DNA from: a virus
Lineage: Duplodnaviria > Caudoviricetes
IMG/VR virus record: IMGVR_UViG_3300038492_000542
Location: 1-62,849 of that record
Reading direction: 5' to 3' (one strand)
Length of the DNA stretch: 62,849 nt
The notes under the pieces were generated by a model, which was given only the letters and a program-made list of their open reading frames with translations, had not been told where the DNA came from and made no database searches. Positions within the stretch are counted from its first letter, which is position 1. Each line of letters starts with the position of its first letter. The translations under genes and the position numbers were made by a program. Below, one piece after another: positions 1-62,849 of the stretch.

Positions 1-17
1 GTTTCCCAGTCACGATC
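1..17 (+). other. Random-amplification (Round A/B, SISPA-type) primer sequence; technical artefact
   Basis: GTTTCCCAGTCACGATC at the exact contig start matches the widely used primer B tag. Confidence 0.85.
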
Positions 18-18
18 G

Positions 19-684
19 ATTGAAGCTAATGCGAAGCTCAAAAAGTCTGAGGAAGACTTGGAGGAATCGAAAAAAGAGCTCAAGAAAGCCAAAGCGCTAG
101 CAGAATTGAACGACTCTGAAAAAGCGTTCTACAACTCGCTAGAAGGTGATTCAAAAGACGATTTTTTGAGCAAGTCTGCAACAGACCGCGCTTCTCAAAT
201 TGAGATGCAAAAAAGCGATAATCCTGTTGTTTATACTTCAGCTAATGGTGATGAGTTTAGAAAATCTGATGACCCGCGATTAGTTGATATGGCTAGGCGC
301 GCTGATGCTTCTGAGAAAGCCATGCAAAAAGCGCTTGAAGATCAAGCTAATACTGTATTTGCAAAGCGTGCATCTGAAGAGATGGGAAATATCTCAGGCT
401 CTGATGATGAAAAAACGGCTTTCTACAAGTATATGGATGGTGCTCCAGAAGAGGTTAAGGGTTTTGTGTCAAAAATGACCAAGGCGCTTAATGATCAAAA
501 TGGCGAGCACTCTAAAGAACACGGCGAAAAATATACCAAATCTGAAAAAGGCGTAGAAGACGCTCAGCAAGAGATGGAGAAAAAAGCCACCGAATATGCC
601 AAGGCAAATGATGTTCCCTATGAGGATGCGTTTTCCGTGGTGTGCAGCCAAAACCCACAGCTTTACACAAAAGCCTACTCATAA
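19..684 (+). CDS. Capsid scaffolding protein, 5'-truncated
   Basis: Frame is open back to the contig start. Product is charged and helical/coiled-coil, lies directly before decoration and major capsid genes, and ends in a scaffold-like helix (NPQLYTKAYS). Confidence 0.65.
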   Translation: MEANAKLKKSEEDLEESKKELKKAKALAELNDSEKAFYNSLEGDSKDDFLSKSATDRASQIEMQKSDNPVVYTSANGDEFRKSDDPRLVDMARRADASEKAMQKALEDQANTVFAKRASEEMGNISGSDDEKTAFYKYMDGAPEEVKGFVSKMTKALNDQNGEHSKEHGEKYTKSEKGVEDAQQEMEKKATEYAKANDVPYEDAFSVVCSQNPQLYTKAYS

Positions 685-693
685 GGGGTCGCT

Positions 694-1080
694 ATGACTA
701 TTGAATGTGTACGTTCTATTTCGATGACTCCGGTGGCCACTGCCGTTGCTCATCGTGTTTTTGTAACTATGGTGGCCAATGCAGAAGTTGATACTGCGGG
801 TGCTGGTGCTGATGCTGTAGGTGTCACACTGATGGACTCTCCAGCGGATGATCAAACAGTCATCCCTGTAAGCTGCCTTGATGGCTCTATACAGGAAGTT
901 GTTGCAGGTGCGGCTATTGATGTTTCAGCGGGTGCTGTGGCTATTGCCTCTAATGCAAGCGGCCAAGCGGTTGCCGCAACCACTGGCGCCAAAATTCTAG
1001 GCTACGCCTTAACAAGTGCTACAGCTGCTAATCAAATCATTGAATTTGTATCAGCTAAAGCAGCCGCTGCAGCGCCTTAA
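694..1080 (+). CDS. Head decoration/cement protein
   Basis: 128 aa, Ala/Val/Gly-rich (ASNASGQAV, ILGYALTSATAANQII), between scaffold and MCP. Confidence 0.7.
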   Translation: MTIECVRSISMTPVATAVAHRVFVTMVANAEVDTAGAGADAVGVTLMDSPADDQTVIPVSCLDGSIQEVVAGAAIDVSAGAVAIASNASGQAVAATTGAKILGYALTSATAANQIIEFVSAKAAAAAP

Positions 1081-1095
1081 TAGGAGGGCCAACTA

Positions 1096-2085
1096 ATGTC
1101 ACAAACTAACCCAAATTATTCAAGAGTTCGCCCTAATAAAGCGCTGACAAACTTCTCGCAAAAGTATTTGCAAGATCAAAACGAGTTTGTTTCTTTGCGG
1201 GCAATGCCTAACTTGCCGGTGGGTAAGAAGTCAGATTTGTACTATATGTACAACATTGGCGACTTTAACCGAGCGCAAGCCAAAGAGCGGGCACCTGGCA
1301 CTGAATCTGCTGGCGGCAGCTACCGCCTTTCAACTGAACCTTATTTTTGCCGTCGCTATGACTTTCACAAAGATATTACTGATGAGGATCGTGTTGAAGC
1401 TGAAAGCCCTATTATGGTTGAGCAGGATGCCTCTCAGTTTGTAGCGCAGAGTTGTCTTGTGACTCGTGAGAAGAAGTTTGCTGAATCATTTATGGATGGA
1501 GCCAGATGGGGAACCGATAAAACTGACGCAACGTGGGGTGACCCATCGTCTGAGCCAGTTGTTGAAGTTCGAGATGCTAAGCGTGCCATTAAGTCTCGCA
1601 CTGGCATGAGAGCAAACAAAGCCATTATCGGTGAGCCACTGTATGATCTATTGCTTGATCATCCAGCCATTTTAAGTTTGATGGATGGTGGCGCAACGAC
1701 TGATCGATTAGCTATTGTTAATCGTCAACGATTAGCCGCTATATTTGAGCTTGATGAAATCTTTGTTATGGGCGCCGTTTATAACGATGCACAAGAAAAC
1801 ACCGATCCTGATGTCAGGGATATGAAGTTTATTGTTGAAAATGACATGCTTCTTTATCACGCTCCAAACTCAGTTGGTGTTAATACACCTACCGCTGGCG
1901 CTCAGTTCTCTTGGACTGGCTTGCTTGGTGGTGGTCATGGCCTTCCTAACAACAGTATGCGCACCAAGAAGTTCAGAATGGAGCATATTGAGTCAGACCG
2001 TATTGAAGGATCTATGGCCTTCGATTACAAGGTCACTGGCAAAGATCTTGGCTACTACTTCACTAACGCTGCTAAAGCTAGTTAA
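1096..2085 (+). CDS. Major capsid protein (HK97 fold)
   Basis: 329 aa with strong SD (GGAGG), position after decoration gene, LTNFSQKY...ERAPGTES motifs typical of E-type capsid proteins, followed by a terminator. Confidence 0.85.
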   Translation: MSQTNPNYSRVRPNKALTNFSQKYLQDQNEFVSLRAMPNLPVGKKSDLYYMYNIGDFNRAQAKERAPGTESAGGSYRLSTEPYFCRRYDFHKDITDEDRVEAESPIMVEQDASQFVAQSCLVTREKKFAESFMDGARWGTDKTDATWGDPSSEPVVEVRDAKRAIKSRTGMRANKAIIGEPLYDLLLDHPAILSLMDGGATTDRLAIVNRQRLAAIFELDEIFVMGAVYNDAQENTDPDVRDMKFIVENDMLLYHAPNSVGVNTPTAGAQFSWTGLLGGGHGLPNNSMRTKKFRMEHIESDRIEGSMAFDYKVTGKDLGYYFTNAAKAS

Positions 2086-2091
2086 GTTTAT

Positions 2092-2113
2092 AGCGGGGGC
2101 AACCCCGCTTTTT
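2092..2113 (+). terminator. Rho-independent terminator after MCP
   Basis: AGCGGGG-GCAA-CCCCGCT hairpin plus T-run. Confidence 0.8.
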
Positions 2114-2126
2114 AATGGGGGCATTT

Positions 2127-2522
2127 ATGCGCAGAACACCAAGAGCAAGATTGCGACATATTGAGAAGTTTGTGGTCTTAATGCCCATAAAGCTATCAAT
2201 GAAAAAAACATTAGCTATTGGCGAAGAGATCGCGGCTAATGACTATGATTTAAGGCGCATTATTCGCTGGAATAAAACCCGCCACATTGAACCTGTTGGC
2301 ACTCGTTATGCCAATTACATGATGGATAAATATGGCCGCATGAAAGAGCGTAACAAGGCCAAAAAGGAACCAGAAATTATAGTGACCGATGCACCGGCTA
2401 CGCATCGCGAGCGACTATTGGCCATTGCCAAAAGCAACAATATTCGAGTCGATAAGCGATGGAATGATGAGCGCTTAGAAAAAGAGCTATCTAAATTCAT
2501 TGTGAATGAAGACGATGGCTAG
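2127..2522 (+). CDS. Hypothetical basic protein with C-terminal HeH/LEM-like helical motif
   Basis: RERLLAIAKSNNIRVDKRWNDERLEKEL resembles small helical domains often encoded after MCP genes. Confidence 0.5.
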   Translation: MRRTPRARLRHIEKFVVLMPIKLSMKKTLAIGEEIAANDYDLRRIIRWNKTRHIEPVGTRYANYMMDKYGRMKERNKAKKEPEIIVTDAPATHRERLLAIAKSNNIRVDKRWNDERLEKELSKFIVNEDDG

Positions 2523-2922
2523 CTTTCAGATAAAAGCCATTCGTGGTGATTTTGAAAAGTTCGCGACTCGGGTTGTCCAGAAAGTTGTTTTGAGTGTTAA
2601 CGGAGAACTCATTAAAACCACACCAGTTGATACCGGTTGGGCAAGATCAAATTGGATACCTAATATTGGTCACCCATACGCTAAGCCGGCAGGGTCAAGA
2701 ATTGAGGCTGAGATGGGCACACTTGATTTGTCACCTCAGCAAAAAGGCACAGCCAACATTGCCACAAAGTATCACTTAAATGATGGCACGATTTATATAA
2801 CAAACAATGTTTATTACATTAAAAATCTAAATGATGGATCAAGTAAGCAGGCACCAAAAGCCTTTGTGCAAATGGCCATCGAAAACGGCATTAGAAAAGT
2901 CAAAGGCATAAAACAGGCATGA
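2506..2922 (+). CDS. HK97 gp10-like neck/tail completion protein
   Basis: TPVDTGWARSNW and YIKNLNDGSSKQAP motifs. Confidence 0.8.
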   Translation: MKTMASFQIKAIRGDFEKFATRVVQKVVLSVNGELIKTTPVDTGWARSNWIPNIGHPYAKPAGSRIEAEMGTLDLSPQQKGTANIATKYHLNDGTIYITNNVYYIKNLNDGSSKQAPKAFVQMAIENGIRKVKGIKQA

Positions 2923-3323
2923 CATACAATGATGCTGTAGCAGCTATTTACCGTCGACTCCAAGCGAATTATAGTCTTGATGATGATCGAATTATCTTTG
3001 ATGGCGATGGCGGTGAAGAGCCTGAAGGAGGTAATTGGGCTCGACTTACGGTTGTATTTGAATCCTCTGATCAGTCGACATTAGGCGTTAAAACTAATAG
3101 AAAATTTGAGCGCTTTGGCAGAATATTGACTCAGGTTTTTACGCCTGCGGAAAGCGGTCGATTGGAAGCGGATTTGCTAGCTCAAGAGGCAAATGATTTA
3201 TTTGAGGGTGAAGAGTTCGAAGGTGTGACTGTTCTATCATCCGTTTGCAGACCTGTTGGCCCAGATGGTAAATGGTATATCATACTGGTTGATTCTGAAT
3301 TCAAATTTGAAACGATAAAATAA
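2919..3323 (+). CDS. Tail terminator protein
   Basis: 134 aa directly before major tail gene; GNWARLTV, G.I..QVFTP pattern. Confidence 0.7.
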   Translation: MTYNDAVAAIYRRLQANYSLDDDRIIFDGDGGEEPEGGNWARLTVVFESSDQSTLGVKTNRKFERFGRILTQVFTPAESGRLEADLLAQEANDLFEGEEFEGVTVLSSVCRPVGPDGKWYIILVDSEFKFETIK

Positions 3324-3335
3324 CTGGAGTGGGCT

Positions 3336-4844
3336 ATGGGCCGCGTCTTAACGAACAATACAGCTTTGTCATGGTCTATCGAAAACACCGAGAATGACCC
3401 CAATGATATTGGTGAGCTACAGCCTATTCCAAAATGGTTTGCCACTCAGCCAAACACCTATGGTGAGATTGGTGCGAATATTACCACTATTGCCAGAAGT
3501 CCAATTTCACAAAACCGCCAGCGCCAAAAAGGCACCATTACCGATTTGGATAGTGGTGCAGAGTTTGAGGTTGATACCACAATTAGCCATGCCACTCAGT
3601 TTATGGAAGGCTTTGTTTTTGCTCGCGCTGTTGGTGCTGAGCAATATGTTGTTTCATCGATAACATCGAATGCCTTTGATGTGGATAGCGGTTCTGTTTT
3701 AGCGGCTGGCACTTTGGTTTACTCGCGATCATTTCCAACTCTGCAAAACAATGGTTTGTTTGTGGTTGGTGCTGGCGCAACTGATACCAGTGTTCCTGTT
3801 AATGCGACATTGACCGATGAGGCGGCAGCGGCCAATACTGAGCTTTCTGTTGCTGGTTTTAGAACGGCTGCCGGTGATTTGTCTGTTGATGTGACTGGTG
3901 GTGTCACCACGATTGCTAGTGTTGCAGGTATTTTTAATAGTGATGGTATAGGTTTAATGCCTGGCGCTGTTATATTTATCGGTGGTGATGCGGCTATTAA
4001 TCGGTTTTCTAATACTGCCAATCTTGGCTATGCTCGTGTTATGTCAGTTGCTGGCGATGGCTCGAGCATTACTGTTGATAAGACTAATACTGTATTTGTC
4101 ACCGAGGCAGGTGCTGCTCAGGAAGTGGATATTTTTGTAGGTGAGTTTATCCGCAATGTACCTGTATCCGATGCTGACTTTTTAGAGCGTAGCTTCCAGT
4201 TTGAGACAACATTCCAAAACCTTGCCAATGATCCTTCGGGTGATGCTTACGAGTACTGCAAAGGCAACTACTGCAATACGGTTGCCATCAATGTCCCCTT
4301 GACCGACAAGTCAACCATGAACTTGGCTTTTGTGGGTTTGGATACTGAGCCACCAACAACAACACGTAAGCAAAACGCAGATTCGGCAGTGATGCCCAAT
4401 AAAAACGGGGCAATGAATACCACTCAGGATATCGCGAGACTGCGCATTACTGAGCTTGATGGTACCGGGCTAACTACTGATTTCAAGAGCCTTACATTAA
4501 CCCTCAATAACAATGTTGCCCCTGAGAAAGTTCTAGCCAACTTAGGTGCTAGATATATGAACTACGGAAACTTTGAGGTGACTGTTGAGGCTGAGCTTGT
4601 TTTCACTGATGCGCGTATTAGCCAAGCGGTTAGAGATAACCAGTCATTAACCATGGATTTCTCGATGCGCAATGATGATGGTTCTATTTACTTTGATATC
4701 CCATCTATCACATTGGGCGGCGGCTCCAAGTCTTTCCCTGTTGGCGAATCTGTTACAATCAGCTCAACCAGTGAAGCCTTCGAAGACCCTACATTAGGCA
4801 CTTCGATTGGTGTCACTATATTTGCTTACACTCCAAAAATTTAA
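3336..4844 (+). CDS. Major tail (tube) protein
   Basis: 502 aa; RSPISQNRQRQKGTITDLD N-terminal motif and TLTLNNN C-terminal tube motif; followed by chaperone and TMP; no sheath gene. Confidence 0.85.
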   Translation: MGRVLTNNTALSWSIENTENDPNDIGELQPIPKWFATQPNTYGEIGANITTIARSPISQNRQRQKGTITDLDSGAEFEVDTTISHATQFMEGFVFARAVGAEQYVVSSITSNAFDVDSGSVLAAGTLVYSRSFPTLQNNGLFVVGAGATDTSVPVNATLTDEAAAANTELSVAGFRTAAGDLSVDVTGGVTTIASVAGIFNSDGIGLMPGAVIFIGGDAAINRFSNTANLGYARVMSVAGDGSSITVDKTNTVFVTEAGAAQEVDIFVGEFIRNVPVSDADFLERSFQFETTFQNLANDPSGDAYEYCKGNYCNTVAINVPLTDKSTMNLAFVGLDTEPPTTTRKQNADSAVMPNKNGAMNTTQDIARLRITELDGTGLTTDFKSLTLTLNNNVAPEKVLANLGARYMNYGNFEVTVEAELVFTDARISQAVRDNQSLTMDFSMRNDDGSIYFDIPSITLGGGSKSFPVGESVTISSTSEAFEDPTLGTSIGVTIFAYTPKI

Positions 4845-4854
4845 AGGTTATTGA

Positions 4855-5274
4855 ATGTTTGATTTCTCTCATCTAAAAAAGCAAGAAGCCAAAAAAGATA
4901 GCGCGGTTGAGTTTGTTATTCAGGGCGTTGAAGGTGACTCAATTCTTTATGTTAAGCCAGCATTACCTGAATACAATCCAGCGTTTAGAAAGGCTGTCTT
5001 ATCCATTGCCGAGAAAAACCGAAAGCTTCGCAAGAAAAATGATGATGAAGAGCTAGATTACGATATTTACTCTAAAACCATTGTTGTTGGTTGGAATGGT
5101 GTTGTTGATGCTTCTGGTAAAGAAGTTCCATTCTCTGAGGATGTCTGCAAGGAGTACTTGAAGGCTATTCCTGCTTGGTTATTCACGGATCTAAAAGCCT
5201 TTTCTCGTGATGTTGAAAACTGGATGGATGATATCGACACCGAGGAAGCCGCAAAAAACTCAGAGAGCGCCTAG
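4855..5274 (+). CDS. Tail assembly chaperone (gpG-like)
   Basis: Between tube and TMP; VVGWNGV..EVPFS motif; slippery site at 3' end. Confidence 0.8.
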   Translation: MFDFSHLKKQEAKKDSAVEFVIQGVEGDSILYVKPALPEYNPAFRKAVLSIAEKNRKLRKKNDDEELDYDIYSKTIVVGWNGVVDASGKEVPFSEDVCKEYLKAIPAWLFTDLKAFSRDVENWMDDIDTEEAAKNSESA

Positions 5275-5594
5275 AGTTTGAGCTCAGATTCAATCGAGAT
5301 GGTTACTCAATTGAATCAGGCATAGCTAAGGGGAGGGCGCCCCCTGAATGGTTTAATGATAGTCCTACATACATTGAAAGTGATGATATTTATTTATTGG
5401 CGTTTTGGGATTTAAACACCACGCGACAATTTGGCGAGTTTATGGGTCCAATCCCTTGGCTTGCAATAAACCAATATTCTGACGTTCATGAATTTGATAA
5501 GCAGTTAAAACTGCACTTTATTCAAATAATACGAGAAATGGACGCGGGCTATCTGGATTGGCAGCAAAAGAATAGGCCAAAGGCTAATGACTGA
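5253..5594 (+). CDS. gpT-like extension made by -1 frameshift (gpGT)
   Basis: A_AAA_AAC at 5253-5259; the -1 frame is open from there through ORF 5397-5594. Confidence 0.75.
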   Translation, partial: KKLRERLEFELRFNRDGYSIESGIAKGRAPPEWFNDSPTYIESDDIYLLAFWDLNTTRQFGEFMGPIPWLAINQYSDVHEFDKQLKLHFIQIIREMDAGYLDWQQKNRPKAND

Positions 5595-8136
5595 CTTCAA
5601 GATAAATATCATTGCTGACCCAAAACAAGTCAATAAAGGCATGGACGCCGTTGATGATCGTTTAGAAAAGACTGAAAAGAAGGCTGATGGTTTAGGCGAC
5701 TCTTTAAAAAGGGCGTTGGCCTTAGTTGGTATTGGCGCAACAATCAGGCAGTTGGGTAAATATGCCGATACCTACACCAATATTCAAAATAGAGTTCGCG
5801 GCGTAACAGATTCAATTGATGAGTTGAATGTTGTTACCAATGAGCTATTCGATATCTCTCAAAAGACTAGATCAAGCCTCCAAAGTACAACCGAGTTGTA
5901 CACAAGAACGGCACTGGCAGTTAAAGAGCTGGGTATTAGCCAAAGGCAAACACTCGAGTTTACCCAGTCTTTAAATGAGGCTGTGGTACTTTCTGGAGCA
6001 AGTGCCATTGAGGCTGAGGCTGGTATTGTCCAACTTGCTCAAGGTTTGGCGAGCGGCGTGCTTCAGGGTGATGAATTAAGATCGGTGCTTGAGCAGTTGC
6101 CAGCAGTTGCTGATGTTATTTCTAAGTCGCTTGGCGTTACTCGCGGTGAATTAAGAAAGCTTGGCAGTGAGGGTAAGATCACCGCCCAAGTTGTTCTTGA
6201 TGCATTTAAAGAGGCAAGAGAAGAGCTATCAGAGCGATTTGCCAAAACGGTTCCAACACTTGGCCAGTCATTTCAAGTGCTTCAAAATAGCATCATAGTG
6301 ACAGTTGGAGAGCTCGATAAAACCTTTAAGGTTAGCGAGACACTATCCAAAGGAATATTGTCCCTATCTCAAAATATCGACACACTTGCTAGGTCATTAA
6401 TAGTAGTTTCCGGAATCATTTCTGTGTACCTTGTTAGGCGTGGCCTTCTAGCAGCTGTCTCTGCTGTTAAGGCGCTAACGGTTGCAATAGCAACAAATCC
6501 GCTCGGTGCTATTGCTGTTGCTGCACTAGCTGCTACTGCTGCCGTCTCTGCCTTTGCTGATCAAATAACCATTACAGAGGATAGCCTCGTTACTGTTGCT
6601 GATGTGGGAAAATCCGCATTTGATGAGCTGTCTGTCATAGCAAGAAGCTTTGCTGATAATTTTGGTTATTTTATCTCTGGTATTGGCGAGGATTTTGGTC
6701 TCGAGCTCAATGAGGTTAAGTTAGACTTTGAAAGCTTCTTAAGATTCAGCGGTACGGTTCTTGATACGCTGAATGGATTATTTAGAGGGGCTTTCTTTGC
6801 GATACTGGAAACATTCTCAAACCTTCCTACCGCGCTAAAAGCTTTGTTTTTGTCTGCCATGAATGGTGTTGTTGCTGTTGTTGAAACATCAATTAATACC
6901 GTTGTCGATGGCTTCAATACTTTGTTTGATGCTGTTGGTGTTGATTCGTTAATACCAAGGGCTGATCTTGGCAGGATAGAATCAGAAGCTTTTTCTGTTG
7001 GTGAGAAAATTGGCAATGCTGCTGTTGCAGGTTTTGAGAGTGCCACCGGTGCTAGCGAGTTTGTTGATCGTGTTATTGAAGGTGCTGGAAGTGTTGCCGC
7101 CGATAGGATTGCAAAGCAAGAAGCTGAAAGGGCAAGAAGGCAGGCGGCTAGGCAAAAGCTTGATGAGGCTGGCGGTGTAACCGCAAGAGCTGATGCAGGA
7201 TTTACTAAGATAACCCAAAACTTAGAGCGCCAAAATGATTTGCTAAGAGTAAATGTTAGAGAGCGCGAGATTTTAGCGGGTGTTTTTGCCACCGAGAAAA
7301 GCCTTAAGCGAGAACTTACTGCTTCAGAGGAGGCCTATGTCACCCAGCTTCTTAAAGAGCGTCAAGCGCTTGAGGGGTTGCCCGAGGTGATAGAAAGCCT
7401 TCGCACCTATGAAGAAAATGAGTTGGCCTATCTTCAAACATCGCTCAACGAGCGGCAGACTGTTATTCAATCGGCAATTGATGCCCGCGTTATTTCTGAG
7501 CAGCAAGGCTATGACCTCATGACAGAAGCGGCTAGAAAGTACAATGAGGAAGTCAAAGATATTGAGGTGTCTAGATACAGCTCTCAGCTTAGGGCAGGCG
7601 AAAGCACTTTTGCATCACTGGCGGATATTGCCAAGACCTATGCTGGTGAGCAGTCAAAGACATATAGCCGACTGTTCAAGATATCAAAGGCCTTTGCTAT
7701 TGCTGATAGCACCTTGCAAATTGCTAATGGTATTTCTAAAGCAGCAAATAATCCTTGGCCAACAAACTTGGCGGCCATGGCGTCAGTTGCTGCTTCGACA
7801 GCCGGACTAGTCTCTCAAATACAGGGCACACAATATGCTGGCGAGTTTGAAAATGGTGGCCAATTTACCGTTGGTGGCAGCGGTGGTACCGACTCTCAAA
7901 TGGTGAGCTTCAGAGCAACACCAGGCGAGCAAGTGAGGGTATCAACGCCTCAGCAAGAATTTACATCAGGTCAAAGATCCGGCGAGTCAGGACAGATGCG
8001 TGCAACCTTCAATTTTGGCTTCTTCAATGCCCCTGAGGATGCTAAGACATTCCTTGCTAGCCAAGATGGTAAAGCATTTATGATAGACTATATGGATACC
8101 AATAAAAACGAGATTAAAGCCACTCTCGAGGTTTAA
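5587..8136 (+). CDS. Tape measure protein
   Basis: 849 aa, Ala-rich helical; QLAQGLASGVLQGDELRSVLEQLP tape-measure motif. Confidence 0.92.
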   Translation: MTDFKINIIADPKQVNKGMDAVDDRLEKTEKKADGLGDSLKRALALVGIGATIRQLGKYADTYTNIQNRVRGVTDSIDELNVVTNELFDISQKTRSSLQSTTELYTRTALAVKELGISQRQTLEFTQSLNEAVVLSGASAIEAEAGIVQLAQGLASGVLQGDELRSVLEQLPAVADVISKSLGVTRGELRKLGSEGKITAQVVLDAFKEAREELSERFAKTVPTLGQSFQVLQNSIIVTVGELDKTFKVSETLSKGILSLSQNIDTLARSLIVVSGIISVYLVRRGLLAAVSAVKALTVAIATNPLGAIAVAALAATAAVSAFADQITITEDSLVTVADVGKSAFDELSVIARSFADNFGYFISGIGEDFGLELNEVKLDFESFLRFSGTVLDTLNGLFRGAFFAILETFSNLPTALKALFLSAMNGVVAVVETSINTVVDGFNTLFDAVGVDSLIPRADLGRIESEAFSVGEKIGNAAVAGFESATGASEFVDRVIEGAGSVAADRIAKQEAERARRQAARQKLDEAGGVTARADAGFTKITQNLERQNDLLRVNVREREILAGVFATEKSLKRELTASEEAYVTQLLKERQALEGLPEVIESLRTYEENELAYLQTSLNERQTVIQSAIDARVISEQQGYDLMTEAARKYNEEVKDIEVSRYSSQLRAGESTFASLADIAKTYAGEQSKTYSRLFKISKAFAIADSTLQIANGISKAANNPWPTNLAAMASVAASTAGLVSQIQGTQYAGEFENGGQFTVGGSGGTDSQMVSFRATPGEQVRVSTPQQEFTSGQRSGESGQMRATFNFGFFNAPEDAKTFLASQDGKAFMIDYMDTNKNEIKATLEV

Positions 8137-8137
8137 T

Positions 8138-9061
8138 ATGACCGTATACACCGGAACTGCAGCAAATTATGCAGATCTAGCCAATATTATTCGGGACTCC
8201 CTAGTGCTTGAGGGTTGGACGCTTGAAAAGCAAAGATTAGATCCTTACGATGATCCGGATCCAGACACGGAAGTCTATCACATGAAGGGACCAGACATTA
8301 CCGTTGGTTCAAATGTTGTTAATGCGCATATCCAGTTTAGAACAAGGGGGGATTTTTCTAGCGACTATCACAATATTGGTTTCTATGCATCAACATCTTT
8401 TGAGGATAGGTCTGACCTTGGTGCTTATCAAGAAATATTAAATCAGCCTGGGTCATGTGCAACAAACTCTCAATACATGACTGGATGGAATGACAGTACT
8501 CCGTATTGGATTTTTATCAATGATAGGCGATTAATTGTGGTGTCCAAAGTTGATACCACTTACTCAAGTGTCTATGTCGGATTTTATTTGCCATATGCCA
8601 CACCAACTGAGATGCCTTATCCATTGATAGTGTCGGCCAACTCAGGATCACAGCTTTATCGTTATTCGCAGTCTGGTTATTATGTTGGGTCATGTGCCAA
8701 CCCTCCTGAGCTTGCTTGCAGGCTTAGACATTTTGATGGCACATGGGAGAATGTTTTTAATTATTCGGCAAGCAATTCATTTTCTAGATCAGCAACAGAT
8801 GGCTCCATATTTCCTTTTTATAGGGATGATCATGGATACACAAGACCGATGCAGGATGGCACTTATATATTAAACCCTTGTATTATTTACACGCATAACT
8901 ATGGTGGAATGACCTATGGTGAATTTGATGGTCTTTATGCTGTTTATGGTGTAGCCACATCATCAGAATCCACTTTTAATGTTGATGGCACCGACTATAT
9001 TTTATTTCAAGCCACTAACCGAACGGGTTTATCAGATTACTTTGCTGTGGAGATGACATAG
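8138..9061 (+). CDS. Virion tail-tip structural protein
   Basis: First gene after TMP; YTGTA start, YVGFYLPYATPTEMPYPL motif as in YuA/D3112-type tail-tip modules. Confidence 0.7.
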   Translation: MTVYTGTAANYADLANIIRDSLVLEGWTLEKQRLDPYDDPDPDTEVYHMKGPDITVGSNVVNAHIQFRTRGDFSSDYHNIGFYASTSFEDRSDLGAYQEILNQPGSCATNSQYMTGWNDSTPYWIFINDRRLIVVSKVDTTYSSVYVGFYLPYATPTEMPYPLIVSANSGSQLYRYSQSGYYVGSCANPPELACRLRHFDGTWENVFNYSASNSFSRSATDGSIFPFYRDDHGYTRPMQDGTYILNPCIIYTHNYGGMTYGEFDGLYAVYGVATSSESTFNVDGTDYILFQATNRTGLSDYFAVEMT

Positions 9062-10033
9062 ATGGCGTTTCAAGAAGGCACAGCCAACTCCATGTTTGAT
9101 TTTTTGGATAAATTTGTAACTTTTTGCGGAGCAAGCATTGCTGGTTTATCTGATTTTGGAACCATTAATGTTAATGCCACTTTTCATAGTGTATCAAGCA
9201 TGCCTGCTAGAGTCTTAACAAATGGATCAATTTATTGGGTGATGTATGTGGGCAATAAATACTCAGGGAGTAGCGATGACACAATATACGGAAGAATGAT
9301 ATACACAGAGCCAACTAACGGCATGGTGTTTGATAATGATACACCAAGCGATGGACAGGATGGATTTACAATTATTGGTAAGGGTAGATCACCAGATTCT
9401 TTAACTGCAAATTATTATTTTTTTGCGGAAGATGAAAGCGCTGCTGCAGTATTGGAATTTTATGATGATACATTTACCCATATGTCATTGGGGACTGCCA
9501 CAAAGTATGCCTCTAATGAGGGCGGTGAGTTTATAACTGGCAATAACTTGACTGTTAATAGCCCTCCATATCCAACATTATCTGATGGTTGGGCTTATAT
9601 ATTTAAGGATGGAACAAGGGATTCTAGTAGTGTTTCGGGTGGGTTTGTTAGAAATGACCAGAACGCAATAGCTTCTAGTGATTTCGCATCGCTAAGTCAG
9701 GGATCTGCTAATGGGGTTGTTTATTTTGACTATAAGCAGCGGTTAACAGGTAGCAGTGGAGATGATGGTTACTATAACCATGTTTTCCATAATGGTTACA
9801 GCTCTGCAACACAAAGAAGGGCGTTGCTTCCTGTGATTTTTAATTTTTTATCGCCAGGCGATGGTGTTTGGCGGCAAATTGGCAATGTGCCATGCGCTAG
9901 ATTGTGTAGAACTGATGGACTTGCACCAAAACAAATAATTGATGGTAATTGGCAGGTATTTCCCTTGGCTGGCTATGACAGCAACCTATGCCATGATACA
10001 GGCCTTATTGGGTTAGCGTATAAGAGAGCGTAA
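9062..10033 (+). CDS. Virion tail-tip structural protein (distant paralog of preceding gene)
   Basis: MAFQEGTAN start resembles MTVYTGTAA of the upstream gene; similar size; WQVFP...GLAY C-terminus. Confidence 0.65.
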   Translation: MAFQEGTANSMFDFLDKFVTFCGASIAGLSDFGTINVNATFHSVSSMPARVLTNGSIYWVMYVGNKYSGSSDDTIYGRMIYTEPTNGMVFDNDTPSDGQDGFTIIGKGRSPDSLTANYYFFAEDESAAAVLEFYDDTFTHMSLGTATKYASNEGGEFITGNNLTVNSPPYPTLSDGWAYIFKDGTRDSSSVSGGFVRNDQNAIASSDFASLSQGSANGVVYFDYKQRLTGSSGDDGYYNHVFHNGYSSATQRRALLPVIFNFLSPGDGVWRQIGNVPCARLCRTDGLAPKQIIDGNWQVFPLAGYDSNLCHDTGLIGLAYKRA

Positions 10034-11676
10034 TGGCTGATCATGAGGGGGCAATCCCGCAAAGAGTAGTTGGCGGAAAGGCTACAAATCTAGCCAGTGG
10101 CATGTATGCGCCTTTTTCCAAGATTTCACCAAGTGGATCTTTATCTAGCACCACAATTGGAGGTCCTCATACCAAAAGTAATTCAAAGCAGGAGTTTCCA
10201 AAAAGCCACAGCGGCGCTATTGCAGACTCATACAAAAACATATTTTATTATCGAATATTGATAGAGCCTAAGTTTTTTGATGTTGGTAATTTGGTTAGCC
10301 AGCAAACAAGAACATTCAAGGTATTTAACGCCTATTTTAATGATGTTGATTTGCTGAGCATTAATGCATCCAATGATGGTGGTATTTTGCTGTCTGGCCC
10401 ATCGGCACCGAGAACAATGGCTCAGCTTCAAGAGCTAGAGTATGAGATAACACTACCAACTGATGGTCCTACCGATATTAACGCCGAATACCTTTTTGAT
10501 TTTCAGGCGGGGTATGAGGATCAGGTTGTTTCTGTTGTTGGTTCTCGAGTGGTTCTTTTTCCGTATTGGTTTAGGGCGGCAATGACCGAAAAGCTCTCTT
10601 GGAGCACTGAGATTATCACCTCGAAAAACGGTACTGAGCAGAGAATACGAAAGCGACAAAACCCCATTCAGTCCTTTACTGGGGAAATATTTCTAAGCCG
10701 AAATGAAGTCACACGGGCGGATATATTAATTGCCGGCTGGAGAAATAGAAACTGGGCGCTTCCTGTTTGGAGTGAGTCGCGCGTGGGTGAAGAGGTAAAT
10801 ATTGGTGATAGTAGTGTCACTGTTGATACTGCTAATGCTGATTTTAGAGTTGGCTCACTTTGTGTTATATGGGCATCTCCGCGAAAGTTTGAGATTCTTG
10901 AGGTGACTGCTATCACCTCAAATTCCATTACGTTTGATCGACAGTCAAATAAGTACTTCTCATCGCCATTTGTGGCACCTGCCCGCATTGCTCGCATGTC
11001 ATCTGACCCAGTAAGAGACTTTAATGGTTTTTCAGGTCAGTCATCGGTGAGCTTTGATGTTGTGGATAACACAAGTCTAACCGGTGGAGATCAGCCCATT
11101 CAGCACAATGGACTGGATGTCTATCTGGGGCCTGCCAATCTTCCCGCATCGAGCACATATATAAACCCCATTGATGTGATTAGCTATGGCACTGGCAAGA
11201 CTGAAAGCTTTACGACATGGGATTACACTAAAATAGAGACCCAATTTCTTGTTGCTATTGATAGTCAAGGAGAGGCTTGGGAATTTAAAAAGTTCATGCA
11301 CAAGCTTGCGGGTCGCGCAATTGGCTTTTACATGCCAACCTTTGAGAATAATCTCAGGCTGTTGTCTTCTGGGGTTATAGCAGCGGTCATAATTATTGTT
11401 GATGATGATCAATCTACACAGGCTCTAGATAGAACCAGTATTGCCATTAATCTGAACAATGGAAATTGGTTGTTTCGCGATATCACATCAATTGCCAAGG
11501 ATAATGATGGCAACCTTGAGGTTGTGCTTGATAGCCCCATTAATCTTGATGCTTCAGAAATTAAATTTATTAGCTACATGGGCGAAAAAAGGCTCAGCTC
11601 TGATGATGTTACAATAGAGTGGGGAGCCAATAATAAAGCCACTTGCACTATGTCCATCACAGAGTACCAAACATGA
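10033..11676 (+). CDS. Tail-tip/distal tail protein
   Basis: 547 aa; EKLSWSTEII..KNGTEQR..R..P and GRA..FYMPTF motifs. Confidence 0.7.
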   Translation: MADHEGAIPQRVVGGKATNLASGMYAPFSKISPSGSLSSTTIGGPHTKSNSKQEFPKSHSGAIADSYKNIFYYRILIEPKFFDVGNLVSQQTRTFKVFNAYFNDVDLLSINASNDGGILLSGPSAPRTMAQLQELEYEITLPTDGPTDINAEYLFDFQAGYEDQVVSVVGSRVVLFPYWFRAAMTEKLSWSTEIITSKNGTEQRIRKRQNPIQSFTGEIFLSRNEVTRADILIAGWRNRNWALPVWSESRVGEEVNIGDSSVTVDTANADFRVGSLCVIWASPRKFEILEVTAITSNSITFDRQSNKYFSSPFVAPARIARMSSDPVRDFNGFSGQSSVSFDVVDNTSLTGGDQPIQHNGLDVYLGPANLPASSTYINPIDVISYGTGKTESFTTWDYTKIETQFLVAIDSQGEAWEFKKFMHKLAGRAIGFYMPTFENNLRLLSSGVIAAVIIIVDDDQSTQALDRTSIAINLNNGNWLFRDITSIAKDNDGNLEVVLDSPINLDASEIKFISYMGEKRLSSDDVTIEWGANNKATCTMSITEYQT

Positions 11677-12494
11677 CATTTGAGATCATTGAGAATAGCC
11701 AATTTAGAGGGCAGCCGGTTGACCTTTATGAGTTTGTTCGCGGCACTAATATCTGGCGATACACGTCGGCTGATGAAGATAAAAGCGTTGACTTTGCCAC
11801 TTACAAGTCCTATGAAATGTCACGATCAGCCATTGACAACAGTCAAGATATCGCTAAATCACATATCACCATTAAGGCCACTACTGATAACCCGTTTGCC
11901 TACCAATTTATTGCCTCCTCACCGAGTGATGTGATTGATGTGGTCATTAAGCAATATCATGAAACGGATGTGGATAATCAAGTGGTTACTCTGTGGAATG
12001 GCCGTGTGGTTAACGTTAAGTTCGTTGGTAATGAGGTTCAAATACGTTGTGAGCCTCAAGTCACTAGCATGAATCGAAACACGCTTAGGCGCCTATACCA
12101 GCCTGAGTGCCCTCATGTTCTTTATGGGTCGCAATGTCGCGCCGATGAGCTCAATTTTTTGGTTAATGCTGATGTTGATGCCAGCACTGGCAACACCATT
12201 ACCTCTAGCACTATTGGCGCTTATTCTGACGGCTATTTTAGTGGTGGCTATATTGAGTGGGACAGAGCATCATACAAAGACCGTCGATCCATTTTAGATC
12301 ATGTGGGTGACACGATTACGCTCAATGGTGATTTGGCTGGTATTGATGTGGGTGATGAGGTTGCTATTTACCCGGGCTGTGCGCACAACATGACAGCCTG
12401 CAAAGACAAATTTAATAACTTAGACAACTATGGCGGTTTTGCTTGGCTGTCTGTTTATATGAAAAACCCCATGGGAGGCGATTCGGTTTTCTAA
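11673..12494 (+). CDS. DUF2163/BR0599 family tail protein (gpL-like, Cys cluster)
   Basis: CPHVLYGSQC and YPGCAHNMTACKDKFNNLDNYGGF motifs; ATG overlaps the upstream stop. Confidence 0.85.
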   Translation: MTFEIIENSQFRGQPVDLYEFVRGTNIWRYTSADEDKSVDFATYKSYEMSRSAIDNSQDIAKSHITIKATTDNPFAYQFIASSPSDVIDVVIKQYHETDVDNQVVTLWNGRVVNVKFVGNEVQIRCEPQVTSMNRNTLRRLYQPECPHVLYGSQCRADELNFLVNADVDASTGNTITSSTIGAYSDGYFSGGYIEWDRASYKDRRSILDHVGDTITLNGDLAGIDVGDEVAIYPGCAHNMTACKDKFNNLDNYGGFAWLSVYMKNPMGGDSVF

Positions 12495-14875
12495 TGAGCT
12501 GGTATTATCTTGTTGTTGCAATCATTATCGCGGTTGTTGCCTATGTTATGCGGCCAAAGCCGCCAGGGCAGCCGCCACCATCACTCAGTGAGCTCAATAT
12601 CCCCACGGCAGAGCCAGGGCGTGAAATACCGAAGGTCTATGGAAGTCGCCGAATAAAATCGCCGAATATCGTTTGGTATGGTGATTTAGGTTATTTGCCG
12701 GTGAAAAAGAAAGGGGTCACTATTGGCTACCTGTACTATTTGGGTATGCATATGATATTGGGTTATCCCGTAGAGGAGGTGACTGGCATATATGCCGATG
12801 ACATCGAGGTATGGAAAGGCAGTATCACCGAAAATACGCGCCTAAATATTCAGCAGCACAACTTATTTGGTGGCCCAGAAAAAGAGGGGGGCATTGTCGG
12901 TGAGGTCGACGTTGAGCTTGGCGGCCCAACCCAACAACAAAATAGCTATCTCAAATCAACGATGGGTGAGGGTCAAGATATACCCGCATTTAGAGGGGTA
13001 ACGGGGATTGTCCTTAGGCATTGCTATGTCACGGCGATGACCAAATACCCCAAGCCGTGGAGTATTAGTGTAAAAAACATTCCTCGCGGCTGGTATCCAG
13101 AAAAGGCGGAAATTGTCGGCCAAGGTGTTGAGGGTGATGACGATTATATACCGGGTGGATCGTGCAACCCCGCCCACATCATCTACGACATAATGACAGA
13201 CAGCGAAATTGGCATGGGTTTGAACCCGCTCAGGATTAATGAGGCCTCATTCATTGCCGCGGCAGATACGCTGTACGATGAGAACTTTGGTCTATCGCTT
13301 ATTCTGAATAAGCAAAGCCAAGTTAAAGATTTTGTACAAACCATCATCAGTCATATTAACGCCACACTGTATGAAGAAAAAACCTCTAATCAATGGGTCA
13401 TTAAATTGATACGCGAGCCAAGCCAAGCTGAGCTAGATGCCGCTGCGGTATTCGATGAAACCAACATTGTTAAAATGGTGGACTTTGAGCGCCCAAGCTT
13501 TGCCGAGATGATTAATGAGGTGGTGATTAAGTACCGGCCTCAGTTCTCAAGCAAGGATAACAGCTTGCCTGTGCAAGATATGGCCAGTATTAAAAATCAG
13601 TATGGCATCATCTCGCAAACCTCATACTATAGTGGCATTGATAACGCGACCATTGCTCGCCGTGTCGGGCTTCGCGATGTTAAGCAATATGCCACACCAC
13701 TGGCAAAGGGTAAGTTCAACTGCAACCGGTCTGGCGCATCGATACGCCCTGGCGATATCATTAAGCTGAGTTGGGATGATTACGGTATAGAGCAATTTAT
13801 TTGCCGCGTGTTTGCGGTCAATTCGGGATCCATAAACTCTGGGCAAGTGACTATTACTTATACCCAAGATATCTTCACGCTACCCTTGACCACCTACATT
13901 GAAAATCAGCCGCCAATATGGGTTAATCCTATCGGCGATCCAGTTGCTGTGGAAAATCAAATTTTCACAGAAATGACATATTATGACTTGATTAAAAACC
14001 TAAGTATTGGTGATCTCAATGCGCTCAACTCAAACATATCCTACGTTCAACTCTTTCCTCAAAAGCCTGGCAATATTGCCTCTGCTGACTATGAGTATTG
14101 GCTTAGCACCGGCACTTACCAGCAATTTGAAAATGGCGACTACTCACCGACCGCGCAGCTCACCAATCCCATTGGAAAAATGGACACCGTAATTGATGTT
14201 GATTCGATATCGGCGGATGCCTCAGTCATTCCTGTTGGCAGTTATGCGGCCATTGGAAATGAGATTGTGATTGTTGATGGTATCGACACTGCAAACAGTC
14301 AAATCACGGTATCTCGCGGCACGATTGACACACTGCCTCAGGATCATTTGGCTGGTGACATTTTGTATTTTGGTGAGACCTTTGCTGGCAGGGATCTTAA
14401 CCCTTATGCCTCAGGAACAAATATATCAGCCAAGGCGCTTGTGGCGACTACCAGTGTCTTAGATATCGATGATGCACTTGAGAGCTCATTGACTACCGAT
14501 GCTAGGCAGTTTAAGCCATACCCGCCTAGCAACATACAGATTAACGCTTTGTATTATCCTTCAGGCGTTACTGGAGATATTGATGTGACATGGGCGCATA
14601 GGGATAGAACAGCCCCTAATCTCATTGGCTTTTTGGCTGGTGATGTGGGCCCTGAGGCGGGCACTCAGTATGAAATCACCATAACGGATCTGGATGGGCC
14701 TACGATTATCAAGACAGAAACTCTTTCAACAACTCAGCTAACGTACACTGAGGCTGATGAGCTGCTTGATCATGGGCAATTGGCAACAAATGTTAGGGTT
14801 GAGCTAAAAAGCCTTAGGGGCGGCGTTGACAGCCTGCAAACGTTCTCTCATGACTTTACACGAACACCGAGCTAA
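12494..14875 (+). CDS. Central tail hub/tip attachment protein
   Basis: IPKVYGS, PAFRG, NPAHIIYD, VSRGTIDT.P..H..G motifs; start placed at the ATG overlapping the previous stop. Confidence 0.85.
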   Translation: MSWYYLVVAIIIAVVAYVMRPKPPGQPPPSLSELNIPTAEPGREIPKVYGSRRIKSPNIVWYGDLGYLPVKKKGVTIGYLYYLGMHMILGYPVEEVTGIYADDIEVWKGSITENTRLNIQQHNLFGGPEKEGGIVGEVDVELGGPTQQQNSYLKSTMGEGQDIPAFRGVTGIVLRHCYVTAMTKYPKPWSISVKNIPRGWYPEKAEIVGQGVEGDDDYIPGGSCNPAHIIYDIMTDSEIGMGLNPLRINEASFIAAADTLYDENFGLSLILNKQSQVKDFVQTIISHINATLYEEKTSNQWVIKLIREPSQAELDAAAVFDETNIVKMVDFERPSFAEMINEVVIKYRPQFSSKDNSLPVQDMASIKNQYGIISQTSYYSGIDNATIARRVGLRDVKQYATPLAKGKFNCNRSGASIRPGDIIKLSWDDYGIEQFICRVFAVNSGSINSGQVTITYTQDIFTLPLTTYIENQPPIWVNPIGDPVAVENQIFTEMTYYDLIKNLSIGDLNALNSNISYVQLFPQKPGNIASADYEYWLSTGTYQQFENGDYSPTAQLTNPIGKMDTVIDVDSISADASVIPVGSYAAIGNEIVIVDGIDTANSQITVSRGTIDTLPQDHLAGDILYFGETFAGRDLNPYASGTNISAKALVATTSVLDIDDALESSLTTDARQFKPYPPSNIQINALYYPSGVTGDIDVTWAHRDRTAPNLIGFLAGDVGPEAGTQYEITITDLDGPTIIKTETLSTTQLTYTEADELLDHGQLATNVRVELKSLRGGVDSLQTFSHDFTRTPS

Positions 14876-15090
14876 ATAGATAGCTCGGTTTTTGTGAGGT
14901 ACTCATAGAGTATTTGGACCTTATCAACGCTGGGCTCGCGAATCTTGCCTTGCTTAAAGGCATTTATCCACGCCTCTTTCAGGTTTGTGGCTATGGATAT
15001 CTCCCTTACAGATGGCCCAGTACCCTCAACGGCATTAATCCCCGTGATTAGATCTATCGTGGTTTTGTGTAATGATTGCTGATCTGCCAT
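14872..15090 (-). CDS. Small HTH (XRE/Cro-like) transcriptional regulator
   Basis: SVREISIATNLKEAWINAFKQGKIREPSVDKVQILYEYL. Confidence 0.7.
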   Translation of the reverse strand: MADQQSLHKTTIDLITGINAVEGTGPSVREISIATNLKEAWINAFKQGKIREPSVDKVQILYEYLTKTELSI

Positions 15091-15137
15091 AATTAAGCCT
15101 TTGATAATATATTGCTATTCTAGCACAAGGTTTTTTT

Positions 15138-15347
15138 ATGACAAAGGATGAGCTTGATATAGAGCTAATGACTCTCGCCCTAATTGTTTTCATTGAGCGC
15201 AATGGCGGATTTGTTCGGTTTACTCGTGATGAGCTTAACAGAGCCGCTGGAAAATCATTCAATATGGATATCGAGTTTGATAAAAATAACTTGAATCTAA
15301 TATCCACACAGTTGGGGCAAGAGGTGCCAGATGGGGCTGTTAACTAA
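15138..15347 (+). CDS. Hypothetical protein
   Basis: 69-aa ORF divergent from the HTH gene, followed by a terminator. Confidence 0.5.
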   Translation: MTKDELDIELMTLALIVFIERNGGFVRFTRDELNRAAGKSFNMDIEFDKNNLNLISTQLGQEVPDGAVN

Positions 15348-15358
15348 GCCCCTTTTTA
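15333..15358 (+). terminator. Terminator between convergent genes
   Basis: GGGGCT...AGCCCC hairpin plus TTTTT. Confidence 0.55.
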
Positions 15359-15744
15359 ATTTCCAGTGCAGCTCGGTAAATCTTCCTTGCTTCAAATATA
15401 GATGAAATATTGGCGGCGTGGTATTTCTTGCCAATAGCGTCACTAATCTTTTTGTATAGTGTGCCCCTTGGTATCTTTCCTGATTTCCATAGCGGATCGA
15501 TAAGCGCATGAATATGGCGCCTTGCGTTTTTAATTTCAGGTGTTGCTATTATGCCGAGTGGTAGTGTTGGGTTGTTCTTGTCCTTATGGTGGCAGCCAAC
15601 AAAATTTCCGCATGTATCGCACCGCCAAAATGGAAGTGAGTGAAGATCTTCCCTGTGCGGGTAGACCTCCTCACCGCTAGTTAATCTTGGCTTGATATCC
15701 TTGTTACAGCAACAGCAATATATGGCTTTAATCTTCTTTGGCAT
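15340..15744 (-). CDS. DUF3268-like zinc-finger protein
   Basis: C..C, EVYPHREDL, W.C..C..FVGCH, PLG..A....ARR..H...DPLWKSG motifs. Confidence 0.8.
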   Translation of the reverse strand: MPKKIKAIYCCCCNKDIKPRLTSGEEVYPHREDLHSLPFWRCDTCGNFVGCHHKDKNNPTLPLGIIATPEIKNARRHIHALIDPLWKSGKIPRGTLYKKISDAIGKKYHAANISSIFEARKIYRAALEIKKGLS

Positions 15745-16243
15745 CTATCGACTCAAGCAAATCATAAACTTCAAATGTATTACTCCAATCTATTCCGTCA
15801 TAATCCTCTTTTTCTTCATTCCACTCACCATTAAATAGATTGTCAGTTACTGATGTTAAGTGGAATCCTATGGCTTCAAGATTATAGCTTGAGTCAAATA
15901 TTTCAGATATTTCCATCCAGTGATTTGCATAACCGTCTTTGGGTGGAAAGTCCTTTAAGAAAAGCCTTATATCATTAGCAGCCCTTTTAAAATTTTCATT
16001 TTTTATATATGCAAAATCATAAGTCATCATTAAAACTGATCTATGATGTTTTGGTATATTTTTATCGTTATAAATAGGCCATAATTTTTCTATTTGCCAC
16101 TGGTATGAATGATCCTCAGTATTTAAATACCTTTTTGACATTTCATTCCATATGAATGGAGCGCTACCCCATGAGTTTTGAAGCTGTTTTATTATCTCGT
16201 TTCCTTTGCCTATTTTTAGGCTTAATATTTTTGTGTTGCTCAT
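15728..16243 (-). CDS. Hypothetical protein
   Basis: 171-aa ORF coupled within the recombination operon. Confidence 0.6.
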   Translation of the reverse strand: MSNTKILSLKIGKGNEIIKQLQNSWGSAPFIWNEMSKRYLNTEDHSYQWQIEKLWPIYNDKNIPKHHRSVLMMTYDFAYIKNENFKRAANDIRLFLKDFPPKDGYANHWMEISEIFDSSYNLEAIGFHLTSVTDNLFNGEWNEEKEDYDGIDWSNTFEVYDLLESIDAKED

Positions 16244-16911
16244 TTGTCACTCTCAATTATAACTGATTTTAATTCACCAATAAGATTTTCAATATGCTTA
16301 TCAAACTCTAATAGCTTTATTTCCATATCTGCTATAAATTCATCATCTCGATACACTCTATGGCTAACAAAATCCAAGCCGGCTGTATCTAGCTGAGGGC
16401 AATACAGACAGAAGTCGCACCACTCGCGACCGGTAATCCATAGGCCGCCCTGTATTTGGGGCTTAACATAATCCATAAAATCTGGTTTCTTTGTGATTAT
16501 GTCATAAACTTTTTCTGGTGCATTAAAGCACTTGTACTCGCTTATTCCATCGTCATCAATACTGCCATCAACGCTCACGCCAAACTTTTTATCGCCTGTT
16601 AGCGCTAGGCTTACACTCTCAACTAGCAAACCTTTTTCATTCTCATGCTTGGATCTTGCCAATGGCTCCAGCTCGTTGCCCCTACGTGCCTGCCAAGGGG
16701 TAAACTCATCAACATTAAATAGCTTTCCAGAGATTCGCTCAAAGGCCAGTTTTTTAGCGTAGGCGCTGGCTTTTGCCTTGTAGTTTCCCTTGCTTTTACC
16801 GCGTGTTGATATATCTAGAATATCGCCAAAGTTAGATGCGGTAATAACGCCGCACCTATCTTCTAGCCACTCTTTAGAGCCCTGTTCTGATGTACTCCAA
16901 ATGACTTCCAT
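16240..16911 (-). CDS. YqaJ/lambda-exonuclease family exonuclease
   Basis: EQGSKEWLEDRCGVITAS, RGNELEP.AR, SVDG, EYKC, QIQGGLWITGREWCDF. Confidence 0.92.
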   Translation of the reverse strand: MEVIWSTSEQGSKEWLEDRCGVITASNFGDILDISTRGKSKGNYKAKASAYAKKLAFERISGKLFNVDEFTPWQARRGNELEPLARSKHENEKGLLVESVSLALTGDKKFGVSVDGSIDDDGISEYKCFNAPEKVYDIITKKPDFMDYVKPQIQGGLWITGREWCDFCLYCPQLDTAGLDFVSHRVYRDDEFIADMEIKLLEFDKHIENLIGELKSVIIESDK

Positions 16912-17807
16912 TATTGATTGGCCTCTATTGTCTTGGCTTTATTGGATAGCCATGTCATGGCCGGCTGATACCTATTTTCAGGCACCTCTAGCAAGTTGGT
17001 GACCTGAAGCTTTTCCATAATAAAGTTCTCATCTTTGCCAATTAATTTAGAGGCGTTTATTAGGTTTATTCTTTGGTCTTCAGTGATGGTTTGAACCTGT
17101 GGCGTGATATCTTTCTCATTGCCAAGATCGCTACCTTCTACATCGTTAACGACAGTTACAGCCTTATTAAATCGCTCAGCACCATTCCCTAATGGCCACT
17201 GCTTGCTAGCGCGCTTAATGATGGCTTTTTTGGCCATCTCTTCAAACCAGTTATCCCAAACAGCTTTGGTTTTGGCGGCGTTTTTACACTTGTTTATTTC
17301 GGCTAAATCCATGATATCTGTGAGATAATCGCCGGATTGTGTTTTGGCAATGCAATAAACGCCAACCGTGTTACCTCTATCACCAAATGGCTGCATCTCA
17401 TGAATAGGCATTTCACACGGGCCGCGATAGGTGAAGGTGTCATTCTTCTTAACAATCTCAGCCTTTACCCATTCAATGCCTCCGCTGTCTGTGGCAATCT
17501 TCATCAGTCCTTTAAAACTGATGCGAAGCTGGCACAGATTAACTCGCTGAGTGCCGACCTTTACATTCTCAGGCACTAGATAGGCGTAACCATAAGCAGG
17601 ATTTAGCGTTAGCCCTATCGCGGCCACATTGATAATGGCATCCTGTATTGATTGAGGATTGCAGCCCGCTAAGTAGGTGTTTTTGTTGATCGCCTGAATG
17701 GCAAATTGTGACTCCTCGGCCCATGTTACAAGGTTTTCTTTAGTCGCAATAAGCTCAAACTGCTGCCTTGAGTGCTCAATAATTTCTGGCCATGTAGGAT
17801 TACTCAT
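16911..17807 (-). CDS. recT: RecT family single-strand annealing protein
   Basis: GLTLNP..GYAYLVP, ISFKGL, W.NWFEEMAKKAIIKRASK.WP; adjacent to exonuclease. Confidence 0.88.
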   Translation of the reverse strand: MSNPTWPEIIEHSRQQFELIATKENLVTWAEESQFAIQAINKNTYLAGCNPQSIQDAIINVAAIGLTLNPAYGYAYLVPENVKVGTQRVNLCQLRISFKGLMKIATDSGGIEWVKAEIVKKNDTFTYRGPCEMPIHEMQPFGDRGNTVGVYCIAKTQSGDYLTDIMDLAEINKCKNAAKTKAVWDNWFEEMAKKAIIKRASKQWPLGNGAERFNKAVTVVNDVEGSDLGNEKDITPQVQTITEDQRINLINASKLIGKDENFIMEKLQVTNLLEVPENRYQPAMTWLSNKAKTIEANQ

Positions 17808-18078
17808 GCGGCGTTGCCTCAACGTTAAAGTATTCGTGGTCTGACCAATCGGTTTCATCTCTATTATTCCAGCAATAAGTGCCGGTTATCATGTGGTGCC
17901 CAACGCTAGGCTCTTCACCAAGGCTTGTGACCATGTGGTCTACCGCCTCTGATCCATTTTCCATAACGTCCGCCGATATCTCATCGACATCACACTCTGT
18001 CATTACGATGTCACCATTCATGCCAACGGATATCTCAGCGATAAACTCCGCGACATTGTCATAACTGCTAATTCCCAT
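17800..18078 (-). CDS. Hypothetical acidic protein, first gene of leftward operon
   Basis: GGAG SD before ATG 18078. Confidence 0.6.
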   Translation of the reverse strand: MGISSYDNVAEFIAEISVGMNGDIVMTECDVDEISADVMENGSEAVDHMVTSLGEEPSVGHHMITGTYCWNNRDETDWSDHEYFNVEATPHE

Positions 18079-18099
18079 TTTTCTCTCCTGCTGTAAAAA

Positions 18100-18140
18100 G
18101 TGCTTGCATATTATTACTAATATTATTACCATGCAAGCAC
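18100..18140. promoter_or_regulatory. Overlapping symmetric divergent sigma70 promoters
   Basis: + strand TTGCAT-17-TACCAT (18104-18132); - strand TTGCAT-17-TAATAT (18136-18108); flanked by inverted repeat GTGCTTGCAT/ATGCAAGCAC. Confidence 0.7.
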
Positions 18141-18161
18141 TATTTCAATGAGGACTGAAAA

Positions 18162-18347
18162 TTGACTAAAGAAGAAAAGAAAAAGATTACTAATGAGGCC
18201 AAAAAGCTTTTGAAAGCATTAAAGGGGCGCGGTAAAACTCAGCAAGATATTGCTATAGAGATTGGCTGCACTCAAGGCTGGATAGCTGCTGTTAAGAGTG
18301 GCGCTATTCCAAGCGATGATTTTATGAGTGCGCTTAGAAAGATATAA
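18162..18347 (+). CDS. Cro-like HTH regulator
   Basis: GKTQQDIAIEIGCTQGWIAAVKSG..PS; first gene of the rightward operon. Confidence 0.75.
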   Translation: MTKEEKKKITNEAKKLLKALKGRGKTQQDIAIEIGCTQGWIAAVKSGAIPSDDFMSALRKI

Positions 18348-18430
18348 AAAACGCCCCGCCGGAGCAGGGCAAACGGTTCACCCGTTCTTTATAGTTCAAT
18401 TCACTATAAATATCAATATTAGGTTAAGTT

Positions 18431-18616
18431 ATGAGAAATAAAAATCAAAAATCAATCGTTATTAAGAAGAGTGATAAGCCTGAAATTTCAGATAATAAGC
18501 ATGTTGCAGACGTTATGTGCAGAAGGGTTAGGCAGCGTCGGGCCGTAGAGCAGTCTATAGAGCGTAAGCGTATGGCTGATGAGTTAGGACTGCCACCGTC
18601 GATGATTGGCTTATAG
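18431..18616 (+). CDS. Hypothetical protein
   Basis: 61-aa ORF in rightward early operon. Confidence 0.5.
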   Translation: MRNKNQKSIVIKKSDKPEISDNKHVADVMCRRVRQRRAVEQSIERKRMADELGLPPSMIGL

Positions 18617-18624
18617 GAAAATTT

Positions 18625-18879
18625 ATGCCAATTAGATTTTTAGGTAGGCACCGAGTTAGAGCACTCTTTTACCATGTTACTGCTCTTCTTGCTGTTAGTG
18701 TAGAGGTTTTAAATCAGCTAAATATTATCGATAAAGGCTTAGCGTATTACTTTATTTGGTCACTTTTCTTTATTGATTACATGGCTGAAATGTTCGATCC
18801 AAACCCAAACAAAAAAGGCCCGTGGTATAAAAAGATTGACGCCTTTTTTCACAGATTTTTTGATAATAAGGATGATTAA
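18625..18879 (+). CDS. Hypothetical membrane protein
   Basis: Two hydrophobic segments. Confidence 0.5.
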   Translation: MPIRFLGRHRVRALFYHVTALLAVSVEVLNQLNIIDKGLAYYFIWSLFFIDYMAEMFDPNPNKKGPWYKKIDAFFHRFFDNKDD

Positions 18880-18882
18880 ACT

Positions 18883-19341
18883 ATGTCTAGCGAACTCCCA
18901 ACATACAGCGATTTGGTGCACAGCCTTTTTATAATGATAAACCATTACTGTACTGATTGCGTGGGCGAAATTGATACTCTTGGCGCCAGAAATATTGATT
19001 CTGTTATTAATGAGGCTAAGTCATTAGGTCTTTTGGATGGCGAAAAGATGAATCTTGATCTTTACGACTTTAGCAAAATAAAAGAGATGTTTATCGATCA
19101 AGATACAAAGCTATCAAGCGTTTCAACACCAGCAGCCAACTGGCGCAAAAATGGTGAAGAAGATCCATTTGCTACCTATATCGAAATGCAAAGATCCACC
19201 TTGGTCTGCGGCAACATGACTGATGATGAGCTTGCCAATGCTGTGTATTTATCGCCTGGTATTGCAAACTTAACAGGTGCCAAAGAGCGCATAAGATGGC
19301 TTAGTAGGAAGCTTGAGCAGGCTTTGAGCGAGGAAAAATAA
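18883..19341 (+). CDS. Conserved phage hypothetical protein
   Basis: PAA.WR..GE.DP...TDDELANA...AKERIRWLSR motif recurrent in phage accessory proteins. Confidence 0.6.
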   Translation: MSSELPTYSDLVHSLFIMINHYCTDCVGEIDTLGARNIDSVINEAKSLGLLDGEKMNLDLYDFSKIKEMFIDQDTKLSSVSTPAANWRKNGEEDPFATYIEMQRSTLVCGNMTDDELANAVYLSPGIANLTGAKERIRWLSRKLEQALSEEK

Positions 19342-19575
19342 GTGGATCAAATTGCTATAGCTATTTTGGGGTTGACAGCTGTTTTTATGAGTCAGTCTAA
19401 ATCAAAAAAACTAAATAAGTTTGCCTGTTTGTTTGGTATGTCATCTCAGCCTTTTTGGCTTTACTCAACTTATGTAAATGGGTTATGGGGAATGTTTGTT
19501 TTGTCTATATTCTATTCTTTTGCTTGGGGTGTTGGCATAAAAAATAATTGGTTTAATAAAGGTGATATGGTATGA
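19342..19575 (+). CDS. Small membrane protein (PnuC-like hairpin fragment)
   Basis: FGMSSQPFWLY...WGMF hydrophobic pattern. Confidence 0.55.
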   Translation: MDQIAIAILGLTAVFMSQSKSKKLNKFACLFGMSSQPFWLYSTYVNGLWGMFVLSIFYSFAWGVGIKNNWFNKGDMV

Positions 19576-20117
19576 GCGAAGAAATTATTCTATATGATGA
19601 AGTTAAGTTGGAAAAGGTTCAAAAAACCGGATATGTTTCCAAGGGTTTTTTCTATGGTGACAATGAGCATTTGGCTAAGTGGAATGAATGCACGCATGTT
19701 TCTTGTGGTCAGTGCGGTAAGCCTACACCAAAGTTGTACACAATTTGCGAAGATTGCAGAGAGAAGATAGCAATAGAAGCGTGGGAAGAGGCACCCAAAA
19801 AACCATTCAATAAAGGTGAAGACTTTTTCTACTCTGATCTACTTGAGAAGTATTACAGCTCATATGATGAGGTTGAGAATGATTGCGAAGATCTTGAAAT
19901 AGATATTTCTGATTTGCGTCTTTATCACTGCGATAGAGCTGTTAACCCTAGTGTTGATCTAGAAAGTATTTATGAGGATTGCACGCCAGAAGAAAATGAC
20001 CCTAGTGATATGTGGACAGATGAAATACAAGAAGCTGCAGATAGGCTTAATGAGCTAATTGAAGAGCATCCTGTAAATTGTTTTTACCCATCAAAAATAG
20101 CCGTTAAAGATGATTAA
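19572..20117 (+). CDS. Hypothetical protein with CxxC pairs
   Basis: CTH..CGQC...CEDC; coupled ORF. Confidence 0.6.
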   Translation: MSEEIILYDEVKLEKVQKTGYVSKGFFYGDNEHLAKWNECTHVSCGQCGKPTPKLYTICEDCREKIAIEAWEEAPKKPFNKGEDFFYSDLLEKYYSSYDEVENDCEDLEIDISDLRLYHCDRAVNPSVDLESIYEDCTPEENDPSDMWTDEIQEAADRLNELIEEHPVNCFYPSKIAVKDD

Positions 20118-20145
20118 TTAAAAAATAACCAAATAAGGTAATAAT

Positions 20146-20778
20146 ATGTTACTTAAAATTGAAATCGACTTGGAAGATATGTTTGATAATGCTGCTCATG
20201 ATTCTTTTATTGAAGGTTGTGAAGAAGGATATGAAGGTAGATCCCATTCATGCAATCTTAAAGAATCTGTAAAACAAGAAATTATAAATAGCATCAAAAG
20301 CAAAATATCAAAAGATTGCATATCTTCTGTAGAGAGTAAGTCAAAGGATGCCATAGAAAAGGCTATTTCAGAATCCGTATTAACAGCGAAGCAAGTGATA
20401 GAGGATAGGGCGCTTCAGTTTGTTAATGAGTGGCTAGAAAAGAAAACGGTTATATCCGACAAGTGGGGCGATCCGGTCAATGAGCTAACTATATCAGAGC
20501 TTATCAAGCAGCAATTTGATGATCTGCTGGAGCGAAAAGTTACTAAAGATGGTAAGTTTTCAAATGGGTATGGAGCCGAAACTAAGCTTATAAATTATCT
20601 TGTTGGCGACAAGGTTAAGGAAGAGGTTGGCGCAAGGCTTTCGCAATTTAATCGTGATATTGACAATCAAATTAAAGCTCATATTGAAAGCGGAATCAAA
20701 GAATCTGTATCTAATAAATTTGCAGAAATGGTTATACAGACCGCCAAGTCTCAGAACAATAAAATAGGCAATGGATAA
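20146..20778 (+). CDS. Hypothetical helical protein
   Basis: 210-aa ORF with D.WG motif. Confidence 0.6.
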   Translation: MLLKIEIDLEDMFDNAAHDSFIEGCEEGYEGRSHSCNLKESVKQEIINSIKSKISKDCISSVESKSKDAIEKAISESVLTAKQVIEDRALQFVNEWLEKKTVISDKWGDPVNELTISELIKQQFDDLLERKVTKDGKFSNGYGAETKLINYLVGDKVKEEVGARLSQFNRDIDNQIKAHIESGIKESVSNKFAEMVIQTAKSQNNKIGNG

Positions 20779-20795
20779 TAAATGGAGTCTGATAA

Positions 20796-21152
20796 ATGAC
20801 TAAAAAAGAAATAATAGCTCTATTTAAGGAGTGGTGGAAAGGTAACTACAGCATATCCTATGAGGACTTGAGCATTTCTCAGGATGCTTTTGTATACGCT
20901 TATCTTAAGGCATCTAAAAAAGAATGGATAAAAGTCGAAGACCGATTGCCAGAAGATCAGATTGGAGTTATTGTGGTTAGATCTCCAACAAAAGAGCAGC
21001 TCTCTATGGAAGATGGATACTCACCAATAATAATGTCAGCAATTGATAGCGTGGCGGGATCATGGTACGACTTTAATGACGGTGAAGATATCGACACTCG
21101 TTATTTTAATATCACTCACTGGATGCCATTGCCAGAACTACCAATAGATTAA
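20796..21152 (+). CDS. DUF551 domain protein
   Basis: WIKVEDRLPE ... ITHWMPLPELP. Confidence 0.85.
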   Translation: MTKKEIIALFKEWWKGNYSISYEDLSISQDAFVYAYLKASKKEWIKVEDRLPEDQIGVIVVRSPTKEQLSMEDGYSPIIMSAIDSVAGSWYDFNDGEDIDTRYFNITHWMPLPELPID

Positions 21153-21160
21153 GGTGATTT

Positions 21161-21340
21161 ATGAAAAAGTTATTTTTAACATCGTTTCCGCATGGCGAGT
21201 TAAGGCTTGTTGAAGTTATCGGTCAGTCACCACACAAGGAGGGTGGCATATACATTAGATACCTAGATGGCCCAAGAGCCGGAGGAACCGATACCACAAC
21301 AAATGATTTTTTGTTTGATATTCCAAGTGATTTAAAATAA
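21161..21340 (+). CDS. Hypothetical 59-aa protein (not in ORF track)
   Basis: AAGGTG SD, ATG...TAA read by hand, fills the gap between genes. Confidence 0.5.
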   Translation: MKKLFLTSFPHGELRLVEVIGQSPHKEGGIYIRYLDGPRAGGTDTTTNDFLFDIPSDLK

Positions 21341-21344
21341 AAAG

Positions 21345-21677
21345 GTGATGAAGATGAATAAAAATCAAAGAGGATCAGCGTTCGTTGATATGCTTATTGT
21401 ATTGGCAATACTGGGAGTAATAGCGTCTATTGTATACACGCTGATTATTAATGTTTTCCCTGAAAGTAAATACAGCCCTGATTGGCCAATGTCACAAACC
21501 GGTTTTGTTGAAGGCTATGAGGATGCCAGCACTGAATTTTCTAAAACCATGGTTGTCACTGATTTCGGAACATTCAAGGTTAGAGGGTCAGTTTCTGGCC
21601 TTTACGGCGAGGAGGTTGGCCTGCAGGGCGATAAGGTATGCTTTCCTAAACGCGGTGTTTGCTACAAGATTATTTGA
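21345..21677 (+). CDS. Prepilin-like protein
   Basis: KNQRG|SAFVDMLIVLAILGVIASIV resembles a class III signal peptide. Confidence 0.6.
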   Translation: MMKMNKNQRGSAFVDMLIVLAILGVIASIVYTLIINVFPESKYSPDWPMSQTGFVEGYEDASTEFSKTMVVTDFGTFKVRGSVSGLYGEEVGLQGDKVCFPKRGVCYKII

Positions 21678-21692
21678 CTGGTGGTAAATAAA

Positions 21693-21711
21693 TGGGTGGA
21701 GATTATCCACC
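21693..21711. terminator. Hairpin between convergent genes
   Basis: GGGTGGA-GATTA-TCCACCC. Confidence 0.55.
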
Positions 21712-21717
21712 CTTACA

Positions 21718-22023
21718 TTATTTTGATTCGCTAAGCTTCTCTCTTAGCAAATACCCTTCAAGCTGCCAGATCTTTTGCTTGGCATTTTCCCTTGCGTATT
21801 TTCGTCCAAGCTCTTCATTGAAATTTTCAGGGCTGGCACATGCCGATTCGCCAAGTACCGTAAAACCGTTTTTAAGCGTTAGTAGGCAAGCGGTAAGTGT
21901 GGTATCAGGAAACACATGATACTGCTCTTTATCAATAACCTCCTCTAGACGCTCTACGGTTACGCGTGGCGCGGTTAAGCCTTTTTCCTGAATTTCTTTT
22001 TCAGCTTCTTCAAGATTCATCAA
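21718..22023 (-). CDS. N4 Gp49/Sf6 gp66 family protein (candidate Acb4-type sponge)
   Basis: APRVT...T.C.L.LKNGFTV.GESACASPENF.EELG...A...A..KIW.LEGYLL motif. Confidence 0.8.
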   Translation of the reverse strand: MMNLEEAEKEIQEKGLTAPRVTVERLEEVIDKEQYHVFPDTTLTACLLTLKNGFTVLGESACASPENFNEELGRKYARENAKQKIWQLEGYLLREKLSESK

Positions 22024-22097
22024 TCAATTTCCTATTTGGTTTGTGTGTTAAAGCGTCGGTTAATTTAACCTAGTGTCAAAATATTATCAAATAGGGG

Positions 22098-22126
22098 TTT
22101 ACATGGTCAAAACATTGACGCATTAT
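22098..22126 (+). promoter_or_regulatory. Sigma70 promoter for the Rha/Ant-replication operon
   Basis: TTTACA-17-CATTAT. Confidence 0.55.
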
Positions 22127-22131
22127 TGGTA

Positions 22132-22189
22132 TCGCGGCTAGGTGTGGAGTAGCTACCCATCGAAAGCCTGCCTCCTGAGGTTGCCGCGA
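22132..22189 (+). ncRNA. Structured leader/antisense-type RNA upstream of antirepressor
   Basis: TCGCGGC/GCCGCGA closing stem with internal hairpins; contains CCTCCTG, complementary to the downstream SD CAGGAGG. Confidence 0.5.
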
Positions 22190-22228
22190 ATTTAATGGTC
22201 AGGGGGAACAATATAACCAGGAGGAATT

Positions 22229-22912
22229 ATGCAGCATACCCAAGTTGCGCCTTCCGCGCACGTCAAAACTATGTCATCTCGCGAGATAGCTAATCTTGTT
22301 GGGAGTAGTCATAGCAATATAAAGGTTTCAGCCAAAAGGCTTGCCAAAAAGGGAACCATTGCATTGCAAGGGTCAACCTTTGATCATAATGGAAACACCT
22401 ATACAGAGTTCTTGCTAAATAAGCGCGACTCACTAATTCTTGTTGCTCAGAATTGTCCAGAATTTACTGCGGCTATTGTTGACCGATGGCAAGAGCTAGA
22501 GTCCAAACAAAGAGAATTTGAAGTCCCTCAAACCATGGGTGAGGCGCTAAGGCTTGCTGCCGACCTATCAGACCAGGTGGCAGCAAAAAACCTTCTTATA
22601 GAGCAACAGAAGCCCGCCGTTGAGTTCGTAGACAGCTACGTCAAATCAACCGGCAACAAATCATTCAGGCAGGTTGCCAAGCTTCTTAAGATCAAAGAGC
22701 CAGCATTCAGGCAGTTCCTGAGTGACCACAAGATCATGTATCGCCTGGGTGGCGAGTGGGCCGCCTATCAAAACCATATCGACGCCGGCCGCTTCTATGT
22801 GTCGACCGGTACCGCGAATGATCATGCCTATACAACAACCAGATTTACACCAAAAGGTGTCAGTTGGATATCACAAAAGCTAAAAGAGATCGAAGAAAAT
22901 GCAGTGGTTTAA
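22229..22912 (+). CDS. Rha family/antirepressor protein with KilAC (ANT) domain
   Basis: TMSSREIA.L, FTAAIVDRWQELE, PQTMGEALRLAADL, RFTPKGVSWI. Confidence 0.9.
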   Translation: MQHTQVAPSAHVKTMSSREIANLVGSSHSNIKVSAKRLAKKGTIALQGSTFDHNGNTYTEFLLNKRDSLILVAQNCPEFTAAIVDRWQELESKQREFEVPQTMGEALRLAADLSDQVAAKNLLIEQQKPAVEFVDSYVKSTGNKSFRQVAKLLKIKEPAFRQFLSDHKIMYRLGGEWAAYQNHIDAGRFYVSTGTANDHAYTTTRFTPKGVSWISQKLKEIEENAVV

Positions 22913-23888
22913 ACATGATTCTAATGCAAATATGGATGCAAAACTGCAAGAAGTTTTGCTTGATTATGGCTTAGAAGGCTATGGACTTTACTGGTATTGC
23001 ATTGAGCTTATAGCGGGAAAGGTCGGCAAGGATAACATCACTTTTAAGCTTGAGCATGATGCCAGAGTGATAGCCAGAAACACTGGAACAAGTGTTACTA
23101 GAACTGAAGAAATGATGAGGAAATTCATAGAGTTAGGTTTATTTGAGGGGTCATACGGAAACATAACTTGCCTTAAATTGGCTAGACGTTTAGACCAGTC
23201 AATGACCAGCAATCCTGAGATGAGAGCTATGATTCAGAGCTTGAAGAATCATGATGCCGTCATGACACCATCAAGAGATTCCGTGACGGAGTCATGCAAG
23301 AATAGAATAGATAAGAATAGAATAGATAAGAATAAAACTAATACATCGGATAAATCCGATATTGATATATTGAATATTTTCGGTCATTGGTGTTCTCGAA
23401 TGAAAAAAGCGAATAACACCAAGCTCACCAAAGATCGAAAGGCCAAGATCAAGGCGAGACTCAAGGAGGGATATACAGTTGATCAGATTAAGCAAGCCAT
23501 TGATGGCTGTGCCAGATCTCCATACCACATGGGTCAAAACGACCAAGGCACCGTATACGACGACCTCACTTTGATTTGCCGCAATGGATCAAAGATCGAA
23601 TGGTTTATTAACAACATTGGAAAAGTTCAGGGGGCTAGCCATGGCCAACAAAATCAATTTACCAACGGACAAGCAGGGCTTAGCGCAGTTGAGCGATCAG
23701 CAGCAAAAATCAATGCTAATCGCGCAGCAAGAGGAGAAGCGCCGCTTGGCCACGCAGAACCTAGCGGAGAAGCTTTGGACACGACTTGCGGACATGTACG
23801 GGTACAAGTTCCTGAAACAGTTCGGGGATGTTCCGAGCGACACTTGGGTGAGGTGCTTGAAGGGGATTACAGCGAAGCAAATGGCTGA
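22899..23888 (+). CDS. Phage replication initiator (O-like)
   Basis: N-terminal WFKHDS...YGLEGYGLYW; internal repeats; C-terminal RLKEGYTVDQIKQAID...YDDLTLICR domain. Confidence 0.75.
   Translation: MQWFKHDSNANMDAKLQEVLLDYGLEGYGLYWYCIELIAGKVGKDNITFKLEHDARVIARNTGTSVTRTEEMMRKFIELGLFEGSYGNITCLKLARRLDQSMTSNPEMRAMIQSLKNHDAVMTPSRDSVTESCKNRIDKNRIDKNKTNTSDKSDIDILNIFGHWCSRMKKANNTKLTKDRKAKIKARLKEGYTVDQIKQAIDGCARSPYHMGQNDQGTVYDDLTLICRNGSKIEWFINNIGKVQGASHGQQNQFTNGQAGLSAVERSAAKINANRAARGEAPLGHAEPSGEALDTTCGHVRVQVPETVRGCSERHLGEVLEGDYSEANG
23250..23336. repeat. Putative replication origin within initiator gene
   Basis: TCATG-containing short palindromes followed by tandem AAGAATAGAATAGAT x2 and an A-rich tract. 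Confidence 0.45.
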
Positions 23889-24249
23889 TGGCCTTGAAAG
23901 GGCCCTAGATAAACACCCTGAATGGCCGCCGGCTGCCGCTCAGTTTCGCGCCTTGTGCCTTGACCGGCAAACGGATGCTGAAGGCAATGATTTAATCAAG
24001 CGTGTTGGAATCTACGAAACGCGCCTACTCGATGAGGTGGTTGAGTACGACGCAAATGGCAGAGTTGTAAAAATCGAGAAAAAAGAAAGATCGCTTGCGA
24101 TTGAGAGTGATGAGATCAAAGAGCGACGAGAAAAAACGGCGTCTCAAACCCTGAACAGCCTGACCGATATGTTCAAGGATGCGAAGCCGCCAGAACACAA
24201 AAATTTACGGGATCACATAAATGAAATCGAACGTAACCTATCTAAATAA
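23641..24249 (+). CDS. Replication protein P-like helicase loader
   Basis: LW..L..MYG.KF..QFG...W...L.G.T..Q...GL......WPP.A..FR.LC; follows the initiator. Confidence 0.65.
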   Translation: MANKINLPTDKQGLAQLSDQQQKSMLIAQQEEKRRLATQNLAEKLWTRLADMYGYKFLKQFGDVPSDTWVRCLKGITAKQMADGLERALDKHPEWPPAAAQFRALCLDRQTDAEGNDLIKRVGIYETRLLDEVVEYDANGRVVKIEKKERSLAIESDEIKERREKTASQTLNSLTDMFKDAKPPEHKNLRDHINEIERNLSK

Positions 24250-24496
24250 CCTTAGCGCGGCCAGAAAGGCCGAAATTAGCGCAAGAAATGAAAATCAGCT
24301 ACGTGAGCTTTCGTGCGCACCTAAAAACGGCTCACAGGCGATTCTAGGGCTGATTCCAAATTGCTATAAGAGTGAGTGGCACATGTTTGCGCCTGCAAAC
24401 TATTTGGCCATGCTAGACAAGATGGGGATATCTTTGTGTATAAGATTTTATCCTGTCAATGACAATGCTAGGGATTGGGCTAATGAGCAAGTGTAA
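24221..24496 (+). CDS. Hypothetical protein
   Basis: Coupled 91-aa ORF. Confidence 0.45.
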   Translation: MKSNVTYLNNLSAARKAEISARNENQLRELSCAPKNGSQAILGLIPNCYKSEWHMFAPANYLAMLDKMGISLCIRFYPVNDNARDWANEQV

Positions 24497-25505
24497 TATT
24501 GTTAGCATATCAGGTGGCAAGGACAGTACTGCAACCGCGCTCTTGGCCATAGATAATGAGGTTGAAAACTTGAGATTTGTTTTTGCTGATACCGGTCATG
24601 AGCATGATATAACGTATCAGCATATTGACTATCTTAATGATAAGTTTAAAGAGTTGTGTGGCATTGGAATTGATTGTGTAAAGGCTGACTTTTCCGAAAA
24701 GATAAAAGCAAAAAGGCAGGGATTAATAGACCATATCATTACAATGTCTGAATGCGGAAAATCCAACAAGAGATTAAAATCTTACACTCCAGAGATCGTG
24801 GAAAGAATGGTTGATAATCTAGAGCCTACTGGAAATTCATTTGCGGATCTTGCTATTTGGAAGGGTAGATTTCCCTCTACTCGTGCTCGCTTTTGCTCAG
24901 AGGAGTTAAAGCACAGGCCGCTAAATGATTATATAAACTCATTTGTTGGTGAGTTTAATGCAATCATAAGCTGGCAGGGAGTAAGGCGCGATGAAAGTGA
25001 GGAGCGATCAACTCTGAATGAGAAAGATGTTGAATTTGGCAGCTGGGAACCAGAACCATTCGGACACCTAATTTATAGACCAATACTTGACTGGAAAGCT
25101 CAAGACACTTTCGATTTTGCTGATCGTTTTGGTGTAAATCCTAACCCGCTATACAAAATGGGAATGGGGCGTGTCGGTTGTATGCCTTGCATTCATGCAA
25201 CAAAGCATGAGGTTAGGTCAATAGAAAGATATCTTCCAGATGTTATTGATAAAATGGTTGATATGGAAAGCAGGGTTAGTGAATCTTGCAAGAGAGGATG
25301 TTCAACATTTATGGATGCTAGGGTTACCGCTAAATATCTGGGTACAGGGAAGACGATAGATGACATTAAAATAAGCACTCATGGATTTAAAACTTATGTC
25401 GATTATGCGAGAACCGAAAGGGGAGGCAGGCAGCAAAGTTTGATAGCGGCTATCGATCTAACCTCTGAGAAAACGTGCAGTTCAATTTATGGTCTTTGTG
25501 AATAA
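24483..25505 (+). CDS. PAPS-reductase family (PP-loop) protein
   Basis: SISGGKDS, FADTG, RFCSEELK, QGVRRDES..R, RVGCMPC, C-terminal CSSIYGLCE. Confidence 0.9.
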   Translation: MSKCNIVSISGGKDSTATALLAIDNEVENLRFVFADTGHEHDITYQHIDYLNDKFKELCGIGIDCVKADFSEKIKAKRQGLIDHIITMSECGKSNKRLKSYTPEIVERMVDNLEPTGNSFADLAIWKGRFPSTRARFCSEELKHRPLNDYINSFVGEFNAIISWQGVRRDESEERSTLNEKDVEFGSWEPEPFGHLIYRPILDWKAQDTFDFADRFGVNPNPLYKMGMGRVGCMPCIHATKHEVRSIERYLPDVIDKMVDMESRVSESCKRGCSTFMDARVTAKYLGTGKTIDDIKISTHGFKTYVDYARTERGGRQQSLIAAIDLTSEKTCSSIYGLCE

Positions 25506-25511
25506 CTAACG

Positions 25512-25790
25512 GTGAATATTATGGATTTTCAACTTTTTGATTTTTTGGTTTTTTTCATTCCTGTGTGCTGGGCGCTTTTGAGCTTGGTGAATTTATGGGA
25601 TGTTGCTAGAACGATTTGTGAGACTTGGAGCTGGTCGGGGTTTTGGCAGGCTGCCACTAAATCTAGCGTTTCTGGTGATACCGAACATAGCCAAATCCAT
25701 GGTGAAAACTTGTCTTTAGCGGTGCTTGCTGTATTTCTTTTTGTCTTATCTGGTCCAATTGGCGTTATTTTTGGTGAAAAATATTCTTGA
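25512..25790 (+). CDS. Hypothetical membrane protein
   Basis: Two hydrophobic segments. Confidence 0.45.
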   Translation: MNIMDFQLFDFLVFFIPVCWALLSLVNLWDVARTICETWSWSGFWQAATKSSVSGDTEHSQIHGENLSLAVLAVFLFVLSGPIGVIFGEKYS

Positions 25791-25814
25791 CACGGTTTGA
25801 TAATATATTATTAT
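25787..25814 (+). promoter_or_regulatory. Promoter for rdgC with operator-like motif in the spacer
   Basis: TTGACA-16-TATTAT containing TTTGATAATATATT. Confidence 0.6.
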
Positions 25815-25862
25815 GCGCATCAAGGGTTAGGAAATCGATGCGCATAACTAGCAAGGGTTAAA

Positions 25863-26705
25863 ATGATGAAGGCAGTCACGGCATACAGACTAAGCGAAGA
25901 TAATAATAAATTCTTTGATGGTATCGGTGATCAAATGAATACTTATCTTGAGCGCAATGAGTTCAAGCCATGTCAAAAGCTTGAGATCTATAGTCACGGA
26001 TTTATTAAAACGCCTAGCAATGAGTTTTGCACATCGGTTATGGGTTCGCATCATTTTATTTATCAGCGTCAAGATAAGATTTTGCCGGCTTCCGTTATTA
26101 ATGATTTTGTTAAAGATAAAATCGAAAGTATTTTTGATCTTGAAGGTAGAAAGGTTGGCAGAAAAGAGCGCAAGGATATCAAAGATGAGTTGATGTTTGA
26201 GTTGCTACCCAAGGCCTTTACTAAAAAAATACAAGTTCCATGTTTTATTAAGGGTGATAAGATTTTTATTGGATGCTCATCGACAAAGCGCGCTGAGGAA
26301 ATCTGTTCTTTAGTTCGAGATTCAATGGGTAATCTTCCAATTTTGCCATTGGAAAGAATATCGCTGGATGAATTGGCTAAAAGCTATGAAGAGGGTGATA
26401 TAATACCTCTAGATAAAATTAAACTTGTTCAAGCAAAAGGCGGTGCCACATCTAGCCATAAGCATATACCTGTTTTTAGTGATGAGGTTAGAACTGCTTT
26501 TGATGCCGGCATGAGCGTTGAAGAAATAGCCATAGAATACAAGGAAAACTTCAGCGCGACATACACAACATCTCGACAGCTAAAAAGCCTTAAATTAAGC
26601 GATGAAATTAAATTTGAGGCACAGGATGGTTGTGAAACTGAAGCCGATCTTTGGCAGGCAACGCAAATAATTTTATCCGATGTTATTGGTGAGTTTTATG
26701 GATAA
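25863..26705 (+). CDS. rdgC: Recombination-associated protein RdgC
   Basis: F.PC...E..S.GF, KILPASVI, EGRKVGRKERKDIKDE...ELLPKAF, S.KRAEE....R. Confidence 0.88.
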   Translation: MMKAVTAYRLSEDNNKFFDGIGDQMNTYLERNEFKPCQKLEIYSHGFIKTPSNEFCTSVMGSHHFIYQRQDKILPASVINDFVKDKIESIFDLEGRKVGRKERKDIKDELMFELLPKAFTKKIQVPCFIKGDKIFIGCSSTKRAEEICSLVRDSMGNLPILPLERISLDELAKSYEEGDIIPLDKIKLVQAKGGATSSHKHIPVFSDEVRTAFDAGMSVEEIAIEYKENFSATYTTSRQLKSLKLSDEIKFEAQDGCETEADLWQATQIILSDVIGEFYG

Positions 26706-26997
26706 AATAGATTGGAAGTTTGTAAGCAAGACTGAGGGTTATATTTCGCTTAAAAAAAGCTATATTGAAAGATTGAATTATCTTAATTGCTCATATTCAA
26801 GAAGAAAAAATATTAAAATTATAAAGCAGGATCATTATTCTGATTTCAGAGAGTGCATAGGTAGGGTTATGAAATTTTCTAACCTATGGGGTATTGATTT
26901 CCATATTTTATTGAATCACTTTGAAAAAAATAGAAAAACTTGCTATGTTTATTTTTACAGTAGTTGGAATTTGATTAACTATAAACCAAGTCTGTAA
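26698..26997 (+). CDS. Hypothetical protein
   Basis: AT-rich ORF overlapping the rdgC stop. Confidence 0.5.
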   Translation: MDKIDWKFVSKTEGYISLKKSYIERLNYLNCSYSRRKNIKIIKQDHYSDFRECIGRVMKFSNLWGIDFHILLNHFEKNRKTCYVYFYSSWNLINYKPSL

Positions 26998-27281
26998 GAT
27001 GGTCGCTCGAAGAGAAAAAGCCGAACTGATTACGATGTCGAGATCATAAAGGTAAGGTAAGTATCTGATTAATGCGGGTGATAGGGTAAACTCGAATAAT
27101 ACCTAGTGACTGCATTTTGTGAAGACTGCATAAATAGATTCTCACGCTAAGCCTTTGCAGCTAACGTGACAACAGTTCGGCCATCAGGGCTGTGAGGATC
27201 AACTAAAGTTTTTATTTGTAATTCTCTTTGAAGGTGATTGCAAATAAGAATTTGCAAACCCCCTCGGCATAAAGGAGGGGG

Positions 27282-27390
27282 CACTAGAAACAGCTCTTGG
27301 TGTGCTTGATGGGCGATTCAAGCGGCATAATTCGCGAAATGTCAGGTTTTAGCCCGAGGGTTCGACTCCCTACAAGAGCTGTTTCTAGTG
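27282..27390 (+). ncRNA. tRNA-like cloverleaf inside an 18-bp perfect terminal stem
   Basis: CACTAGAAACAGCTCTTG/CAAGAGCTGTTTCTAGTG; D-like arm GCTTGA/TCAAGC; T-arm AGGG-TTCGACT-CCCT. Confidence 0.6.
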
Positions 27391-27735
27391 TTCTGAATGT
27401 AAAGTAGACTAGGTATGGTTGCCATCTACGATTTAGTTCACTGCCAGATAAGGCTAAAATCCGTCACGGTAAACGACGTTAAAATGCGAACCCTTCTTGC
27501 CAGTATTATGTGGTCCATAAATCTGGGTGCTGATGACACTAACATCATGACAAGCTGGGAAAGTACCAGCCCTATACCGTTGATGGTTGAGGTTGTGTTG
27601 CGCACAACGAATACGGGTAAAAGGCTGACAGTCGGGAAAGTACCGGCAACTTACGGTCTGGTCGGCGCCTATATTATGACTCCCCCTAATCTTCGCTGGG
27701 ATTGGGGTTCTGGTAACGGGTAATGAGAATTGATT

Positions 27736-27847
27736 GGTTGCTGAGACTGATTTTTCGTGACTTCGTTATTAGTGAATCCTCAGCGAGATTCGGAAAGCGA
27801 AAATCATGCGGATTGGTTGGAGGTGAAACCCCTTGCTCAGACCGCCA
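27736..27847 (+). ncRNA. tRNA-like element ending in GCCA with large insertion
   Basis: GGT(TG)CTGAG/CTCAGACC-G-CCA; T-like arm GAGG-TGAAACC-CCTT; internal TGATTTT(T)CG/CGAAAATCA stem. Confidence 0.4.
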
Positions 27848-27853
27848 ATTTAT

Positions 27854-27942
27854 GACTTGTAATTGTGAGGTGTGCAATAGCTTTGTGTGGCGGACTAGGG
27901 CCCTCAAAAGCTTGGCAGTTCGATTCTGTCTGCAGGTCACCA
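27854..27942 (+). ncRNA. Non-canonical tRNA-like RNA ending in ACCA
   Basis: 8-bp acceptor GACTTGTA/TGCAGGTC, T-arm GGCAG-TTCGATT-CTGTC, D-like arm, extended arm in place of the anticodon loop. Confidence 0.6.
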
Positions 27943-28347
27943 TTTAGTTTGTTTTGATCTGTGCGTAATCCATAGCATTAGCCGAAAGGTGCGTGGCCGC
28001 TGATAAGCTGAATAAACAGCAACTGCATTGCGCTATGGTAGTGGCTCTCAAGTAACAATAGGTGAACGAAGATGTGCGCACAGTTCAAAGCAAATTAAAC
28101 AATTTTCCATCACTGGAAAGGTGGCATCTATGCCTAAATAGACGGGTTTGCAATCCTAGGGTGTTTTTATCATTTGTACATCAATGCAACGCGATCAGGC
28201 AGGACTGGCGTTACAAGACTGTCTTTGCAAGCAGCGTGCTCTCCTTTGGTTGTTGCTGTGATTGCAGCGAGTAATGCGCGATAAGCATATCGTTAGTAGG
28301 AAACGGGATGGCCCCGCCTTAAGGGGCACACCAAAAGGAAAATCGAG

Positions 28348-28557
28348 ATGATGAAAGTAGCAACAAAGTCTTTGGAGTTAACAGCAAAAGTGCCGGAGGC
28401 TAGCGGAAACTATTATTGGGCAAAATCAAAAGGTGATGCCAAGGTAGAAGAGCTAAAGGTTAGTGTTATGTTTGCCCCAGGCAATGCCATGGTGTTTCGT
28501 GATTCCAAATGGGTATTGTGCTCATCAATGGGCGGATACTGGGCTAGGATCGTATAA
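28348..28557 (+). CDS. Hypothetical protein (P..G.Y.W...GGYWA family)
   Basis: AAGGA SD; similar to the 44908-45261 C-terminus. Confidence 0.55.
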   Translation: MMKVATKSLELTAKVPEASGNYYWAKSKGDAKVEELKVSVMFAPGNAMVFRDSKWVLCSSMGGYWARIV

Positions 28558-29174
28558 TGCCAATTGAGCTCACGGTCCAGAAGATTAACAACACACTTGT
28601 TCCCGTTGAGCAGGCTGATGTTGAGGTTCTTCAAGATATCAAGAATGGCCAAGGTTTTCGCGTAAGCATTACCCGTGTGAGCGATAGAAGCCTAAAGCAC
28701 CACAGATTGTATTGGGGTGGTCTTGTTAAGCTTCTTTCGGATTACTGGGAGCCTGAGAGCGGCCTAATATCAAAGTATGATAAGCGTGTCATGGGTAGTT
28801 TGATAGATTGGGTGGCTGCCAGGGGTTATGAAACCGAGGCGCTATCTTCACTGGTTGGTCTATACCTTCAGGACAGAGCTGAAAAAGTGAAGCGGTCGGT
28901 ACCAGATTTCGACAAGGCCGCGGCAAGGTTAGAAGATATACATGATTGGCTTAAGCGTGAAGCCGGATACTGGGAGGCTGTGCCAACGCCGACGGGAGTC
29001 ACCAAAAAGCTAAAAAGCATAAATTTCAATGCTCTGCCTAGCGAAGAGGAGTTCATGAAGTTTTATAAGTCCGTTTTTTCAGTGGCTTGGCGCTATGTGT
29101 TTAGTAAGGCTAAGTTTAAAGATGAGCAAGAGGCTATGGATCTCGCGCTTCAAATGTCACAGATGGGGCGATAA
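28557..29174 (+). CDS. DUF1367/NinB-like protein
   Basis: RSLKHHRLYW, WLK.EAGY, KSINF..L...EF..FY. Confidence 0.75.
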   Translation: MPIELTVQKINNTLVPVEQADVEVLQDIKNGQGFRVSITRVSDRSLKHHRLYWGGLVKLLSDYWEPESGLISKYDKRVMGSLIDWVAARGYETEALSSLVGLYLQDRAEKVKRSVPDFDKAAARLEDIHDWLKREAGYWEAVPTPTGVTKKLKSINFNALPSEEEFMKFYKSVFSVAWRYVFSKAKFKDEQEAMDLALQMSQMGR

Positions 29175-29468
29175 ATGACATCCAAGTTAACCAAGGCCTC
29201 AAGAGGCACTGATTGCACTGTTCAAATACACCCATACTGCAATGGCAATCCTGAAACCACTGTTTTTGCGCATGCACCAAGCGAAGATAAGGGATGGTCA
29301 ATAAAAAGCCCTGATTGGTGGGGTGCTGATTGCTGTTCGACTTGCCATGACATAGTTGATGGAAGAATGAAAACAGATATTGAATCTTCTGAAGTTTTTC
29401 AGTGCTTTATGCGCGGTGTTTACAGAACGATAAAAAGACGAATTGATCAGGGTTTAATAAAGGTATGA
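29175..29468 (+). CDS. DUF1364 family (YbcO-like) Zn nuclease-fold protein
   Basis: SRG.DCTVQI..YCNGNPETTVFAH, CCSTCHDIVDGR. Confidence 0.85.
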   Translation: MTSKLTKASRGTDCTVQIHPYCNGNPETTVFAHAPSEDKGWSIKSPDWWGADCCSTCHDIVDGRMKTDIESSEVFQCFMRGVYRTIKRRIDQGLIKV

Positions 29469-29857
29469 GCGAGCACAAACACCAAGTCACAGTTGTTAGG
29501 TATGTAAAGACCGCTCATCCAAGTCTAGAGCATATGCTTGTGGCCTACCCTAGTGGTGCCATTATTGGCAGTGCCGTAAAGTCTAAAGCCGGCGCCCATG
29601 CTGCCAAGATGGGTCAGATAGCTAAGCTTAAGAAAGAAGGGTGGAGAAAAGGTATACCCGACCTTTTGTTTTTTGTCGCTCGCGGCGGCTATCATGGCCT
29701 TGTTATTGAGATGAAGGACCAAGGCAAAACTCAGTGCTCATTGTTAAAAGATCAAAAGTTCTATCTTTCAAGCTTTGAAGATCAGGGTTATAAAGCTATT
29801 TGGTGTGCCGGTTCTGATCAGGCGATTGCGGCGATTGATGATTACTTGGCTCTTTAA
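29465..29857 (+). CDS. VRR-NUC domain nuclease (resolvase-like)
   Basis: EH..Q, K.EG.RKGIPDL, GL.IEMK, Q......QGY. Confidence 0.85.
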   Translation: MSEHKHQVTVVRYVKTAHPSLEHMLVAYPSGAIIGSAVKSKAGAHAAKMGQIAKLKKEGWRKGIPDLLFFVARGGYHGLVIEMKDQGKTQCSLLKDQKFYLSSFEDQGYKAIWCAGSDQAIAAIDDYLAL

Positions 29858-30008
29858 GGTTGTAGTGTTCGATGAGCGCCTCTTCAACGATCTTGCCTGT
29901 GCATCCCTTCTGAGCATTAAGCCTGTCATGAATATATTGAGGCAGCCTTATTGTTTGGCTTAGTCGTCGCAACCATTCTTTTTTCAGCTTGGGTCTTCCT
30001 CTTGGCAC
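29796..30008 (-). CDS. Small DNA-binding protein (AT-hook + ribbon-helix-helix-like)
   Basis: GTG start with GAGGG SD; PRGRPKL...TIRLPQYIHDRL...IVEEAL. Confidence 0.6.
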   Translation of the reverse strand: MPRGRPKLKKEWLRRLSQTIRLPQYIHDRLNAQKGCTGKIVEEALIEHYNLKEPSNHQSPQSPDQNRHTK

Positions 30009-30071
30009 AATGCTACCCTCTTGTTTTAGGCGCAGTGTAAACCATTTAATGAATAACATGTTGTCAATAAA

Positions 30072-30089
30072 TGGAACACAAAAAACATC
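30072..30089 (+). promoter_or_regulatory. 18-bp site, copy 1
   Basis: TGGAACACAAAAAACATC, identical at 54510-54527. Confidence 0.65.
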
Positions 30090-30134
30090 TGCCATTGCCT
30101 TTTTAATATTATGTTAATAGAGGGGGAACGTATT

Positions 30135-30356
30135 ATGACTAGTACAAAGTTAGTGGCCTTAAGCCAGTTTCAAAAGTTGTTCTTGAGCTCACCTGAGGGC
30201 AGGAAGTATGCCCATGAGAATCTTGCCCTTGAAAATGAGCAGGATGAGCTCGACAGAAAGAAGGCTGATTTTTGGGCTCGAGCTCAACAAGACATGAGCC
30301 TGTTTATCAAAAATGTGTCTTTAGATGACGTGGCTGTGACCGGTGGTGCCCAGTGA
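30135..30356 (+). CDS. Small helical protein, paralog of 55372-55638
   Basis: Shared AL....K.F..S.EGR...LE...D.W..A...IK pattern. Confidence 0.65.
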   Translation: MTSTKLVALSQFQKLFLSSPEGRKYAHENLALENEQDELDRKKADFWARAQQDMSLFIKNVSLDDVAVTGGAQ

Positions 30357-30465
30357 GATCTGTGTTTTTGTTGGTTGTGTTAATCATTTGTGCTGGCGCA
30401 GTGGCGTCAACCATTGATAGTATTGCACCAAAATGTGATAGCCAATCATCAAAAAGGAGTCTTCA

Positions 30466-30771
30466 ATGTTCAAGAGACCGCCAGCAATAAGAAAGTGGTC
30501 AACACTGTGGCAAATGTTTGCTTTGTTTTGTGAGTTCTGTGTCGTTCTTCTCACTATGTCAGTGTTTGTTGATGATCTTGAAAGCCGGCATGTGTTTCAA
30601 TCGCTAGTCATTGCCTTGGCTCTTTCGGTATACCTAAAGATGCCTGTTGGCTGGGATGGCGATGAAAAGCTGATTGAAAATGGCAAAGATCGCTGGCATG
30701 ACGTCGCGGTACCAGCACTGAGTGCCCTGTTTCTTCTCCCTATTATGTGGGTTATTAACTGTTTCCTATAA
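30466..30771 (+). CDS. Membrane protein (3 TM; possible holin/antiholin)
   Basis: Three hydrophobic segments; AGGAG SD; near holin. Confidence 0.5.
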   Translation: MFKRPPAIRKWSTLWQMFALFCEFCVVLLTMSVFVDDLESRHVFQSLVIALALSVYLKMPVGWDGDEKLIENGKDRWHDVAVPALSALFLLPIMWVINCFL

Positions 30772-30816
30772 CCCATTAGTATCAAAATTGGCCACCTAGG
30801 TTTATTTGGTGATAAT

Positions 30817-30981
30817 ATGAGCGCAACAACTAGACAACAATTGAATGCTGCGCTCATAACACTGTTTGCCCGAGGCCAACGCAAGGCAAAAGCGGTTAGA
30901 GAAGGCATTCCTAAGCCAAAATTTGAGCCGCTTACGCATGACCAGCTTAAACTCAGCCCAAAGCCCAAAACAGATCGCTAA
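30817..30981 (+). CDS. Hypothetical basic 54-aa protein (not in ORF track)
   Basis: MSATTRQQLNAALITLFARGQRKAK... read by hand; GGTG SD. Confidence 0.45.
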   Translation: MSATTRQQLNAALITLFARGQRKAKAVREGIPKPKFEPLTHDQLKLSPKPKTDR

Positions 30982-31033
30982 AGATGTTGCTGAACAAATA
31001 GCCCATGGTAAAACGATGGAGGATTGCTCTGAT

Positions 31034-31657
31034 GTGCAAGAGGTTATTGAAAATCTTGTTATGGAGCGAGATGAAGTCCATCAAGTAAAAAACACCCTTT
31101 CTGAGGTTCAAGACACCCTATCCTCTATGACCGATCGAATAGAGGAGGGTATTAAGGCCGGCCAAGATGGTTTTGAGTCTTTTAAGGTGGCTTTCAAAAA
31201 GCAAAAAAGCTATATAGAAAAGCTAGAAAGTCAGATTGGACAAGTTGATGAGCGCCGAAAAAGCGACAGAAGAATTAGCGATGATCGTCATGCACAGGTA
31301 AAGGCAGAGCTTGATATTTTGAAGCACACTGCCAACAATACAGCGCAAGCGGCCATGCAAAGCGCGACATCGGCCAGCAAGACTCAAGATAGTGTATTGG
31401 CACTGACATCAAGCATTAGCAGTCAATTTAGCTCTCTCCATGACTCAATCAATATTCTAACAGCATCGGCTCTAGAGGGTGGTAAACCCCAAAAAACAAA
31501 GCCATCAAAGGCGCCAGCAAAGATCACTGAGAAGATCCCAGTTGCTGTGTGGCCAGTCATTGTTGTGGCATTGGTGGGTGCGTTAGTTTTTCTAGCTACT
31601 GGTGATGACAGTCTTTTAAAGCTTATAGGTCTTGGAGGTGCTAAAGATGGCAATTGA
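31034..31657 (+). CDS. Coiled-coil protein with C-terminal membrane anchor
   Basis: GGAGGA SD before GTG 31034; long heptad region, then VWPVIVVALVGALVFLA. Confidence 0.6.
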   Translation: MQEVIENLVMERDEVHQVKNTLSEVQDTLSSMTDRIEEGIKAGQDGFESFKVAFKKQKSYIEKLESQIGQVDERRKSDRRISDDRHAQVKAELDILKHTANNTAQAAMQSATSASKTQDSVLALTSSISSQFSSLHDSINILTASALEGGKPQKTKPSKAPAKITEKIPVAVWPVIVVALVGALVFLATGDDSLLKLIGLGGAKDGN

Positions 31658-32132
31658 TCCATTATCATTAGTGTCACTTTTAAAAGTCGGCAAATCAGCT
31701 ATTGAGAGAATTTGGCCGGACGCTAACAAGCGCGCAGAAGAGATGCGTAAGCTTCAAGAACTAGAGCAGAAAGGGCAGTTGGCAGAGTTGGAGGCTCATG
31801 TTAAAACTTTGACTATGCAGGCTCAAATAAATCTAGAAGATGCTAAGAGTGGAAACATGTGGCAAGCGGGTTGGCGGCCGGCTATTGGGTGGGTTGGCGC
31901 GTTATCACTGTTTTTGATGTACGTTCCCAAAGCTATCATGATGACCATCATTTGGGCTTGGCAGTGCTTTGCAATTCTTAACGGTGCTGAGGATGTTTCC
32001 GCGGTTAATCTGCCTGCCTTCCCTGATTTGGGTGTCACTGATATTATCGGCCTTTTAATGTCGATGCTGGGTATAGCTGGCATGCGAAGCTATGACAAAA
32101 TGAAAAAAACAGACACGAAGGGTGTTAATTAA
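31647..32132 (+). CDS. Holin, 3TM GTA-release type (DUF3154-like)
   Basis: IERIWPD, QAQIN..DA, WQAGWRPAIGW, MLGIAGMRSYDK. Confidence 0.88.
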   Translation: MAIDPLSLVSLLKVGKSAIERIWPDANKRAEEMRKLQELEQKGQLAELEAHVKTLTMQAQINLEDAKSGNMWQAGWRPAIGWVGALSLFLMYVPKAIMMTIIWAWQCFAILNGAEDVSAVNLPAFPDLGVTDIIGLLMSMLGIAGMRSYDKMKKTDTKGVN

Positions 32133-33946
32133 TGGCTGACTTGACAATGACAGGTGCAACCTATGCATCAGCAGAGGCTGGCTTTGGTCAGGCGCTAACG
32201 GGTGGGTATGGCGAGTCTGGCAATGATTATCTTCCTCAAGATACATTCACCGTTACCGCTCGTGTAAGTAGTGTGGCTTCAAGTGGATCTATTGGTGTCA
32301 TTGTGGGGCAGGCCAATGCTTTTTGGGTTGGCAAAAATGGTTCAAATTTATGCGAAGCTAGATATGGTTCTGGCGGTGGTGAGGTTGCGCTGGTTTCTTC
32401 TGTCGATTTAACGGTTGGTGGCCCACATCACATAGAGTTAAACCTTCATGCTGGTGGTGCTCGTTTATTTGTGAATGGCGTCATTGAGGCATCAAGCACA
32501 ACATCACCATCAGCAGCAGGTGTGAATCTTTCTTCTGGCTCTCCGTTTCAAGTTAGGCGATTTGTTACGGCGTTTAATTTTGATGGTGCTGTTGATGAGG
32601 TTGCATTATTTACAGATCAGCTACATGATGCAAATTTCACCCATCCATCTGCGCCGTACTCTAACAATGTGGCTGGAATATATAGCCTGTGGCATTTAGA
32701 TAATAATGGCGTTGATTCAGCCAATGCAGGAAGTGTCATTGATATTGCTCCAGATAATCCGGCTCTGATATACAGCAGATGCAATTGGCTAACATCATCG
32801 ACAGAATCTAAAACAATTAATGTTGGTGCGTGGTTTAAAACACTTTTCACGGGTTCCTCATTAACCCTTAACTTTGATATGACAGGAATTAGTGCTCGCC
32901 GGCCCGTCATTGTGGCAAGAATTGACGGCAGGGATTGGCAGAAGTTTGATGTTGAGGAAACAGTGCCTCTGTCTATTCCTAGTGATCAAGATAATGACAC
33001 TCACTTGCTTGAGGTTTTGTTTGATGCGGCAACGGAAACTGTTTCTCGATGGTCTCCTCAGTCAGTTGCTGTTGTTTTCACTGGATTAACATTAAGTAGT
33101 GGCAGTGAAACTGTGGCAGCGCCTGAACTTGTTGATGATTATGTGTTGTTTTATGGAGATAGCATAACCGAGGGCGTGAGGACTCTAGCGACCAATGGAT
33201 CACTTGACGTTGATAGGAATTCTCAAGTTGTTGGATGGCCTCGCCGAGTTGCTGATTTATTGGGTTGTGATTCTGCAGTTGTTGCATTTGGCAGCCAAGG
33301 CATAAGTGATTCTGGTAATGGTGGTGTACCAAATCTAGTCAATTCTTATGATTTCCTCTGGTCTGGACAGTCAAGAGACTTTTCCATACCGCCAAAATAT
33401 TGCATATGGCTTCAGGGTCACAATGATGGATCTAGCAACACAGTTGCAGACGGATTAGAAGCGCTTAACGGAATGTTGGCCAGTATGGTTGATACTATTT
33501 TTTTTCTTGTTCGCCCATTTTCTGGCAATCAAGCGGCTAATCTTCAATCAATACAATCGACATGCAATGAGCCTAACAGGGTTTTCTATATAGATTCTAC
33601 CGGATTTTTTAACACCTCAAATTCTGCTGATGGATTGCACCCTTACGGATTTGAAGATTTTGCCAATATAGCGCCTAAAATTGCTCAGGCAATAAATAAT
33701 CCAACCCATACATCTAACGCGATCTTATCGGCAGCGGGAATACCCGATGGGACGTATAGGGTGAGATTGTTTTATGAAGATTTGAATTGCGGTGACTCTC
33801 CTGTTTTTGATGGTGATGTGGTGTTTTCAGGTGGTACTGGGTCTGCATCATTTGGTGATAAGTCGGGTAGGTCTGTTACTGGATATGTGGTAGATAATAT
33901 AGGCTCTCATATTAATGGGGCCGTTCTTCAGGTGACTACATCATGA
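32132..33946 (+). CDS. LamG (ConA-like) + SGNH/GDSL esterase virion-associated protein
   Basis: LamG FDGAVDEV..F motif; SGNH blocks FYGDSITEG, GSQG, GHND, DGLHP. Confidence 0.8.
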   Translation: MADLTMTGATYASAEAGFGQALTGGYGESGNDYLPQDTFTVTARVSSVASSGSIGVIVGQANAFWVGKNGSNLCEARYGSGGGEVALVSSVDLTVGGPHHIELNLHAGGARLFVNGVIEASSTTSPSAAGVNLSSGSPFQVRRFVTAFNFDGAVDEVALFTDQLHDANFTHPSAPYSNNVAGIYSLWHLDNNGVDSANAGSVIDIAPDNPALIYSRCNWLTSSTESKTINVGAWFKTLFTGSSLTLNFDMTGISARRPVIVARIDGRDWQKFDVEETVPLSIPSDQDNDTHLLEVLFDAATETVSRWSPQSVAVVFTGLTLSSGSETVAAPELVDDYVLFYGDSITEGVRTLATNGSLDVDRNSQVVGWPRRVADLLGCDSAVVAFGSQGISDSGNGGVPNLVNSYDFLWSGQSRDFSIPPKYCIWLQGHNDGSSNTVADGLEALNGMLASMVDTIFFLVRPFSGNQAANLQSIQSTCNEPNRVFYIDSTGFFNTSNSADGLHPYGFEDFANIAPKIAQAINNPTHTSNAILSAAGIPDGTYRVRLFYEDLNCGDSPVFDGDVVFSGGTGSASFGDKSGRSVTGYVVDNIGSHINGAVLQVTTS

Positions 33947-34065
33947 GTATAAATATTTGGCAATCTGTGAATTCTTGGGGTTCATTACCACCGACACAAT
34001 CATCACCAGATGATTTTTCTGGTAATATTTTATTAGGCATTGGCTGTAGTGTTGTCATGATTTAA
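33943..34065 (+). CDS. Hypothetical 40-aa peptide
   Basis: ATGA overlap with upstream stop; read by hand. Confidence 0.35.
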   Translation: MSINIWQSVNSWGSLPPTQSSPDDFSGNILLGIGCSVVMI

Positions 34066-34077
34066 TGGGTTCGAATT

Positions 34078-34416
34078 ATGCCAAATCAAAGAATACTTAC
34101 AGGAACCGCGAGGCCCCATTTTCAAACTGAAAGCATGAACACACTCAGCGTTCGTGATTATTTTTCATCCCTTGGAATAAATGAAAGTGACACCGTAAAA
34201 ATTGGTAAAATTCACTATCAAATATTTCCCAATGGTGAGCAGATGGTAACAACTCAGTCATCAGAGCCAGATGCGGCTGATGCTGAGCTCACACGAGATG
34301 GTGATTATATTTACACGCTAAGCCTTAATGTAAGCGCCAACAATTTTAAGGGTGCTTTAACTTCTGCCATAGCTCAAGCTGATCAAAAAATAAGTGATCT
34401 TTACGGGGGTAACTAA
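34078..34416 (+). CDS. Hypothetical protein
   Basis: 112-aa ORF in structural block. Confidence 0.55.
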   Translation: MPNQRILTGTARPHFQTESMNTLSVRDYFSSLGINESDTVKIGKIHYQIFPNGEQMVTTQSSEPDAADAELTRDGDYIYTLSLNVSANNFKGALTSAIAQADQKISDLYGGN

Positions 34417-35771
34417 TGCCTCCTGTATCACCACCTGCTGGATGGACTAAAGGCCTACAAATAGATATTGGCAATAGTTTTATACCTACCACCATCAATG
34501 GTAAGGTTCCTGCCGTTCTAACCGCTGCAGCGTTTACTGCTAGCTTCATGGCAGCCATGCAGTCTGATGCTAGAGATTTGCGTTTTACCAGCGATGCTAA
34601 TGGCACTCAATTTTTACCGCGAGAAGTGCAGTACTTTGATGAGCCTAATGGCCATTTGATAGTTCATGTGGGTCTAGACGCCGTTACCGCTTCAACTACT
34701 AAGACGATCTATGCATGGTGCAATAATTCAAGCGCTTCAGAGCCACCACCACGGGACATATCAGGCGCCCAATCAGTTTGGAATAATGTGCTGGGTGGCA
34801 CTGATAGCTATTATGGTGTGTGTCACTTTCAGCAGGCCAGTGACAGCGGTACTCTATTTCCTTCTGACCCTGGCTTTAAATCGGGTTATGAGTCAACCGG
34901 AAATTGGACGCCGGTGAACGCGGGTTCAGGCGTTTCAGATGGTGCTGGGCTGTTGCCGGGTCAAAACGCGTGGGTAATGAGTAACAGCAACAACGTTATT
35001 AACTTGGAAGCCATAAACACCACCCAGAATGATAGCACTGTGCCTTTTTGGCTGGAGTTTTGGGTGTATGCCACATCATACCCGAACAGTAACGCACCCA
35101 TATTTGTAGGAGACTTTAACCGGTTCTTGAAGTGGGAAAGTAACGGCAAGGTAAAGTTTGGTGATTCGGGTAACCCGTCAACAAATGGAATTTTGCTAAA
35201 CCAGTGGAATCAGGTTGCGATGATGCGTGATGCCTCTGGAAATGTGACCTTCTTTCTCAACGGGCAGCCAAATGGAACAACCCAAACCACTCAAGATATT
35301 GAGAATATGAACCGCCTGTTTCAGGATAGAAATAATAACGGCAATGGCTATGATGGTGTTCGGTTTCAGTGGGTTAGGTTATGCCGAGGAGCAACACTAG
35401 GCACCTCTCACCTTGAGATGCAATGGAACGCGGCGGCGAATGATGACACCTTTGCAGCGCCTAGTAATGAGACTGATTTCAACCCGAGCGTGCAGTTAAA
35501 AGTTACGGCGTTGGATTTGGATACTAGATTGCCAATTCAAAATGCAAGAGTTAGATTAGCAACAACCCCTGGTAATGTCGTTGTGCTGGAGGGTTTAACA
35601 GATGCAAGTGGTGAATTAACGGGTTCTTACGATCAAACAACCCCGCAAGATGTTGAGGGTGTTGTTAGAAAGGCAACCGATCCCGACCCGCTTTACAAAC
35701 AGGGTGTCTTGGTAGGCACGATTACAACCGGCGGCCTTGATATTGTGGCGCCAATGACATTAGACGAGTAA
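34416..35771 (+). CDS. DUF2341 + LamG + Ig-like virion protein
   Basis: D.RDLRFTSD..G...L.RE (DUF2341-like), NQWNQVA...FFLNG (LamG), PIQNARV...LTDASG C-terminal domain. Confidence 0.7.
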   Translation: MPPVSPPAGWTKGLQIDIGNSFIPTTINGKVPAVLTAAAFTASFMAAMQSDARDLRFTSDANGTQFLPREVQYFDEPNGHLIVHVGLDAVTASTTKTIYAWCNNSSASEPPPRDISGAQSVWNNVLGGTDSYYGVCHFQQASDSGTLFPSDPGFKSGYESTGNWTPVNAGSGVSDGAGLLPGQNAWVMSNSNNVINLEAINTTQNDSTVPFWLEFWVYATSYPNSNAPIFVGDFNRFLKWESNGKVKFGDSGNPSTNGILLNQWNQVAMMRDASGNVTFFLNGQPNGTTQTTQDIENMNRLFQDRNNNGNGYDGVRFQWVRLCRGATLGTSHLEMQWNAAANDDTFAAPSNETDFNPSVQLKVTALDLDTRLPIQNARVRLATTPGNVVVLEGLTDASGELTGSYDQTTPQDVEGVVRKATDPDPLYKQGVLVGTITTGGLDIVAPMTLDE

Positions 35772-35777
35772 ACAATT

Positions 35778-37433
35778 ATGGCTATTGCAGACTTCTTTAG
35801 CATTGATGCAAACAAAAATATTCGGCGAACCGGTGCGGCTCATGGTGGTGGTGCTGAATATTTCACAGTTCTTGAACTTCACCGGTGGCTTCAGGATTTG
35901 GCAGACAATGAGGGTGTTACTGGTGATGATTTGATCTCTATCATTAGTCGAGACCCATCAAACAAGCAGACTGATAACATTGTTGAGCTAAAAAATAATG
36001 CCAACCTTGATGATGATGCTGCCGAGTACATCTACAACGGTTCAATTATTCAGGCTGAAGGCGATACTATCTATGATGGTGTTGATGTAATTGGTGAGGG
36101 TCCGCACTTGATCATTCATCAAAATGGTCAAGTTCTTACCAATGATTTCTGGAATACTGGTGGTGGCCTTAATCCTGATCCATCTCGCGGAATTTCACAC
36201 CGATTCATGCTAAAAGTGAGGGAAGGTGGCGCCGATATCGACGGGCGGCGACTGCTGGGCTTGCGTCGTGAGTTCGGCAAGAGTTATGGCGAGTTTCCAA
36301 TTAACGGTACATCTCGCGGTATTAACGTGATGGCTGTTACTGAGTCAGACGACCTCAACAACCAAACCGCTGAGGGAACCGTTGCCACGTGGACAGACAT
36401 AACCAATACAGAAGGTTATTCACTTCTTGACTTGAATAATGGTAATGGTGCACAACCTTACTACTCTACTTGGAACTTTGGTGCTAGAACTGTCAATCAG
36501 TTTTATGAGCGCTTGAAGTGGCTAACCCGCCAAGGCACTGTTGAGACAATCTATGGTTTAGATGGTGAATTATTCCGTGGTATCACTCATGAGATTGATA
36601 TTGACACTAATGCAGGCACCTTTGTTGAGCCTGAGGCGGTTAGCTGGGCTACAGGTACTGGTCAGCTTCTAGCAATCGACTCTCCATCAGTCGGCACAAA
36701 AATGTGGATTCAGCTTTTAACTGGTGTCGTGCCTACTGATGGCCAAGTTATTACTGGTGGAACTTCTGGGGCAACATCTGCGGTTAATTCGACAATAACA
36801 GTCAGGCCGGTATCATCACCGTTCGTTGGTCAGTCAACAGGGACAGCAATTATTGGCTCATATGGCCTTGGTATCAATCCTGCTGCGTTGACAGTAAACG
36901 ATAAGCTAACCGATTTAACAGACACCTTGCAAACTCCACCAAACCAACAAAGTTTCACTGTTGCTGGTATTGTTGCTAGTGAGGATCGTGTTTTAGTGGG
37001 GCCAATCAATGGTACTAGTGATAATGTAGAATTAAATCAGCTAACAGCAAACGGCGCGCAGGGTGCATCCTCAACAACATTCACGGTCAATGAGGCTATA
37101 CCAGCAGACACGCCGGCAAGTGGTACAATACGCGTATTTAATGGTGTTGATCATATGCGTGTCGAGTATGACAGTTATTCTGGCTCTGTTTTCACGCTTA
37201 CCTCTACACTAGGTGCGGCGGTTTCTGATGGTGCTGGTGCATTTATTTCGTATATTGATAAGTTGGCACAAAGCACCGCTGAGTCGTACACCTACATCTA
37301 CAGCACTGACCGATCACTTTATGTAAAAGTTCGTGATGGTGATGAGGCTAGTCCAATTGTTCCATTTGAAACACCAGCAACCGCTGGTAGTGCTGGTGGA
37401 TCAGTAACTGCAATTAGAACGAGTGACGCCTAG
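35778..37433 (+). CDS. Virion structural (fibre-like) protein
   Basis: 551 aa, Gly/Thr-rich beta-type sequence; YFTVLELHRWLQDLAD N-terminal motif seen in siphovirus structural proteins. Confidence 0.6.
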   Translation: MAIADFFSIDANKNIRRTGAAHGGGAEYFTVLELHRWLQDLADNEGVTGDDLISIISRDPSNKQTDNIVELKNNANLDDDAAEYIYNGSIIQAEGDTIYDGVDVIGEGPHLIIHQNGQVLTNDFWNTGGGLNPDPSRGISHRFMLKVREGGADIDGRRLLGLRREFGKSYGEFPINGTSRGINVMAVTESDDLNNQTAEGTVATWTDITNTEGYSLLDLNNGNGAQPYYSTWNFGARTVNQFYERLKWLTRQGTVETIYGLDGELFRGITHEIDIDTNAGTFVEPEAVSWATGTGQLLAIDSPSVGTKMWIQLLTGVVPTDGQVITGGTSGATSAVNSTITVRPVSSPFVGQSTGTAIIGSYGLGINPAALTVNDKLTDLTDTLQTPPNQQSFTVAGIVASEDRVLVGPINGTSDNVELNQLTANGAQGASSTTFTVNEAIPADTPASGTIRVFNGVDHMRVEYDSYSGSVFTLTSTLGAAVSDGAGAFISYIDKLAQSTAESYTYIYSTDRSLYVKVRDGDEASPIVPFETPATAGSAGGSVTAIRTSDA

Positions 37434-37630
37434 TGGATAAAAAAACCCTTCAAACAATCAGTGGTAGTTTAGAGTATACAAACGGTGAGCTAGAAAAGTT
37501 GCGAAGGCTTGTTACCGCTCAAAACGAAGCGATACAAAGCCAAGGCAGAAAAATTATAGCGCTTGAGAAGCTTATCATGGGGCTAGCAACACATGGCAAC
37601 AACGATAGATTGGCCGACGAAGGTAATTAA
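37433..37630 (+). CDS. Small coiled-coil protein
   Basis: Coupled 65-aa ORF. Confidence 0.5.
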   Translation: MDKKTLQTISGSLEYTNGELEKLRRLVTAQNEAIQSQGRKIIALEKLIMGLATHGNNDRLADEGN

Positions 37631-38726
37631 TATTCCTCGTGCCGATTTACAATTGGTTCAAGAGACTCCAACGGAAATTAGGCAGCTTAGCTTAGATGTT
37701 TTCCGTTTAATCTTACGTGGCCTTGAGGCTAGTCTAGAGGGTATACCCTATCTGCAGACTCATAACCATACACCACCTGTTAGCGTGGGTAGCGTTCAGC
37801 TGGCTCGTGTTGTTGAACTAATAAATAACTACACAGTGACATTTGAGGATGGCCAATACGCCGTTAATATCATCGGTGGCAACTCTAATATTGGTGATTT
37901 TATTAATGTTAATCAGGTGTCAGTAAGAACGGCCAACTCGGCCGGATTGACATACTCAAAAGAGATTGAAGACCAAGCCTTTACCGACGCAAGAATATAC
38001 ATTGATTCTGAAAAGGGATTGCCTGGGACTATTTACCCACAAGGTGTGCCAGGGCGACCAGTTGCTACGCTGCAAGATGCTCAAACTATCATCGAAACAA
38101 GAAATCTACCAAAGCGAATTTCTCTAACCGGAAACATTAACCTAACTTCTGATGATGATGTGAGTGAGTATGATATCGCTGGGGCGTCGTCCAACTTGGC
38201 CTCAATAATTGCTGATACCGGAGCCAATACCATGGATATGGTAATAACTAATCTAACTCTCATTGGTGATTTGAATGGTAACATTTCCGCTAGATCTTCA
38301 TCATCTCTAGTATCGCTAAATAATTTTGATGGTGAGTTAATTGATTGCGGTATTGATGGGATTATCACCTTGGGACAAGCTGATGATACAGTTAACCATG
38401 AATTTATTGATTGCTATTCACAATCTGAAGGCGACACATACCCAATAATTGATGCACAAGGCCTAGATGGTCTATCTGTAAAATTCGTTGACTATAGTGG
38501 TGCCTTAGCTTTTCGAAATTTCAATCAACCATCTAATGTTGTTACGGTAAATCTTGGGTCAGGAGCCGTGCTTATTGATAGTTCATGCACTGCTGGAACT
38601 TTCGTTATTCGAGGTACTGGTAACTTGATTGATGAAAGTGGCGAAGGCTGCACAGTTATTACAAGCGCATTTGCTGAAGGCACTGATAAGGCCACAGAAA
38701 AGATATGGAGCTATACCCGTGCTTGA
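37593..38726 (+). CDS. Virion structural protein, probable beta-helix
   Basis: H.HT.PV.VG.V.LARVVE.IN.YTVTFEDGQYAVN..G.NSNI N-terminal domain; repetitive beta-rich C-terminus. Confidence 0.6.
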   Translation: MATTIDWPTKVINIPRADLQLVQETPTEIRQLSLDVFRLILRGLEASLEGIPYLQTHNHTPPVSVGSVQLARVVELINNYTVTFEDGQYAVNIIGGNSNIGDFINVNQVSVRTANSAGLTYSKEIEDQAFTDARIYIDSEKGLPGTIYPQGVPGRPVATLQDAQTIIETRNLPKRISLTGNINLTSDDDVSEYDIAGASSNLASIIADTGANTMDMVITNLTLIGDLNGNISARSSSSLVSLNNFDGELIDCGIDGIITLGQADDTVNHEFIDCYSQSEGDTYPIIDAQGLDGLSVKFVDYSGALAFRNFNQPSNVVTVNLGSGAVLIDSSCTAGTFVIRGTGNLIDESGEGCTVITSAFAEGTDKATEKIWSYTRA

Positions 38727-39009
38727 TGCATGGCAAATTCTTGTTGGCAACAGCACGGCGCCAGCCGGAAGTGACGCATGGACACATCTCAATAATCAAC
38801 AAGGTGGTGGCGTTGTTGAGGGTGATATTATAGTATCAGAGCTTATATCTGTTGATATACAGGATGGTGTTGAAATGACCGATTTTAATGTTGATGTCTT
38901 AACTGTCAATCTTGATCTTGAAGTAATAACACTAGACGCACCGGAAGCCATAACCACTGAAATTGATAAAGATTTGGAGATAGCTGAAGATGACGGCTGT
39001 TCATGTTAA
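38719..39009 (+). CDS. Hypothetical acidic protein
   Basis: GGAG SD and GTG 38719; internal DAW..L repeat. Confidence 0.5.
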   Translation: MLDAWQILVGNSTAPAGSDAWTHLNNQQGGGVVEGDIIVSELISVDIQDGVEMTDFNVDVLTVNLDLEVITLDAPEAITTEIDKDLEIAEDDGCSC

Positions 39010-39298
39010 AAAAGGCGATAGCTATGCCTACGGCGCCAAAATACAAGGCATAACTGATCTAACGGGTTACACCTGCCAGATGCAGGTTAGGGCCAAGGAT
39101 AATCCTGATGTTGCCTTGGTTGATAAATCCATTGATGCTGTTGGCGATAAATTTCATGTAAACCTTGCTCCGGATGAATCAAGCACCTTAGAGATCGGCA
39201 AAACCTACACAATGGCCGCCCAAATATCAAATGCATCTCTAGAGTATGCCCGCGAAGTCGAGCGAGAAATTGAGATTGTAAAAGAATACGTTTATTAA
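38990..39298 (+). CDS. BppU N-terminal-like adaptor domain protein
   Basis: KKGDSY...DLTGYT..MQVR...L.P.ES..L..G.Y pattern. Confidence 0.6.
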   Translation: MTAVHVKKGDSYAYGAKIQGITDLTGYTCQMQVRAKDNPDVALVDKSIDAVGDKFHVNLAPDESSTLEIGKTYTMAAQISNASLEYAREVEREIEIVKEYVY

Positions 39299-39320
39299 CT
39301 TAAAAAGATGAAATTGTGCC

Positions 39321-39566
39321 ATGAGTAAAAACATCAATCCTTCAGCATGCTTTACGCCCTCTAGCCTTCCGGTTGCCGCGCCCATAAAATCAATACGATC
39401 CAATAGCGCTCAATCTGTAACTATTCGATATCGGAATGGAAAGATACATGTGGCCAATTTTGCCGCCGGTGAAACTCGCCCAATTGCGTGTGCCGGCATT
39501 AATTCAGCTACTGGTGCGCCTGCAGATTTAGAGCTTTATGTATACGATGAAACTAAGTTGCCATGA
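39321..39566 (+). CDS. Small virion (spike-base-like) protein
   Basis: AGETRPI....I.SATGA motif. Confidence 0.45.
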   Translation: MSKNINPSACFTPSSLPVAAPIKSIRSNSAQSVTIRYRNGKIHVANFAAGETRPIACAGINSATGAPADLELYVYDETKLP

Positions 39567-40660
39567 ACAAAAAAGAGCTTTTAAAAAGCAGTGACTCAGC
39601 ATTTGCCTCTGCTAGGGGTAGAAAGCAGTTGCACATGATGAGGGAGGTCATTAATGGTCTCTTGTCGATAGACTACAACTATCAAAATGGTGATGAGGTA
39701 GAGCCTAACACTATAGTTAGAGTTGGCAGTTGGCTTATGGGGTCTAACAAGAAAACTAATGAGCCAGCTGAGCCAATAACAGGGATAGCTGAGTATGCGC
39801 TGCCAGATGAAATAGTCTCATTCAACTCACCATCAGCAACAGCATCAGTCTACTCTGTATTAGACATTGATATTGATGATGACAAAGATGGTGAGTTCAT
39901 GGAGGTTAGGTGCATAATACCTGATACTTCAGATGATTATGAATATCGTGTTTTATCATTTGATATTAGTGGCGATGATCCTGTTTTAATTTCTGATGAT
40001 CTACTTGATAACAGAACCCTAACAGCCAACCAGTGGAATGTTATTGCCTCTGGAAGCTCTAAGGTTGTTGGCGGCACAAAGGTTAGGCTTGTCCTTAGCT
40101 CGCTCAATACATCCGGTGATAACAACGTTTCTGGCCGCTGGTTGTGGGAAGGTAATAGCAACTCAGGACCATCGACGCAAAGTGCCAATAAGCGATCTAA
40201 TAACCGAACTCTTAGAATACACAAGGCTGATCTTGATAACCAAGATAGAACGGTTGACCTTAACTCAGTTGGTGTTAATACCGACATAAGGGTGGCTGAC
40301 GCATCAAACCCCAATTCTTACTACCTGTTTTCAGTAAATGCAGTGCCAACTGATTCGGGTGATTATGTGGAATACAGCGTTTCCATTTCCGATATTGGTG
40401 GGAGCGGCCCATCAGTTGGAGAGGTAGCGATTGATCTCGACATACCAATAGCAGCATCAACGCGATACCACGAAATAACAAACTACTGGTCTGGTGCGCA
40501 AATAGATTATGGCACCGCATCAGGCAAGCTTTATATTGATGGTATTGACCAAGGTGTTGATCCAAATAACGCCTATGGCATTGATATTAAATTTGCCCCA
40601 ATCGTGATATCAGATGATTGGGAGTTCATAACAAAAACTGAAGATATATTGGGGCTCTAA
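39563..40660 (+). CDS. Putative structural protein
   Basis: 365 aa, acidic and beta-rich. Confidence 0.5.
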   Translation: MNKKELLKSSDSAFASARGRKQLHMMREVINGLLSIDYNYQNGDEVEPNTIVRVGSWLMGSNKKTNEPAEPITGIAEYALPDEIVSFNSPSATASVYSVLDIDIDDDKDGEFMEVRCIIPDTSDDYEYRVLSFDISGDDPVLISDDLLDNRTLTANQWNVIASGSSKVVGGTKVRLVLSSLNTSGDNNVSGRWLWEGNSNSGPSTQSANKRSNNRTLRIHKADLDNQDRTVDLNSVGVNTDIRVADASNPNSYYLFSVNAVPTDSGDYVEYSVSISDIGGSGPSVGEVAIDLDIPIAASTRYHEITNYWSGAQIDYGTASGKLYIDGIDQGVDPNNAYGIDIKFAPIVISDDWEFITKTEDILGL

Positions 40661-41244
40661 TGGAACCAGTACTGCAGGACACATCCTATCTCACTCAGTT
40701 TCTATCCAAGGCATTTACCAAGGATAATATCCGCCATTACAAAGAGGCCATGCAGAAGTGTAAGCAAGTGGATATGTCCGACCGCGAGCAATTCCACTAT
40801 GCCTGTGGCGTTGCTAGCAAAACCCTAAAGATCAAAAAGGGTGAGCTTATCCTTGGCAAGTTTCACCGCGAAAGCACCATAAACATATTGCTTGAGGGAA
40901 AGATAAGGTTAGCCGGTGATGGGTTCCAAGCAGTTATCACCGCGCCCCAAATATTCGTATCGCCCGCCGGCACGCAAAAGCTAGGAGAAGCTCTAGAGGA
41001 TGTCCTCTTTGTCAATATTCACACCACCCAACAAGTGGACCCTGAAAGCATAGAAGAAGAGCTCATTTGCACAACCGAAGAAGAGTTATCTCTACCCAAG
41101 CCAGAGTTACCCACAACCGGCATCGCGCCTGTGGATAAAGAGACTACCAAGATACTATTAAATCATGTTATATTATCAAACGAACGTGATCCCGAAATAA
41201 TAGAACTAGCTAAGCAGGTGGTAAATGGCCGAGGTAAAACTTGA
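40660..41244 (+). CDS. Cupin-fold phage protein
   Basis: GK.H....NILLEG.I, AP..FVSPAG..K.G.A.ED..F.NIH.T. Confidence 0.65.
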   Translation: MEPVLQDTSYLTQFLSKAFTKDNIRHYKEAMQKCKQVDMSDREQFHYACGVASKTLKIKKGELILGKFHRESTINILLEGKIRLAGDGFQAVITAPQIFVSPAGTQKLGEALEDVLFVNIHTTQQVDPESIEEELICTTEEELSLPKPELPTTGIAPVDKETTKILLNHVILSNERDPEIIELAKQVVNGRGKT

Positions 41245-41674
41245 ACGATTCATGTATAGCGATATGGGCACCTTTGGTGTTCTGTCGATAAACAATACTC
41301 CTGTATGCCTCACTGTCGAGCGGCCGTGGCTGGACAATCAGCCCAACATTAGCTGTATTCCAGAGGGTTTCTATAAGCTAGGCCTTCGCGATAGCGGTAT
41401 CGTATCCAGAACAACAAAGGGCCGCCACGAAAGAGGCTATGAAGTTAGGGATGTACCAGGACGTACATACATCATGATTCACATTGCCAACTCGATGAGC
41501 GATCTTAAGGGTTGCATCGGCGTAGGCAAGCGCTTTGGATGGATGACAAACAAACTCGGAGTTACCACCAGCGCAATCACCTTTGATGAGGTTATGACCG
41601 CACTACTTCCCGAGGAAGAGCACACCATTGAAATCATCTTCAATAAACATGCACAGGCCAAGTATCACAAGTAG
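41225..41674 (+). CDS. DUF5675 family L,D-peptidase-like protein (candidate endolysin)
   Basis: GTFG.L, TVERPW..N...ISCIPEG.Y, VPGRTYIMIH.AN...L.GCI.VG. Confidence 0.8.
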   Translation: MAEVKLERFMYSDMGTFGVLSINNTPVCLTVERPWLDNQPNISCIPEGFYKLGLRDSGIVSRTTKGRHERGYEVRDVPGRTYIMIHIANSMSDLKGCIGVGKRFGWMTNKLGVTTSAITFDEVMTALLPEEEHTIEIIFNKHAQAKYHK

Positions 41675-41685
41675 GAGTATTTATT

Positions 41686-42105
41686 TTGCCAGCACCTCAC
41701 CCAGTAGGCCCAGCCGAATTAAAGTTAATAAGGGAATGTGCAAGAAGTGGTATGGGTAAATGCGAAACAATGCGGCGATTAGGATGGGGCGAAAACTCAT
41801 TCTCAACTAAGTGCGCCAGTTATCCAGAGGTAGGAAGAGCTTATTTTGAGGGTAGAGGTGAAATCCTTGGAAAAATAAGAGATGTTGGAGTTCAGGTTGC
41901 CCTAGAAGGTGACCCCGGAATGATTAAGTGGTTTATGGAACGCCTTGCTCCAGAGGACTACGGAAAGCAGACATCAATTAAGGCAGAGGTTAACTCAAAG
42001 GTAGAAGCCTCTGTCAAAGTGGAAGAGCAAGAGCTTGATATAGAAAACATGAGCGACAAGCAAAGGGAGGCCCTACGCACACTGGTAGGGCATTCAGAAG
42101 ATTAG
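41686..42105 (+). CDS. terS: Terminase small subunit (probable)
   Basis: N-terminal HTH-like region, A..GD...IKWFMER..PE.YG, C-terminal DIENMSD.Q. Confidence 0.6.
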   Translation: MPAPHPVGPAELKLIRECARSGMGKCETMRRLGWGENSFSTKCASYPEVGRAYFEGRGEILGKIRDVGVQVALEGDPGMIKWFMERLAPEDYGKQTSIKAEVNSKVEASVKVEEQELDIENMSDKQREALRTLVGHSED

Positions 42106-42539
42106 TCATCTTGGCAAAACAAAACCCTGGCATGCTCAATGGCCGCCTCTTTTGTTAGGTGGTAAATTTCAGAAGCTGCAAGGGCTTGAGATGATAAGGT
42201 AAATCCTGCCTGTGTTGTGTTGTAGCCTGGCTTCCAATATTCTTTATCTGAGCAATACTTATAGGAAGGTCTGTATACATAATCCGCACTTTCTATTTCC
42301 TTAGGATCGGTACAAGGCGCAGGATACTCACCGCCATTGTGCATCCATGTTTTGGGCTTGATTCTGTATTCTACGTGATCATGCCATGATGGGGGTTCAT
42401 TAAGCTCAGAAAGTCCGGTCCAATACTCACCGTTATCTGAAATCTGAAGAAGGCTTCTAGCCTCTTTATGGCTCATACCCTCAGCTATCTTTGAGTAGTA
42501 AAAGGCCTGAACCTTAGCTTTTTCTTGTTGTGGTTGCAT
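42102..42539 (-). CDS. Hypothetical protein
   Basis: P.W....EYRIKP motif common in phage accessory proteins. Confidence 0.55.
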   Translation of the reverse strand: MQPQQEKAKVQAFYYSKIAEGMSHKEARSLLQISDNGEYWTGLSELNEPPSWHDHVEYRIKPKTWMHNGGEYPAPCTDPKEIESADYVYRPSYKYCSDKEYWKPGYNTTQAGFTLSSQALAASEIYHLTKEAAIEHARVLFCQDD

Positions 42540-42600
42540 TTTATTGATCCTGTTGGTTGGTTTTAATGGTTGTGCCTTTTGTCGGCCAAACCATATTATT

Positions 42601-42864
42601 TTAGGGTAATGTCTTATCATTGATTCTGTCATCTTGTTGTTTTGGCGTTTCAAGCTCTTTCAATAGCATATCAGCAATAGAAACTGAATGATTTACAAGC
42701 TCTTCATCTGTTTCAAACCTCCACCCATTTCCGTGACCCCTTATGAAGGCCTTCATTACCTCAACCGTAAAATACTCGCGCTTGGTTAGCCCTCCGTCTT
42801 TAAATTCGATTTCTCCTGTTTTTTTAAATTGGCCAAATGCCGATAGGTTGCCGTTGTCACTCAT
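42601..42864 (-). CDS. Conserved phage hypothetical protein
   Basis: GLTKREYF...M...ADMLL motif. Confidence 0.6.
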   Translation of the reverse strand: MSDNGNLSAFGQFKKTGEIEFKDGGLTKREYFTVEVMKAFIRGHGNGWRFETDEELVNHSVSIADMLLKELETPKQQDDRINDKTLP

Positions 42865-42878
42865 ATTTAATATCTCAG

Positions 42879-43457
42879 TTATTTTGTTAGTCCAATAATC
42901 CAGTTGCGCAGCTCAATCATTTGTGGGCAGTAGATCATGCTTTCAACATAGGTGTATAGTGGTGGATAGTCGTGCTGTTTTCTCTGTATAAACCAGTCGG
43001 CATCGGCTTTTGTTAGACAGGTTTTTATAACTTCTTCGGTTTCCTGCATGTGAATAACTCTAATATTTGTTGGCCAATCATGATCAGTCTCAAAGTAAAA
43101 ATTTTCCTCAAAAAGCTTTAAGGTGTGACCGTCCGGATATACATCACTTGGCTGCACATCGTCATCCAGTTCTATCAAGCCCATAGACAAAAGCCATTCT
43201 TCGCACCATTCATCATTGGCCTCAAAAAGCTCTCTTGCTGATTCTGAAGAGTCAAACCCATCCTTGCTTGAGTATATAGGTATGCCTTCAGAATCATCAC
43301 TGTGAAGCTCCCAGTGGCTTTCATCATATCCCTCTTCAGTAACTAAATATCTCTTGCACCTAACTTGGTAAATTGGCTCGGCGGTGCAATTGTTGTCTTG
43401 CTTGTTAATCTGCTTTGACATCTCAATTAAGAAATCAGGAATTTCAAAATTCATCAT
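42879..43457 (-). CDS. Conserved phage hypothetical protein (Ead/Ea22-like)
   Basis: QDN.CTAEPI.QVR and FI.RK.HDY..L..YVES. Confidence 0.6.
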   Translation of the reverse strand: MMNFEIPDFLIEMSKQINKQDNNCTAEPIYQVRCKRYLVTEEGYDESHWELHSDDSEGIPIYSSKDGFDSSESARELFEANDEWCEEWLLSMGLIELDDDVQPSDVYPDGHTLKLFEENFYFETDHDWPTNIRVIHMQETEEVIKTCLTKADADWFIQRKQHDYPPLYTYVESMIYCPQMIELRNWIIGLTK

Positions 43458-43905
43458 CGATCTCCAAAAGCTCAGGGTTTTGATGTATGTTGCCTATGAC
43501 TTCAACATCTGAAAAATCTTCAAATGCTTTATCTTCGGTTGAGTAAATGCAATCCCATTCAGGTGTATCATCATGATGTAGTGATGGTATTAAAGGAGAG
43601 TACCCAGAGCATCCATTTTTTATTTCAATAATAAATGCCCATCTCATGGGGTGCATGCCATAATCTCGAATATATTCATTAGTTGATGAGCTAACAAATC
43701 TAACAACATCGCCCTCATAGATGTTGTTGCCTACCTTGTCCTTAATGCCGATATACTGGCCCACTGTTTCAGGTTTGACTAATGTTACTCTATGGCCATC
43801 TTCACAGCTTTCTATTGCTGGTATTTTTCCTCTGTTAAAGGTAAGATTTCCATAAACAAAGCGACCATCAACAACAGATATTCCTCTAAATTTTATTTCT
43901 CGCAT
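43444..43905 (-). CDS. YopX family protein
   Basis: MREIKFRG, PETVGQY.G.KD..G..IYEGD, EVIGNIH.NPELL. Confidence 0.9.
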   Translation of the reverse strand: MREIKFRGISVVDGRFVYGNLTFNRGKIPAIESCEDGHRVTLVKPETVGQYIGIKDKVGNNIYEGDVVRFVSSSTNEYIRDYGMHPMRWAFIIEIKNGCSGYSPLIPSLHHDDTPEWDCIYSTEDKAFEDFSDVEVIGNIHQNPELLEIDDEF

Positions 43906-44393
43906 TTTTTATTGGCCTCTAAAAGATTTTTGTTTTCGTGAATGTTTCCGATAACTTCGGCGCAATCACTCCAGCGCATTGGATTTCCATTATATTTTTT
44001 AACTGACTCTTCACCTTCAGCCTCTGATGTGAAATATCGGTGTCCGTTTAGTGTAACCCCGCAACTTGGAGTTATTGTTACGTGACCGATGGTCTTGTAA
44101 AACCCGTCAGAATCGTTAGGATCACCAGTGCGATAGCAGATTGGAAAGGTTGCATGAAATTCATGGCAAACAATGTCTCCTTCATAAATTGGAGCTCCGT
44201 TCATGTCCTTCAGGCCTGTAAACTGCTCCAAAACAAATCTATTGTTGTCGGCCTTAAAATTGAGGGTATCTAAAAATAATTCACCATTATATTTTGGTGT
44301 TCGTCTTGGGTTGACTGGTATAAAAATATTTCCAGCACTTAAATACTCTTTTCTTTCCTTATCCCAAGCCCTAAACTTAATCTCTCTTGTCAT
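43893..44393 (-). CDS. YopX family protein
   Basis: REIKFRAWD, QFTGLKD.NG..IYEGD, EVIGNIHEN. Confidence 0.9.
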   Translation of the reverse strand: MTREIKFRAWDKERKEYLSAGNIFIPVNPRRTPKYNGELFLDTLNFKADNNRFVLEQFTGLKDMNGAPIYEGDIVCHEFHATFPICYRTGDPNDSDGFYKTIGHVTITPSCGVTLNGHRYFTSEAEGEESVKKYNGNPMRWSDCAEVIGNIHENKNLLEANKKCEK

Positions 44394-44401
44394 AACTCTA
44401 C

Positions 44402-44710
44402 CTATTCAGAATTTAATTTCTTTTTTAGTTGATTTATTAGACTTTTATCAGGGTGTCTATAGTTCAAAATCCAATATGGCCAGCGCGTAAACCTTCCGTT
44501 TTTTCTGGCGTTAACGATTGGTGATGGCATTTCAGAAGAATCAAAAGTATCATCAAATTCATCTAATAAATCAGCCATTTTGCTTTGCCATTCATCTGGC
44601 ATCTGATGCATTAGAGATCTTGGAAGTGTTAGCCATGATGCTCTGGACAGTCCAAACCAAAGCCAAAGTTTGTTATAACCTTTCATAATCTCTCTCCAGT
44701 TATCCGCCAA
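44402..44710 (-). CDS. Conserved phage hypothetical protein
   Basis: LW.WFGLS.AS.LTLPR.LM..MP.EWQ. Confidence 0.6.
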   Translation of the reverse strand: MADNWREIMKGYNKLWLWFGLSRASWLTLPRSLMHQMPDEWQSKMADLLDEFDDTFDSSEMPSPIVNARKNGRFTRWPYWILNYRHPDKSLINQLKKKLNSE

Positions 44711-44904
44711 TACTCATCAATGCACCGCGGGCCTGTTATTATTATGTTGGGGCTTAATGTGGCTTTTAAATCGGCTATTTCTTTTCGAATATCTTTGAGC
44801 TCTTTGACGATATCCGAATCGTGGCTAACGCTTTTGCCTGATTCTGGCAAGAAGTTGTTAAAGTCTTTAACAAATGTTGGGCAATAATCCATTCCTGATG
44901 GCAT
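44683..44904 (-). CDS. Hypothetical protein
   Basis: Coupled ORF in minus-strand block. Confidence 0.45.
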   Translation of the reverse strand: MPSGMDYCPTFVKDFNNFLPESGKSVSHDSDIVKELKDIRKEIADLKATLSPNIIITGPRCIDEYWRITGERL

Positions 44905-44907
44905 TGG

Positions 44908-45261
44908 TCAATCCTCAATCTCAACCTGATTAGAAACTGGTGCCCAATATCCTCCAATATTCAAAAGCTCACCTATTTCATTTCCGTTATGGAAAACAAA
45001 GCCGCCCTCTATATCAACTATCTTAAAATCATGAACGAAATCATGCTTTGTTCCATGAAGGCACCAAAAATAATGACCTTCATCAGTTGGCAATTCCTTA
45101 CTCATCTTTATAACCGGCAAAGGCTTAACCGAAGGCGACTCAAAAGCCGTCTTAGAAAGGCGTAGGAGATCCGTTGAGAGCTCAACCGGCGTGTATTGGT
45201 CTAGATCCCTAAGGATCAGCTCAAGCTTTTTCTTGAAGTAGTTCTTGTCGAGTTTATCCAT
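44908..45261 (-). CDS. Hypothetical protein (C-terminus paralogous to 28348-28557)
   Basis: LP..EGHYFW...GGYWAPV. Confidence 0.55.
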   Translation of the reverse strand: MDKLDKNYFKKKLELILRDLDQYTPVELSTDLLRLSKTAFESPSVKPLPVIKMSKELPTDEGHYFWCLHGTKHDFVHDFKIVDIEGGFVFHNGNEIGELLNIGGYWAPVSNQVEIED

Positions 45262-45484
45262 TGCTTTTCTCTTGAATTTTTCGAAGGTCTCTAAGTTCGA
45301 TATTGCTATCTTTTGCCAGTCGCTCAGCAAGCCTGTAATCCCTATCGCTTGTTAAGTCCTTGTAAAACCACATTCCGCCAATGAATATGCCTATCTGAGT
45401 TACTGTATAGTGAGCGCCATCATTTTGTCGATATTCATTGTGGCGGATTTCTATGATTTGAGGCAGTGCTTTTGAGGTGGCCAC
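45254..45484 (-). CDS. Hypothetical protein
   Basis: 76-aa coupled ORF. Confidence 0.45.
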   Translation of the reverse strand: MATSKALPQIIEIRHNEYRQNDGAHYTVTQIGIFIGGMWFYKDLTSDRDYRLAERLAKDSNIELRDLRKIQEKSNG

Positions 45485-45931
45485 TTAGGCCACCAAAGCT
45501 TTGTAGAATTTTTCAAGTTCGCCTTCTGGTTTCATCCAGCTTGGCGCTTCATCGCTAAGAGCGTATTGGGCGTAGTCATGCATACGCTGCTCTAAGATAG
45601 TTGCATCGCAGCCAATATCATGGCGCAAACCGTATTCAGTGCCGTCAGTGTAAAAAATATTAATCTTGGTTTTGAAGTAGCCGCCATCAGTGCCATTATC
45701 GATAGCTACTTGCTTGGCGATAGCGGTGTATTCTTCATAAGAGTAAGTTGTTTCATCGTTGAAGCGGCGAGACTCAGACCAGAACACATGAACCTTTTCA
45801 ATCTTTGGCTTGCGAGACTGCTCATAAACTTTAGTTAAGGCAGCTGAAAAAGCATCGCGGTATTTTTTGAAAATGTTAAGAATTGACTTGGCCATTGCGT
45901 GTGCTTTTTTGAAGATTTCTGATTTAGTCAT
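45485..45931 (-). CDS. LPD25-like domain protein
   Basis: WSES...GGY.KTK..I......Y..R.DIG; N-terminal KSEIFKKAH.MAK motif. Confidence 0.6.
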   Translation of the reverse strand: MTKSEIFKKAHAMAKSILNIFKKYRDAFSAALTKVYEQSRKPKIEKVHVFWSESRRFNDETTYSYEEYTAIAKQVAIDNGTDGGYFKTKINIFYTDGTEYGLRHDIGCDATILEQRMHDYAQYALSDEAPSWMKPEGELEKFYKALVA

Positions 45932-45962
45932 TGTGCTCACCGTTTTCGTTGTTGATGGGCTC

Positions 45963-45991
45963 ATTGTATAGATGCTTGATTGTTGCGTCAA
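45963..45991 (-). promoter_or_regulatory. Early sigma70 promoter with palindromic operator
   Basis: TTGACG-17-TACAAT; TTGAT-N5-CGTCAA site at 45976-45991. Confidence 0.75.
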
Positions 45992-46004
45992 GCATTATTT
46001 TAAA

Positions 46005-46469
46005 TCAATCTAGGATTATCCAGTCTTCAGCTAGAATATCTTCTTGCGATGGGTGCCAAGAGTTTGCAACTATAATTTTGTTATTGTCTTTCTGTATCTC
46101 GGTTTTTATTCTTCTAAGCTCAAAGTTATCAACAATAACGCCATTATTGATCATTTCAATATGCATATTGTTTCTATTTAGAAAAATAGACCTAGCGACC
46201 CTCTTTCCCTTTTTTATGGCCTCTAGAGCAAGGCCAAAGCTAACGCCTTCAGATGGCTTGAACAGTCCTAAAAACACCGATTTAGGAAGCCAATGGATGT
46301 ACCCCTGATGATTTGGATGGTTAGAAACTCCAAAGCCTCTATTCTCAACAAGATAGCCATCCTCTTCGCCATCCTCATAATGTGGCATATCCCAGCCGCG
46401 ATAGTTGTTATATTCAAGTTTGGTCATCGGCGAGGATGACACTATTTGGGTTCCTATGTACTTTTTCAT
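46005..46469 (-). CDS. DUF2829 (Tad2-like) domain protein with extra N-terminal domain
   Basis: SFGLALEAIKKGKRVAR ... W.PSQEDILAEDW; N-terminal KYIGT..PMT..RGW..GYLVE..GYI.W.PK.VF. Confidence 0.8.
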   Translation of the reverse strand: MKKYIGTQIVSSSPMTKLEYNNYRGWDMPHYEDGEEDGYLVENRGFGVSNHPNHQGYIHWLPKSVFLGLFKPSEGVSFGLALEAIKKGKRVARSIFLNRNNMHIEMINNGVIVDNFELRRIKTEIQKDNNKIIVANSWHPSQEDILAEDWIILD

Positions 46470-46756
46470 ATTAAGCCTCCATTTTTTATTTCCTCTTCAT
46501 ATTTTTTATTCCAGTCAACTGTAAATGCTATATGCAATTCACAGCACTTTTGCGGTGTTTTAAAAGGAAAGCCATTAAGATTGCTAATATGCTCTTTGCC
46601 TTTTTTTGAGCATACATACCAAGAGCCGCCATATTCCCATCCGTCGCCAACATCTTCGTTGTGAGTGCAATTTATACAACTTGCAACAACTGGCTTTCCC
46701 TCAAAATCAGGTAGGGTTCCATCGCTGGCAATTAAATTGCTATTGTCATTACTCAT
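46466..46756 (-). CDS. Cys-rich hypothetical protein
   Basis: CINCTH, C, CC; possible Zn binding. Confidence 0.55.
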   Translation of the reverse strand: MSNDNSNLIASDGTLPDFEGKPVVASCINCTHNEDVGDGWEYGGSWYVCSKKGKEHISNLNGFPFKTPQKCCELHIAFTVDWNKKYEEEIKNGGLI

Positions 46757-46913
46757 AAAAATTCAACCTTTTGGTGTTAGATCGAAGCAAACAAGAAAAT
46801 AAATAAGAAACATGGTTGATAGTGGCGCCATGTACATTGATATTATTGCGTAAACGTCTAGCCAATCGATGGTGTTAATAGTTTCATGCCTTTTGTCTGG
46901 CTCTAGTTCCATA

Positions 46914-47336
46914 TCAATACAGGCTCCATGCTATGGCAGAAACAATAATTGCTGCTGTTGACATGCTAAAAAAAGCAGCTCTCCACATTTCTGCCTTATT
47001 CGTTTGTATTTCTAGATCTGAATAAGTTTCTTCGTAAGAATTATTGATTCTAGAAATTATTTCCGTTTTTTCCAAAATGCAGTTTTTATTTTTTCTTAAC
47101 AGATGTTCCTGGCGAACAATTTGGATTTTTAGATCCTTGTTTTCATCAATCAGTTTTACTGATGTTTCATTACAGCTTTCTGCGTACTCTTTTGCAGAGA
47201 TAAGTTGCTTTTCTAGATGTATAATCTTTGTTTTGGCCTCTTTTAGGTTGGCCTCTATAATTTCAGCGTTTTCTAGTCGCAATGCCTCTAGATGCCTTTC
47301 GTGTGCATCCCTAACTGTTCCATTAATAACGCTCAT
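46914..47336 (-). CDS. Coiled-coil protein with C-terminal TM
   Basis: Heptad pattern, hydrophobic C-terminus. Confidence 0.55.
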   Translation of the reverse strand: MSVINGTVRDAHERHLEALRLENAEIIEANLKEAKTKIIHLEKQLISAKEYAESCNETSVKLIDENKDLKIQIVRQEHLLRKNKNCILEKTEIISRINNSYEETYSDLEIQTNKAEMWRAAFFSMSTAAIIVSAIAWSLY

Positions 47337-47338
47337 GT

Positions 47339-47779
47339 CTATATCCCGTAGGGTTTACCATACCAAGTTTTAATGTAGCTAACGCTATTGAGTCGGCCTA
47401 TACAGGCGCTTGCGTTTGATATTGGATCACTGAACCATTCGCCTTCCTGTGTATAAACTTCAAAGTATGTTTCTGTAACCTCTTTGTACCCGTCAAAGGT
47501 CCAGCTGCTAAAGTTTGCTGTTATCTCAGGCATAGGCGGGTATTCAACTATTTCATTGGTTGCTGTGGCGGTGTAAACTTCTGATGCCGGCTCTGTCCAA
47601 AATTCATCATAATCATCATCTGAAAACTCACCGAGCACATACTTTGATACCTCTGACTCGCAACCAATTATGGTGTATGGTTTTTCGCTAAATCCAATGG
47701 TTATGAAAACGCCGACTAAAAATATAATTAATGAGATCAATAAAATGATTGGCCATTCTTTTTTTTCTTTTATATGCAT
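47339..47779 (-). CDS. Membrane-anchored hypothetical protein
   Basis: N-terminal TM, acidic exported domain. Confidence 0.55.
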   Translation of the reverse strand: MHIKEKKEWPIILLISLIIFLVGVFITIGFSEKPYTIIGCESEVSKYVLGEFSDDDYDEFWTEPASEVYTATATNEIVEYPPMPEITANFSSWTFDGYKEVTETYFEVYTQEGEWFSDPISNASACIGRLNSVSYIKTWYGKPYGI

Positions 47780-47797
47780 AATTTAATACTGCCTAAT

Positions 47798-48115
47798 CTA
47801 TTTGTTTATATGTCTTAGTAGCTCATCAAGATCAGCTTGACTGTGGTCATACCACTGGCTTCTGATAAACTTCCTGTCTTGATCGTCTTTAAAGACTGTA
47901 AATTTGCAGGCGCGGCCGTTGACATAATCCATGTCAACCACAACGTTTTTGCGTGGTGATCCAATAGCTATGATTTCCTTGGCTTCCTCATTACTTAAAG
48001 GGTTTGCATTGAAGTGTAAAAACCCAAGCCCCTGAGGCTTGCTAAGATCATAAACCTTTTTAACAACCTCTACTAAATCGGCGCCGGTTATCTCGATCAT
48101 GTTTTCTGTGTCCAT
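47798..48115 (-). CDS. Conserved phage hypothetical protein
   Basis: I.ITG.DL...Y.LS.PQG.GFLH...DMDYV.GR..K. Confidence 0.65.
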   Translation of the reverse strand: MDTENMIEITGADLVEVVKKVYDLSKPQGLGFLHFNANPLSNEEAKEIIAIGSPRKNVVVDMDYVNGRACKFTVFKDDQDRKFIRSQWYDHSQADLDELLRHINK

Positions 48116-48143
48116 AATTCCTCCAGTTAATAGCCCCGAAGGG

Positions 48144-48383
48144 CTAGCGGTAATAATTCAAGGCCAAGCAGCAAGACTCTACAATTCGATTTGAAATTGG
48201 AATCAAATAACCATTTAAGCGAGCAAACTTCATATCGCGACCAAGGTCTACTTCAGTAACTTCAGCAGTAGCCTTTTCACCATTTGAACAAACAACCCTT
48301 AAGCAAACAGATTTACCAAAACACCCGCGATCAATGACCTTCATTGAAATTAATTTTTCTATTGCTGCTTCCATATCTATCAC
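48144..48383 (-). CDS. Hypothetical protein
   Basis: Short ORF flanked by GC hairpins (48131-48146, 48403-48417). Confidence 0.5.
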   Translation of the reverse strand: MIDMEAAIEKLISMKVIDRGCFGKSVCLRVVCSNGEKATAEVTEVDLGRDMKFARLNGYLIPISNRIVESCCLALNYYR

Positions 48384-48425
48384 CTTTTAAATTAATTTGA
48401 TTGCCCCTTGCGGGGCGGTTATTTC

Positions 48426-48731
48426 TTAATGAGGAAGGCGACTTAAAGTGCTTCGTACATTATAGTGGCAGGTTTCGCCAAGCTTGGTTAATTGCAATTC
48501 ATCATTGCGATACTGAAGAACTTTCCTATCCTGCAAGTCGTTGATGATCCTAGAAACTGTTGCGACAGTAGCTCCACAGATCTCAGCAATTTCACGCTTG
48601 TCTGATTCTGATTTCCCATTCTTAAAGCAATCTAGAACAATAACATAGTTGGTTGAGCTCAAGATTCCGTGACGGTCAACAACAAGGCTCAATTGGTCTT
48701 TTGTAAAGTCTTTAATATTCATGGTTATCAC
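48426..48731 (-). CDS. Winged-helix DNA-binding protein
   Basis: KREIAEICGATVATVSRIINDLQDRKVL ... LTKLG. Confidence 0.7.
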   Translation of the reverse strand: MITMNIKDFTKDQLSLVVDRHGILSSTNYVIVLDCFKNGKSESDKREIAEICGATVATVSRIINDLQDRKVLQYRNDELQLTKLGETCHYNVRSTLSRLPH

Positions 48732-48768
48732 CGTTTTGTTAATTGCATTGTGCGTCTCAGTGATTAGA

Positions 48769-48798
48769 ACTATATCAAAGGATTGATTGTATCGTCAA
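48769..48798 (-). promoter_or_regulatory. Early promoter with palindromic operator
   Basis: TTGACG-18-TATAGT; TTGAT-N5-CGTCAA at 48783-48798. Confidence 0.7.
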
Positions 48799-48894
48799 GG
48801 TTTATTTTGTGTTTCTAGAAGGTTTTTCTTGATGAGTGGGATTTTTTGCATCTTTAATGAAAAAACGCGACTATTGCCGCGCTATAATTTAATC

Positions 48895-51800
48895 TTATAC
48901 TAATGAATAAGACCTGACGCGACCAACACCAAACTCGCTTGCACCACCCACCCCTGTGCCAGACCACCACGCGCGAACCACTCCTTTTTTAACCAGTCTG
49001 CGAAGTGCACTCAATCGACGCTGCTTAATTGTCTTATTAAAATTAGCGGACATATATCTAAATTTCAACGGCGCGGAGCTGTCTATAGCCTCCCTCAACA
49101 GCTCGCAATCCATGTCAAAGCGCTCTGCAAATCTTAAGTCCGACTCCCAGTCCCACGACGACTGCATTCGGTCACTTTTCAGTTCATCAATTAAGAAGCT
49201 CTCCTCATCTTCTAGCTTAGACATCTACTCACCCTCTTTTATATCTTCTGCTGTTAAAATGCCAGCATCGCTATCATGAAAATTAACTTCTGATATAGGC
49301 TTCCCATCAACAACTAGCGCTATAGACAATCCTCTTCCGCAATCCAATTCATTCATCGGTATTGCTTGAAAGGTTGCATTAAAAGCAGTCAATACCGAAC
49401 TTATTGCAATGTTTGGATTTTTAGAAAGCTTAGGGTTGCTATTTATAAGCTCTATTTTAGATTCTAAAAGGCTGTTTATTTCAGCTAACTCTTTGTAGAG
49501 ATAATGCTGCTTTATGTGCTCCAAAGGCACATCATTTATATTAGTCATTGTTATTATCACCCTCTTTGTGTATGTCGTTAATAGGTTTTACCCAGAACTG
49601 ATACCAGCGCTCACCATCTGCATTGCAGACATCTTGCCAATAGACCACATGACAATTCAAGTTGTGTATTTTGTTAAATGTCATTGCTTTTCGCTCTGCC
49701 AGCTCTCTAGGCTTCCATCCATCGAGAAAGTCAAATCCCGCATATTTAAAGCCACATAGCTCCATATGTCTTTTCCTATCGGGCCTTCGATTTCTTCCGT
49801 TGAACTTAGCAAATGTTTCTATTAAATTACTCATGGTTTGTGTATGTCGTCTGCTGATTTTTCATTTTCTATAAGAAGATTATGCAATATATTAAGTTTT
49901 GCTGGCAAACTGTAGAAGTCTAATTTAAACACCTCTATAAAAACATCCAGCGCCTCTTGCGGCGTGAACTTCTCAAGAATGGCGTTTAGGGCTTCGGTTT
50001 TGTTTTCGCTTAGACGTGGGTCTAACGTTTTATATTCATCGAAGACAGCCTTGCTTTCTCTTAGAAACATATCCTCATATGAACCGTTTTCTTTTCTTAA
50101 GCAAAAACCTCTGCATTCTGCTGCAGTTTCAAATATTTCATCACTCACTTTTCACACTCCCCACAATAAACAAACGTACATCGCATTAATCGTTCACCGT
50201 ATTTGGTTAACCCCGCCTTTTTAAACATGGCCTGCTTCTCTTTGCTTCTAAACCAAATTCGGCATTCTTTGCAGCGGTATTTTCGTCGGTCTTCAATGTT
50301 CATTTGACCATTGCCCGCCTTCATCGAAAGAAACGTGTATATCGTCACGAAGGCGATTGAAAATAACAACATCACAGGAATCTGAAAATCCTTGCTTTAC
50401 GGGCAGATCATCAGCTAAATCACTTATTGCAATCTTTAGATCTTTTATTGTTTTAACCTCTACGGACCATAAGGCATTGTCTGGGTTTAATTTATTGATC
50501 ATAACCCGTCACCCCTTTTAGTTCTGTGTTTGAATTTCAATGGCCTGGGTGCGCCGCTATATCCTCGGCGCTCTATTTTTATATCTTCCTCACCTGATGG
50601 TTTGGCAGTCCAATATGCGCACCCTCCCTGCCACCAAAGAGAGTCACCTATTTTAATTTTCTCGGAGTTCTCATTCTTAACTACATAAATGGCGCACTCT
50701 TCTTTTCCGTCAATTGTATTGACCCAAAAGCTCTGCTCTGTTTCCAATACCTCTATTACTGTTCCGCCCACACTCATAGTTCACCACCCGTTAGCGTCGA
50801 CGATTCCGCAATACTCATCGCCGGTTTCGATGTTATCAAGAACCACGACAAAGAAGCCTTCAGGCAAATTTGCAGAAGGGATGTTACTTAAGAAGTCTCT
50901 AACTGCATTTAAGTCAACTTCTTCCTCTGACTCTTCGTCGTAAAGATCCTCTGCATCAAAAGGATAGCTAACCATCTTAGCGGCTTGGGTTATTCGCCAA
51001 TCGTGAGGGCAATCTAGATTTAACTGTTTCGCGGCTTTAAAGTCGCTGTTTGGGCCTAACATAAGCACATCTCCTCTAGTGCATCGATTACCTTGGCAAC
51101 TGTGCGCATGGTTTTAATGTCGTAGTCGCGATCCTGAAGTGTTTTATTAAGGCGATTCATTCGCAGTCTGTTCTCCTGTGTAGTTGCGTCAAGAACGGCG
51201 GCTTTAGTGGCTTTAATTACTCGAGGTGCGCCTTCCAAGTTATCAGCAGCACCGAATACTTCACCATTAGATCGGTAAAACCGCACACCACCAGCAGTGA
51301 GAGAAGTCTTAGCAATACTCTCGACAGTAGCGACACGTGACGCGCCAAGCGGAGCATCTATTACAACCGTGTCACCCTTGCGTAGGGATTCTAGCCATTT
51401 CATTATTTCACCACCGTTAATCTTTCCAAGCCTATATCTCTATCCATTTCCAAAACAAAAGTCACATGACGCTCAAAAACATCTCCTAGATTAAAAACAA
51501 GGTAAGCGAAAAATAATAAAACAGGAATAATGGAAATAAGTATTATGGCCTGATTTATATTCATTACATGACCGCTATCAAAAATGACTACGGGGGTAAA
51601 AATAATCGCAGCAAGAATAAAAAGCGCAATACCTATTACTAGGTTTTCCTCAGTTGTTTTTTTCATTTTCTAAAAACTCCGTCTGGTTCGCCAGACCAGT
51701 TTGAACAGTCTTCAAGCATTACACGCTTTTCGTAACCCATATCTTTTTCTAGATTCCTAGATATTCCAATATCGCCAAACCTAGAAGCCATTGTTACGCG

Positions 51801-52410
51801 CCATCGCTCACCTTCATGATCGCAAAACAATTTATGCTTTTTAATTTCTTTCTCAAATTTAAACTGCAAAGTTGCTGGTAATCTGTGAAGAAACAAAAAC
51901 CAACTTACAGTTTTGTCTGTATCGTGAGCGTCAATAAAATCATCAACTTCCATCATTTAACACCCATTCTATAGCGCTCAAAGTTTAGATATCTGACAAA
52001 ATTTCTCGCATCCTCTTTCTTTGTCCATGAGCAAACATCTGGTATCCAGCATTGCCACTGTAATTTATTGCTGCAAAAGTAGATGTGAACTTTCCTATGG
52101 ATCTTTCGCTGGCCAAGAATGTCATTAGTCGTTTTGCTATTCTTAATCACTTAACACCTCCATGATCAATTCCTTTCTTTTCTTCACCAAAATTTGGGCA
52201 GCTAAATTGCCTTGGCTCTTTATCATTAACATCTGACTTTATTTTAATGCAGCTCTCACAATAGCTAAGACCGTCCTTGCCTCTTGCCCATCGGCTGCAC
52301 TCAATGCGTTCAGATCTAATATCGAACCAGCCGTTTTCAAGGCCGTAAAATAATGTTGGTGTCACCGAGACTACAAAGATAAACGCCACTATATAACCGT
52401 ATTTATTCAT
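48895..52410 (-). other. Run of about 12 tightly coupled small hypothetical early genes (48895-49224, 49225-49560, 49541-49834, 49831-50148, 50145-50375, 50293-50502, 50499-50777, 50781-51068, 51056-51403, 51403-51666, 51663-51956, 51953-52150, 52147-52410)
   Basis: Abutting or overlapping start/stop codons, same strand, SD motifs; no family recognised. Confidence 0.6.
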
Positions 52411-52643
52411 GATGGTTCCTCTTCTGACCAGATAAGATCTATCTCTTCGTCTGACAATTTCATTTTTCCAATAATGGGCTGGGATTTGGCGCCTGATCGT
52501 ATGGTGCCGTCAACTTCAACTGTGGCACCTTCCATGGATCGCTTCCAAATGGTTTGGGGCTGCTTATCGAGTTCCTCAGCAAGTCTTGAGGCAGCGCCAT
52601 AGCCGCGAGATGATAGGATTTGTTTTAGTGTTGTTTTTAGCAT
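52407..52643 (-). CDS. Cro-like HTH protein
   Basis: GAASRLAEELDKQPQTIWK; first gene after a promoter. Confidence 0.55.
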   Translation of the reverse strand: MLKTTLKQILSSRGYGAASRLAEELDKQPQTIWKRSMEGATVEVDGTIRSGAKSQPIIGKMKLSDEEIDLIWSEEEPS

Positions 52644-52674
52644 GGGTTTTCGCTTTGTTGTTGTGAAAGTGCCA

Positions 52675-52702
52675 ATGGTATCACCATTGATCTAGTCGTC
52701 AA
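52675..52702 (-). promoter_or_regulatory. Early promoter with palindromic operator
   Basis: TTGACG-16-TACCAT; TTGAT-N5-CGTCAA at 52687-52702. Confidence 0.65.
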
Positions 52703-52710
52703 TTTTTAAT

Positions 52711-53427
52711 TTATGAATTTAGCGCGTATATCAGCCAGAGAACATTGGTAATTACAATTAAAACCCAGACATTGAAAGTCATTTTCTTTTCATTATTAAT
52801 CTCTTCCTTAAGATCATAATTTAGGCTCTCATAATAAAACCGCAAGGCATTAGAATTGGTTATTGCCTTCTTTAAATAATTTATCTCATATATAAGAAGA
52901 TTTTTTTCATTTTCCTCTTTCTTCCTGTCTAGGTGATAGGCCAATTCATCACTTTTAATCTTGTTTCTTAAATCAATGATTTTTTCACTTTCACTCATAC
53001 CATTCTCACCTCGCTGGTGACAGCAGCAACTAGAAGTGCGGTTAATGATGGCGGGTTAACCCATTTGTCAGTTCTAACTTCATGGCTATTTTCAACATCA
53101 AATTTCTTTATTTGCCAGAACTTGCAAATATCGATCTCGCCGTGCTTAGTTAGGTCTGAAGAAATCTGGGCCAGCCGTTTGGCCTTTTGGTCGGTAGTTG
53201 GTATCATAAAGGTTCACCAAGTCAGTAGGTTCTAAGTATTTGCCTATCCCGCCGGAATAGTTGTGGAGTATTTTTGTATCCATCGTGCAGCATATGGCAG
53301 AGATCTCTGCCAAGCTGATATATTCTTTATCTTCGCAAAGCTGATCCCTGACAGACGCTATCTCGCCATAGGCCTCAATGATTTTTTTGGCTGCGGCTTT
53401 TACAATATCTTCTTGCTGTTTATTCAT
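52711..53427 (-). other. Three small hypothetical genes (52711-52998 coiled-coil + TM, 52995-53207, 53146-53427)
   Basis: Coupled ORFs on the minus strand. Confidence 0.5.
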
Positions 53428-53531
53428 ATTAAAAAACCCTTATTCCAAATGCTCTAGAGATGCCAATACCACCGATAACGCAAAAAGCTAAAATCACAAT
53501 TTCCATGTTATTTCCCTGCTGTGTTGTTGTC

Positions 53532-53557
53532 GTGTTTGATAATATATTATCAAACAC
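53532..53557. promoter_or_regulatory. 26-bp perfect palindrome (operator)
   Basis: GTGTTTGATAATA|TATTATCAAACAC. Confidence 0.7.
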
Positions 53558-53581
53558 TTGACGCAATGCAAGTGGATTTGC

Positions 53582-53603
53582 AAAAAAAAGGCCCCTAAGG
53601 GCC
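53582..53603 (-). terminator. Terminator after binding-protein gene
   Basis: GGCCCTTAGGGGCC plus T7 on the minus strand. Confidence 0.7.
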
Positions 53604-53620
53604 ACAGGCAACAGCTGTTT

Positions 53621-54379
53621 TTAGATATCAATAATGTATCTGTTGTGGATGTTTAATTTATTAACCGCTCGGTATTGTTTGGTGTTAGGTAGCTTTTGCT
53701 TAATCAGTATGGGCAGTCGCTCGGTAAGCTTGCTGTGAAGATCCATGTCATCTTTTCTAACGTAGAAGACAAAGCGGTTGGTGTATCGAATAATAAAGTT
53801 CTTATCGACTTTCAGGCGATCCTTGTTGGGCTGAATAATCCATTTGTGTTTCATAACCTCATCGGAGACTTCATGGGCTGCCCTTGCATAGCAGTGCACA
53901 ATGTTATTTTCCACCCACTCAATCATCACCTCTTTTCGCGGGTTGGTCCTAATATTGAGTCCGGCCTTTCTTAGGATCTTGGTATCAAGCCATCCCTTGC
54001 CACTGGTGAACTTTATTTTTTTAAGGTCTTCGAGTGATCGCACTGATTTCATTAGGCGCTCAGTGGACTCAAAGTCGTTGGTCATGCAGACTCTAACTCC
54101 CATCATGCCATCATAAATATCGATGTCTACAAGGTTAAATCGCTCGTTGAGCTCGTCTAGTTCGCTTGTGTAAATCACATCAATGGCGCCGGACTCCAAA
54201 CCTTTCCTAGCGCCATTGGCTGAGAATTTAGAGCTCATCACATTAATGTCATGCTCAGGTAGCGCGGCCTTTAAAAGGTTCTTGGCATATGAGCTATTAG
54301 AGTCATTGTTTGAAAGAATGGTGATATCGGCATGAGCCGGAAAGCATAGCGCAATCGCCAGCAAAAAAAGTTGTTTCAT
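53621..54379 (-). CDS. Periplasmic substrate-binding protein (PBP type 2 fold)
   Basis: Signal peptide (AHA|D), G.IDV, GMMGVRV, V.SLEDL....G.GWLDTKIL..AG, Y.R..HE, Y....VFYV. Confidence 0.7.
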   Translation of the reverse strand: MKQLFLLAIALCFPAHADITILSNNDSNSSYAKNLLKAALPEHDINVMSSKFSANGARKGLESGAIDVIYTSELDELNERFNLVDIDIYDGMMGVRVCMTNDFESTERLMKSVRSLEDLKKIKFTSGKGWLDTKILRKAGLNIRTNPRKEVMIEWVENNIVHCYARAAHEVSDEVMKHKWIIQPNKDRLKVDKNFIIRYTNRFVFYVRKDDMDLHSKLTERLPILIKQKLPNTKQYRAVNKLNIHNRYIIDI

Positions 54380-54509
54380 AGGGTGTACCTCTTAAATACA
54401 TAAAAAGCACCCCTAATGGTCAAAAGTGTTTAATTTATTAATCAGTCAGAATTCCCCAATTCCTAAATCAAGCCTAGTTCATGGCGCGTAAAGTTGCAAA
54501 TTTATTTTT

Positions 54510-54527
54510 TGGAACACAAAAAACATC
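54510..54527 (+). promoter_or_regulatory. 18-bp site, copy 2
   Basis: TGGAACACAAAAAACATC, identical to 30072-30089. Confidence 0.65.
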
Positions 54528-54600
54528 CAATTAAATCAGTGGGTTATATTGATTTCGGCGAGTTCTCGCCAACATTTAAAAACCTCATGAGGAAAAATTT

Positions 54601-55365
54601 ATGCAATCTTTAGATACTGATATTCAATCTCTCGGCGGCGGCGGTATGGGTGGCTTTGGTGGTGGCGGATACAATCCTTTACTTTGGCTAATAACCCTGG
54701 GCTTCCTCGGCGGTCGTAACGGCCTATTGGGTGGTGGTAATGAAGCTGGCGCTGCTGCGGTTGGTGCTAACTCTGCAAAAATTGACTGCTTGCAGCAAGG
54801 TCAATCTTTCTTGCAGAACTCACTAAACCAGCAAACTCAAAGCCAAGAATCTGATCGTATTAACGACAATATCTCTCGAAGCTTTGTTAACCTGAACGAC
54901 AACATCAACAACCTTTCAGGTATTCAGCGTGATGTTTCGGATACCATTTTCCGCCAAACAACTTTGTTGTCACAGCAAAACGCTCAAGAGAACAATGCAA
55001 CATTGCGCACTCTTGCTGAGTGCTGCTGTGATCTTAAGTCTGGCCAGCAATCAATTGAAACTGCGATTGCTATGCAAACCAATGATTTGAACACTGTTTC
55101 TACAGCCCAAACTCAGCGTATTCTAGATGCTATCAACGATAACAAAGTTGCGGCTCTTGAGGCGGCATTGGCTGAGCGAACTAGCCAGTTGAATATCGCT
55201 GAGACTGTTAAGCAGATCAGTGAAAACTGCGGTTGCTGCAACGGCACTCAAGGCGGTGGCGGTACTACTGTTGATATCAACGTTATCTTAGCTGCTTTGT
55301 TGCGCAACCAAGGTGCAACATCATCAGCGCCAGGTAACAGCGGCAACACTCCTGCCAGCATTTAA
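54601..55365 (+). CDS. Gly-rich membrane-anchored coiled-coil protein with CCC motif
   Basis: GGGG...LLWLITLGFLGG, Q/N-rich coiled coil, ECCCD, TQRILD, CGCC; GAGG SD. Confidence 0.75.
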   Translation: MQSLDTDIQSLGGGGMGGFGGGGYNPLLWLITLGFLGGRNGLLGGGNEAGAAAVGANSAKIDCLQQGQSFLQNSLNQQTQSQESDRINDNISRSFVNLNDNINNLSGIQRDVSDTIFRQTTLLSQQNAQENNATLRTLAECCCDLKSGQQSIETAIAMQTNDLNTVSTAQTQRILDAINDNKVAALEAALAERTSQLNIAETVKQISENCGCCNGTQGGGGTTVDINVILAALLRNQGATSSAPGNSGNTPASI

Positions 55366-55371
55366 TAGCTA

Positions 55372-55638
55372 GTGTTTCAGGAGAGAATAAGGGTCAGAAA
55401 TGGCCCTTGTTTGACAACTGTTGCTATGCATGAAAAAGCGCATTCTCATACTGAGAAAATGGCCTTAAGGGCTATGGAAAAGCATTTCATGGCATCGTCA
55501 GAGGGTCGGCCTTTTCAAGCTCAATACAATCAGCTTGAGCAGCAAATGATGAATATTCGAAAGCAATATAATGATTTGTGGGAAAAAGCTGAGCCAGCCT
55601 TTGTTGATTATATAAAGGCCAACGGCGGTGATTATTGA
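55372..55638 (+). CDS. Small helical protein, paralog of 30135-30356 (start uncertain)
   Basis: KMALRAMEKHFMASSEGRPF...DLWEKA...YIK. Confidence 0.6.
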   Translation: MFQERIRVRNGPCLTTVAMHEKAHSHTEKMALRAMEKHFMASSEGRPFQAQYNQLEQQMMNIRKQYNDLWEKAEPAFVDYIKANGGDY

Positions 55639-55639
55639 T

Positions 55640-55662
55640 AAAGGGGCTTAGGCCCCTTTTTT
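55640..55662. terminator. Bidirectional terminator
   Basis: AAAGGGGC-TTAG-GCCCCTTTTTT between convergent genes. Confidence 0.8.
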
Positions 55663-56035
55663 ATAGTCCATTCTGCATGTTGGATGGCGTGCTCATATCC
55701 TGAAATCTTTCTGCCAAATCTTTCATTTCTTCCTCTGTGATTGGCATCCACTTTTGACCCCTGTATATGCCTGCCGCGGCAGACCATTGCTGATCTGGCT
55801 TTGGCACAGCAATATAAAATTGCGCCTCTTCGTGAGGTGGTATTGGCGTATCATTGTAAAATGATGCCCCGCTAAAGTTCAAAGTCTTTAGTTGCTCGTA
55901 GTCAATTGAAAACCAATCATTATCCTTGAGTACGCCTATCTTCCAGTCTGCGCCTTGATTTGGTATAGCAAATATAAATCTAGCGCCTAAAATTCCCCTG
56001 ATTTCATTTTTTGGAATATCACCTAAAACCTTCAT
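55661..56035 (-). CDS. Hypothetical protein with two internal repeats
   Basis: F.FAIP.....W..G......W..I and FYIAVP.....W....G......W..I. Confidence 0.55.
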   Translation of the reverse strand: MKVLGDIPKNEIRGILGARFIFAIPNQGADWKIGVLKDNDWFSIDYEQLKTLNFSGASFYNDTPIPPHEEAQFYIAVPKPDQQWSAAAGIYRGQKWMPITEEEMKDLAERFQDMSTPSNMQNGL

Positions 56036-56104
56036 ATCAATCCCCGAGTTTGTGAGTTTCGCGGATTGTAGCAACTCAAGGCGCTAATTTATGCAACACA
56101 AAAA

Positions 56105-56590
56105 TTACTGGCCTTCGCAGCTTACCTTGAAGTGAGCCCGTTTGAAGTTAAGCTGCCCTAGCTCACCCATGGAGGCGTTCTTTGCCTTATCCAAGGCCTC
56201 ATAAACTTGATCAGTAACCCATCCTGCTAAATCGGTAAATGTGGCCTTGGCAGCGCCCTCACTTTCAGAGCCAAAGGTATCGCCGGCATCATTCTCAAAT
56301 TCCACCTTAATATTTACCGACCATTGCAAAGGTATATGCTTGCTAAGCAATTGTTTGGCTTGCGTGAATATATAGCGGGCATGCATTTTGTAGCGCGGGT
56401 TTTGGTGTGAAAAGTTAACTGTTTTAGGGTCAATTACATATTCGCTAGCCTCATTACCATCATCAATAAACACCATCAGTTTTTCATCGGTCCACTGATA
56501 TGACAGGCCAACAATCTCGCTTTTTAGCTTTGTTAGCATCTGCTGGTATGTGGGTTTTGGTTTCTTTCGCTTGTTTTTACTCTTAGCCAT
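56105..56590 (-). CDS. Hypothetical protein
   Basis: GGAG SD, basic N-terminus. Confidence 0.6.
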   Translation of the reverse strand: MAKSKNKRKKPKPTYQQMLTKLKSEIVGLSYQWTDEKLMVFIDDGNEASEYVIDPKTVNFSHQNPRYKMHARYIFTQAKQLLSKHIPLQWSVNIKVEFENDAGDTFGSESEGAAKATFTDLAGWVTDQVYEALDKAKNASMGELGQLNFKRAHFKVSCEGQ

Positions 56591-56653
56591 GGGCTCTCCT
56601 TGGGTGTGATAGGATATTGTTAATCCAATAGATTGATAAGATACTATCAAAGC

Positions 56654-58309
56654 ATGCCAAGTTCAAACAATTTAGATGAAGCCAAGCTGATTGAGGCGCT
56701 AAAGAGCAAAGAGTATAAGAATAAGCTTCGCCGAGACCTTGATAGGTTTGACTCTAAAAAAAGCCTGATGAACTTTATTAAGCTTGGGTGGCATACGATT
56801 GAGCCCGGCAATGAGTTGAAGGCAAACTGGGGGATGGAGGCCATATGCGATCACTTAGAGGCGGTTACGCGTGGTGAGATTAGGCGGCTGCTGATTAATA
56901 TCCCTCCTGGCACTTCCAAGAGCTTAACCACCAATGTTTTTTGGCCGGCTTGGGAGTGGGGACCTAAAGGTCTTTCTCATTATCGATATGTTAATGCTGC
57001 GCATGAGGTTAATTTGGCTGTCAGGGATAACCGCCGGTGCAAAAACCTGATTCAGTCGGATTGGTATCAGGGGATTTGGGGGGATAGCTTTTCATTTAGT
57101 GCAGATCAAAATCAAAAGCAAAACTACGAAAACACCAAAACAGGATTTAGGCAATCAAGTCCTGCAACATCAATGACGGGTAAGCGCGGTGACCGTGTGA
57201 TATTCGATGATCCACACTCAGTCTCTAAAGCAGAGAGCGAGGCAGATAGAGAAAGTGTCTTGCTAACATTCTCAGAAGAGGTGCCAACACGACTCAATAA
57301 AATGGCTGAGAGCGCCATTATTGTCATTATGCAACGAGTACATGAGAGAGATGTTAGCGGCCTTATATTGGAAAACGAGATGGGTTATGAGCATCTAATG
57401 ATTCCGATGGAGTTTGAATCAGATCGCCGATGCTACACCAAGGTTAGACCTAGCTATATTGAAAACCCCAACCCTACCACTGTCTACTTTAACCGAGAAG
57501 ATAAAGTTTGGAGAATGGAAAAGCCAGATAGCAATGATTATGAGCCAAAATGCGAGCAGCGCTATAACATTGATCCAAGGAAGGAAGATGGCGAACTATT
57601 AGACCCTGTTCGATACCCTCAAAAGGCACTCGATGAGCTCAAGGCAGCACTCAGGGCTAAAGGTGGCACCTATGCCGAGGCTGGACAGCTGCAACAAAGA
57701 CCGGCCCCCCGCGGCGGCGGTATGTTCAAGAAGTCGGACTTTCAATACATTGACAGTATAGCGGGAATTTCTGGCAAGGTTGTTAGGGGTTGGGATTTGG
57801 CGGCATCAGAAAAGAAAACATCACCTTATACCGTCGGCGTAAAAATGATGATCACCACTGATGGCAGAATAATCATCATTGATGTCAACAGATTCAAAAA
57901 ATCACCCGGTAAGTGTGAGGATGATATAAAGGCTACCGCGGTTCGTGATGGCCATTCTGTTAGGCAGAATTTACCACAAGACCCAGGCCAAGCTGGCAAG
58001 GCGCAAAAGGCTGCGCTAACAAAACTGCTCCATGGCTTTGATGTGAAATTTTCACCAGAGTCTGGCTCTAAAGAGGTTCGCGCAATACCGTTTGCGGCGC
58101 AATGTGAGGGTTTGAATGTTTACTTGCTTCGCGGCCACTGGAATGATGCCTTTATCAATGAGGCTGGAATATTTCCTAATGGCACGTTTAAAGATCAGAT
58201 AGATGCAGCGACAAGGGCTTATGCTTCACTGTTAGCGATGAAAGATAGCAAGATATCTAATGCATCAGCCCCTCAAGAGATTGAGTATGATGAGGATGAC
58301 TACGACTAG
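56654..58309 (+). CDS. terL: Terminase large subunit
   Basis: Walker A NIPPGTSKS, Walker B VIFDDPH, IMQR.H..D, RNase H-like GWDLAA and FP.G..KDQIDA. Confidence 0.95.
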   Translation: MPSSNNLDEAKLIEALKSKEYKNKLRRDLDRFDSKKSLMNFIKLGWHTIEPGNELKANWGMEAICDHLEAVTRGEIRRLLINIPPGTSKSLTTNVFWPAWEWGPKGLSHYRYVNAAHEVNLAVRDNRRCKNLIQSDWYQGIWGDSFSFSADQNQKQNYENTKTGFRQSSPATSMTGKRGDRVIFDDPHSVSKAESEADRESVLLTFSEEVPTRLNKMAESAIIVIMQRVHERDVSGLILENEMGYEHLMIPMEFESDRRCYTKVRPSYIENPNPTTVYFNREDKVWRMEKPDSNDYEPKCEQRYNIDPRKEDGELLDPVRYPQKALDELKAALRAKGGTYAEAGQLQQRPAPRGGGMFKKSDFQYIDSIAGISGKVVRGWDLAASEKKTSPYTVGVKMMITTDGRIIIIDVNRFKKSPGKCEDDIKATAVRDGHSVRQNLPQDPGQAGKAQKAALTKLLHGFDVKFSPESGSKEVRAIPFAAQCEGLNVYLLRGHWNDAFINEAGIFPNGTFKDQIDAATRAYASLLAMKDSKISNASAPQEIEYDEDDYD

Positions 58310-58722
58310 TTCAACGACTGGTAGTAGTAGATCTCCTCTAGATTGAGATCCCTTACAAAGTTACCCGTGTAGTAGCCGTGGCAAGAGCTATTCTCCCATG
58401 AGCCATGGAACTCATCTCTTTTGCTAATCGCGCCTTGCATGGATGTGGCCTCAAGTTCATCGGATGATGCCAGTGCGACAATACCAATCGCACTATCAAT
58501 ATCGCCGTTAACAACCACATCACCACCTTCTAGGCCGTATATCGTATCAAGATACACATCAAAGGTAGATCCAAAAGAATCTGGGCACGCGCCTTCGAGC
58601 GTGTAGAATGTCACCGAGTACATGCCATTATTTGCTTGGCTGGTGTTTAGCACTGTTTTTTCATCGTCGTCACAACCAAAAAGAAACAGACTAAAAGATA
58701 AGATAAGGATTAAATTTTTCAT
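58306..58722 (-). CDS. Lipoprotein
   Basis: MKNLILILSFSLFLFG|C lipobox; own promoter; opposite strand between terL and portal. Confidence 0.75.
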   Translation of the reverse strand: MKNLILILSFSLFLFGCDDDEKTVLNTSQANNGMYSVTFYTLEGACPDSFGSTFDVYLDTIYGLEGGDVVVNGDIDSAIGIVALASSDELEATSMQGAISKRDEFHGSWENSSCHGYYTGNFVRDLNLEEIYYYQSLN

Positions 58723-58835
58723 GGTTTGAATCTCGTTTTTTAATGTTGATGTTTATTAATATATTATCAAATCATTATTTTGCAAGTTTTAATTTGATAA
58801 TATCTGATCATATCAAGTTGACTTGGGGTGTATTT

Positions 58836-58988
58836 ATGGAATACAGATTAAATGTAGAGGCCAAATTGAAGTGGTGGGGTAGGCCAGCCATATTTATTTT
58901 TAGCTGGCTTCCTGTTAATGAGGACTGGGCAGCGGACTGGATTGTCAGAAATGCATTCAAAATAAAAACGGTTGATAGCGAATGTTAG
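58836..58988 (+). CDS. Hypothetical 50-aa protein
   Basis: GGGG SD; overlaps portal start. Confidence 0.45.
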   Translation: MEYRLNVEAKLKWWGRPAIFIFSWLPVNEDWAADWIVRNAFKIKTVDSEC

Positions 58989-60370
58989 ATTTTTTCAAGA
59001 GAAAGCCAGCGGCATCGCCCGCCAAAGAGATTGGTGATAGCGGTACACTAATCATTGGCTATCAAGTTCAAGATGATGAAAAGAATAGGGATCTATCAGG
59101 CCGCAAGAAGTATGACACCTATTCAAACAACTTGGCCAATATTGGTATTGTGGGTGCTGGCGTTCGATTCTTTCTCAACTATGCCGCGGCGGCAAAGTGG
59201 ACGTTTGAGCCTGCTGATGATAGTAGTGAGTCTGAGCGATATGCCGACCTCACTAAAGAAATCCTGAATGGCATGAAAACACCTTGGCACAATGTCGTGC
59301 GCCGCGCGTGTGCCTATAAGTTTTGGGGTTTTAGCATCCAAGAGTGGACAACCAAAAAGCGTGAGGATGGCAGCATAGGTTTTTATGATGTTGCGCCGCG
59401 TCCTCAGTCCACTATTTATGGGTGGGATGCCGATGAAAAAGGAAAGATCACCAGTGTGATTCAAGAGTCCCCTTGGACCTATCAGCAAATCCACATCCCA
59501 TATCAAAAAGTTGTTCATATCGTTGATGACTCGCTGAATGATTCACCTGAAGGTTTGGGGCTATTCCGCCATATTGCCGACTCATGCAAGCGACTGCTGC
59601 GCTATATGCAGCTTGAAGGCTATGGATTCGAAAGCGATTTGCAGGGCATGCCTATTGCCCGTGCGCCATCCAATAGGCTGGCTGAGCAAGTAAAAAGCGG
59701 TGAGATGACAAATGCGGAAATGAACGCCATGTTAAAGCCGCTAAAAAACATCATTAAGAATCACATTAAAAGTCCAAGTCGCGGCATCCTACTTGATTCA
59801 GAGCCTTATGAGGCCAAGTCGGATACTGGCACAGTGAGTACTGTGTATAAGTGGGACTTTGAAGTCATCAAAAGCAGCTCTGAGAGCTTCGAAAGCATTA
59901 ACACGGCTATTAACCGCTTAGTGACTGATATCGCTATGACGTTGGGTGTCGAAGGTATGTTGGTTGGCGTTAATGGCCGAGGCTCGCAATCTCTTAGTGA
60001 GGACAAAAGCCAAAACTTTGTGATGATGGTTGACTCGGCGCTTAAGGAAGTTTGCGAATCATTCAAAAAGTCATTGATTGATAACTTGTGGAAGATTAAT
60101 GGCTGGCCAGAAGATTACAAGCCAACCATGAAGCCTGAGGTAATGAAAAACAGGTCTATCACAGAGTTGACCCAGGCGCTTAAGGATGTGGCTAGTGCTG
60201 GGGCACCAATTACCCGCGCTGATAAAGCCTTGGAAGAGCTGTTTGAAATGATAGGGCTATCAAAGCTTGAAGGGGATGATGTTGATTTATCGCTTAATAA
60301 CACTGGTCGAAAAATGCCAGATTCTTTTGATTTGGGGGATTTAGATGGCTCTAACACAGGGGACCAATAG
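58982..60370 (+). CDS. Portal protein (DUF935-like)
   Basis: 462 aa after terL; FWGFSIQEW, APRPQ.TI..W, SPEGLGL.R, E..G.E.DL.G.P. Confidence 0.88.
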   Translation: MLDFFKRKPAASPAKEIGDSGTLIIGYQVQDDEKNRDLSGRKKYDTYSNNLANIGIVGAGVRFFLNYAAAAKWTFEPADDSSESERYADLTKEILNGMKTPWHNVVRRACAYKFWGFSIQEWTTKKREDGSIGFYDVAPRPQSTIYGWDADEKGKITSVIQESPWTYQQIHIPYQKVVHIVDDSLNDSPEGLGLFRHIADSCKRLLRYMQLEGYGFESDLQGMPIARAPSNRLAEQVKSGEMTNAEMNAMLKPLKNIIKNHIKSPSRGILLDSEPYEAKSDTGTVSTVYKWDFEVIKSSSESFESINTAINRLVTDIAMTLGVEGMLVGVNGRGSQSLSEDKSQNFVMMVDSALKEVCESFKKSLIDNLWKINGWPEDYKPTMKPEVMKNRSITELTQALKDVASAGAPITRADKALEELFEMIGLSKLEGDDVDLSLNNTGRKMPDSFDLGDLDGSNTGDQ

Positions 60371-60839
60371 CTACACTACGGTTGATGAGGCAAACGCATA
60401 CTTCGAGGACAACTTGCAGTATGAAAGTTGGAACCCGATAACCGCCGAAGTAAAAAGCCGCGCCTTGATCACATCAAGCCAGCAAATCAGCCAGATTGTT
60501 TCTGATGATTACAAGCTACCTATGTCGGTTGAAGATATCACCAATGATTTGAAGGCTGCAACAGCTGAGCTCGCCCTGTATCTCTATCAAAATCCGGATG
60601 CTATTACACAATCAGGCACGGGCAGCAACACTAAGAGAGTTAAGGCGGGGAGTGCCGAGGTGGAGTTTTTCAGTGCTGAGTCTGGTGAGCGATTCCCCTA
60701 TAACGTCATGGCGATTTTGAGGGGTGCTGGATTGATTGGTGGCAGTGAATCATCGGCGGCTGGTGCTGAGGCCTTTGGTACATGCGAAGAGTCTAGCTTT
60801 ACGGATGATGAGTTTTATGAGCGGGGGGCGTTTAGGTAA
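60345..60839 (+). CDS. Head-tail adaptor (DnaT-like phage family)
   Basis: NSY.TV.EA.AYF, K..AL, A.AELAL, KRVKAGS.EVEF. Confidence 0.75.
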   Translation: MALTQGTNSYTTVDEANAYFEDNLQYESWNPITAEVKSRALITSSQQISQIVSDDYKLPMSVEDITNDLKAATAELALYLYQNPDAITQSGTGSNTKRVKAGSAEVEFFSAESGERFPYNVMAILRGAGLIGGSESSAAGAEAFGTCEESSFTDDEFYERGAFR

Positions 60840-61213
60840 TGGGTAATAGGCTTTTTGGTATCGATATCGCCGGTCTAATAGCCAAGAATGTTGGAAAAGG
60901 TGTTTTGCCATGCACATTAACTGTCATTACAAAGGGTGATCGCAAGGCTAACCCAACTGCAGGCCGTGAAACAACTGAGCAATCAATTCAAGGCAGAGGC
61001 TTTATTGAAGAGTTCGAAGATAAGGACATTGATGGAACCAAAATAAAAATGGGTGATAAGTGGATAAACTTGATTGCCGATACTTTTGCTGGAAGCCCGG
61101 TGCCAAAGATTGGTAACAAAATCACCATTGAGGGTAAGGCGCATGAGATTGTTGGCACAATAGAGCGAGACCCCGCTGCCGCAATATACAAATGTCACTC
61201 GAGAGGCTTGTAA
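60839..61213 (+). CDS. Head-closure/stopper protein
   Basis: IDGT.I..GD, P..G..I.IEG, DPAAA.Y. Confidence 0.7.
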   Translation: MGNRLFGIDIAGLIAKNVGKGVLPCTLTVITKGDRKANPTAGRETTEQSIQGRGFIEEFEDKDIDGTKIKMGDKWINLIADTFAGSPVPKIGNKITIEGKAHEIVGTIERDPAAAIYKCHSRGL

Positions 61214-62161
61214 ATGCCAAAGCTAGACAGCTATGACAGGATCATCAATCTGGTTGATCGTTTTATACCAAGAATAAAAAACGTGTTTAAAAATGCTGTT
61301 GCAAGAGTCAAAAGAAGCCTTGATTTGAAAGCTATTGAGCGATTGCTTGTTGAGGGCAATATTGACGATGCATTGGCTTTTATTTCAACGATACCAGCGG
61401 CAACCGCCACGGCTGTCAGTATCTCATTTAATCGCTCAGGTGAGGATACTGCTGAGTTAATTGCTGATGTCACCAAAACGCCGGTTGAGTACGACAACAC
61501 AAATCCTCGCGCCACTGAAAAGATGCGCAACAACCGGTTATCAATGGTTAGAGAGTTTACCGCCGAACAGGTTTCCTCTACACGCCAAGCAATCGTAAGG
61601 GGCATTCAAAGGGGGGACAACCCTAGGGTTCAAGCTTTGGCCTTCCGTGACTCAATAGGCCTTACAGCAAAGCAAGAGCAGGCAGTTGAAAACTACCGCG
61701 TGCTACTCACCAAAAACAGCAAGCAGGCACTTGATAGGCAATTAAGGGATAAGCGCTTTGACTCAACTGTCAATAGAGCGATTGCTAATGATGAGCCCTT
61801 AAGCAAGCAGCAAATAGATCGCATGGTGGATCGATACCGTGAGCGCTATATCACTTACCGATCTGAAGTTATCGCGAGAACAGAATCATTGCGTGCAGTG
61901 CATGAGGGTGTAGATGAGATGTACCTGCAGGCCTTTGATGAGGGTGTCCTAGATCCCAATGAAATGGAAAAGGAATGGGTTCCCGCAAGGGATTCTCGTG
62001 TGCGCGATTCTCACCGCAGCATGAGAGGTCAAAAGCAACCGGAAGGCGAGGCTTTTATTTCGGGTGATGGAAACCGCTTGATGTACCCTGGTGACCCATC
62101 TGCACCGGCCAGCGACAGCATCCAATGTAGATGCGCTGTTGTTCATAATTTTAAACAGTAG
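61214..62161 (+). CDS. Minor head morphogenesis protein (Mu gpF/SPP1 gp7-like)
   Basis: R.EVIARTE, K.W....D.RVR.SH..M.GQ, L.YPGDP..P....IQCRC. Confidence 0.88.
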   Translation: MPKLDSYDRIINLVDRFIPRIKNVFKNAVARVKRSLDLKAIERLLVEGNIDDALAFISTIPAATATAVSISFNRSGEDTAELIADVTKTPVEYDNTNPRATEKMRNNRLSMVREFTAEQVSSTRQAIVRGIQRGDNPRVQALAFRDSIGLTAKQEQAVENYRVLLTKNSKQALDRQLRDKRFDSTVNRAIANDEPLSKQQIDRMVDRYRERYITYRSEVIARTESLRAVHEGVDEMYLQAFDEGVLDPNEMEKEWVPARDSRVRDSHRSMRGQKQPEGEAFISGDGNRLMYPGDPSAPASDSIQCRCAVVHNFKQ

Positions 62162-62262
62162 AAAAATTAATGCGATTCAAATATTAAACACATAATCAGT
62201 TGTATTGATGTGTTTCTGCGTGGTATATTCGGCGAAAATTCATGCTTGAATGAGCTAAGTCA

Positions 62263-62688
62263 ATGTCAGACAATCAGTTTTCAGCCTCTACACCGTTTAT
62301 TAAAGTAGACACATCGCTAGGTCTTGTGTTGGGCTGGGGTATCATCTGCACCAAAAATGGTGAGGATTATTATGACACTCAAGGTGATAATCTTACTGAA
62401 GATTGCATGTTGCATGCCTCCACTGACTTTATGAAGAATTCAAACACCATTCGCGATATGCACATTGCTGGCGAAGAGGGTGTCATTAAAGGCTCTGTTG
62501 TTCACTCATTCCCCCTAACTGCCGAAATAGCCAAAGCCTTTGGTATAGAAACAAGCCAAACTGGCTGGATGGTGGCTATGGCGCCAGAGGATAAAAACAT
62601 TTTGCAAAAGTTTGCCACCGGTGAATACACGGGTTTTTCTATCGGTGGTAGCTATGTTCCTGATTCTATCGAGATGATCAATGACTAA
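62263..62688 (+). CDS. XkdF-like putative prohead serine protease
   Basis: LV.GW, D.QGD, MH, G.VV.SFP, GW, G.YTGFSIGG. Confidence 0.85.
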   Translation: MSDNQFSASTPFIKVDTSLGLVLGWGIICTKNGEDYYDTQGDNLTEDCMLHASTDFMKNSNTIRDMHIAGEEGVIKGSVVHSFPLTAEIAKAFGIETSQTGWMVAMAPEDKNILQKFATGEYTGFSIGGSYVPDSIEMIND

Positions 62689-62830
62689 AAAAAGAAAGCA
62701 TCACAGAATCAATATTCAAGAATTAAGCGCAGTTGATAGACCGGCCCAAAAGGGTGCGGTTATGAACATCATGAAGCGTGACAGATTTAACAAACACATT
62801 GACGCGGCTATCTGGGTAACGTTCCCGTAA
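62681..62830 (+). CDS. N-terminus of probable scaffold gene (contig end)
   Basis: I.ELSAVDRPAQ.GA...IMKR motif typical of protease/scaffold N-termini; probably joins 19-684 across an assembly gap. Confidence 0.55.
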   Translation: MTKKRKHHRINIQELSAVDRPAQKGAVMNIMKRDRFNKHIDAAIWVTFP

Positions 62831-62849
62831 CTCTTTAAGCAATGGCGTC

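What the first reader, a model, noticed from the sequence alone, without database searches (positions are those of the whole stretch)
26998..28340. 1.35-kb array of back-to-back structured RNA modules, several tRNA-like, in the nin region
Between rdgC/ORF26698 and the ninB-like gene there is no credible protein gene, yet almost every base falls in a pairing module. Modules: 27020-27181 (9-bp closure), a long hairpin at about 27210-27250, 27282-27390 (18-bp closure), 27394-27440, 27441-27665 (multibranch with two repeated loops), 27736-27847 and 27854-27942 (both ending in CCA), 27943-28099 (23-bp closure) and 28242-28339. Imperfections in the stems are mostly G-U on the + strand, as expected for selection on RNA. 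Inference: this is a polycistronic ncRNA cassette, possibly cut by RNase III/RNase P, that yields tRNA mimics and other small RNAs. Possible roles are decoys for tRNA-targeting defences or antitermination/scaffold RNA. It could also be an unrecognised large phage RNA like GOLLD or ROOL. This is my best candidate for an undescribed system.
Basis: partly seen in the sequence, partly recalled or inferred. Interest (0 to 1): 0.85.

Follow-up and report, generated by a model that had tools for sequence, protein, structure and literature searches.

The report
Phage tRNA-island-like non-coding cassette
A 1.35-kb gene-free stretch in a marine lambda-like phage holds two odd tRNA look-alikes and two copies of a small hairpin that recurs next to tRNA genes in many unrelated phages, but most of the other claimed RNA modules are no better than chance.

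Summary
Partly confirmed. 26998-28347 has no supported protein gene. It is not an array in which almost every base is structured: 120-nt windows in the gap fold no better than windows elsewhere in the first 35.6 kb, and 4 of the 9 named modules have z above -1.9.

Four things are real:
- Two irregular tRNA-like elements on the + strand. A is 27282-27390, tRNA-Sec/allo-tRNA-like, closed by a perfect 18-bp stem. B is 27854-27942, with an 8-bp acceptor, a TTCGATT T-arm and an encoded ACCA end.
- Two strong helices, 27205-27254 and 27943-28099.
- The "two repeated loops". These are two copies of a conserved motif, TGACA-GCCGG-GAAAG(T)A-CCGGC-A. I found it in 15 IMG/VR loci, 30 phage GenBank records and 17 of 5426 E. 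coli genomes. It lies in unannotated gaps, on the gene strand, often beside tRNA genes. It matches no Rfam family.

The closest relative carries unrelated ORFs in the same RdgC-NinB slot, so this is accessory cargo. I found no homologue of A, B or the whole region.

Best reading: a tRNA-island-type non-coding cassette, processed into non-decoding tRNA mimics and small hairpin RNAs. Expression and function are untested.

The parts
26998..28347 (+). Non-coding accessory stretch in the variable RdgC-NinB slot of the rightward early operon
   Evidence: No ORF here has family or homologue support. The closest relative, G002, has unrelated ORFs in the same slot. Two Logan assemblies cover the stretch in one piece with 0 differences, but they may be the source sample.
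27205..27254 (+). Long A/U-rich hairpin H, about 21 bp with 4 G-U pairs
   Evidence: z is -5.7 on + and -2.1 on -. It lies in the most negative 120-nt window of the first 35.6 kb. Mean pairing probability is 0.88 in the global fold. It has 4 G-U and 0 A-C.
27259..27281 (+). G+C-rich 7-bp hairpin (CCCCCTC/GAGGGGG) with no T-run after it
   Evidence: Read from the sequence. Present in the global MFE. The terminator scan found 0 sites in 25500-29500.
27282..27390 (+). tRNA-like element A. The core is 27293-27379: 7-8 bp acceptor, 6-bp D-stem, 4-bp T-stem with TTCGACT loop, short variable arm and an oversized anticodon-type loop. It sits on a perfect 18-bp closing stem.
   Evidence: Rfam tRNA-Sec scores 22.4 bits with E 0.0015 per genome, below the gathering score of 47. 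z is -6.3. It is the only 100% complementary repeat of 18 nt or more among the 25 inverted repeats listed of 33 found. ARAGORN calls it only at the 85% threshold. Pairing probability is 1.00 for the closure and 0.98 for the D-stem.
27394..27440 (+). Small hairpin with weak support
   Evidence: z is -2.4. The outer stem has probability 0.17 in the global fold.
27415..27723 (+). ORF102, probably not a gene
   Evidence: Codon score is 0.11, borderline against 0.13-0.30 for the training genes. It has no homologue. It overlaps both copies of a motif that lies in short open frames in 16 other phages.
27548..27571 (+). Motif copy 1: TGACAA-GCTGG-GAAAGTA-CCAGC
   Evidence: Hairpin probability is 0.99. 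Its stem carries a compensatory C-G to U-A change relative to the family.
27626..27648 (+). Motif copy 2: TGACA-GTCGG-GAAAGTA-CCGGC-A
   Evidence: It matches the family consensus at 22 of 23 positions. Hairpin probability is 0.53.
27854..27942 (+). tRNA-like element B: 8-bp acceptor (2 G-U), D-arm with GG, 5-bp T-stem with TTCGATT loop, discriminator A and encoded CCA. The anticodon arm is replaced by a 35-nt arm or by a class-II-like alternative.
   Evidence: It is the only ARAGORN hit in the window at the 90% threshold. It is the only strict T-arm plus acceptor match in the genome, where shuffles give 0.045 per genome. The general tRNA model gives no match at E up to 10. Fold z is only -0.6.
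27943..28099 (+). Module C: a 23-bp closing helix (20 Watson-Crick, 2 G-U, 1 mismatch) around a 111-nt irregular domain
   Evidence: Inverted repeat I1. z is -3.6 on + and -2.3 on -. Mean pairing probability is 0.93.

Best explanation
The gap is an accessory, non-coding cassette of the kind found in phage tRNA islands. It sits in a variable cargo slot between rdgC and ninB in the rightward early operon of a lambda-like siphovirus.

**Contents**
- Two irregular tRNA-derived genes, A and B. Both keep the acceptor/T-arm/D-loop "elbow" but lack a normal 7-nt anticodon loop.
- Two copies of a conserved 23-nt hairpin motif that in other phages lies inside or beside tRNA gene clusters.
- Two or three helices of about 20 bp: H, the A closure and the C closure.

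**Likely mechanism (inferred, not shown)**
- The stretch is read through on the + strand with the operon.
- The long helices and the tRNA-like elbows act as cutting and stabilising signals. This is RNase III-type cleavage at the long duplexes and RNase P at the 5' side of A and B.
- The products are small stable RNAs. The tRNA-like ones cannot decode, so they would act as tRNA mimics. They could be decoys or competitors for tRNA-binding host enzymes or tRNA-targeting defences.
- The hairpin motif would be a recognition or processing element.

**Shown:** the absence of genes, the tRNA-like anatomy, the strand bias, the recurrence and tRNA linkage of the motif, and the accessory nature of the slot.

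**Not shown:** transcription, processing and any function.
For: **tRNA-like anatomy**
- A matches the tRNA-Sec model over all 91 positions, with E 0.0015 per genome.
- A custom search for a T-loop TTCRANY, a T-stem and an abutting 7-bp acceptor finds 2 hits in 62.8 kb on both strands. Both are in this gap on the + strand. 200 shuffles give a mean of 0.465 per genome.
- B also carries ACCA, and it is the only ARAGORN hit at the 90% threshold.

**Strand**
- There are 6 G-U and 0 A-C positions in the two strand-neutral repeats.
- H is far more stable on +.
- The flanking genes are all on +.

**Hairpin motif**
- A pattern of 20 specified bases gave 15 IMG/VR loci.
- blastn gave 30 GenBank phage records and 17 of 5426 E. 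coli genomes, one place each, all unannotated.
- It occurs in 1 of 401 Pseudomonadota genomes, and that one is an unrelated coding match.
- It lies on the same strand as the upstream flanking gene in 7 of 7 annotated phages (6 of 7 for the downstream genes; Alexa's lie on the other strand).
- A tRNA lies within 400 nt on the same strand in 7 of 16 independent non-coding instances.
- 110 of 110 stem cells pair. Two pairs show compensatory changes, and 2 of 500 shuffles reach that level.

**Accessory slot**
- G002 (TerL 77%, NinB 73%, RdgC 58% identical) has 2.3 kb of unrelated ORFs in the slot.

**Precedent**
- Irregular 8/4 tRNAs occur in phages, and polycistrons of irregular, partly non-decoding tRNAs are described (PMC5389517, sections 12 and 16 read).
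- One of the 50 TerL relatives searched (50 of the 80 loci kept), G004, has another 98-nt irregular tRNA-Sec-like element that ARAGORN misses at default settings.
Against: - I found no homologue of A, B, H, C or the region as a whole. Searches used blastn against phages, five close relatives and single-sequence covariance models in 50 relatives. There is therefore no covariation test for A, B, H or C.
- B is not predicted by free-energy folding (z -0.6; acceptor probability 0.00 in the long transcript).
- B does not match the general tRNA model.
- A scores less than half the tRNA-Sec gathering score.
- ARAGORN hits at relaxed thresholds are at chance level overall: 22 hits against a shuffled mean of 25.4 at 80%.
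- The region as a whole is not more structured than the rest of the genome.
- No promoter or terminator is predicted inside the gap.
- A decaying tRNA cluster would give much the same picture.
- The motif was ascertained with exact patterns, so its apparent invariance is partly built in.
- Four motif loci lie in frame inside Mu-like transposase genes. A pure RNA-element reading does not explain this.
Confidence: 0.5

Rival explanations
1. Decaying tRNA cluster. The phage once carried ordinary tRNA genes here. A, B and the CCA-ending stretch 27736-27847 are pseudogenes at different stages of decay, with no present function.
For: - ARAGORN default and the general tRNA model find nothing.
- The anticodon arms are aberrant.
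- 27736-27847 keeps only a CCA end.
- The cassette is absent from the closest relative.
- The hairpin motif that elsewhere accompanies real tRNAs is present, as expected of a former tRNA island.
Against: - Decay should hit all stems alike. Instead the acceptor, D and T stems of A are perfect (8, 6 and 4 bp) and B's have only G-U changes.
- A's acceptor is extended to a perfect 18-bp helix, which no tRNA ancestor supplies.
- All 9 non-Watson-Crick stem positions in correctly specified helices are G-U on the + strand.
Confidence: 0.28
2. One large structured RNA of GOLLD or ROOL type spans most of the 1.35 kb.
For: - It is a long gene-free stretch in a phage with tRNA-like neighbours. From recall, this is typical of GOLLD and ROOL.
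- Other phages carry the hairpin motif in gaps of 0.3-2.3 kb with no annotated genes.
Against: - No Rfam match.
- No excess folding stability outside three or four local elements.
- The long-range module closures are unsupported in the ensemble.
- Motif-bearing gaps share only the 22-27 nt motif in most pairs.
Confidence: 0.05
3. The inverted repeats act at the DNA level, as recombination, replication or protein-binding sites or the ends of a small mobile element. They are not RNA structures.
For: - A's repeat is perfect (18 of 18) and the best in the genome.
- The motif is single-copy per genome, lies 125 nt after an integrase in one phage, and has short inverted arms around a 6-7 bp centre.
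- The cassette sits in a slot whose content is swapped between relatives.
Against: - Mismatches are G-U on + only.
- The motif lies on the gene strand in 7 of 7 annotated phages.
- Its loop is conserved while the stem covaries, which is the reverse of a dimeric operator.
- It is not a host attachment site: 1 unrelated hit in 401 Pseudomonadota genomes and only 17 of 5426 E. coli genomes.
Confidence: 0.1
4. The stretch encodes one or more small orphan proteins (ORF102 at 27415-27723, others of 70-74 aa), and the structures are incidental.
For: ORF102's codon score (0.11) is similar to those of the flanking small ORFs, 0.09 and 0.13.
Against: - No homologue in two very large protein sets.
- The only purine-rich run lies 1-2 nt before the ATG.
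- The two motif copies fall in different frames, 77 nt apart. The same motif lies in open frames of 12-45 aa in most of the other phages.
- The other ORFs in the gap score -0.16 to 0.07.
Confidence: 0.05

Closest known systems
Allo-tRNAs and polycistrons of irregular tRNAs (Mukai et al. 2017, PMC5389517; sections 12 and 16 read)
   Same: - They were found as sub-threshold tRNA-Sec model hits, as A was.
- They share a long acceptor with a short T-stem (8/4), a long D-stem and an extra arm.
- Some members are non-decoding, and some occur in phages and in polycistrons.
   Different: - A has an 8-10 nt anticodon-type loop and an 8-nt D-loop rather than a tetraloop, plus an 11-bp extension of the acceptor.
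- B is 8/5 with a 35-nt arm.
- I could not compare sequences because the supplements are closed.
Ordinary phage tRNA gene clusters
   Same: - They share the gene-strand orientation, short spacers, encoded CCA and an accessory position.
- The same hairpin motif sits among bona fide tRNAs in DIBBI, Medea1, Pokken and four IMG/VR phages.
   Different: No element here passes ARAGORN default or the Rfam tRNA model.
Theta (HDV-like) ribozymes next to viral tRNAs (PMC10879173; passages read)
   Same: - Both are small conserved RNA elements tied to phage tRNA genes, especially tRNA-Met and suppressor tRNAs.
- The motif here neighbours CAT-anticodon tRNAs in 4 loci and a suppressor tRNA in 1.
   Different: - Theta ribozymes are reported from gut phages of Bacteroidota and Bacillota.
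- I saw no HDV-like fold, no conserved catalytic C after the hairpin and no Rfam HDV match.
- Their descriptor was not run.
boxB hairpins of lambdoid nut sites (recalled, not tested)
   Same: Both are 5-bp G+C-rich stems with a GAAA-type loop in an early operon.
   Different: - The motif occurs in non-lambdoid phages: T1-like, N4-like, myoviruses and Mu-like.
- Its loop is 6-7 nt.
- The two copies are 77 nt apart.
- No boxA was seen.
GOLLD, ROOL and bacterial Y RNA (YrlA)
   Same: All are phage-borne or tRNA-mimicking non-coding RNAs near tRNA genes.
   Different: - No Rfam match at E up to 10.
- In A the long stem continues the acceptor rather than replacing the anticodon stem (YrlA layout recalled).

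Membership tests
Canonical tRNA | Match to the general tRNA covariance model or to ARAGORN at default thresholds | tested here: not met
   RF00005 gives no match at E up to 10 in the genome. ARAGORN finds 0 genes.
Canonical tRNA | 7-bp acceptor abutting a 5-bp T-stem with a TTCRANY loop, and GG in the D-loop | tested here: met
   B meets it strictly. A meets it with a 4-bp T-stem. Shuffles give 0.045 (strict) and 0.465 (relaxed) per genome.
Canonical tRNA | 5-bp anticodon stem with a 7-nt loop carrying U33 and a purine at 37 | tested here: not met
   A has a 5-bp stem with a 10-nt loop (alignment). B has a 35-nt arm in the MFE. Its alternative fold needs a U-U mismatch in the stem.
tRNA-Sec (RF01852) | Score at or above the gathering threshold of 47 bits | tested here: not met
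   A scores 22.4 bits. B gives no match.
Allo-tRNA (8/4 or 9/3) | 12-bp acceptor branch made of a longer acceptor and a shorter T-stem | tested here: inconclusive
   A can be drawn as 8 + 4 (ARAGORN drawing) or as 7 + G-A + 4. B is 8 + 5.
Allo-tRNA (8/4 or 9/3) | Long D-stem with a tetraloop, a long variable arm and a normal anticodon loop | tested here: not met
   A's D-stem is 6 bp but its loop is 8 nt. Its variable arm is only 3 bp plus a 4-nt loop. Its anticodon loop is oversized.
GOLLD / ROOL | Match to the Rfam models | tested here: not met
   0 matches at gathering score in the window and none at E up to 10 in 26600-28700.
tmRNA | tRNA-like domain plus a tag reading frame | tested here: not met
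   ARAGORN's tmRNA search found none.
Theta / HDV-like ribozyme | Nested double pseudoknot with a catalytic C in J4/2, placed within 5 nt of a tRNA end | tested here: inconclusive
   There is no Rfam HDV-type match. The base after the hairpin is A followed by variable bases. The authors' descriptor was not run.
CRISPR repeat / solitary repeat unit | The same repeat occurs in arrays in host genomes | tested here: not met
   The 17-mer occurs once in 1 of 401 Pseudomonadota genomes, against 2 for the reversed control. It occurs once per genome in 17 of 5426 E. coli genomes.

The most novel reading that the evidence does not exclude
The twin hairpins are members of an undescribed, widely spread phage RNA motif, NTGACA-GCCGG-GAAAG(U)A-CCGGC-A. 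The motif is built into tRNA islands and other accessory non-coding gaps of phages of Proteobacteria.

It would work as a dedicated recognition element. Possible roles are a processing or stabilising signal for polycistronic tRNA or tRNA-mimic transcripts, a small self-cleaving RNA, or a binding site or decoy for a conserved host or defence protein.

Together with the irregular tRNA mimics A and B, it would make this cassette a small-RNA counter-defence or host-takeover module.
Probability: 0.3. Interest if true: 0.7.

Novelty: new variant of a known kind. Interest (0 to 1): 0.5.

Why it matters
- Phage tRNA islands are usually read only for their decoding tRNAs. This cassette suggests that they also carry non-decoding tRNA mimics and at least one conserved small hairpin element that annotation and Rfam both miss.
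- The motif occurs in cultured, tractable phages and prophages: E. coli phage mEp390, Xanthomonas DIBBI, Pseudomonas Medea1, and an E. coli phage-plasmid where it lies between a tRNA and a Tad2 anti-Thoeris gene. Its role can therefore be tested directly.
- If it is a processing signal or a decoy, it would add an RNA component to the known uses of phage tRNAs against tRNA-targeting defences.
- If A and B are mere relics, the region is ordinary.

Tried and rejected
**Searches for homologues of the region that found nothing useful**
- blastn against 50,697 phage records found nothing.
- The NinB query in IMG/VR gave 1 locus (56% identity) with coding DNA upstream.
- The RdgC query gave 0 loci.
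- The NinB query in metagenome contigs gave 1 locus cut at the gene start.
- The NinB alignment in genome contigs gave 1 partial match in an alphaproteobacterial MAG.
- Two B T-arm patterns gave 0 loci.
- The A T-arm pattern gave 17 loci. These are ordinary or irregular phage tRNAs sharing only the T-arm.
- DNA searches of G001-G006 gave only chance 17-20 nt matches.

**Sequencing runs**
- No RNA holder is listed. The only holders are two DNA runs of one study that may be the source.
- The laid contigs show continuity only.

**Readings considered and dropped**
- The first pattern hits L004-L006 are coding tandem repeats.
- I tested the idea that the twin motif is a relic of a Mu-like transposase gene. 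tblastn of the L003 protein gave no match beyond the motif. The DNA between the copies does align better than shuffles: score 9 against a mean of -13.7 and a maximum of 7 in 500.
- Frameshift site: the loop contains GGGAAAG, but stops follow in the frames needed.
- Sigma-70 promoter: the TGACA is -35-like, but no -10 is conserved, and in L126 a tRNA starts 3 nt after the motif.
- Terminator: a T-run follows in only 2 loci.
- Host attachment site or CRISPR repeat: rejected.
- A fixed spacing of about 48 nt from an upstream tRNA end to the hairpin is seen in 3 loci, but they share no structure.

**Literature**
- Searching papers for the motif as a string found only primers and unrelated viruses.
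- A word search for phage tRNA-cluster hairpins found 0 papers.
- Supplements of PMC5389517 and PMC10879173 could bear on membership but are closed.

**Tool and bookkeeping notes**
- One row (the G+C hairpin) used wrong coordinates and is disregarded.
Full report
**Setting**

The window is a whole IMG/VR virus record of 62,849 bp, estimated 96% complete. It comes from an aquatic metagenome.

PHROG and Pfam hits show a siphovirus with lambda-like early genes:
- Late and structural genes: major head, tape measure and tail genes at 1-15 kb, and TerL, portal and head morphogenesis genes at 56-62 kb.
- Leftward genes: RecT and exonuclease at 16-18 kb on the - strand.
- Rightward + strand operon:
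  - Ant/Rha at 22229
  - replication O-like and P-like at 22899 and 23584
  - PAPS reductase at 24459
  - RdgC at 25863-26705
  - ORF105 at 26680-26997
  - the gap
  - ORF69 at 28348-28557
  - NinB/DUF1367 at 28557-29174
  - YbcO at 29175
  - a resolvase-like gene at 29465
  - holin at 31632

The nearest cultured relatives of NinB and RdgC are Vibrio and other gammaproteobacterial phages, at 41% identity or less.

The gap 26998-28347 has no supported gene.
- Its longest ORF is ORF102 (27415-27723). It has no family hit.
- It has no homologue other than itself in the 5.8-billion-protein set.
- In the 1.84-billion representative set it matches only itself and one 970-aa low-complexity repeat protein. 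That E-value comes from four identical repeats.
- Its codon score is borderline (0.11). The other ORFs in the gap score from -0.16 to 0.07.

The claim of wall-to-wall structure fails.
- Against 200 dinucleotide shuffles, three of the nine modules stand out clearly: 27205-27255 (z -5.7), 27282-27390 (-6.3) and 27943-28099 (-3.6). 27394-27440 is marginal (-2.4). The other five lie between -0.6 and -1.9.
- A 120-nt sliding scan of the first 35.6 kb (593 windows) gives the gap a mean z of -0.14 and the rest -0.39.
- In a partition-function fold of 26950-28400, the robust helices are:
  - H: 0.88
  - the A closure: 1.00
  - A's D-stem: 0.98
  - the C closure: 0.93
  - the first loop hairpin: 0.99
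  - B's T-stem: 0.86
- In the same fold, the closures of modules 27020, 27441 and 28242 and B's acceptor are at 0.00-0.08.

**The two tRNA-like elements**

Standard tools give little. ARAGORN at default finds nothing. Rfam at gathering score finds nothing.

*Element A*
- With relaxed settings, A (core 27293-27379) aligns to the tRNA-Sec model over all 91 positions at 22.4 bits. That is E 0.21 against all families in 2.1 kb, and E 0.0015 for that family over the genome.
- Its acceptor is 7-8 bp, its D-stem 6 bp and its T-stem 4 bp with loop TTCGACT.
- It has a short extra arm and an anticodon-type stem of 5 bp closing a 10-nt loop.
- The acceptor continues into a perfect 18-bp helix. This is the only fully complementary repeat of that length among the 25 inverted repeats listed of 33 found in the genome.

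*Element B*
- B (27854-27942) has an 8-bp acceptor with two G-U pairs and a D-arm with GG.
- It has a 5-bp T-stem with loop TTCGATT, then A and CCA.
- Where the anticodon arm should be there is a 35-nt arm. The alternative is a class-II-like fold with one mismatch.
- It is the only ARAGORN call in the window at the 90% threshold.
- It does not match the general tRNA model at E up to 10.

*Are they chance?*
- Relaxed ARAGORN calls as such are at chance level: 22 at 80% against 25.4 in shuffles.
- I therefore tested a specific signature: a T-loop TTCRANY, a T-stem, and an abutting 7-bp acceptor 66-92 nt apart.
- The genome has 2 such sites. Both are in this gap on the + strand. 200 shuffles give a mean of 0.465 per genome, and 0.045 for the strict form that B meets.
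- Both elements are therefore real tRNA-derived features, and neither is a normal decoder.
- The third "CCA module" (27736-27847) has no T-arm and no excess stability.

**Strand**

In the two repeats found by a strand-neutral search (H and the C closure), the six transition-type mismatches are all G-U on the + strand and none is A-C. Counting B's stems as well gives 9 to 0 (one mis-specified row is ignored). H is much more stable on + than on -. This fits RNA made from the gene strand.

**The repeated loops are a recurrent phage motif**

*In the window*
- The two hairpins are 27554-27570 (GCTGG-GAAAGTA-CCAGC) and 27631-27647 (GTCGG-GAAAGTA-CCGGC). Both are preceded by TGACA.

*In IMG/VR*
- A two-copy pattern found an unrelated Mu-like phage with the same pair, 87 nt apart.
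- A single-copy pattern of 20 specified bases then found 15 IMG/VR loci.
- In 4 of the 15 loci (related Mu-like phages) the motif is in frame in the transposase gene.
- In one locus it lies inside a long ORF on the other strand.
- In the other ten it lies in open frames of 12-130 aa, that is, between genes.

*In cultured phages and E. coli*
- blastn of a 38-mer found 30 GenBank phage records.
- The seven annotated phages I opened carry a 6-nt-loop variant (GAAAGA or GAAAGT), in unannotated gaps of 0.3-2.3 kb, on the strand of the upstream flanking gene in 7 of 7 (6 of 7 for the downstream genes; Alexa's lie on the other strand):
  - E. coli mEp390
  - Cronobacter ESP2949-1
  - Acinetobacter Alexa
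  - Xanthomonas DIBBI
  - Stenotrophomonas Pokken
  - Pseudomonas Medea1
  - Klebsiella P7641
- In E. coli it occurs once each in 17 of 5426 genomes, always unannotated.
  - One is a prophage with a 1-kb gap after the repressor gene.
  - Another is a 93.7-kb plasmid where it lies between a CAT-anticodon tRNA and a Tad2 anti-Thoeris gene.

*Controls*
- It is absent from 494 kb of other phage loci held here.
- It is absent from 400 of 401 Pseudomonadota genomes. The one hit lacks the TGACA and is coding.

*Linkage to tRNA genes*
- A tRNA gene lies within 400 nt on the same strand in 7 of 16 independent non-coding instances.
- In three loci the motif ends 3-11 nt before a tRNA's first base.
- The neighbours include four CAT-anticodon tRNAs and one suppressor.

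*Extent and covariation*
- Most pairs of loci share only the 22-27 nt motif.
- mEp390 and DIBBI share 84 nt at 94% identity ending at the motif, including a second hairpin with a GGAAAGG loop. mEp390 and P7641 share a further 78 nt.
- On 22 aligned instances, all 110 stem cells pair. Two pairs carry compensatory changes, one of them in the window's copy 1. Only 2 of 500 shuffles reach the observed values.

*Known families and literature*
- No Rfam family matches.
- Text searches for the motif string found nothing relevant.

*Consequence for ORF102*
- Both copies lie inside ORF102, in different frames. This argues against that ORF being a gene.

**Comparative context**
- Homologues of the region itself could not be found.
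- TerL recovered 571 relatives. The best is G002 at 77%.
- G002 has NinB (73%) and RdgC (58%) in the same order. The 2.3 kb between them holds unrelated ORFs, among them a 169-aa one I read by eye as HNH-type. There is no DNA or protein similarity to the window's slot, nor to ORF105 or ORF69.
- The slot therefore carries exchangeable cargo.
- Single-sequence covariance models of A and B found nothing in 50 relatives.
- The tRNA-Sec model found 3 sub-threshold hits in those 50. One of them, G004:16975-17072, is another irregular 98-nt element that default ARAGORN misses.

**What it most likely is**

The anatomy and the company the motif keeps point to a tRNA-island-type accessory cassette in which the tRNA genes are irregular. 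Published precedent exists for 8/4 and 9/3 "allo-tRNAs". It also exists for phage 8/4 tRNAs and for polycistrons of irregular tRNAs, some charged but not used in translation (PMC5389517, sections 12 and 16; review PMC7609411, passages).

I infer, without data, that:
- the stretch is transcribed with the operon;
- the ~20-bp helices (H, the A closure, the C closure) and the tRNA-like elbows serve as processing and stabilising signals;
- the products act as non-decoding tRNA mimics and small hairpin RNAs.

The main rival is a decaying tRNA cluster. The perfect stems of A, its 18-bp extension and the one-sided G-U bias speak against it, but only homologues or expression data can settle this.

**Novelty and limits**

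The tRNA-like elements are new, atypical members of a known kind. The hairpin motif seems not to be described, but I could search only Rfam 15 and open-access text.

Limits:
- Its invariance is inflated by exact-pattern ascertainment.
- Its in-frame occurrence in Mu-like transposase genes is unexplained.
- No transcription evidence exists for this phage.

Noticed in passing
L114 1501-1598 (G004:C1:16975-17072): A 98-nt irregular tRNA-Sec-like element in a phage with 53% TerL identity. It has a 7-bp acceptor, a 7-bp D-stem and a GTAGG-TTCGAAT-CCTAC T-arm. It lies between genes and ARAGORN at default does not call it.
   Followed up: partly
L021, L025, L026 (IMG/VR loci): Three phages share a 91-nt tRNA with anticodon CCA and a long extra arm, using the same T-arm as element A. 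L024 has a 93-nt tRNA with anticodon TAT. These look like irregular, allo-type phage tRNAs.
   Followed up: no
L003 2855-2962; L117, L125, L129: The hairpin motif lies in frame (peptide MTAGKVPAP) in the linker after the N-terminal domain of Mu-like transposases. It occurs twice in L003. In L117 there is an upstream hairpin with the same stem and a different loop. Whether this is a tolerated insertion or a coincidence of coding is open.
   Followed up: partly
L131 1437-1520 and L134 1136-1219: E. coli phage mEp390 and Xanthomonas phage DIBBI share 84 nt at 94% identity ending at the motif, although their hosts and phage types differ. mEp390 and Klebsiella phage P7641 share a further 78 nt. This suggests a larger mobile or conserved non-coding element of about 200 nt.
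   Followed up: partly
L139 1263-2368 (E. coli 93.7-kb plasmid): The motif sits between a CAT-anticodon tRNA and a gene annotated as a Thoeris anti-defence Tad2 family protein.
   Followed up: no
L132 1-2300 (Cronobacter phage ESP2949-1): About 2.3 kb upstream of terS carries no annotated feature and contains the motif. A weak tmRNA-type match (19 bits, E 0.018) lies 100 nt after it.
   Followed up: no
L111 (G002:C1:10500-16500, reverse strand) 2538-3047: In the closest relative the RdgC-NinB slot holds a 169-aa ORF that I read by eye as an HNH-type homing endonuclease, plus four other small ORFs. No family search was run on them.
   Followed up: no
window 18076-18164: A 44-nt imperfect palindrome (73%) lies at the junction of the leftward and rightward operons. 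It is probably the operator and divergent promoter region.
   Followed up: no
window 32132-33946: A 604-aa protein next to the holin matches lactococcal and Leuconostoc phage neck passage structure proteins (28.7% identity over half its length). This is an odd neighbour for lysis genes in a phage of Proteobacteria.
   Followed up: no
window 34416-40660: Four ORFs of 365-551 aa (34416, 35778, 37593, 39563) have no PHROG hit at E up to 0.001.
   Followed up: no
L120 5117-5175: A DUF2815 RNA (Rfam RF03084, 69 bits) occurs in one of the motif-bearing IMG/VR phages.
   Followed up: no

Follow-up and report, generated by a model that had tools for sequence, protein, structure and literature searches.

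Genomic setting of the element

The DNA analysed here, referred to as the window, is IMG/VR record IMGVR_UViG_3300038492_000542 at its full length of 62,849 nt (estimated completeness 96%), a tailed phage genome carrying lambdoid-type modules. An Ant/KilAC antirepressor, an O-like initiator, a P-like loader, a PAPS-reductase-family protein and RdgC are encoded 5' of the element under study, and NinB and a VRR-NUC nuclease 3' of it. RecE and RecT are on the opposite strand, and holin, large terminase, portal and head genes are found farther along the window. The element lies within a 417-nt gap separating two same-strand ORFs, one of 105 aa (ending at 26997) and one of 102 aa (starting at 27415). 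Its position and outer parts are as follows.

25863-26705, same strand as the flanking ORFs: rdgC, upstream of the 105-aa ORF
27259..27281, + strand: GC-rich hairpin CCCCCTC / GGCATAAAG / GAGGGGG, 7 bp with a 9-nt loop; directly adjoins the long stem; present in both the minimum free energy (MFE) and centroid folds; mean pair probability 0.98
27282..27299, unstranded: 5' arm of the 18-bp perfect duplex; pair probabilities (P) 0.94-1.00, 18/18 pairs Watson-Crick
27373..27390, unstranded: 3' arm of the 18-bp perfect duplex; inverted-repeat pair with 27282-27299

The 102-aa ORF has a weak coding score and no homologue but itself among 5.8 billion proteins, making it an ORFan, and the ORFs at 27723-27947 and 28062-28274 were scored non-coding; the 1.35 kb from 26998 to 28347 is therefore unusually poor in convincing genes. 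Megablast and blastn searches of 50,697 phage records with the element and its surroundings returned no DNA match, near or distant. A large structured RNA filling the 1.35-kb gap was considered and rejected: sliding folds reached z <= -3 at three places only (27200-27319, the element and 27680-27799), and there was no Rfam match.

A promoter and terminator scan found no sigma-70-like promoter or intrinsic terminator adjoining the element on the + strand, which, together with the same-strand gap, is consistent with the element being embedded in a longer transcript. The scan reported no terminator-like site on either strand in 26600-28100; the GC hairpin is followed by CACUAG and the long stem by UUCUGAAU. 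Nothing convincing emerged from the promoter search beside the element on either strand, in the window or in the related locus L010 described below. In a search of sequencing runs no RNA run containing this stretch was listed; the only two runs that do contain it may be the source sample.

A perfect 18-bp duplex and an adjoining GC hairpin

The preliminary description of this DNA had reported that 27282-27299 is the exact reverse complement of 27373-27390, and an inverted-repeat search bore this out: the 5' arm CACTAGAAACAGCTCTTG pairs over its entire length, and the arms are 73 nt apart. This 18-nt repeat is the longest perfect one of the 23 inverted pairs listed at spacings within 300 nt across the whole window (the next perfect repeats being 13 and 12 nt), and the chance expectation for such a repeat is about 3e-4 per window (62,849 x 300 x 4^-18). 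The genome holds a single copy of the element. Its fold has a free energy of -54.5 kcal/mol (z -5.1; 0 of 200 shuffles equal it), reaching -63.5 kcal/mol (z -5.6, + strand) when the upstream flank is included. The strongly folded element is real and under selection.

G-U pairing had also been proposed to extend the stem, and this holds only in part. The GGGG/UUCU extension (four pairs, three of them G-U) does form if the upstream flank is removed; with 20 more upstream bases, however, the G run pairs with CCCCCTC instead, and the separate 7-bp hairpin outcompetes the extension. This GC hairpin (27259-27281) was absent from the preliminary description and is newly described here, together with a counterpart in L010. 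The resulting duplex of about 20 bp is of the kind cut by double-strand RNases, and its 18 Watson-Crick pairs between same-strand ORFs give, in the predicted structure, the near-continuous helix of about two turns expected of an RNase III site.

The interior has a tRNA-like layout and is not a decoding tRNA

The 73-nt interior enclosed by the long stem contains the following parts.

27300..27303, + strand: GTGT linker from the long stem to the first inner hairpin; in the Rfam alignment T27301 is paired with A27372 and G27300 has no partner
27304..27323, + strand: D-like hairpin GCTTGA / TGGGCGAT / TCAAGC, 6 bp, 8-nt loop with GG; P 0.97-0.99; aligns to the 6-bp D arm of the tRNA-Sec model
27324..27343, + strand: weak anticodon-like hairpin GGCAT / AATTCGCGAA / ATGTC; P ~0.10, the MFE fold pairing differently here
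27345..27354, + strand: variable-arm-like hairpin GGT / TTTA / GCC, 3 bp; P 0.56-0.62
27357..27371, + strand: T-arm-like hairpin AGGG / TTCGACT / CCCT; P 0.52-0.58; only A27372 separates it from the 3' arm

When the interior is folded as a cloverleaf its free energy is -47.3 kcal/mol, within 0.3 of the MFE of -47.6 kcal/mol, and adding the U-A pair T27301-A27372 is unfavourable (-44.4 vs -47.3 kcal/mol). The arms differ widely in strength, with pair probabilities of about 1.0 for the long stem, 0.97-0.99 for the D-like arm, about 0.6 for the variable arm, 0.52-0.58 for the T arm and about 0.10 for the anticodon-like arm. The 6-bp D-like arm is thus present as first described. The letters of the proposed anticodon-like arm with its 10-nt loop AATTCGCGAA are likewise there, but the pairing is hardly populated; the loop contains the 8-nt palindrome TTCGCGAA. 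The short variable arm has 3 bp, with a probability of about 0.6, and the T arm, although it carries the TTCGACT loop, has a stem of 4 bp, since the fifth pair would be a G.A mismatch.

Some of these features are those expected of a tRNA. A T arm with a TTCRANY loop stands beside the 3' acceptor strand, the D-like loop TGGGCGAT contains GG, and the T-arm-like hairpin gives a local match to the T-arms of tmRNA and mascRNA in Rfam. A scan for a stem plus TTCRANY found three such hairpins in the whole window, two of them on the + strand (27356 and 27914), both inside 26998-28347. Other features depart from the canonical form. In place of a 7-nt anticodon loop on a 5-bp stem there is a 10-nt loop on a stem of P ~0.10. 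There is no CCA, as the preliminary description had noted, after either end of the stem: TGTT follows the inner 7 bp, beyond which the stem continues for 11 further perfect pairs, and TTCT follows the full 18 bp.

At default settings ARAGORN reported 0 tRNA genes in the 62,849 nt, and Rfam gave 0 matches in the window at gathering score. The best sub-threshold Rfam model was tRNA-Sec (RF01852), whose full length was matched at 22.4 bits, where the gathering score is 47; across 4,227 families the E value was 0.21 when 2.1 kb was searched and 0.012 when 126 nt was searched. The closing stem, the 6-bp D arm and the consensus T arm contribute most of this score. The element falls outside the tRNA-Sec family by that score and by having no UCA in the loop AAUUCGCGAA, and no Rfam family outside the tRNA clan matched it at E up to 10. 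ARAGORN calls the element solely at -ps85 or -ps80. With 6 calls in the window at -ps85, 5 of them elsewhere, and 4 in the relative, this relaxed call is unspecific and adds little. Given the null results of ARAGORN and of Rfam at gathering score, the 10-nt loop and the missing CCA, the element does not qualify as a tRNA gene and cannot decode as a normal tRNA does, in agreement with the preliminary description.

A weaker tRNA-like element, E2, lies about 460 nt downstream.

27854..27942, + strand: E2, with an 8-bp closing stem including 2 G-U pairs, a central hairpin and a T-arm GGCAG/TTCGATT/CTGTC, followed by ACCA

ARAGORN calls E2 at -ps90 only, the Rfam tRNA-Sec model scores it at 13.7 bits (E 2.3), and its fold is no better than that of shuffles (z -0.6). 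Its counterpart in the relative, at L010:3755-3838, carries ATAGG-TTCGATT-CCTAT as its T arm and ends in TCCA.

Scanning metagenome contigs with the T-loop and 3' arm produced one match, a canonical 91-nt tRNA(UAU) in a 30-tRNA array (L009:3147-3237). The element is identical to this tRNA over the acceptor strand and next base (GCTCTTGG, 8 nt) and over 23 nt of T-arm and 3' strand; the two interiors do not align, and the array genome is unrelated. On a rough estimate the identity is possibly a coincidence among the very many tRNAs of the collection, and as a sequence match it would show that these are plausible tRNA sequences rather than prove a parent. The full-length tRNA-Sec match, the occurrence of both + strand T-arm hairpins in one gene-poor stretch and the identity to a real tRNA together make a tRNA ancestry of the interior likely, as judged from sequence. 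A split or intron-bearing tRNA spanning the downstream ORF was ruled out, there being no better 5' acceptor strand upstream.

The clamp recurs in a related phage at the same position

A single NinB query yielded 1 locus, and an alignment of NinB homologues yielded 58 viral and 15 genomic loci. The search covered 73 loci (L004, L010-L081), and L010 alone among them also encodes rdgC. It shares with the window RdgC (57%), NinB (73%), orf97 (88%) and the VRR-NUC protein (53%), and its record, G002, aligns to the window genome-wide in 23 blocks of 64-88% nucleotide identity, mostly 64-73%.

In L010, rdgC and a small ORF are followed by a 6-bp GC hairpin (CCCTCG/CGAGGG), 2 nt and a 19-nt inverted repeat. 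The arms of this stem (3088-3106 / 3195-3213) are 95% complementary and enclose 88 nt, and the structure folds at -55.5 to -59.6 kcal/mol (z -5.3 to -5.9, + strand). The next ORF encodes an HNH endonuclease (phrog_99, E 2e-64). In a block-wise alignment of the two loci the GC hairpin is the only significant similarity (z 4.5, 0 of 300 shuffles), arms, interior and flanks having none at the sequence level. When the stems are compared in outer-end register, 8 of 18 pairs are identical, 9 of 18 are changed on both sides yet still paired, and the remaining one is mismatched (T.T) in L010; both stems share the outermost 4 bp, CACT/AGTG. Homologue covariation had been proposed earlier as a check; in this one relative the two-sided changes that keep pairing are in the stem, and the interior does not align.

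A covariance model (R1) built from the window element alone recovered L010:3064-3215 with filters off at 23.6 bits (E 3.2e-4), the runner-up in 10.6 kb scoring 8.0 bits. R1 aligns the GC hairpin (L010:3064-3087) and the stem and leaves the interiors unaligned. The L010 interior forms three hairpins, so that the four-way shape is kept, and it contains no T-loop and no match to the tRNA clan. By sequence comparison with this one relative (n=1), what is kept at a fixed place after rdgC is the GC hairpin and the 18-19-bp clamp, not the tRNA-like arms. Because the stem is retained in L010 and the tRNA-like interior is not, the functional part appears to be the stem and not a mimicry of tRNA.

Wider searches added no further copy. 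With filters off, R1 gave no match below E 0.1 in 7 other NinB-sharing loci (63 kb), which also lack rdgC; the clamp was seen in no other NinB locus searched, and those loci have no rdgC either. With default filters, under which the known L010 copy is missed, R1 found only the window itself in 765 kb. rdgC was present in 0 of 10 whole relative records, single-protein queries with RdgC and the two small flanking ORFs found nothing, and three relatives of RdgC (P0034, P0035 and P0036) are known solely from Logan and ENA assemblies. The stem-arm pattern had 0 matches in genome_contigs (185,579 species genomes), and the D-arm plus T-loop pattern 0 in viral contigs. Three stretches matched a pattern of the two loops with free stems; none of the three shows the hairpins, and they were taken as chance. 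A pattern of the GC hairpin plus stem termini matched two stretches of viral contigs, namely L010's own contig and GC-rich coding sequence (L082), the latter also taken as chance.

An inverted-repeat scan (arms >= 12 nt) of nine NinB-group genomes revealed 18-19-nt arms in three: the window, G002 and G001. The G001 stem, 19 bp and perfect, encloses 99 nt between the genes for the head protease and the major head protein, and its robust helices comprise 41 Watson-Crick and 5 G-U pairs on the coding strand as against 34 and 1 on the other. This pair pattern appears to be that expected of an RNA structure in an operon transcript, and the G001 stem indicates that clamped intercistronic RNA structures occur in the operons of these phages.

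The comparison with L010 bears on two explanations of the tRNA-like interior. One is that the element is a decayed tRNA gene, its leader and trailer made perfectly palindromic when template switching corrected a quasi-palindrome, and has no present function. The failure of tRNA detection, the 10-nt loop, the G.A mismatch atop the T stem, the lack of CCA, the second degenerate tRNA-like element 460 nt away and the exact sharing of acceptor and T-arm sequence with a canonical tRNA of 91 nt whose anticodon loop has 7 nt would all fit. Decay, however, would not extend a stem to 18 perfect pairs, nor would it keep a 19-bp stem and hairpin in L010 amid non-coding sequence that is otherwise unalignable; moreover, the matching tRNA comes from a 30-tRNA array in an unrelated genome and fails to align in its interior, and the shared T-arm and 7-nt acceptor may be chance. 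We regard decay as decidedly unlikely.

The other explanation, proposed in the preliminary description, is a dedicated tRNA mimic or decoy, in which the tRNA-shaped RNA is the functional product and binds or distracts tRNA-handling enzymes or tRNA-cleaving defence nucleases. The cloverleaf lies close to the MFE, the GG of the D loop and the consensus T loop occur in the right order and spacing, and two tRNA-like elements share one stretch without convincing ORFs. Yet the tRNA-like arms are lost in the sole positional homologue (no T-loop, no tRNA-clan match, interior unaligned; n=1), so the internal arms are not conserved there. The anticodon-like arm is also the weakest part of the fold and the Rfam score is less than half the gathering score, and a full-text literature search found no description of a clamped tRNA-derived cloverleaf. 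On this evidence mimicry appears very improbable.

Strand and nucleic acid

All 31 robust helix pairs of the window element are Watson-Crick, with 0 G-U on either strand, and those of L010 comprise 33 Watson-Crick and 0 G-U pairs on the + strand and 47 plus 2 on the minus strand. Such a lack of G-U would be unusual under a purely RNA-level constraint, and an element acting as DNA or on both strands fits at least equally well. The two copies differ in which strand folds better: in L010 it is the minus strand (-62.8 vs -59.6 kcal/mol; z -8.6 vs -5.9), which uses G-U pairs unavailable to the + strand, and in the window the + strand (-63.5 vs -59.2 kcal/mol).

A leftward small RNA is suggested by short U runs that follow the GC hairpin on the minus strand (TTTGCAAATTCTTATTT in the window, ATTTCGGTTT in L010) and by the scan, which flags the L010 hairpin as terminator-like. 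A minus-strand gene would then comprise the long-stem structure with the GC hairpin as its intrinsic terminator, and its RNA would be cis-antisense to the start of the downstream gene (the HNH endonuclease in L010, the ORFan here), the tRNA likeness of the + strand being incidental; lambda OOP, a cis-antisense regulator, is the model for such an arrangement. The better minus-strand fold of L010 agrees with it, as does a second minus-strand hairpin, inside the element, that the scan likewise calls terminator-like. So does the start of an ORF 15-25 nt beyond the stem in both phages, and stems of Watson-Crick pairs only would be expected if sense and antisense RNAs must both fold. Several observations speak against it, however. 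In neither phage did the scan find a sigma-70-like minus-strand promoter on the right-hand side of the element, the window element folds better as the + strand, its hairpin has just 3 U directly after the stem and is not flagged, and it is the + strand that carries both the T-arm consensus and E2, which ends in CCA. We consider a leftward RNA unlikely.

Alternatively, the element may work at the DNA level. It could be a cruciform or a folded single strand that serves, for example, in recombination, in priming or in protein binding, or it could be an insertion of the MITE type; the RNA fold would then be a by-product. The absence of G-T among the 31 robust pairs of the window and the 33 of the L010 + strand, the perfect or near-perfect stems despite diverged sequence, the identical outermost CACT/AGTG, the about equal folding of the two strands and the HNH endonuclease gene adjoining the L010 copy are all in keeping with this. 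Against it, the flanks (GGGGG|...|TTCTG) carry no target-site duplication of the kind a MITE would leave, each genome holds a single copy, the arm pattern is absent from the 185,579 species genomes, and the only viral match beyond L010 to the hairpin and termini is the L082 stretch. Since they occupy the same genomic place, the two copies are orthologous and not independently inserted. The consensus T-arm of the interior, furthermore, is meaningful as RNA only, and the window encodes no integrase or resolvase: the tyrosine and serine recombinase families PF00589 and PF00239 had 0 matches, with controls matched in 14/14 and 12/14 genomes. A DNA-level role seems quite unlikely. The same result ruled out an attP core of a tRNA-integrating phage.

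A candidate processing cassette in the early transcript

We tentatively favour the reading that the element is a conserved duplex clamp in an early transcript, where it would probably act as an RNase III-type site for processing or stability; in this phage it would enclose a putative tRNA-derived, non-decoding cloverleaf. We give this reading a probability of about 0.36. The element would be a structured module embedded in cis in the rightward early transcript that carries replication, recombination and nin-type genes, laid out as a 7-bp GC hairpin and, immediately after it, an 18-bp duplex clamping the 73-nt interior. The clamp would be the part under selection, most likely as a site for processing or stabilisation by a double-strand-specific, RNase III-type enzyme. 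Cleavage there could separate the rdgC-side message from the variable downstream gene cassette and leave stem-capped ends, and the clamped cloverleaf might be released, or protected, as a small tRNA-shaped RNA. We infer + strand transcription and RNase III cleavage, and the same holds for any role of the released RNA.

A bolder version of the processing-site reading would be an 'expression cage', in which this phage lineage uses the GC hairpin and the 18-19-bp clamp to cut differing small structured RNAs out of the early transcript. The tRNA-shaped, non-decoding RNA would here act on the host tRNA machinery or on tRNA-cleaving defence nucleases, and the relative would cage another RNA for another target. 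We hold this to be highly speculative and put it forward with little expectation.

Phages are known both for tRNAs and for double-stranded transcript-processing sites, and the element would combine the two. If the clamp is a processing cassette with an exchangeable interior, it would offer phages a simple route to small stable RNAs from operon transcripts. At present the element is an orphan with two syntenic copies, in which the tRNA-like part is not conserved.

Comparison with known RNAs and processing sites

The element shares with the tRNA(UAU) of L009 the cloverleaf order of arms and the identical GCTCTTGG and 23-nt segments. The two differ in the anticodon loop (7 nt in the tRNA, 10 nt in the element), in the D stem (4 bp against 6 bp) and at the 3' end (ACCA against no CCA); the tRNA has a T stem of 5 bp, and the element 11 further stem pairs. 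ARAGORN at default settings calls the tRNA, which scores 38.4 bits on RF00005, whereas the element fails both detectors. With tRNA-Sec (RF01852) the element has in common a D stem of 6 bp and a lengthened acceptor plus T helix; unlike tRNA-Sec, it lacks the UCA anticodon and has an 8-nt D loop and a variable arm of just 3 bp, and it is not a member of that family.

YrlA-type Y RNAs resemble the element in having a long end-to-end stem together with T-arm-like and D-arm-like hairpins. In YrlA, however, the arm order is permuted, the T arm coming first and the RNA ending in the anticodon stem, whereas the element keeps the tRNA order, and the YrlA model (RF02553) had no match in the element region at E up to 10. 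This model did match weakly across neighbouring tRNAs in L009, as a separate observation.

Among RNase P substrates, one passage of a review counts 'several phage-induced regulatory RNAs' and cites Hartmann et al. 1995 on c4 (PMC4919922). Like the c4 RNA of P1 and P7, the element would be a small structured phage RNA in an operon for which release by host RNA-processing enzymes can be proposed. Unlike c4 RNA, its 5' leader is fully paired, and its Rfam matches at E up to 10 are all from the tRNA clan. A fully paired 5' leader disfavours RNase P.

The T7 R sites and the lambda N-leader and sib sites are intercistronic RNase III hairpins of phage early transcripts. Like these, the element has a predicted duplex of about 20 bp that lies between two genes of a single operon, no terminator adjoins it on the coding strand, and a related phage carries a counterpart of different sequence at the corresponding position. 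The T7 and lambda sites are single irregular hairpins of 50-60 nt; in the element, by contrast, the duplex clamps a branched interior of 73-88 nt and is preceded by a separate GC hairpin.

A second tRNA-like element downstream of the clamp

Downstream of the clamp, the long perfect duplex that encloses the tRNA-like interior after rdgC, a second tRNA-like element was located both in the window and in L010, the locus of a close relative phage that carries a 19-bp clamp at the same place. In the two phages, the element lies ~460-540 nt beyond the clamp.

Second tRNA-like element and the gene preceding it in L010
window 27854-27942: second tRNA-like element
L010:3755-3838: counterpart of the second element
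L010:3228-3737: HNH endonuclease ORF (phrog_99, E 2e-64)

In both phages, the closing stem of the second element includes G-U pairs, the central hairpin sequence TTTGTG...CAAA is shared, and the T-arm loop is TTCGATT, followed by ACCA in the window and TCCA in L010. Neither copy has a proper D arm, and the element falls under detector thresholds, being reported by ARAGORN only at -ps90 or -ps85 and scoring 13.7 bits with Rfam. The second element may be a conserved RNA of the acceptor/T-arm minihelix type.

The HNH endonuclease ORF of L010 starts 15 nt past the clamp, and its slot is occupied in the window by a 102-aa ORFan. The position directly 3' of the clamp seems to be a gene cassette of variable content.

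Sequences around the clamp and features of the phage genome

The loop of the anticodon-like arm inside the clamp (window 27329-27338) contains the self-complementary octamer TTCGCGAA, which in principle could mediate loop-to-loop pairing of two copies or, as DNA, be recognised by a protein. The top promoter-like site of the gap lies on the minus strand at 27096-27131 (TTCACA, 16 nt, TATTAT; 10/12) and is directed away from the clamp element; two copies of the 8-nt direct repeat GACTGCAT, 16 nt apart, adjoin its first hexamer.

Elsewhere in the genome, an antirepressor and RecET are present, and no tyrosine or serine recombinase was found in the whole record, whose completeness is estimated at 96%. 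For RdgC, the best-matching deposited phages include Vibrio phages VHML, VP585 and MAR, at ~30% identity. A 44-nt imperfect palindrome at 18076-18164 (73% complementary, 1 nt between arms) sits where the leftward recET block meets the rightward genes, and may be a divergent control region.

Stem structures and tRNA genes in other loci

In the NinB-group phage G001, a 19-bp perfect stem surrounds 99 nt with four inner hairpins.

Long-stem structure
G001 21673-21809 (L098:1673-1809): flanked by the genes for the head maturation protease and the major head protein

Its G-U pairs favour the coding strand. On a 7.4-kb metagenome contig (L009:576-4067), 30 tRNA genes form a single array that includes a 91-nt tRNA whose anticodon is UAU and whose variable region is 23 nt long and unpaired. 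ARAGORN at default settings called a 90-nt tRNA-like gene (L014:6442-6531) in a phage that shares NinB at 56%. Its anticodon loop has 6 nt (AUUCGU), its variable arm is 9 bp long, and it lacks CCA. This gene and the window element both carry UUCG within the loop.
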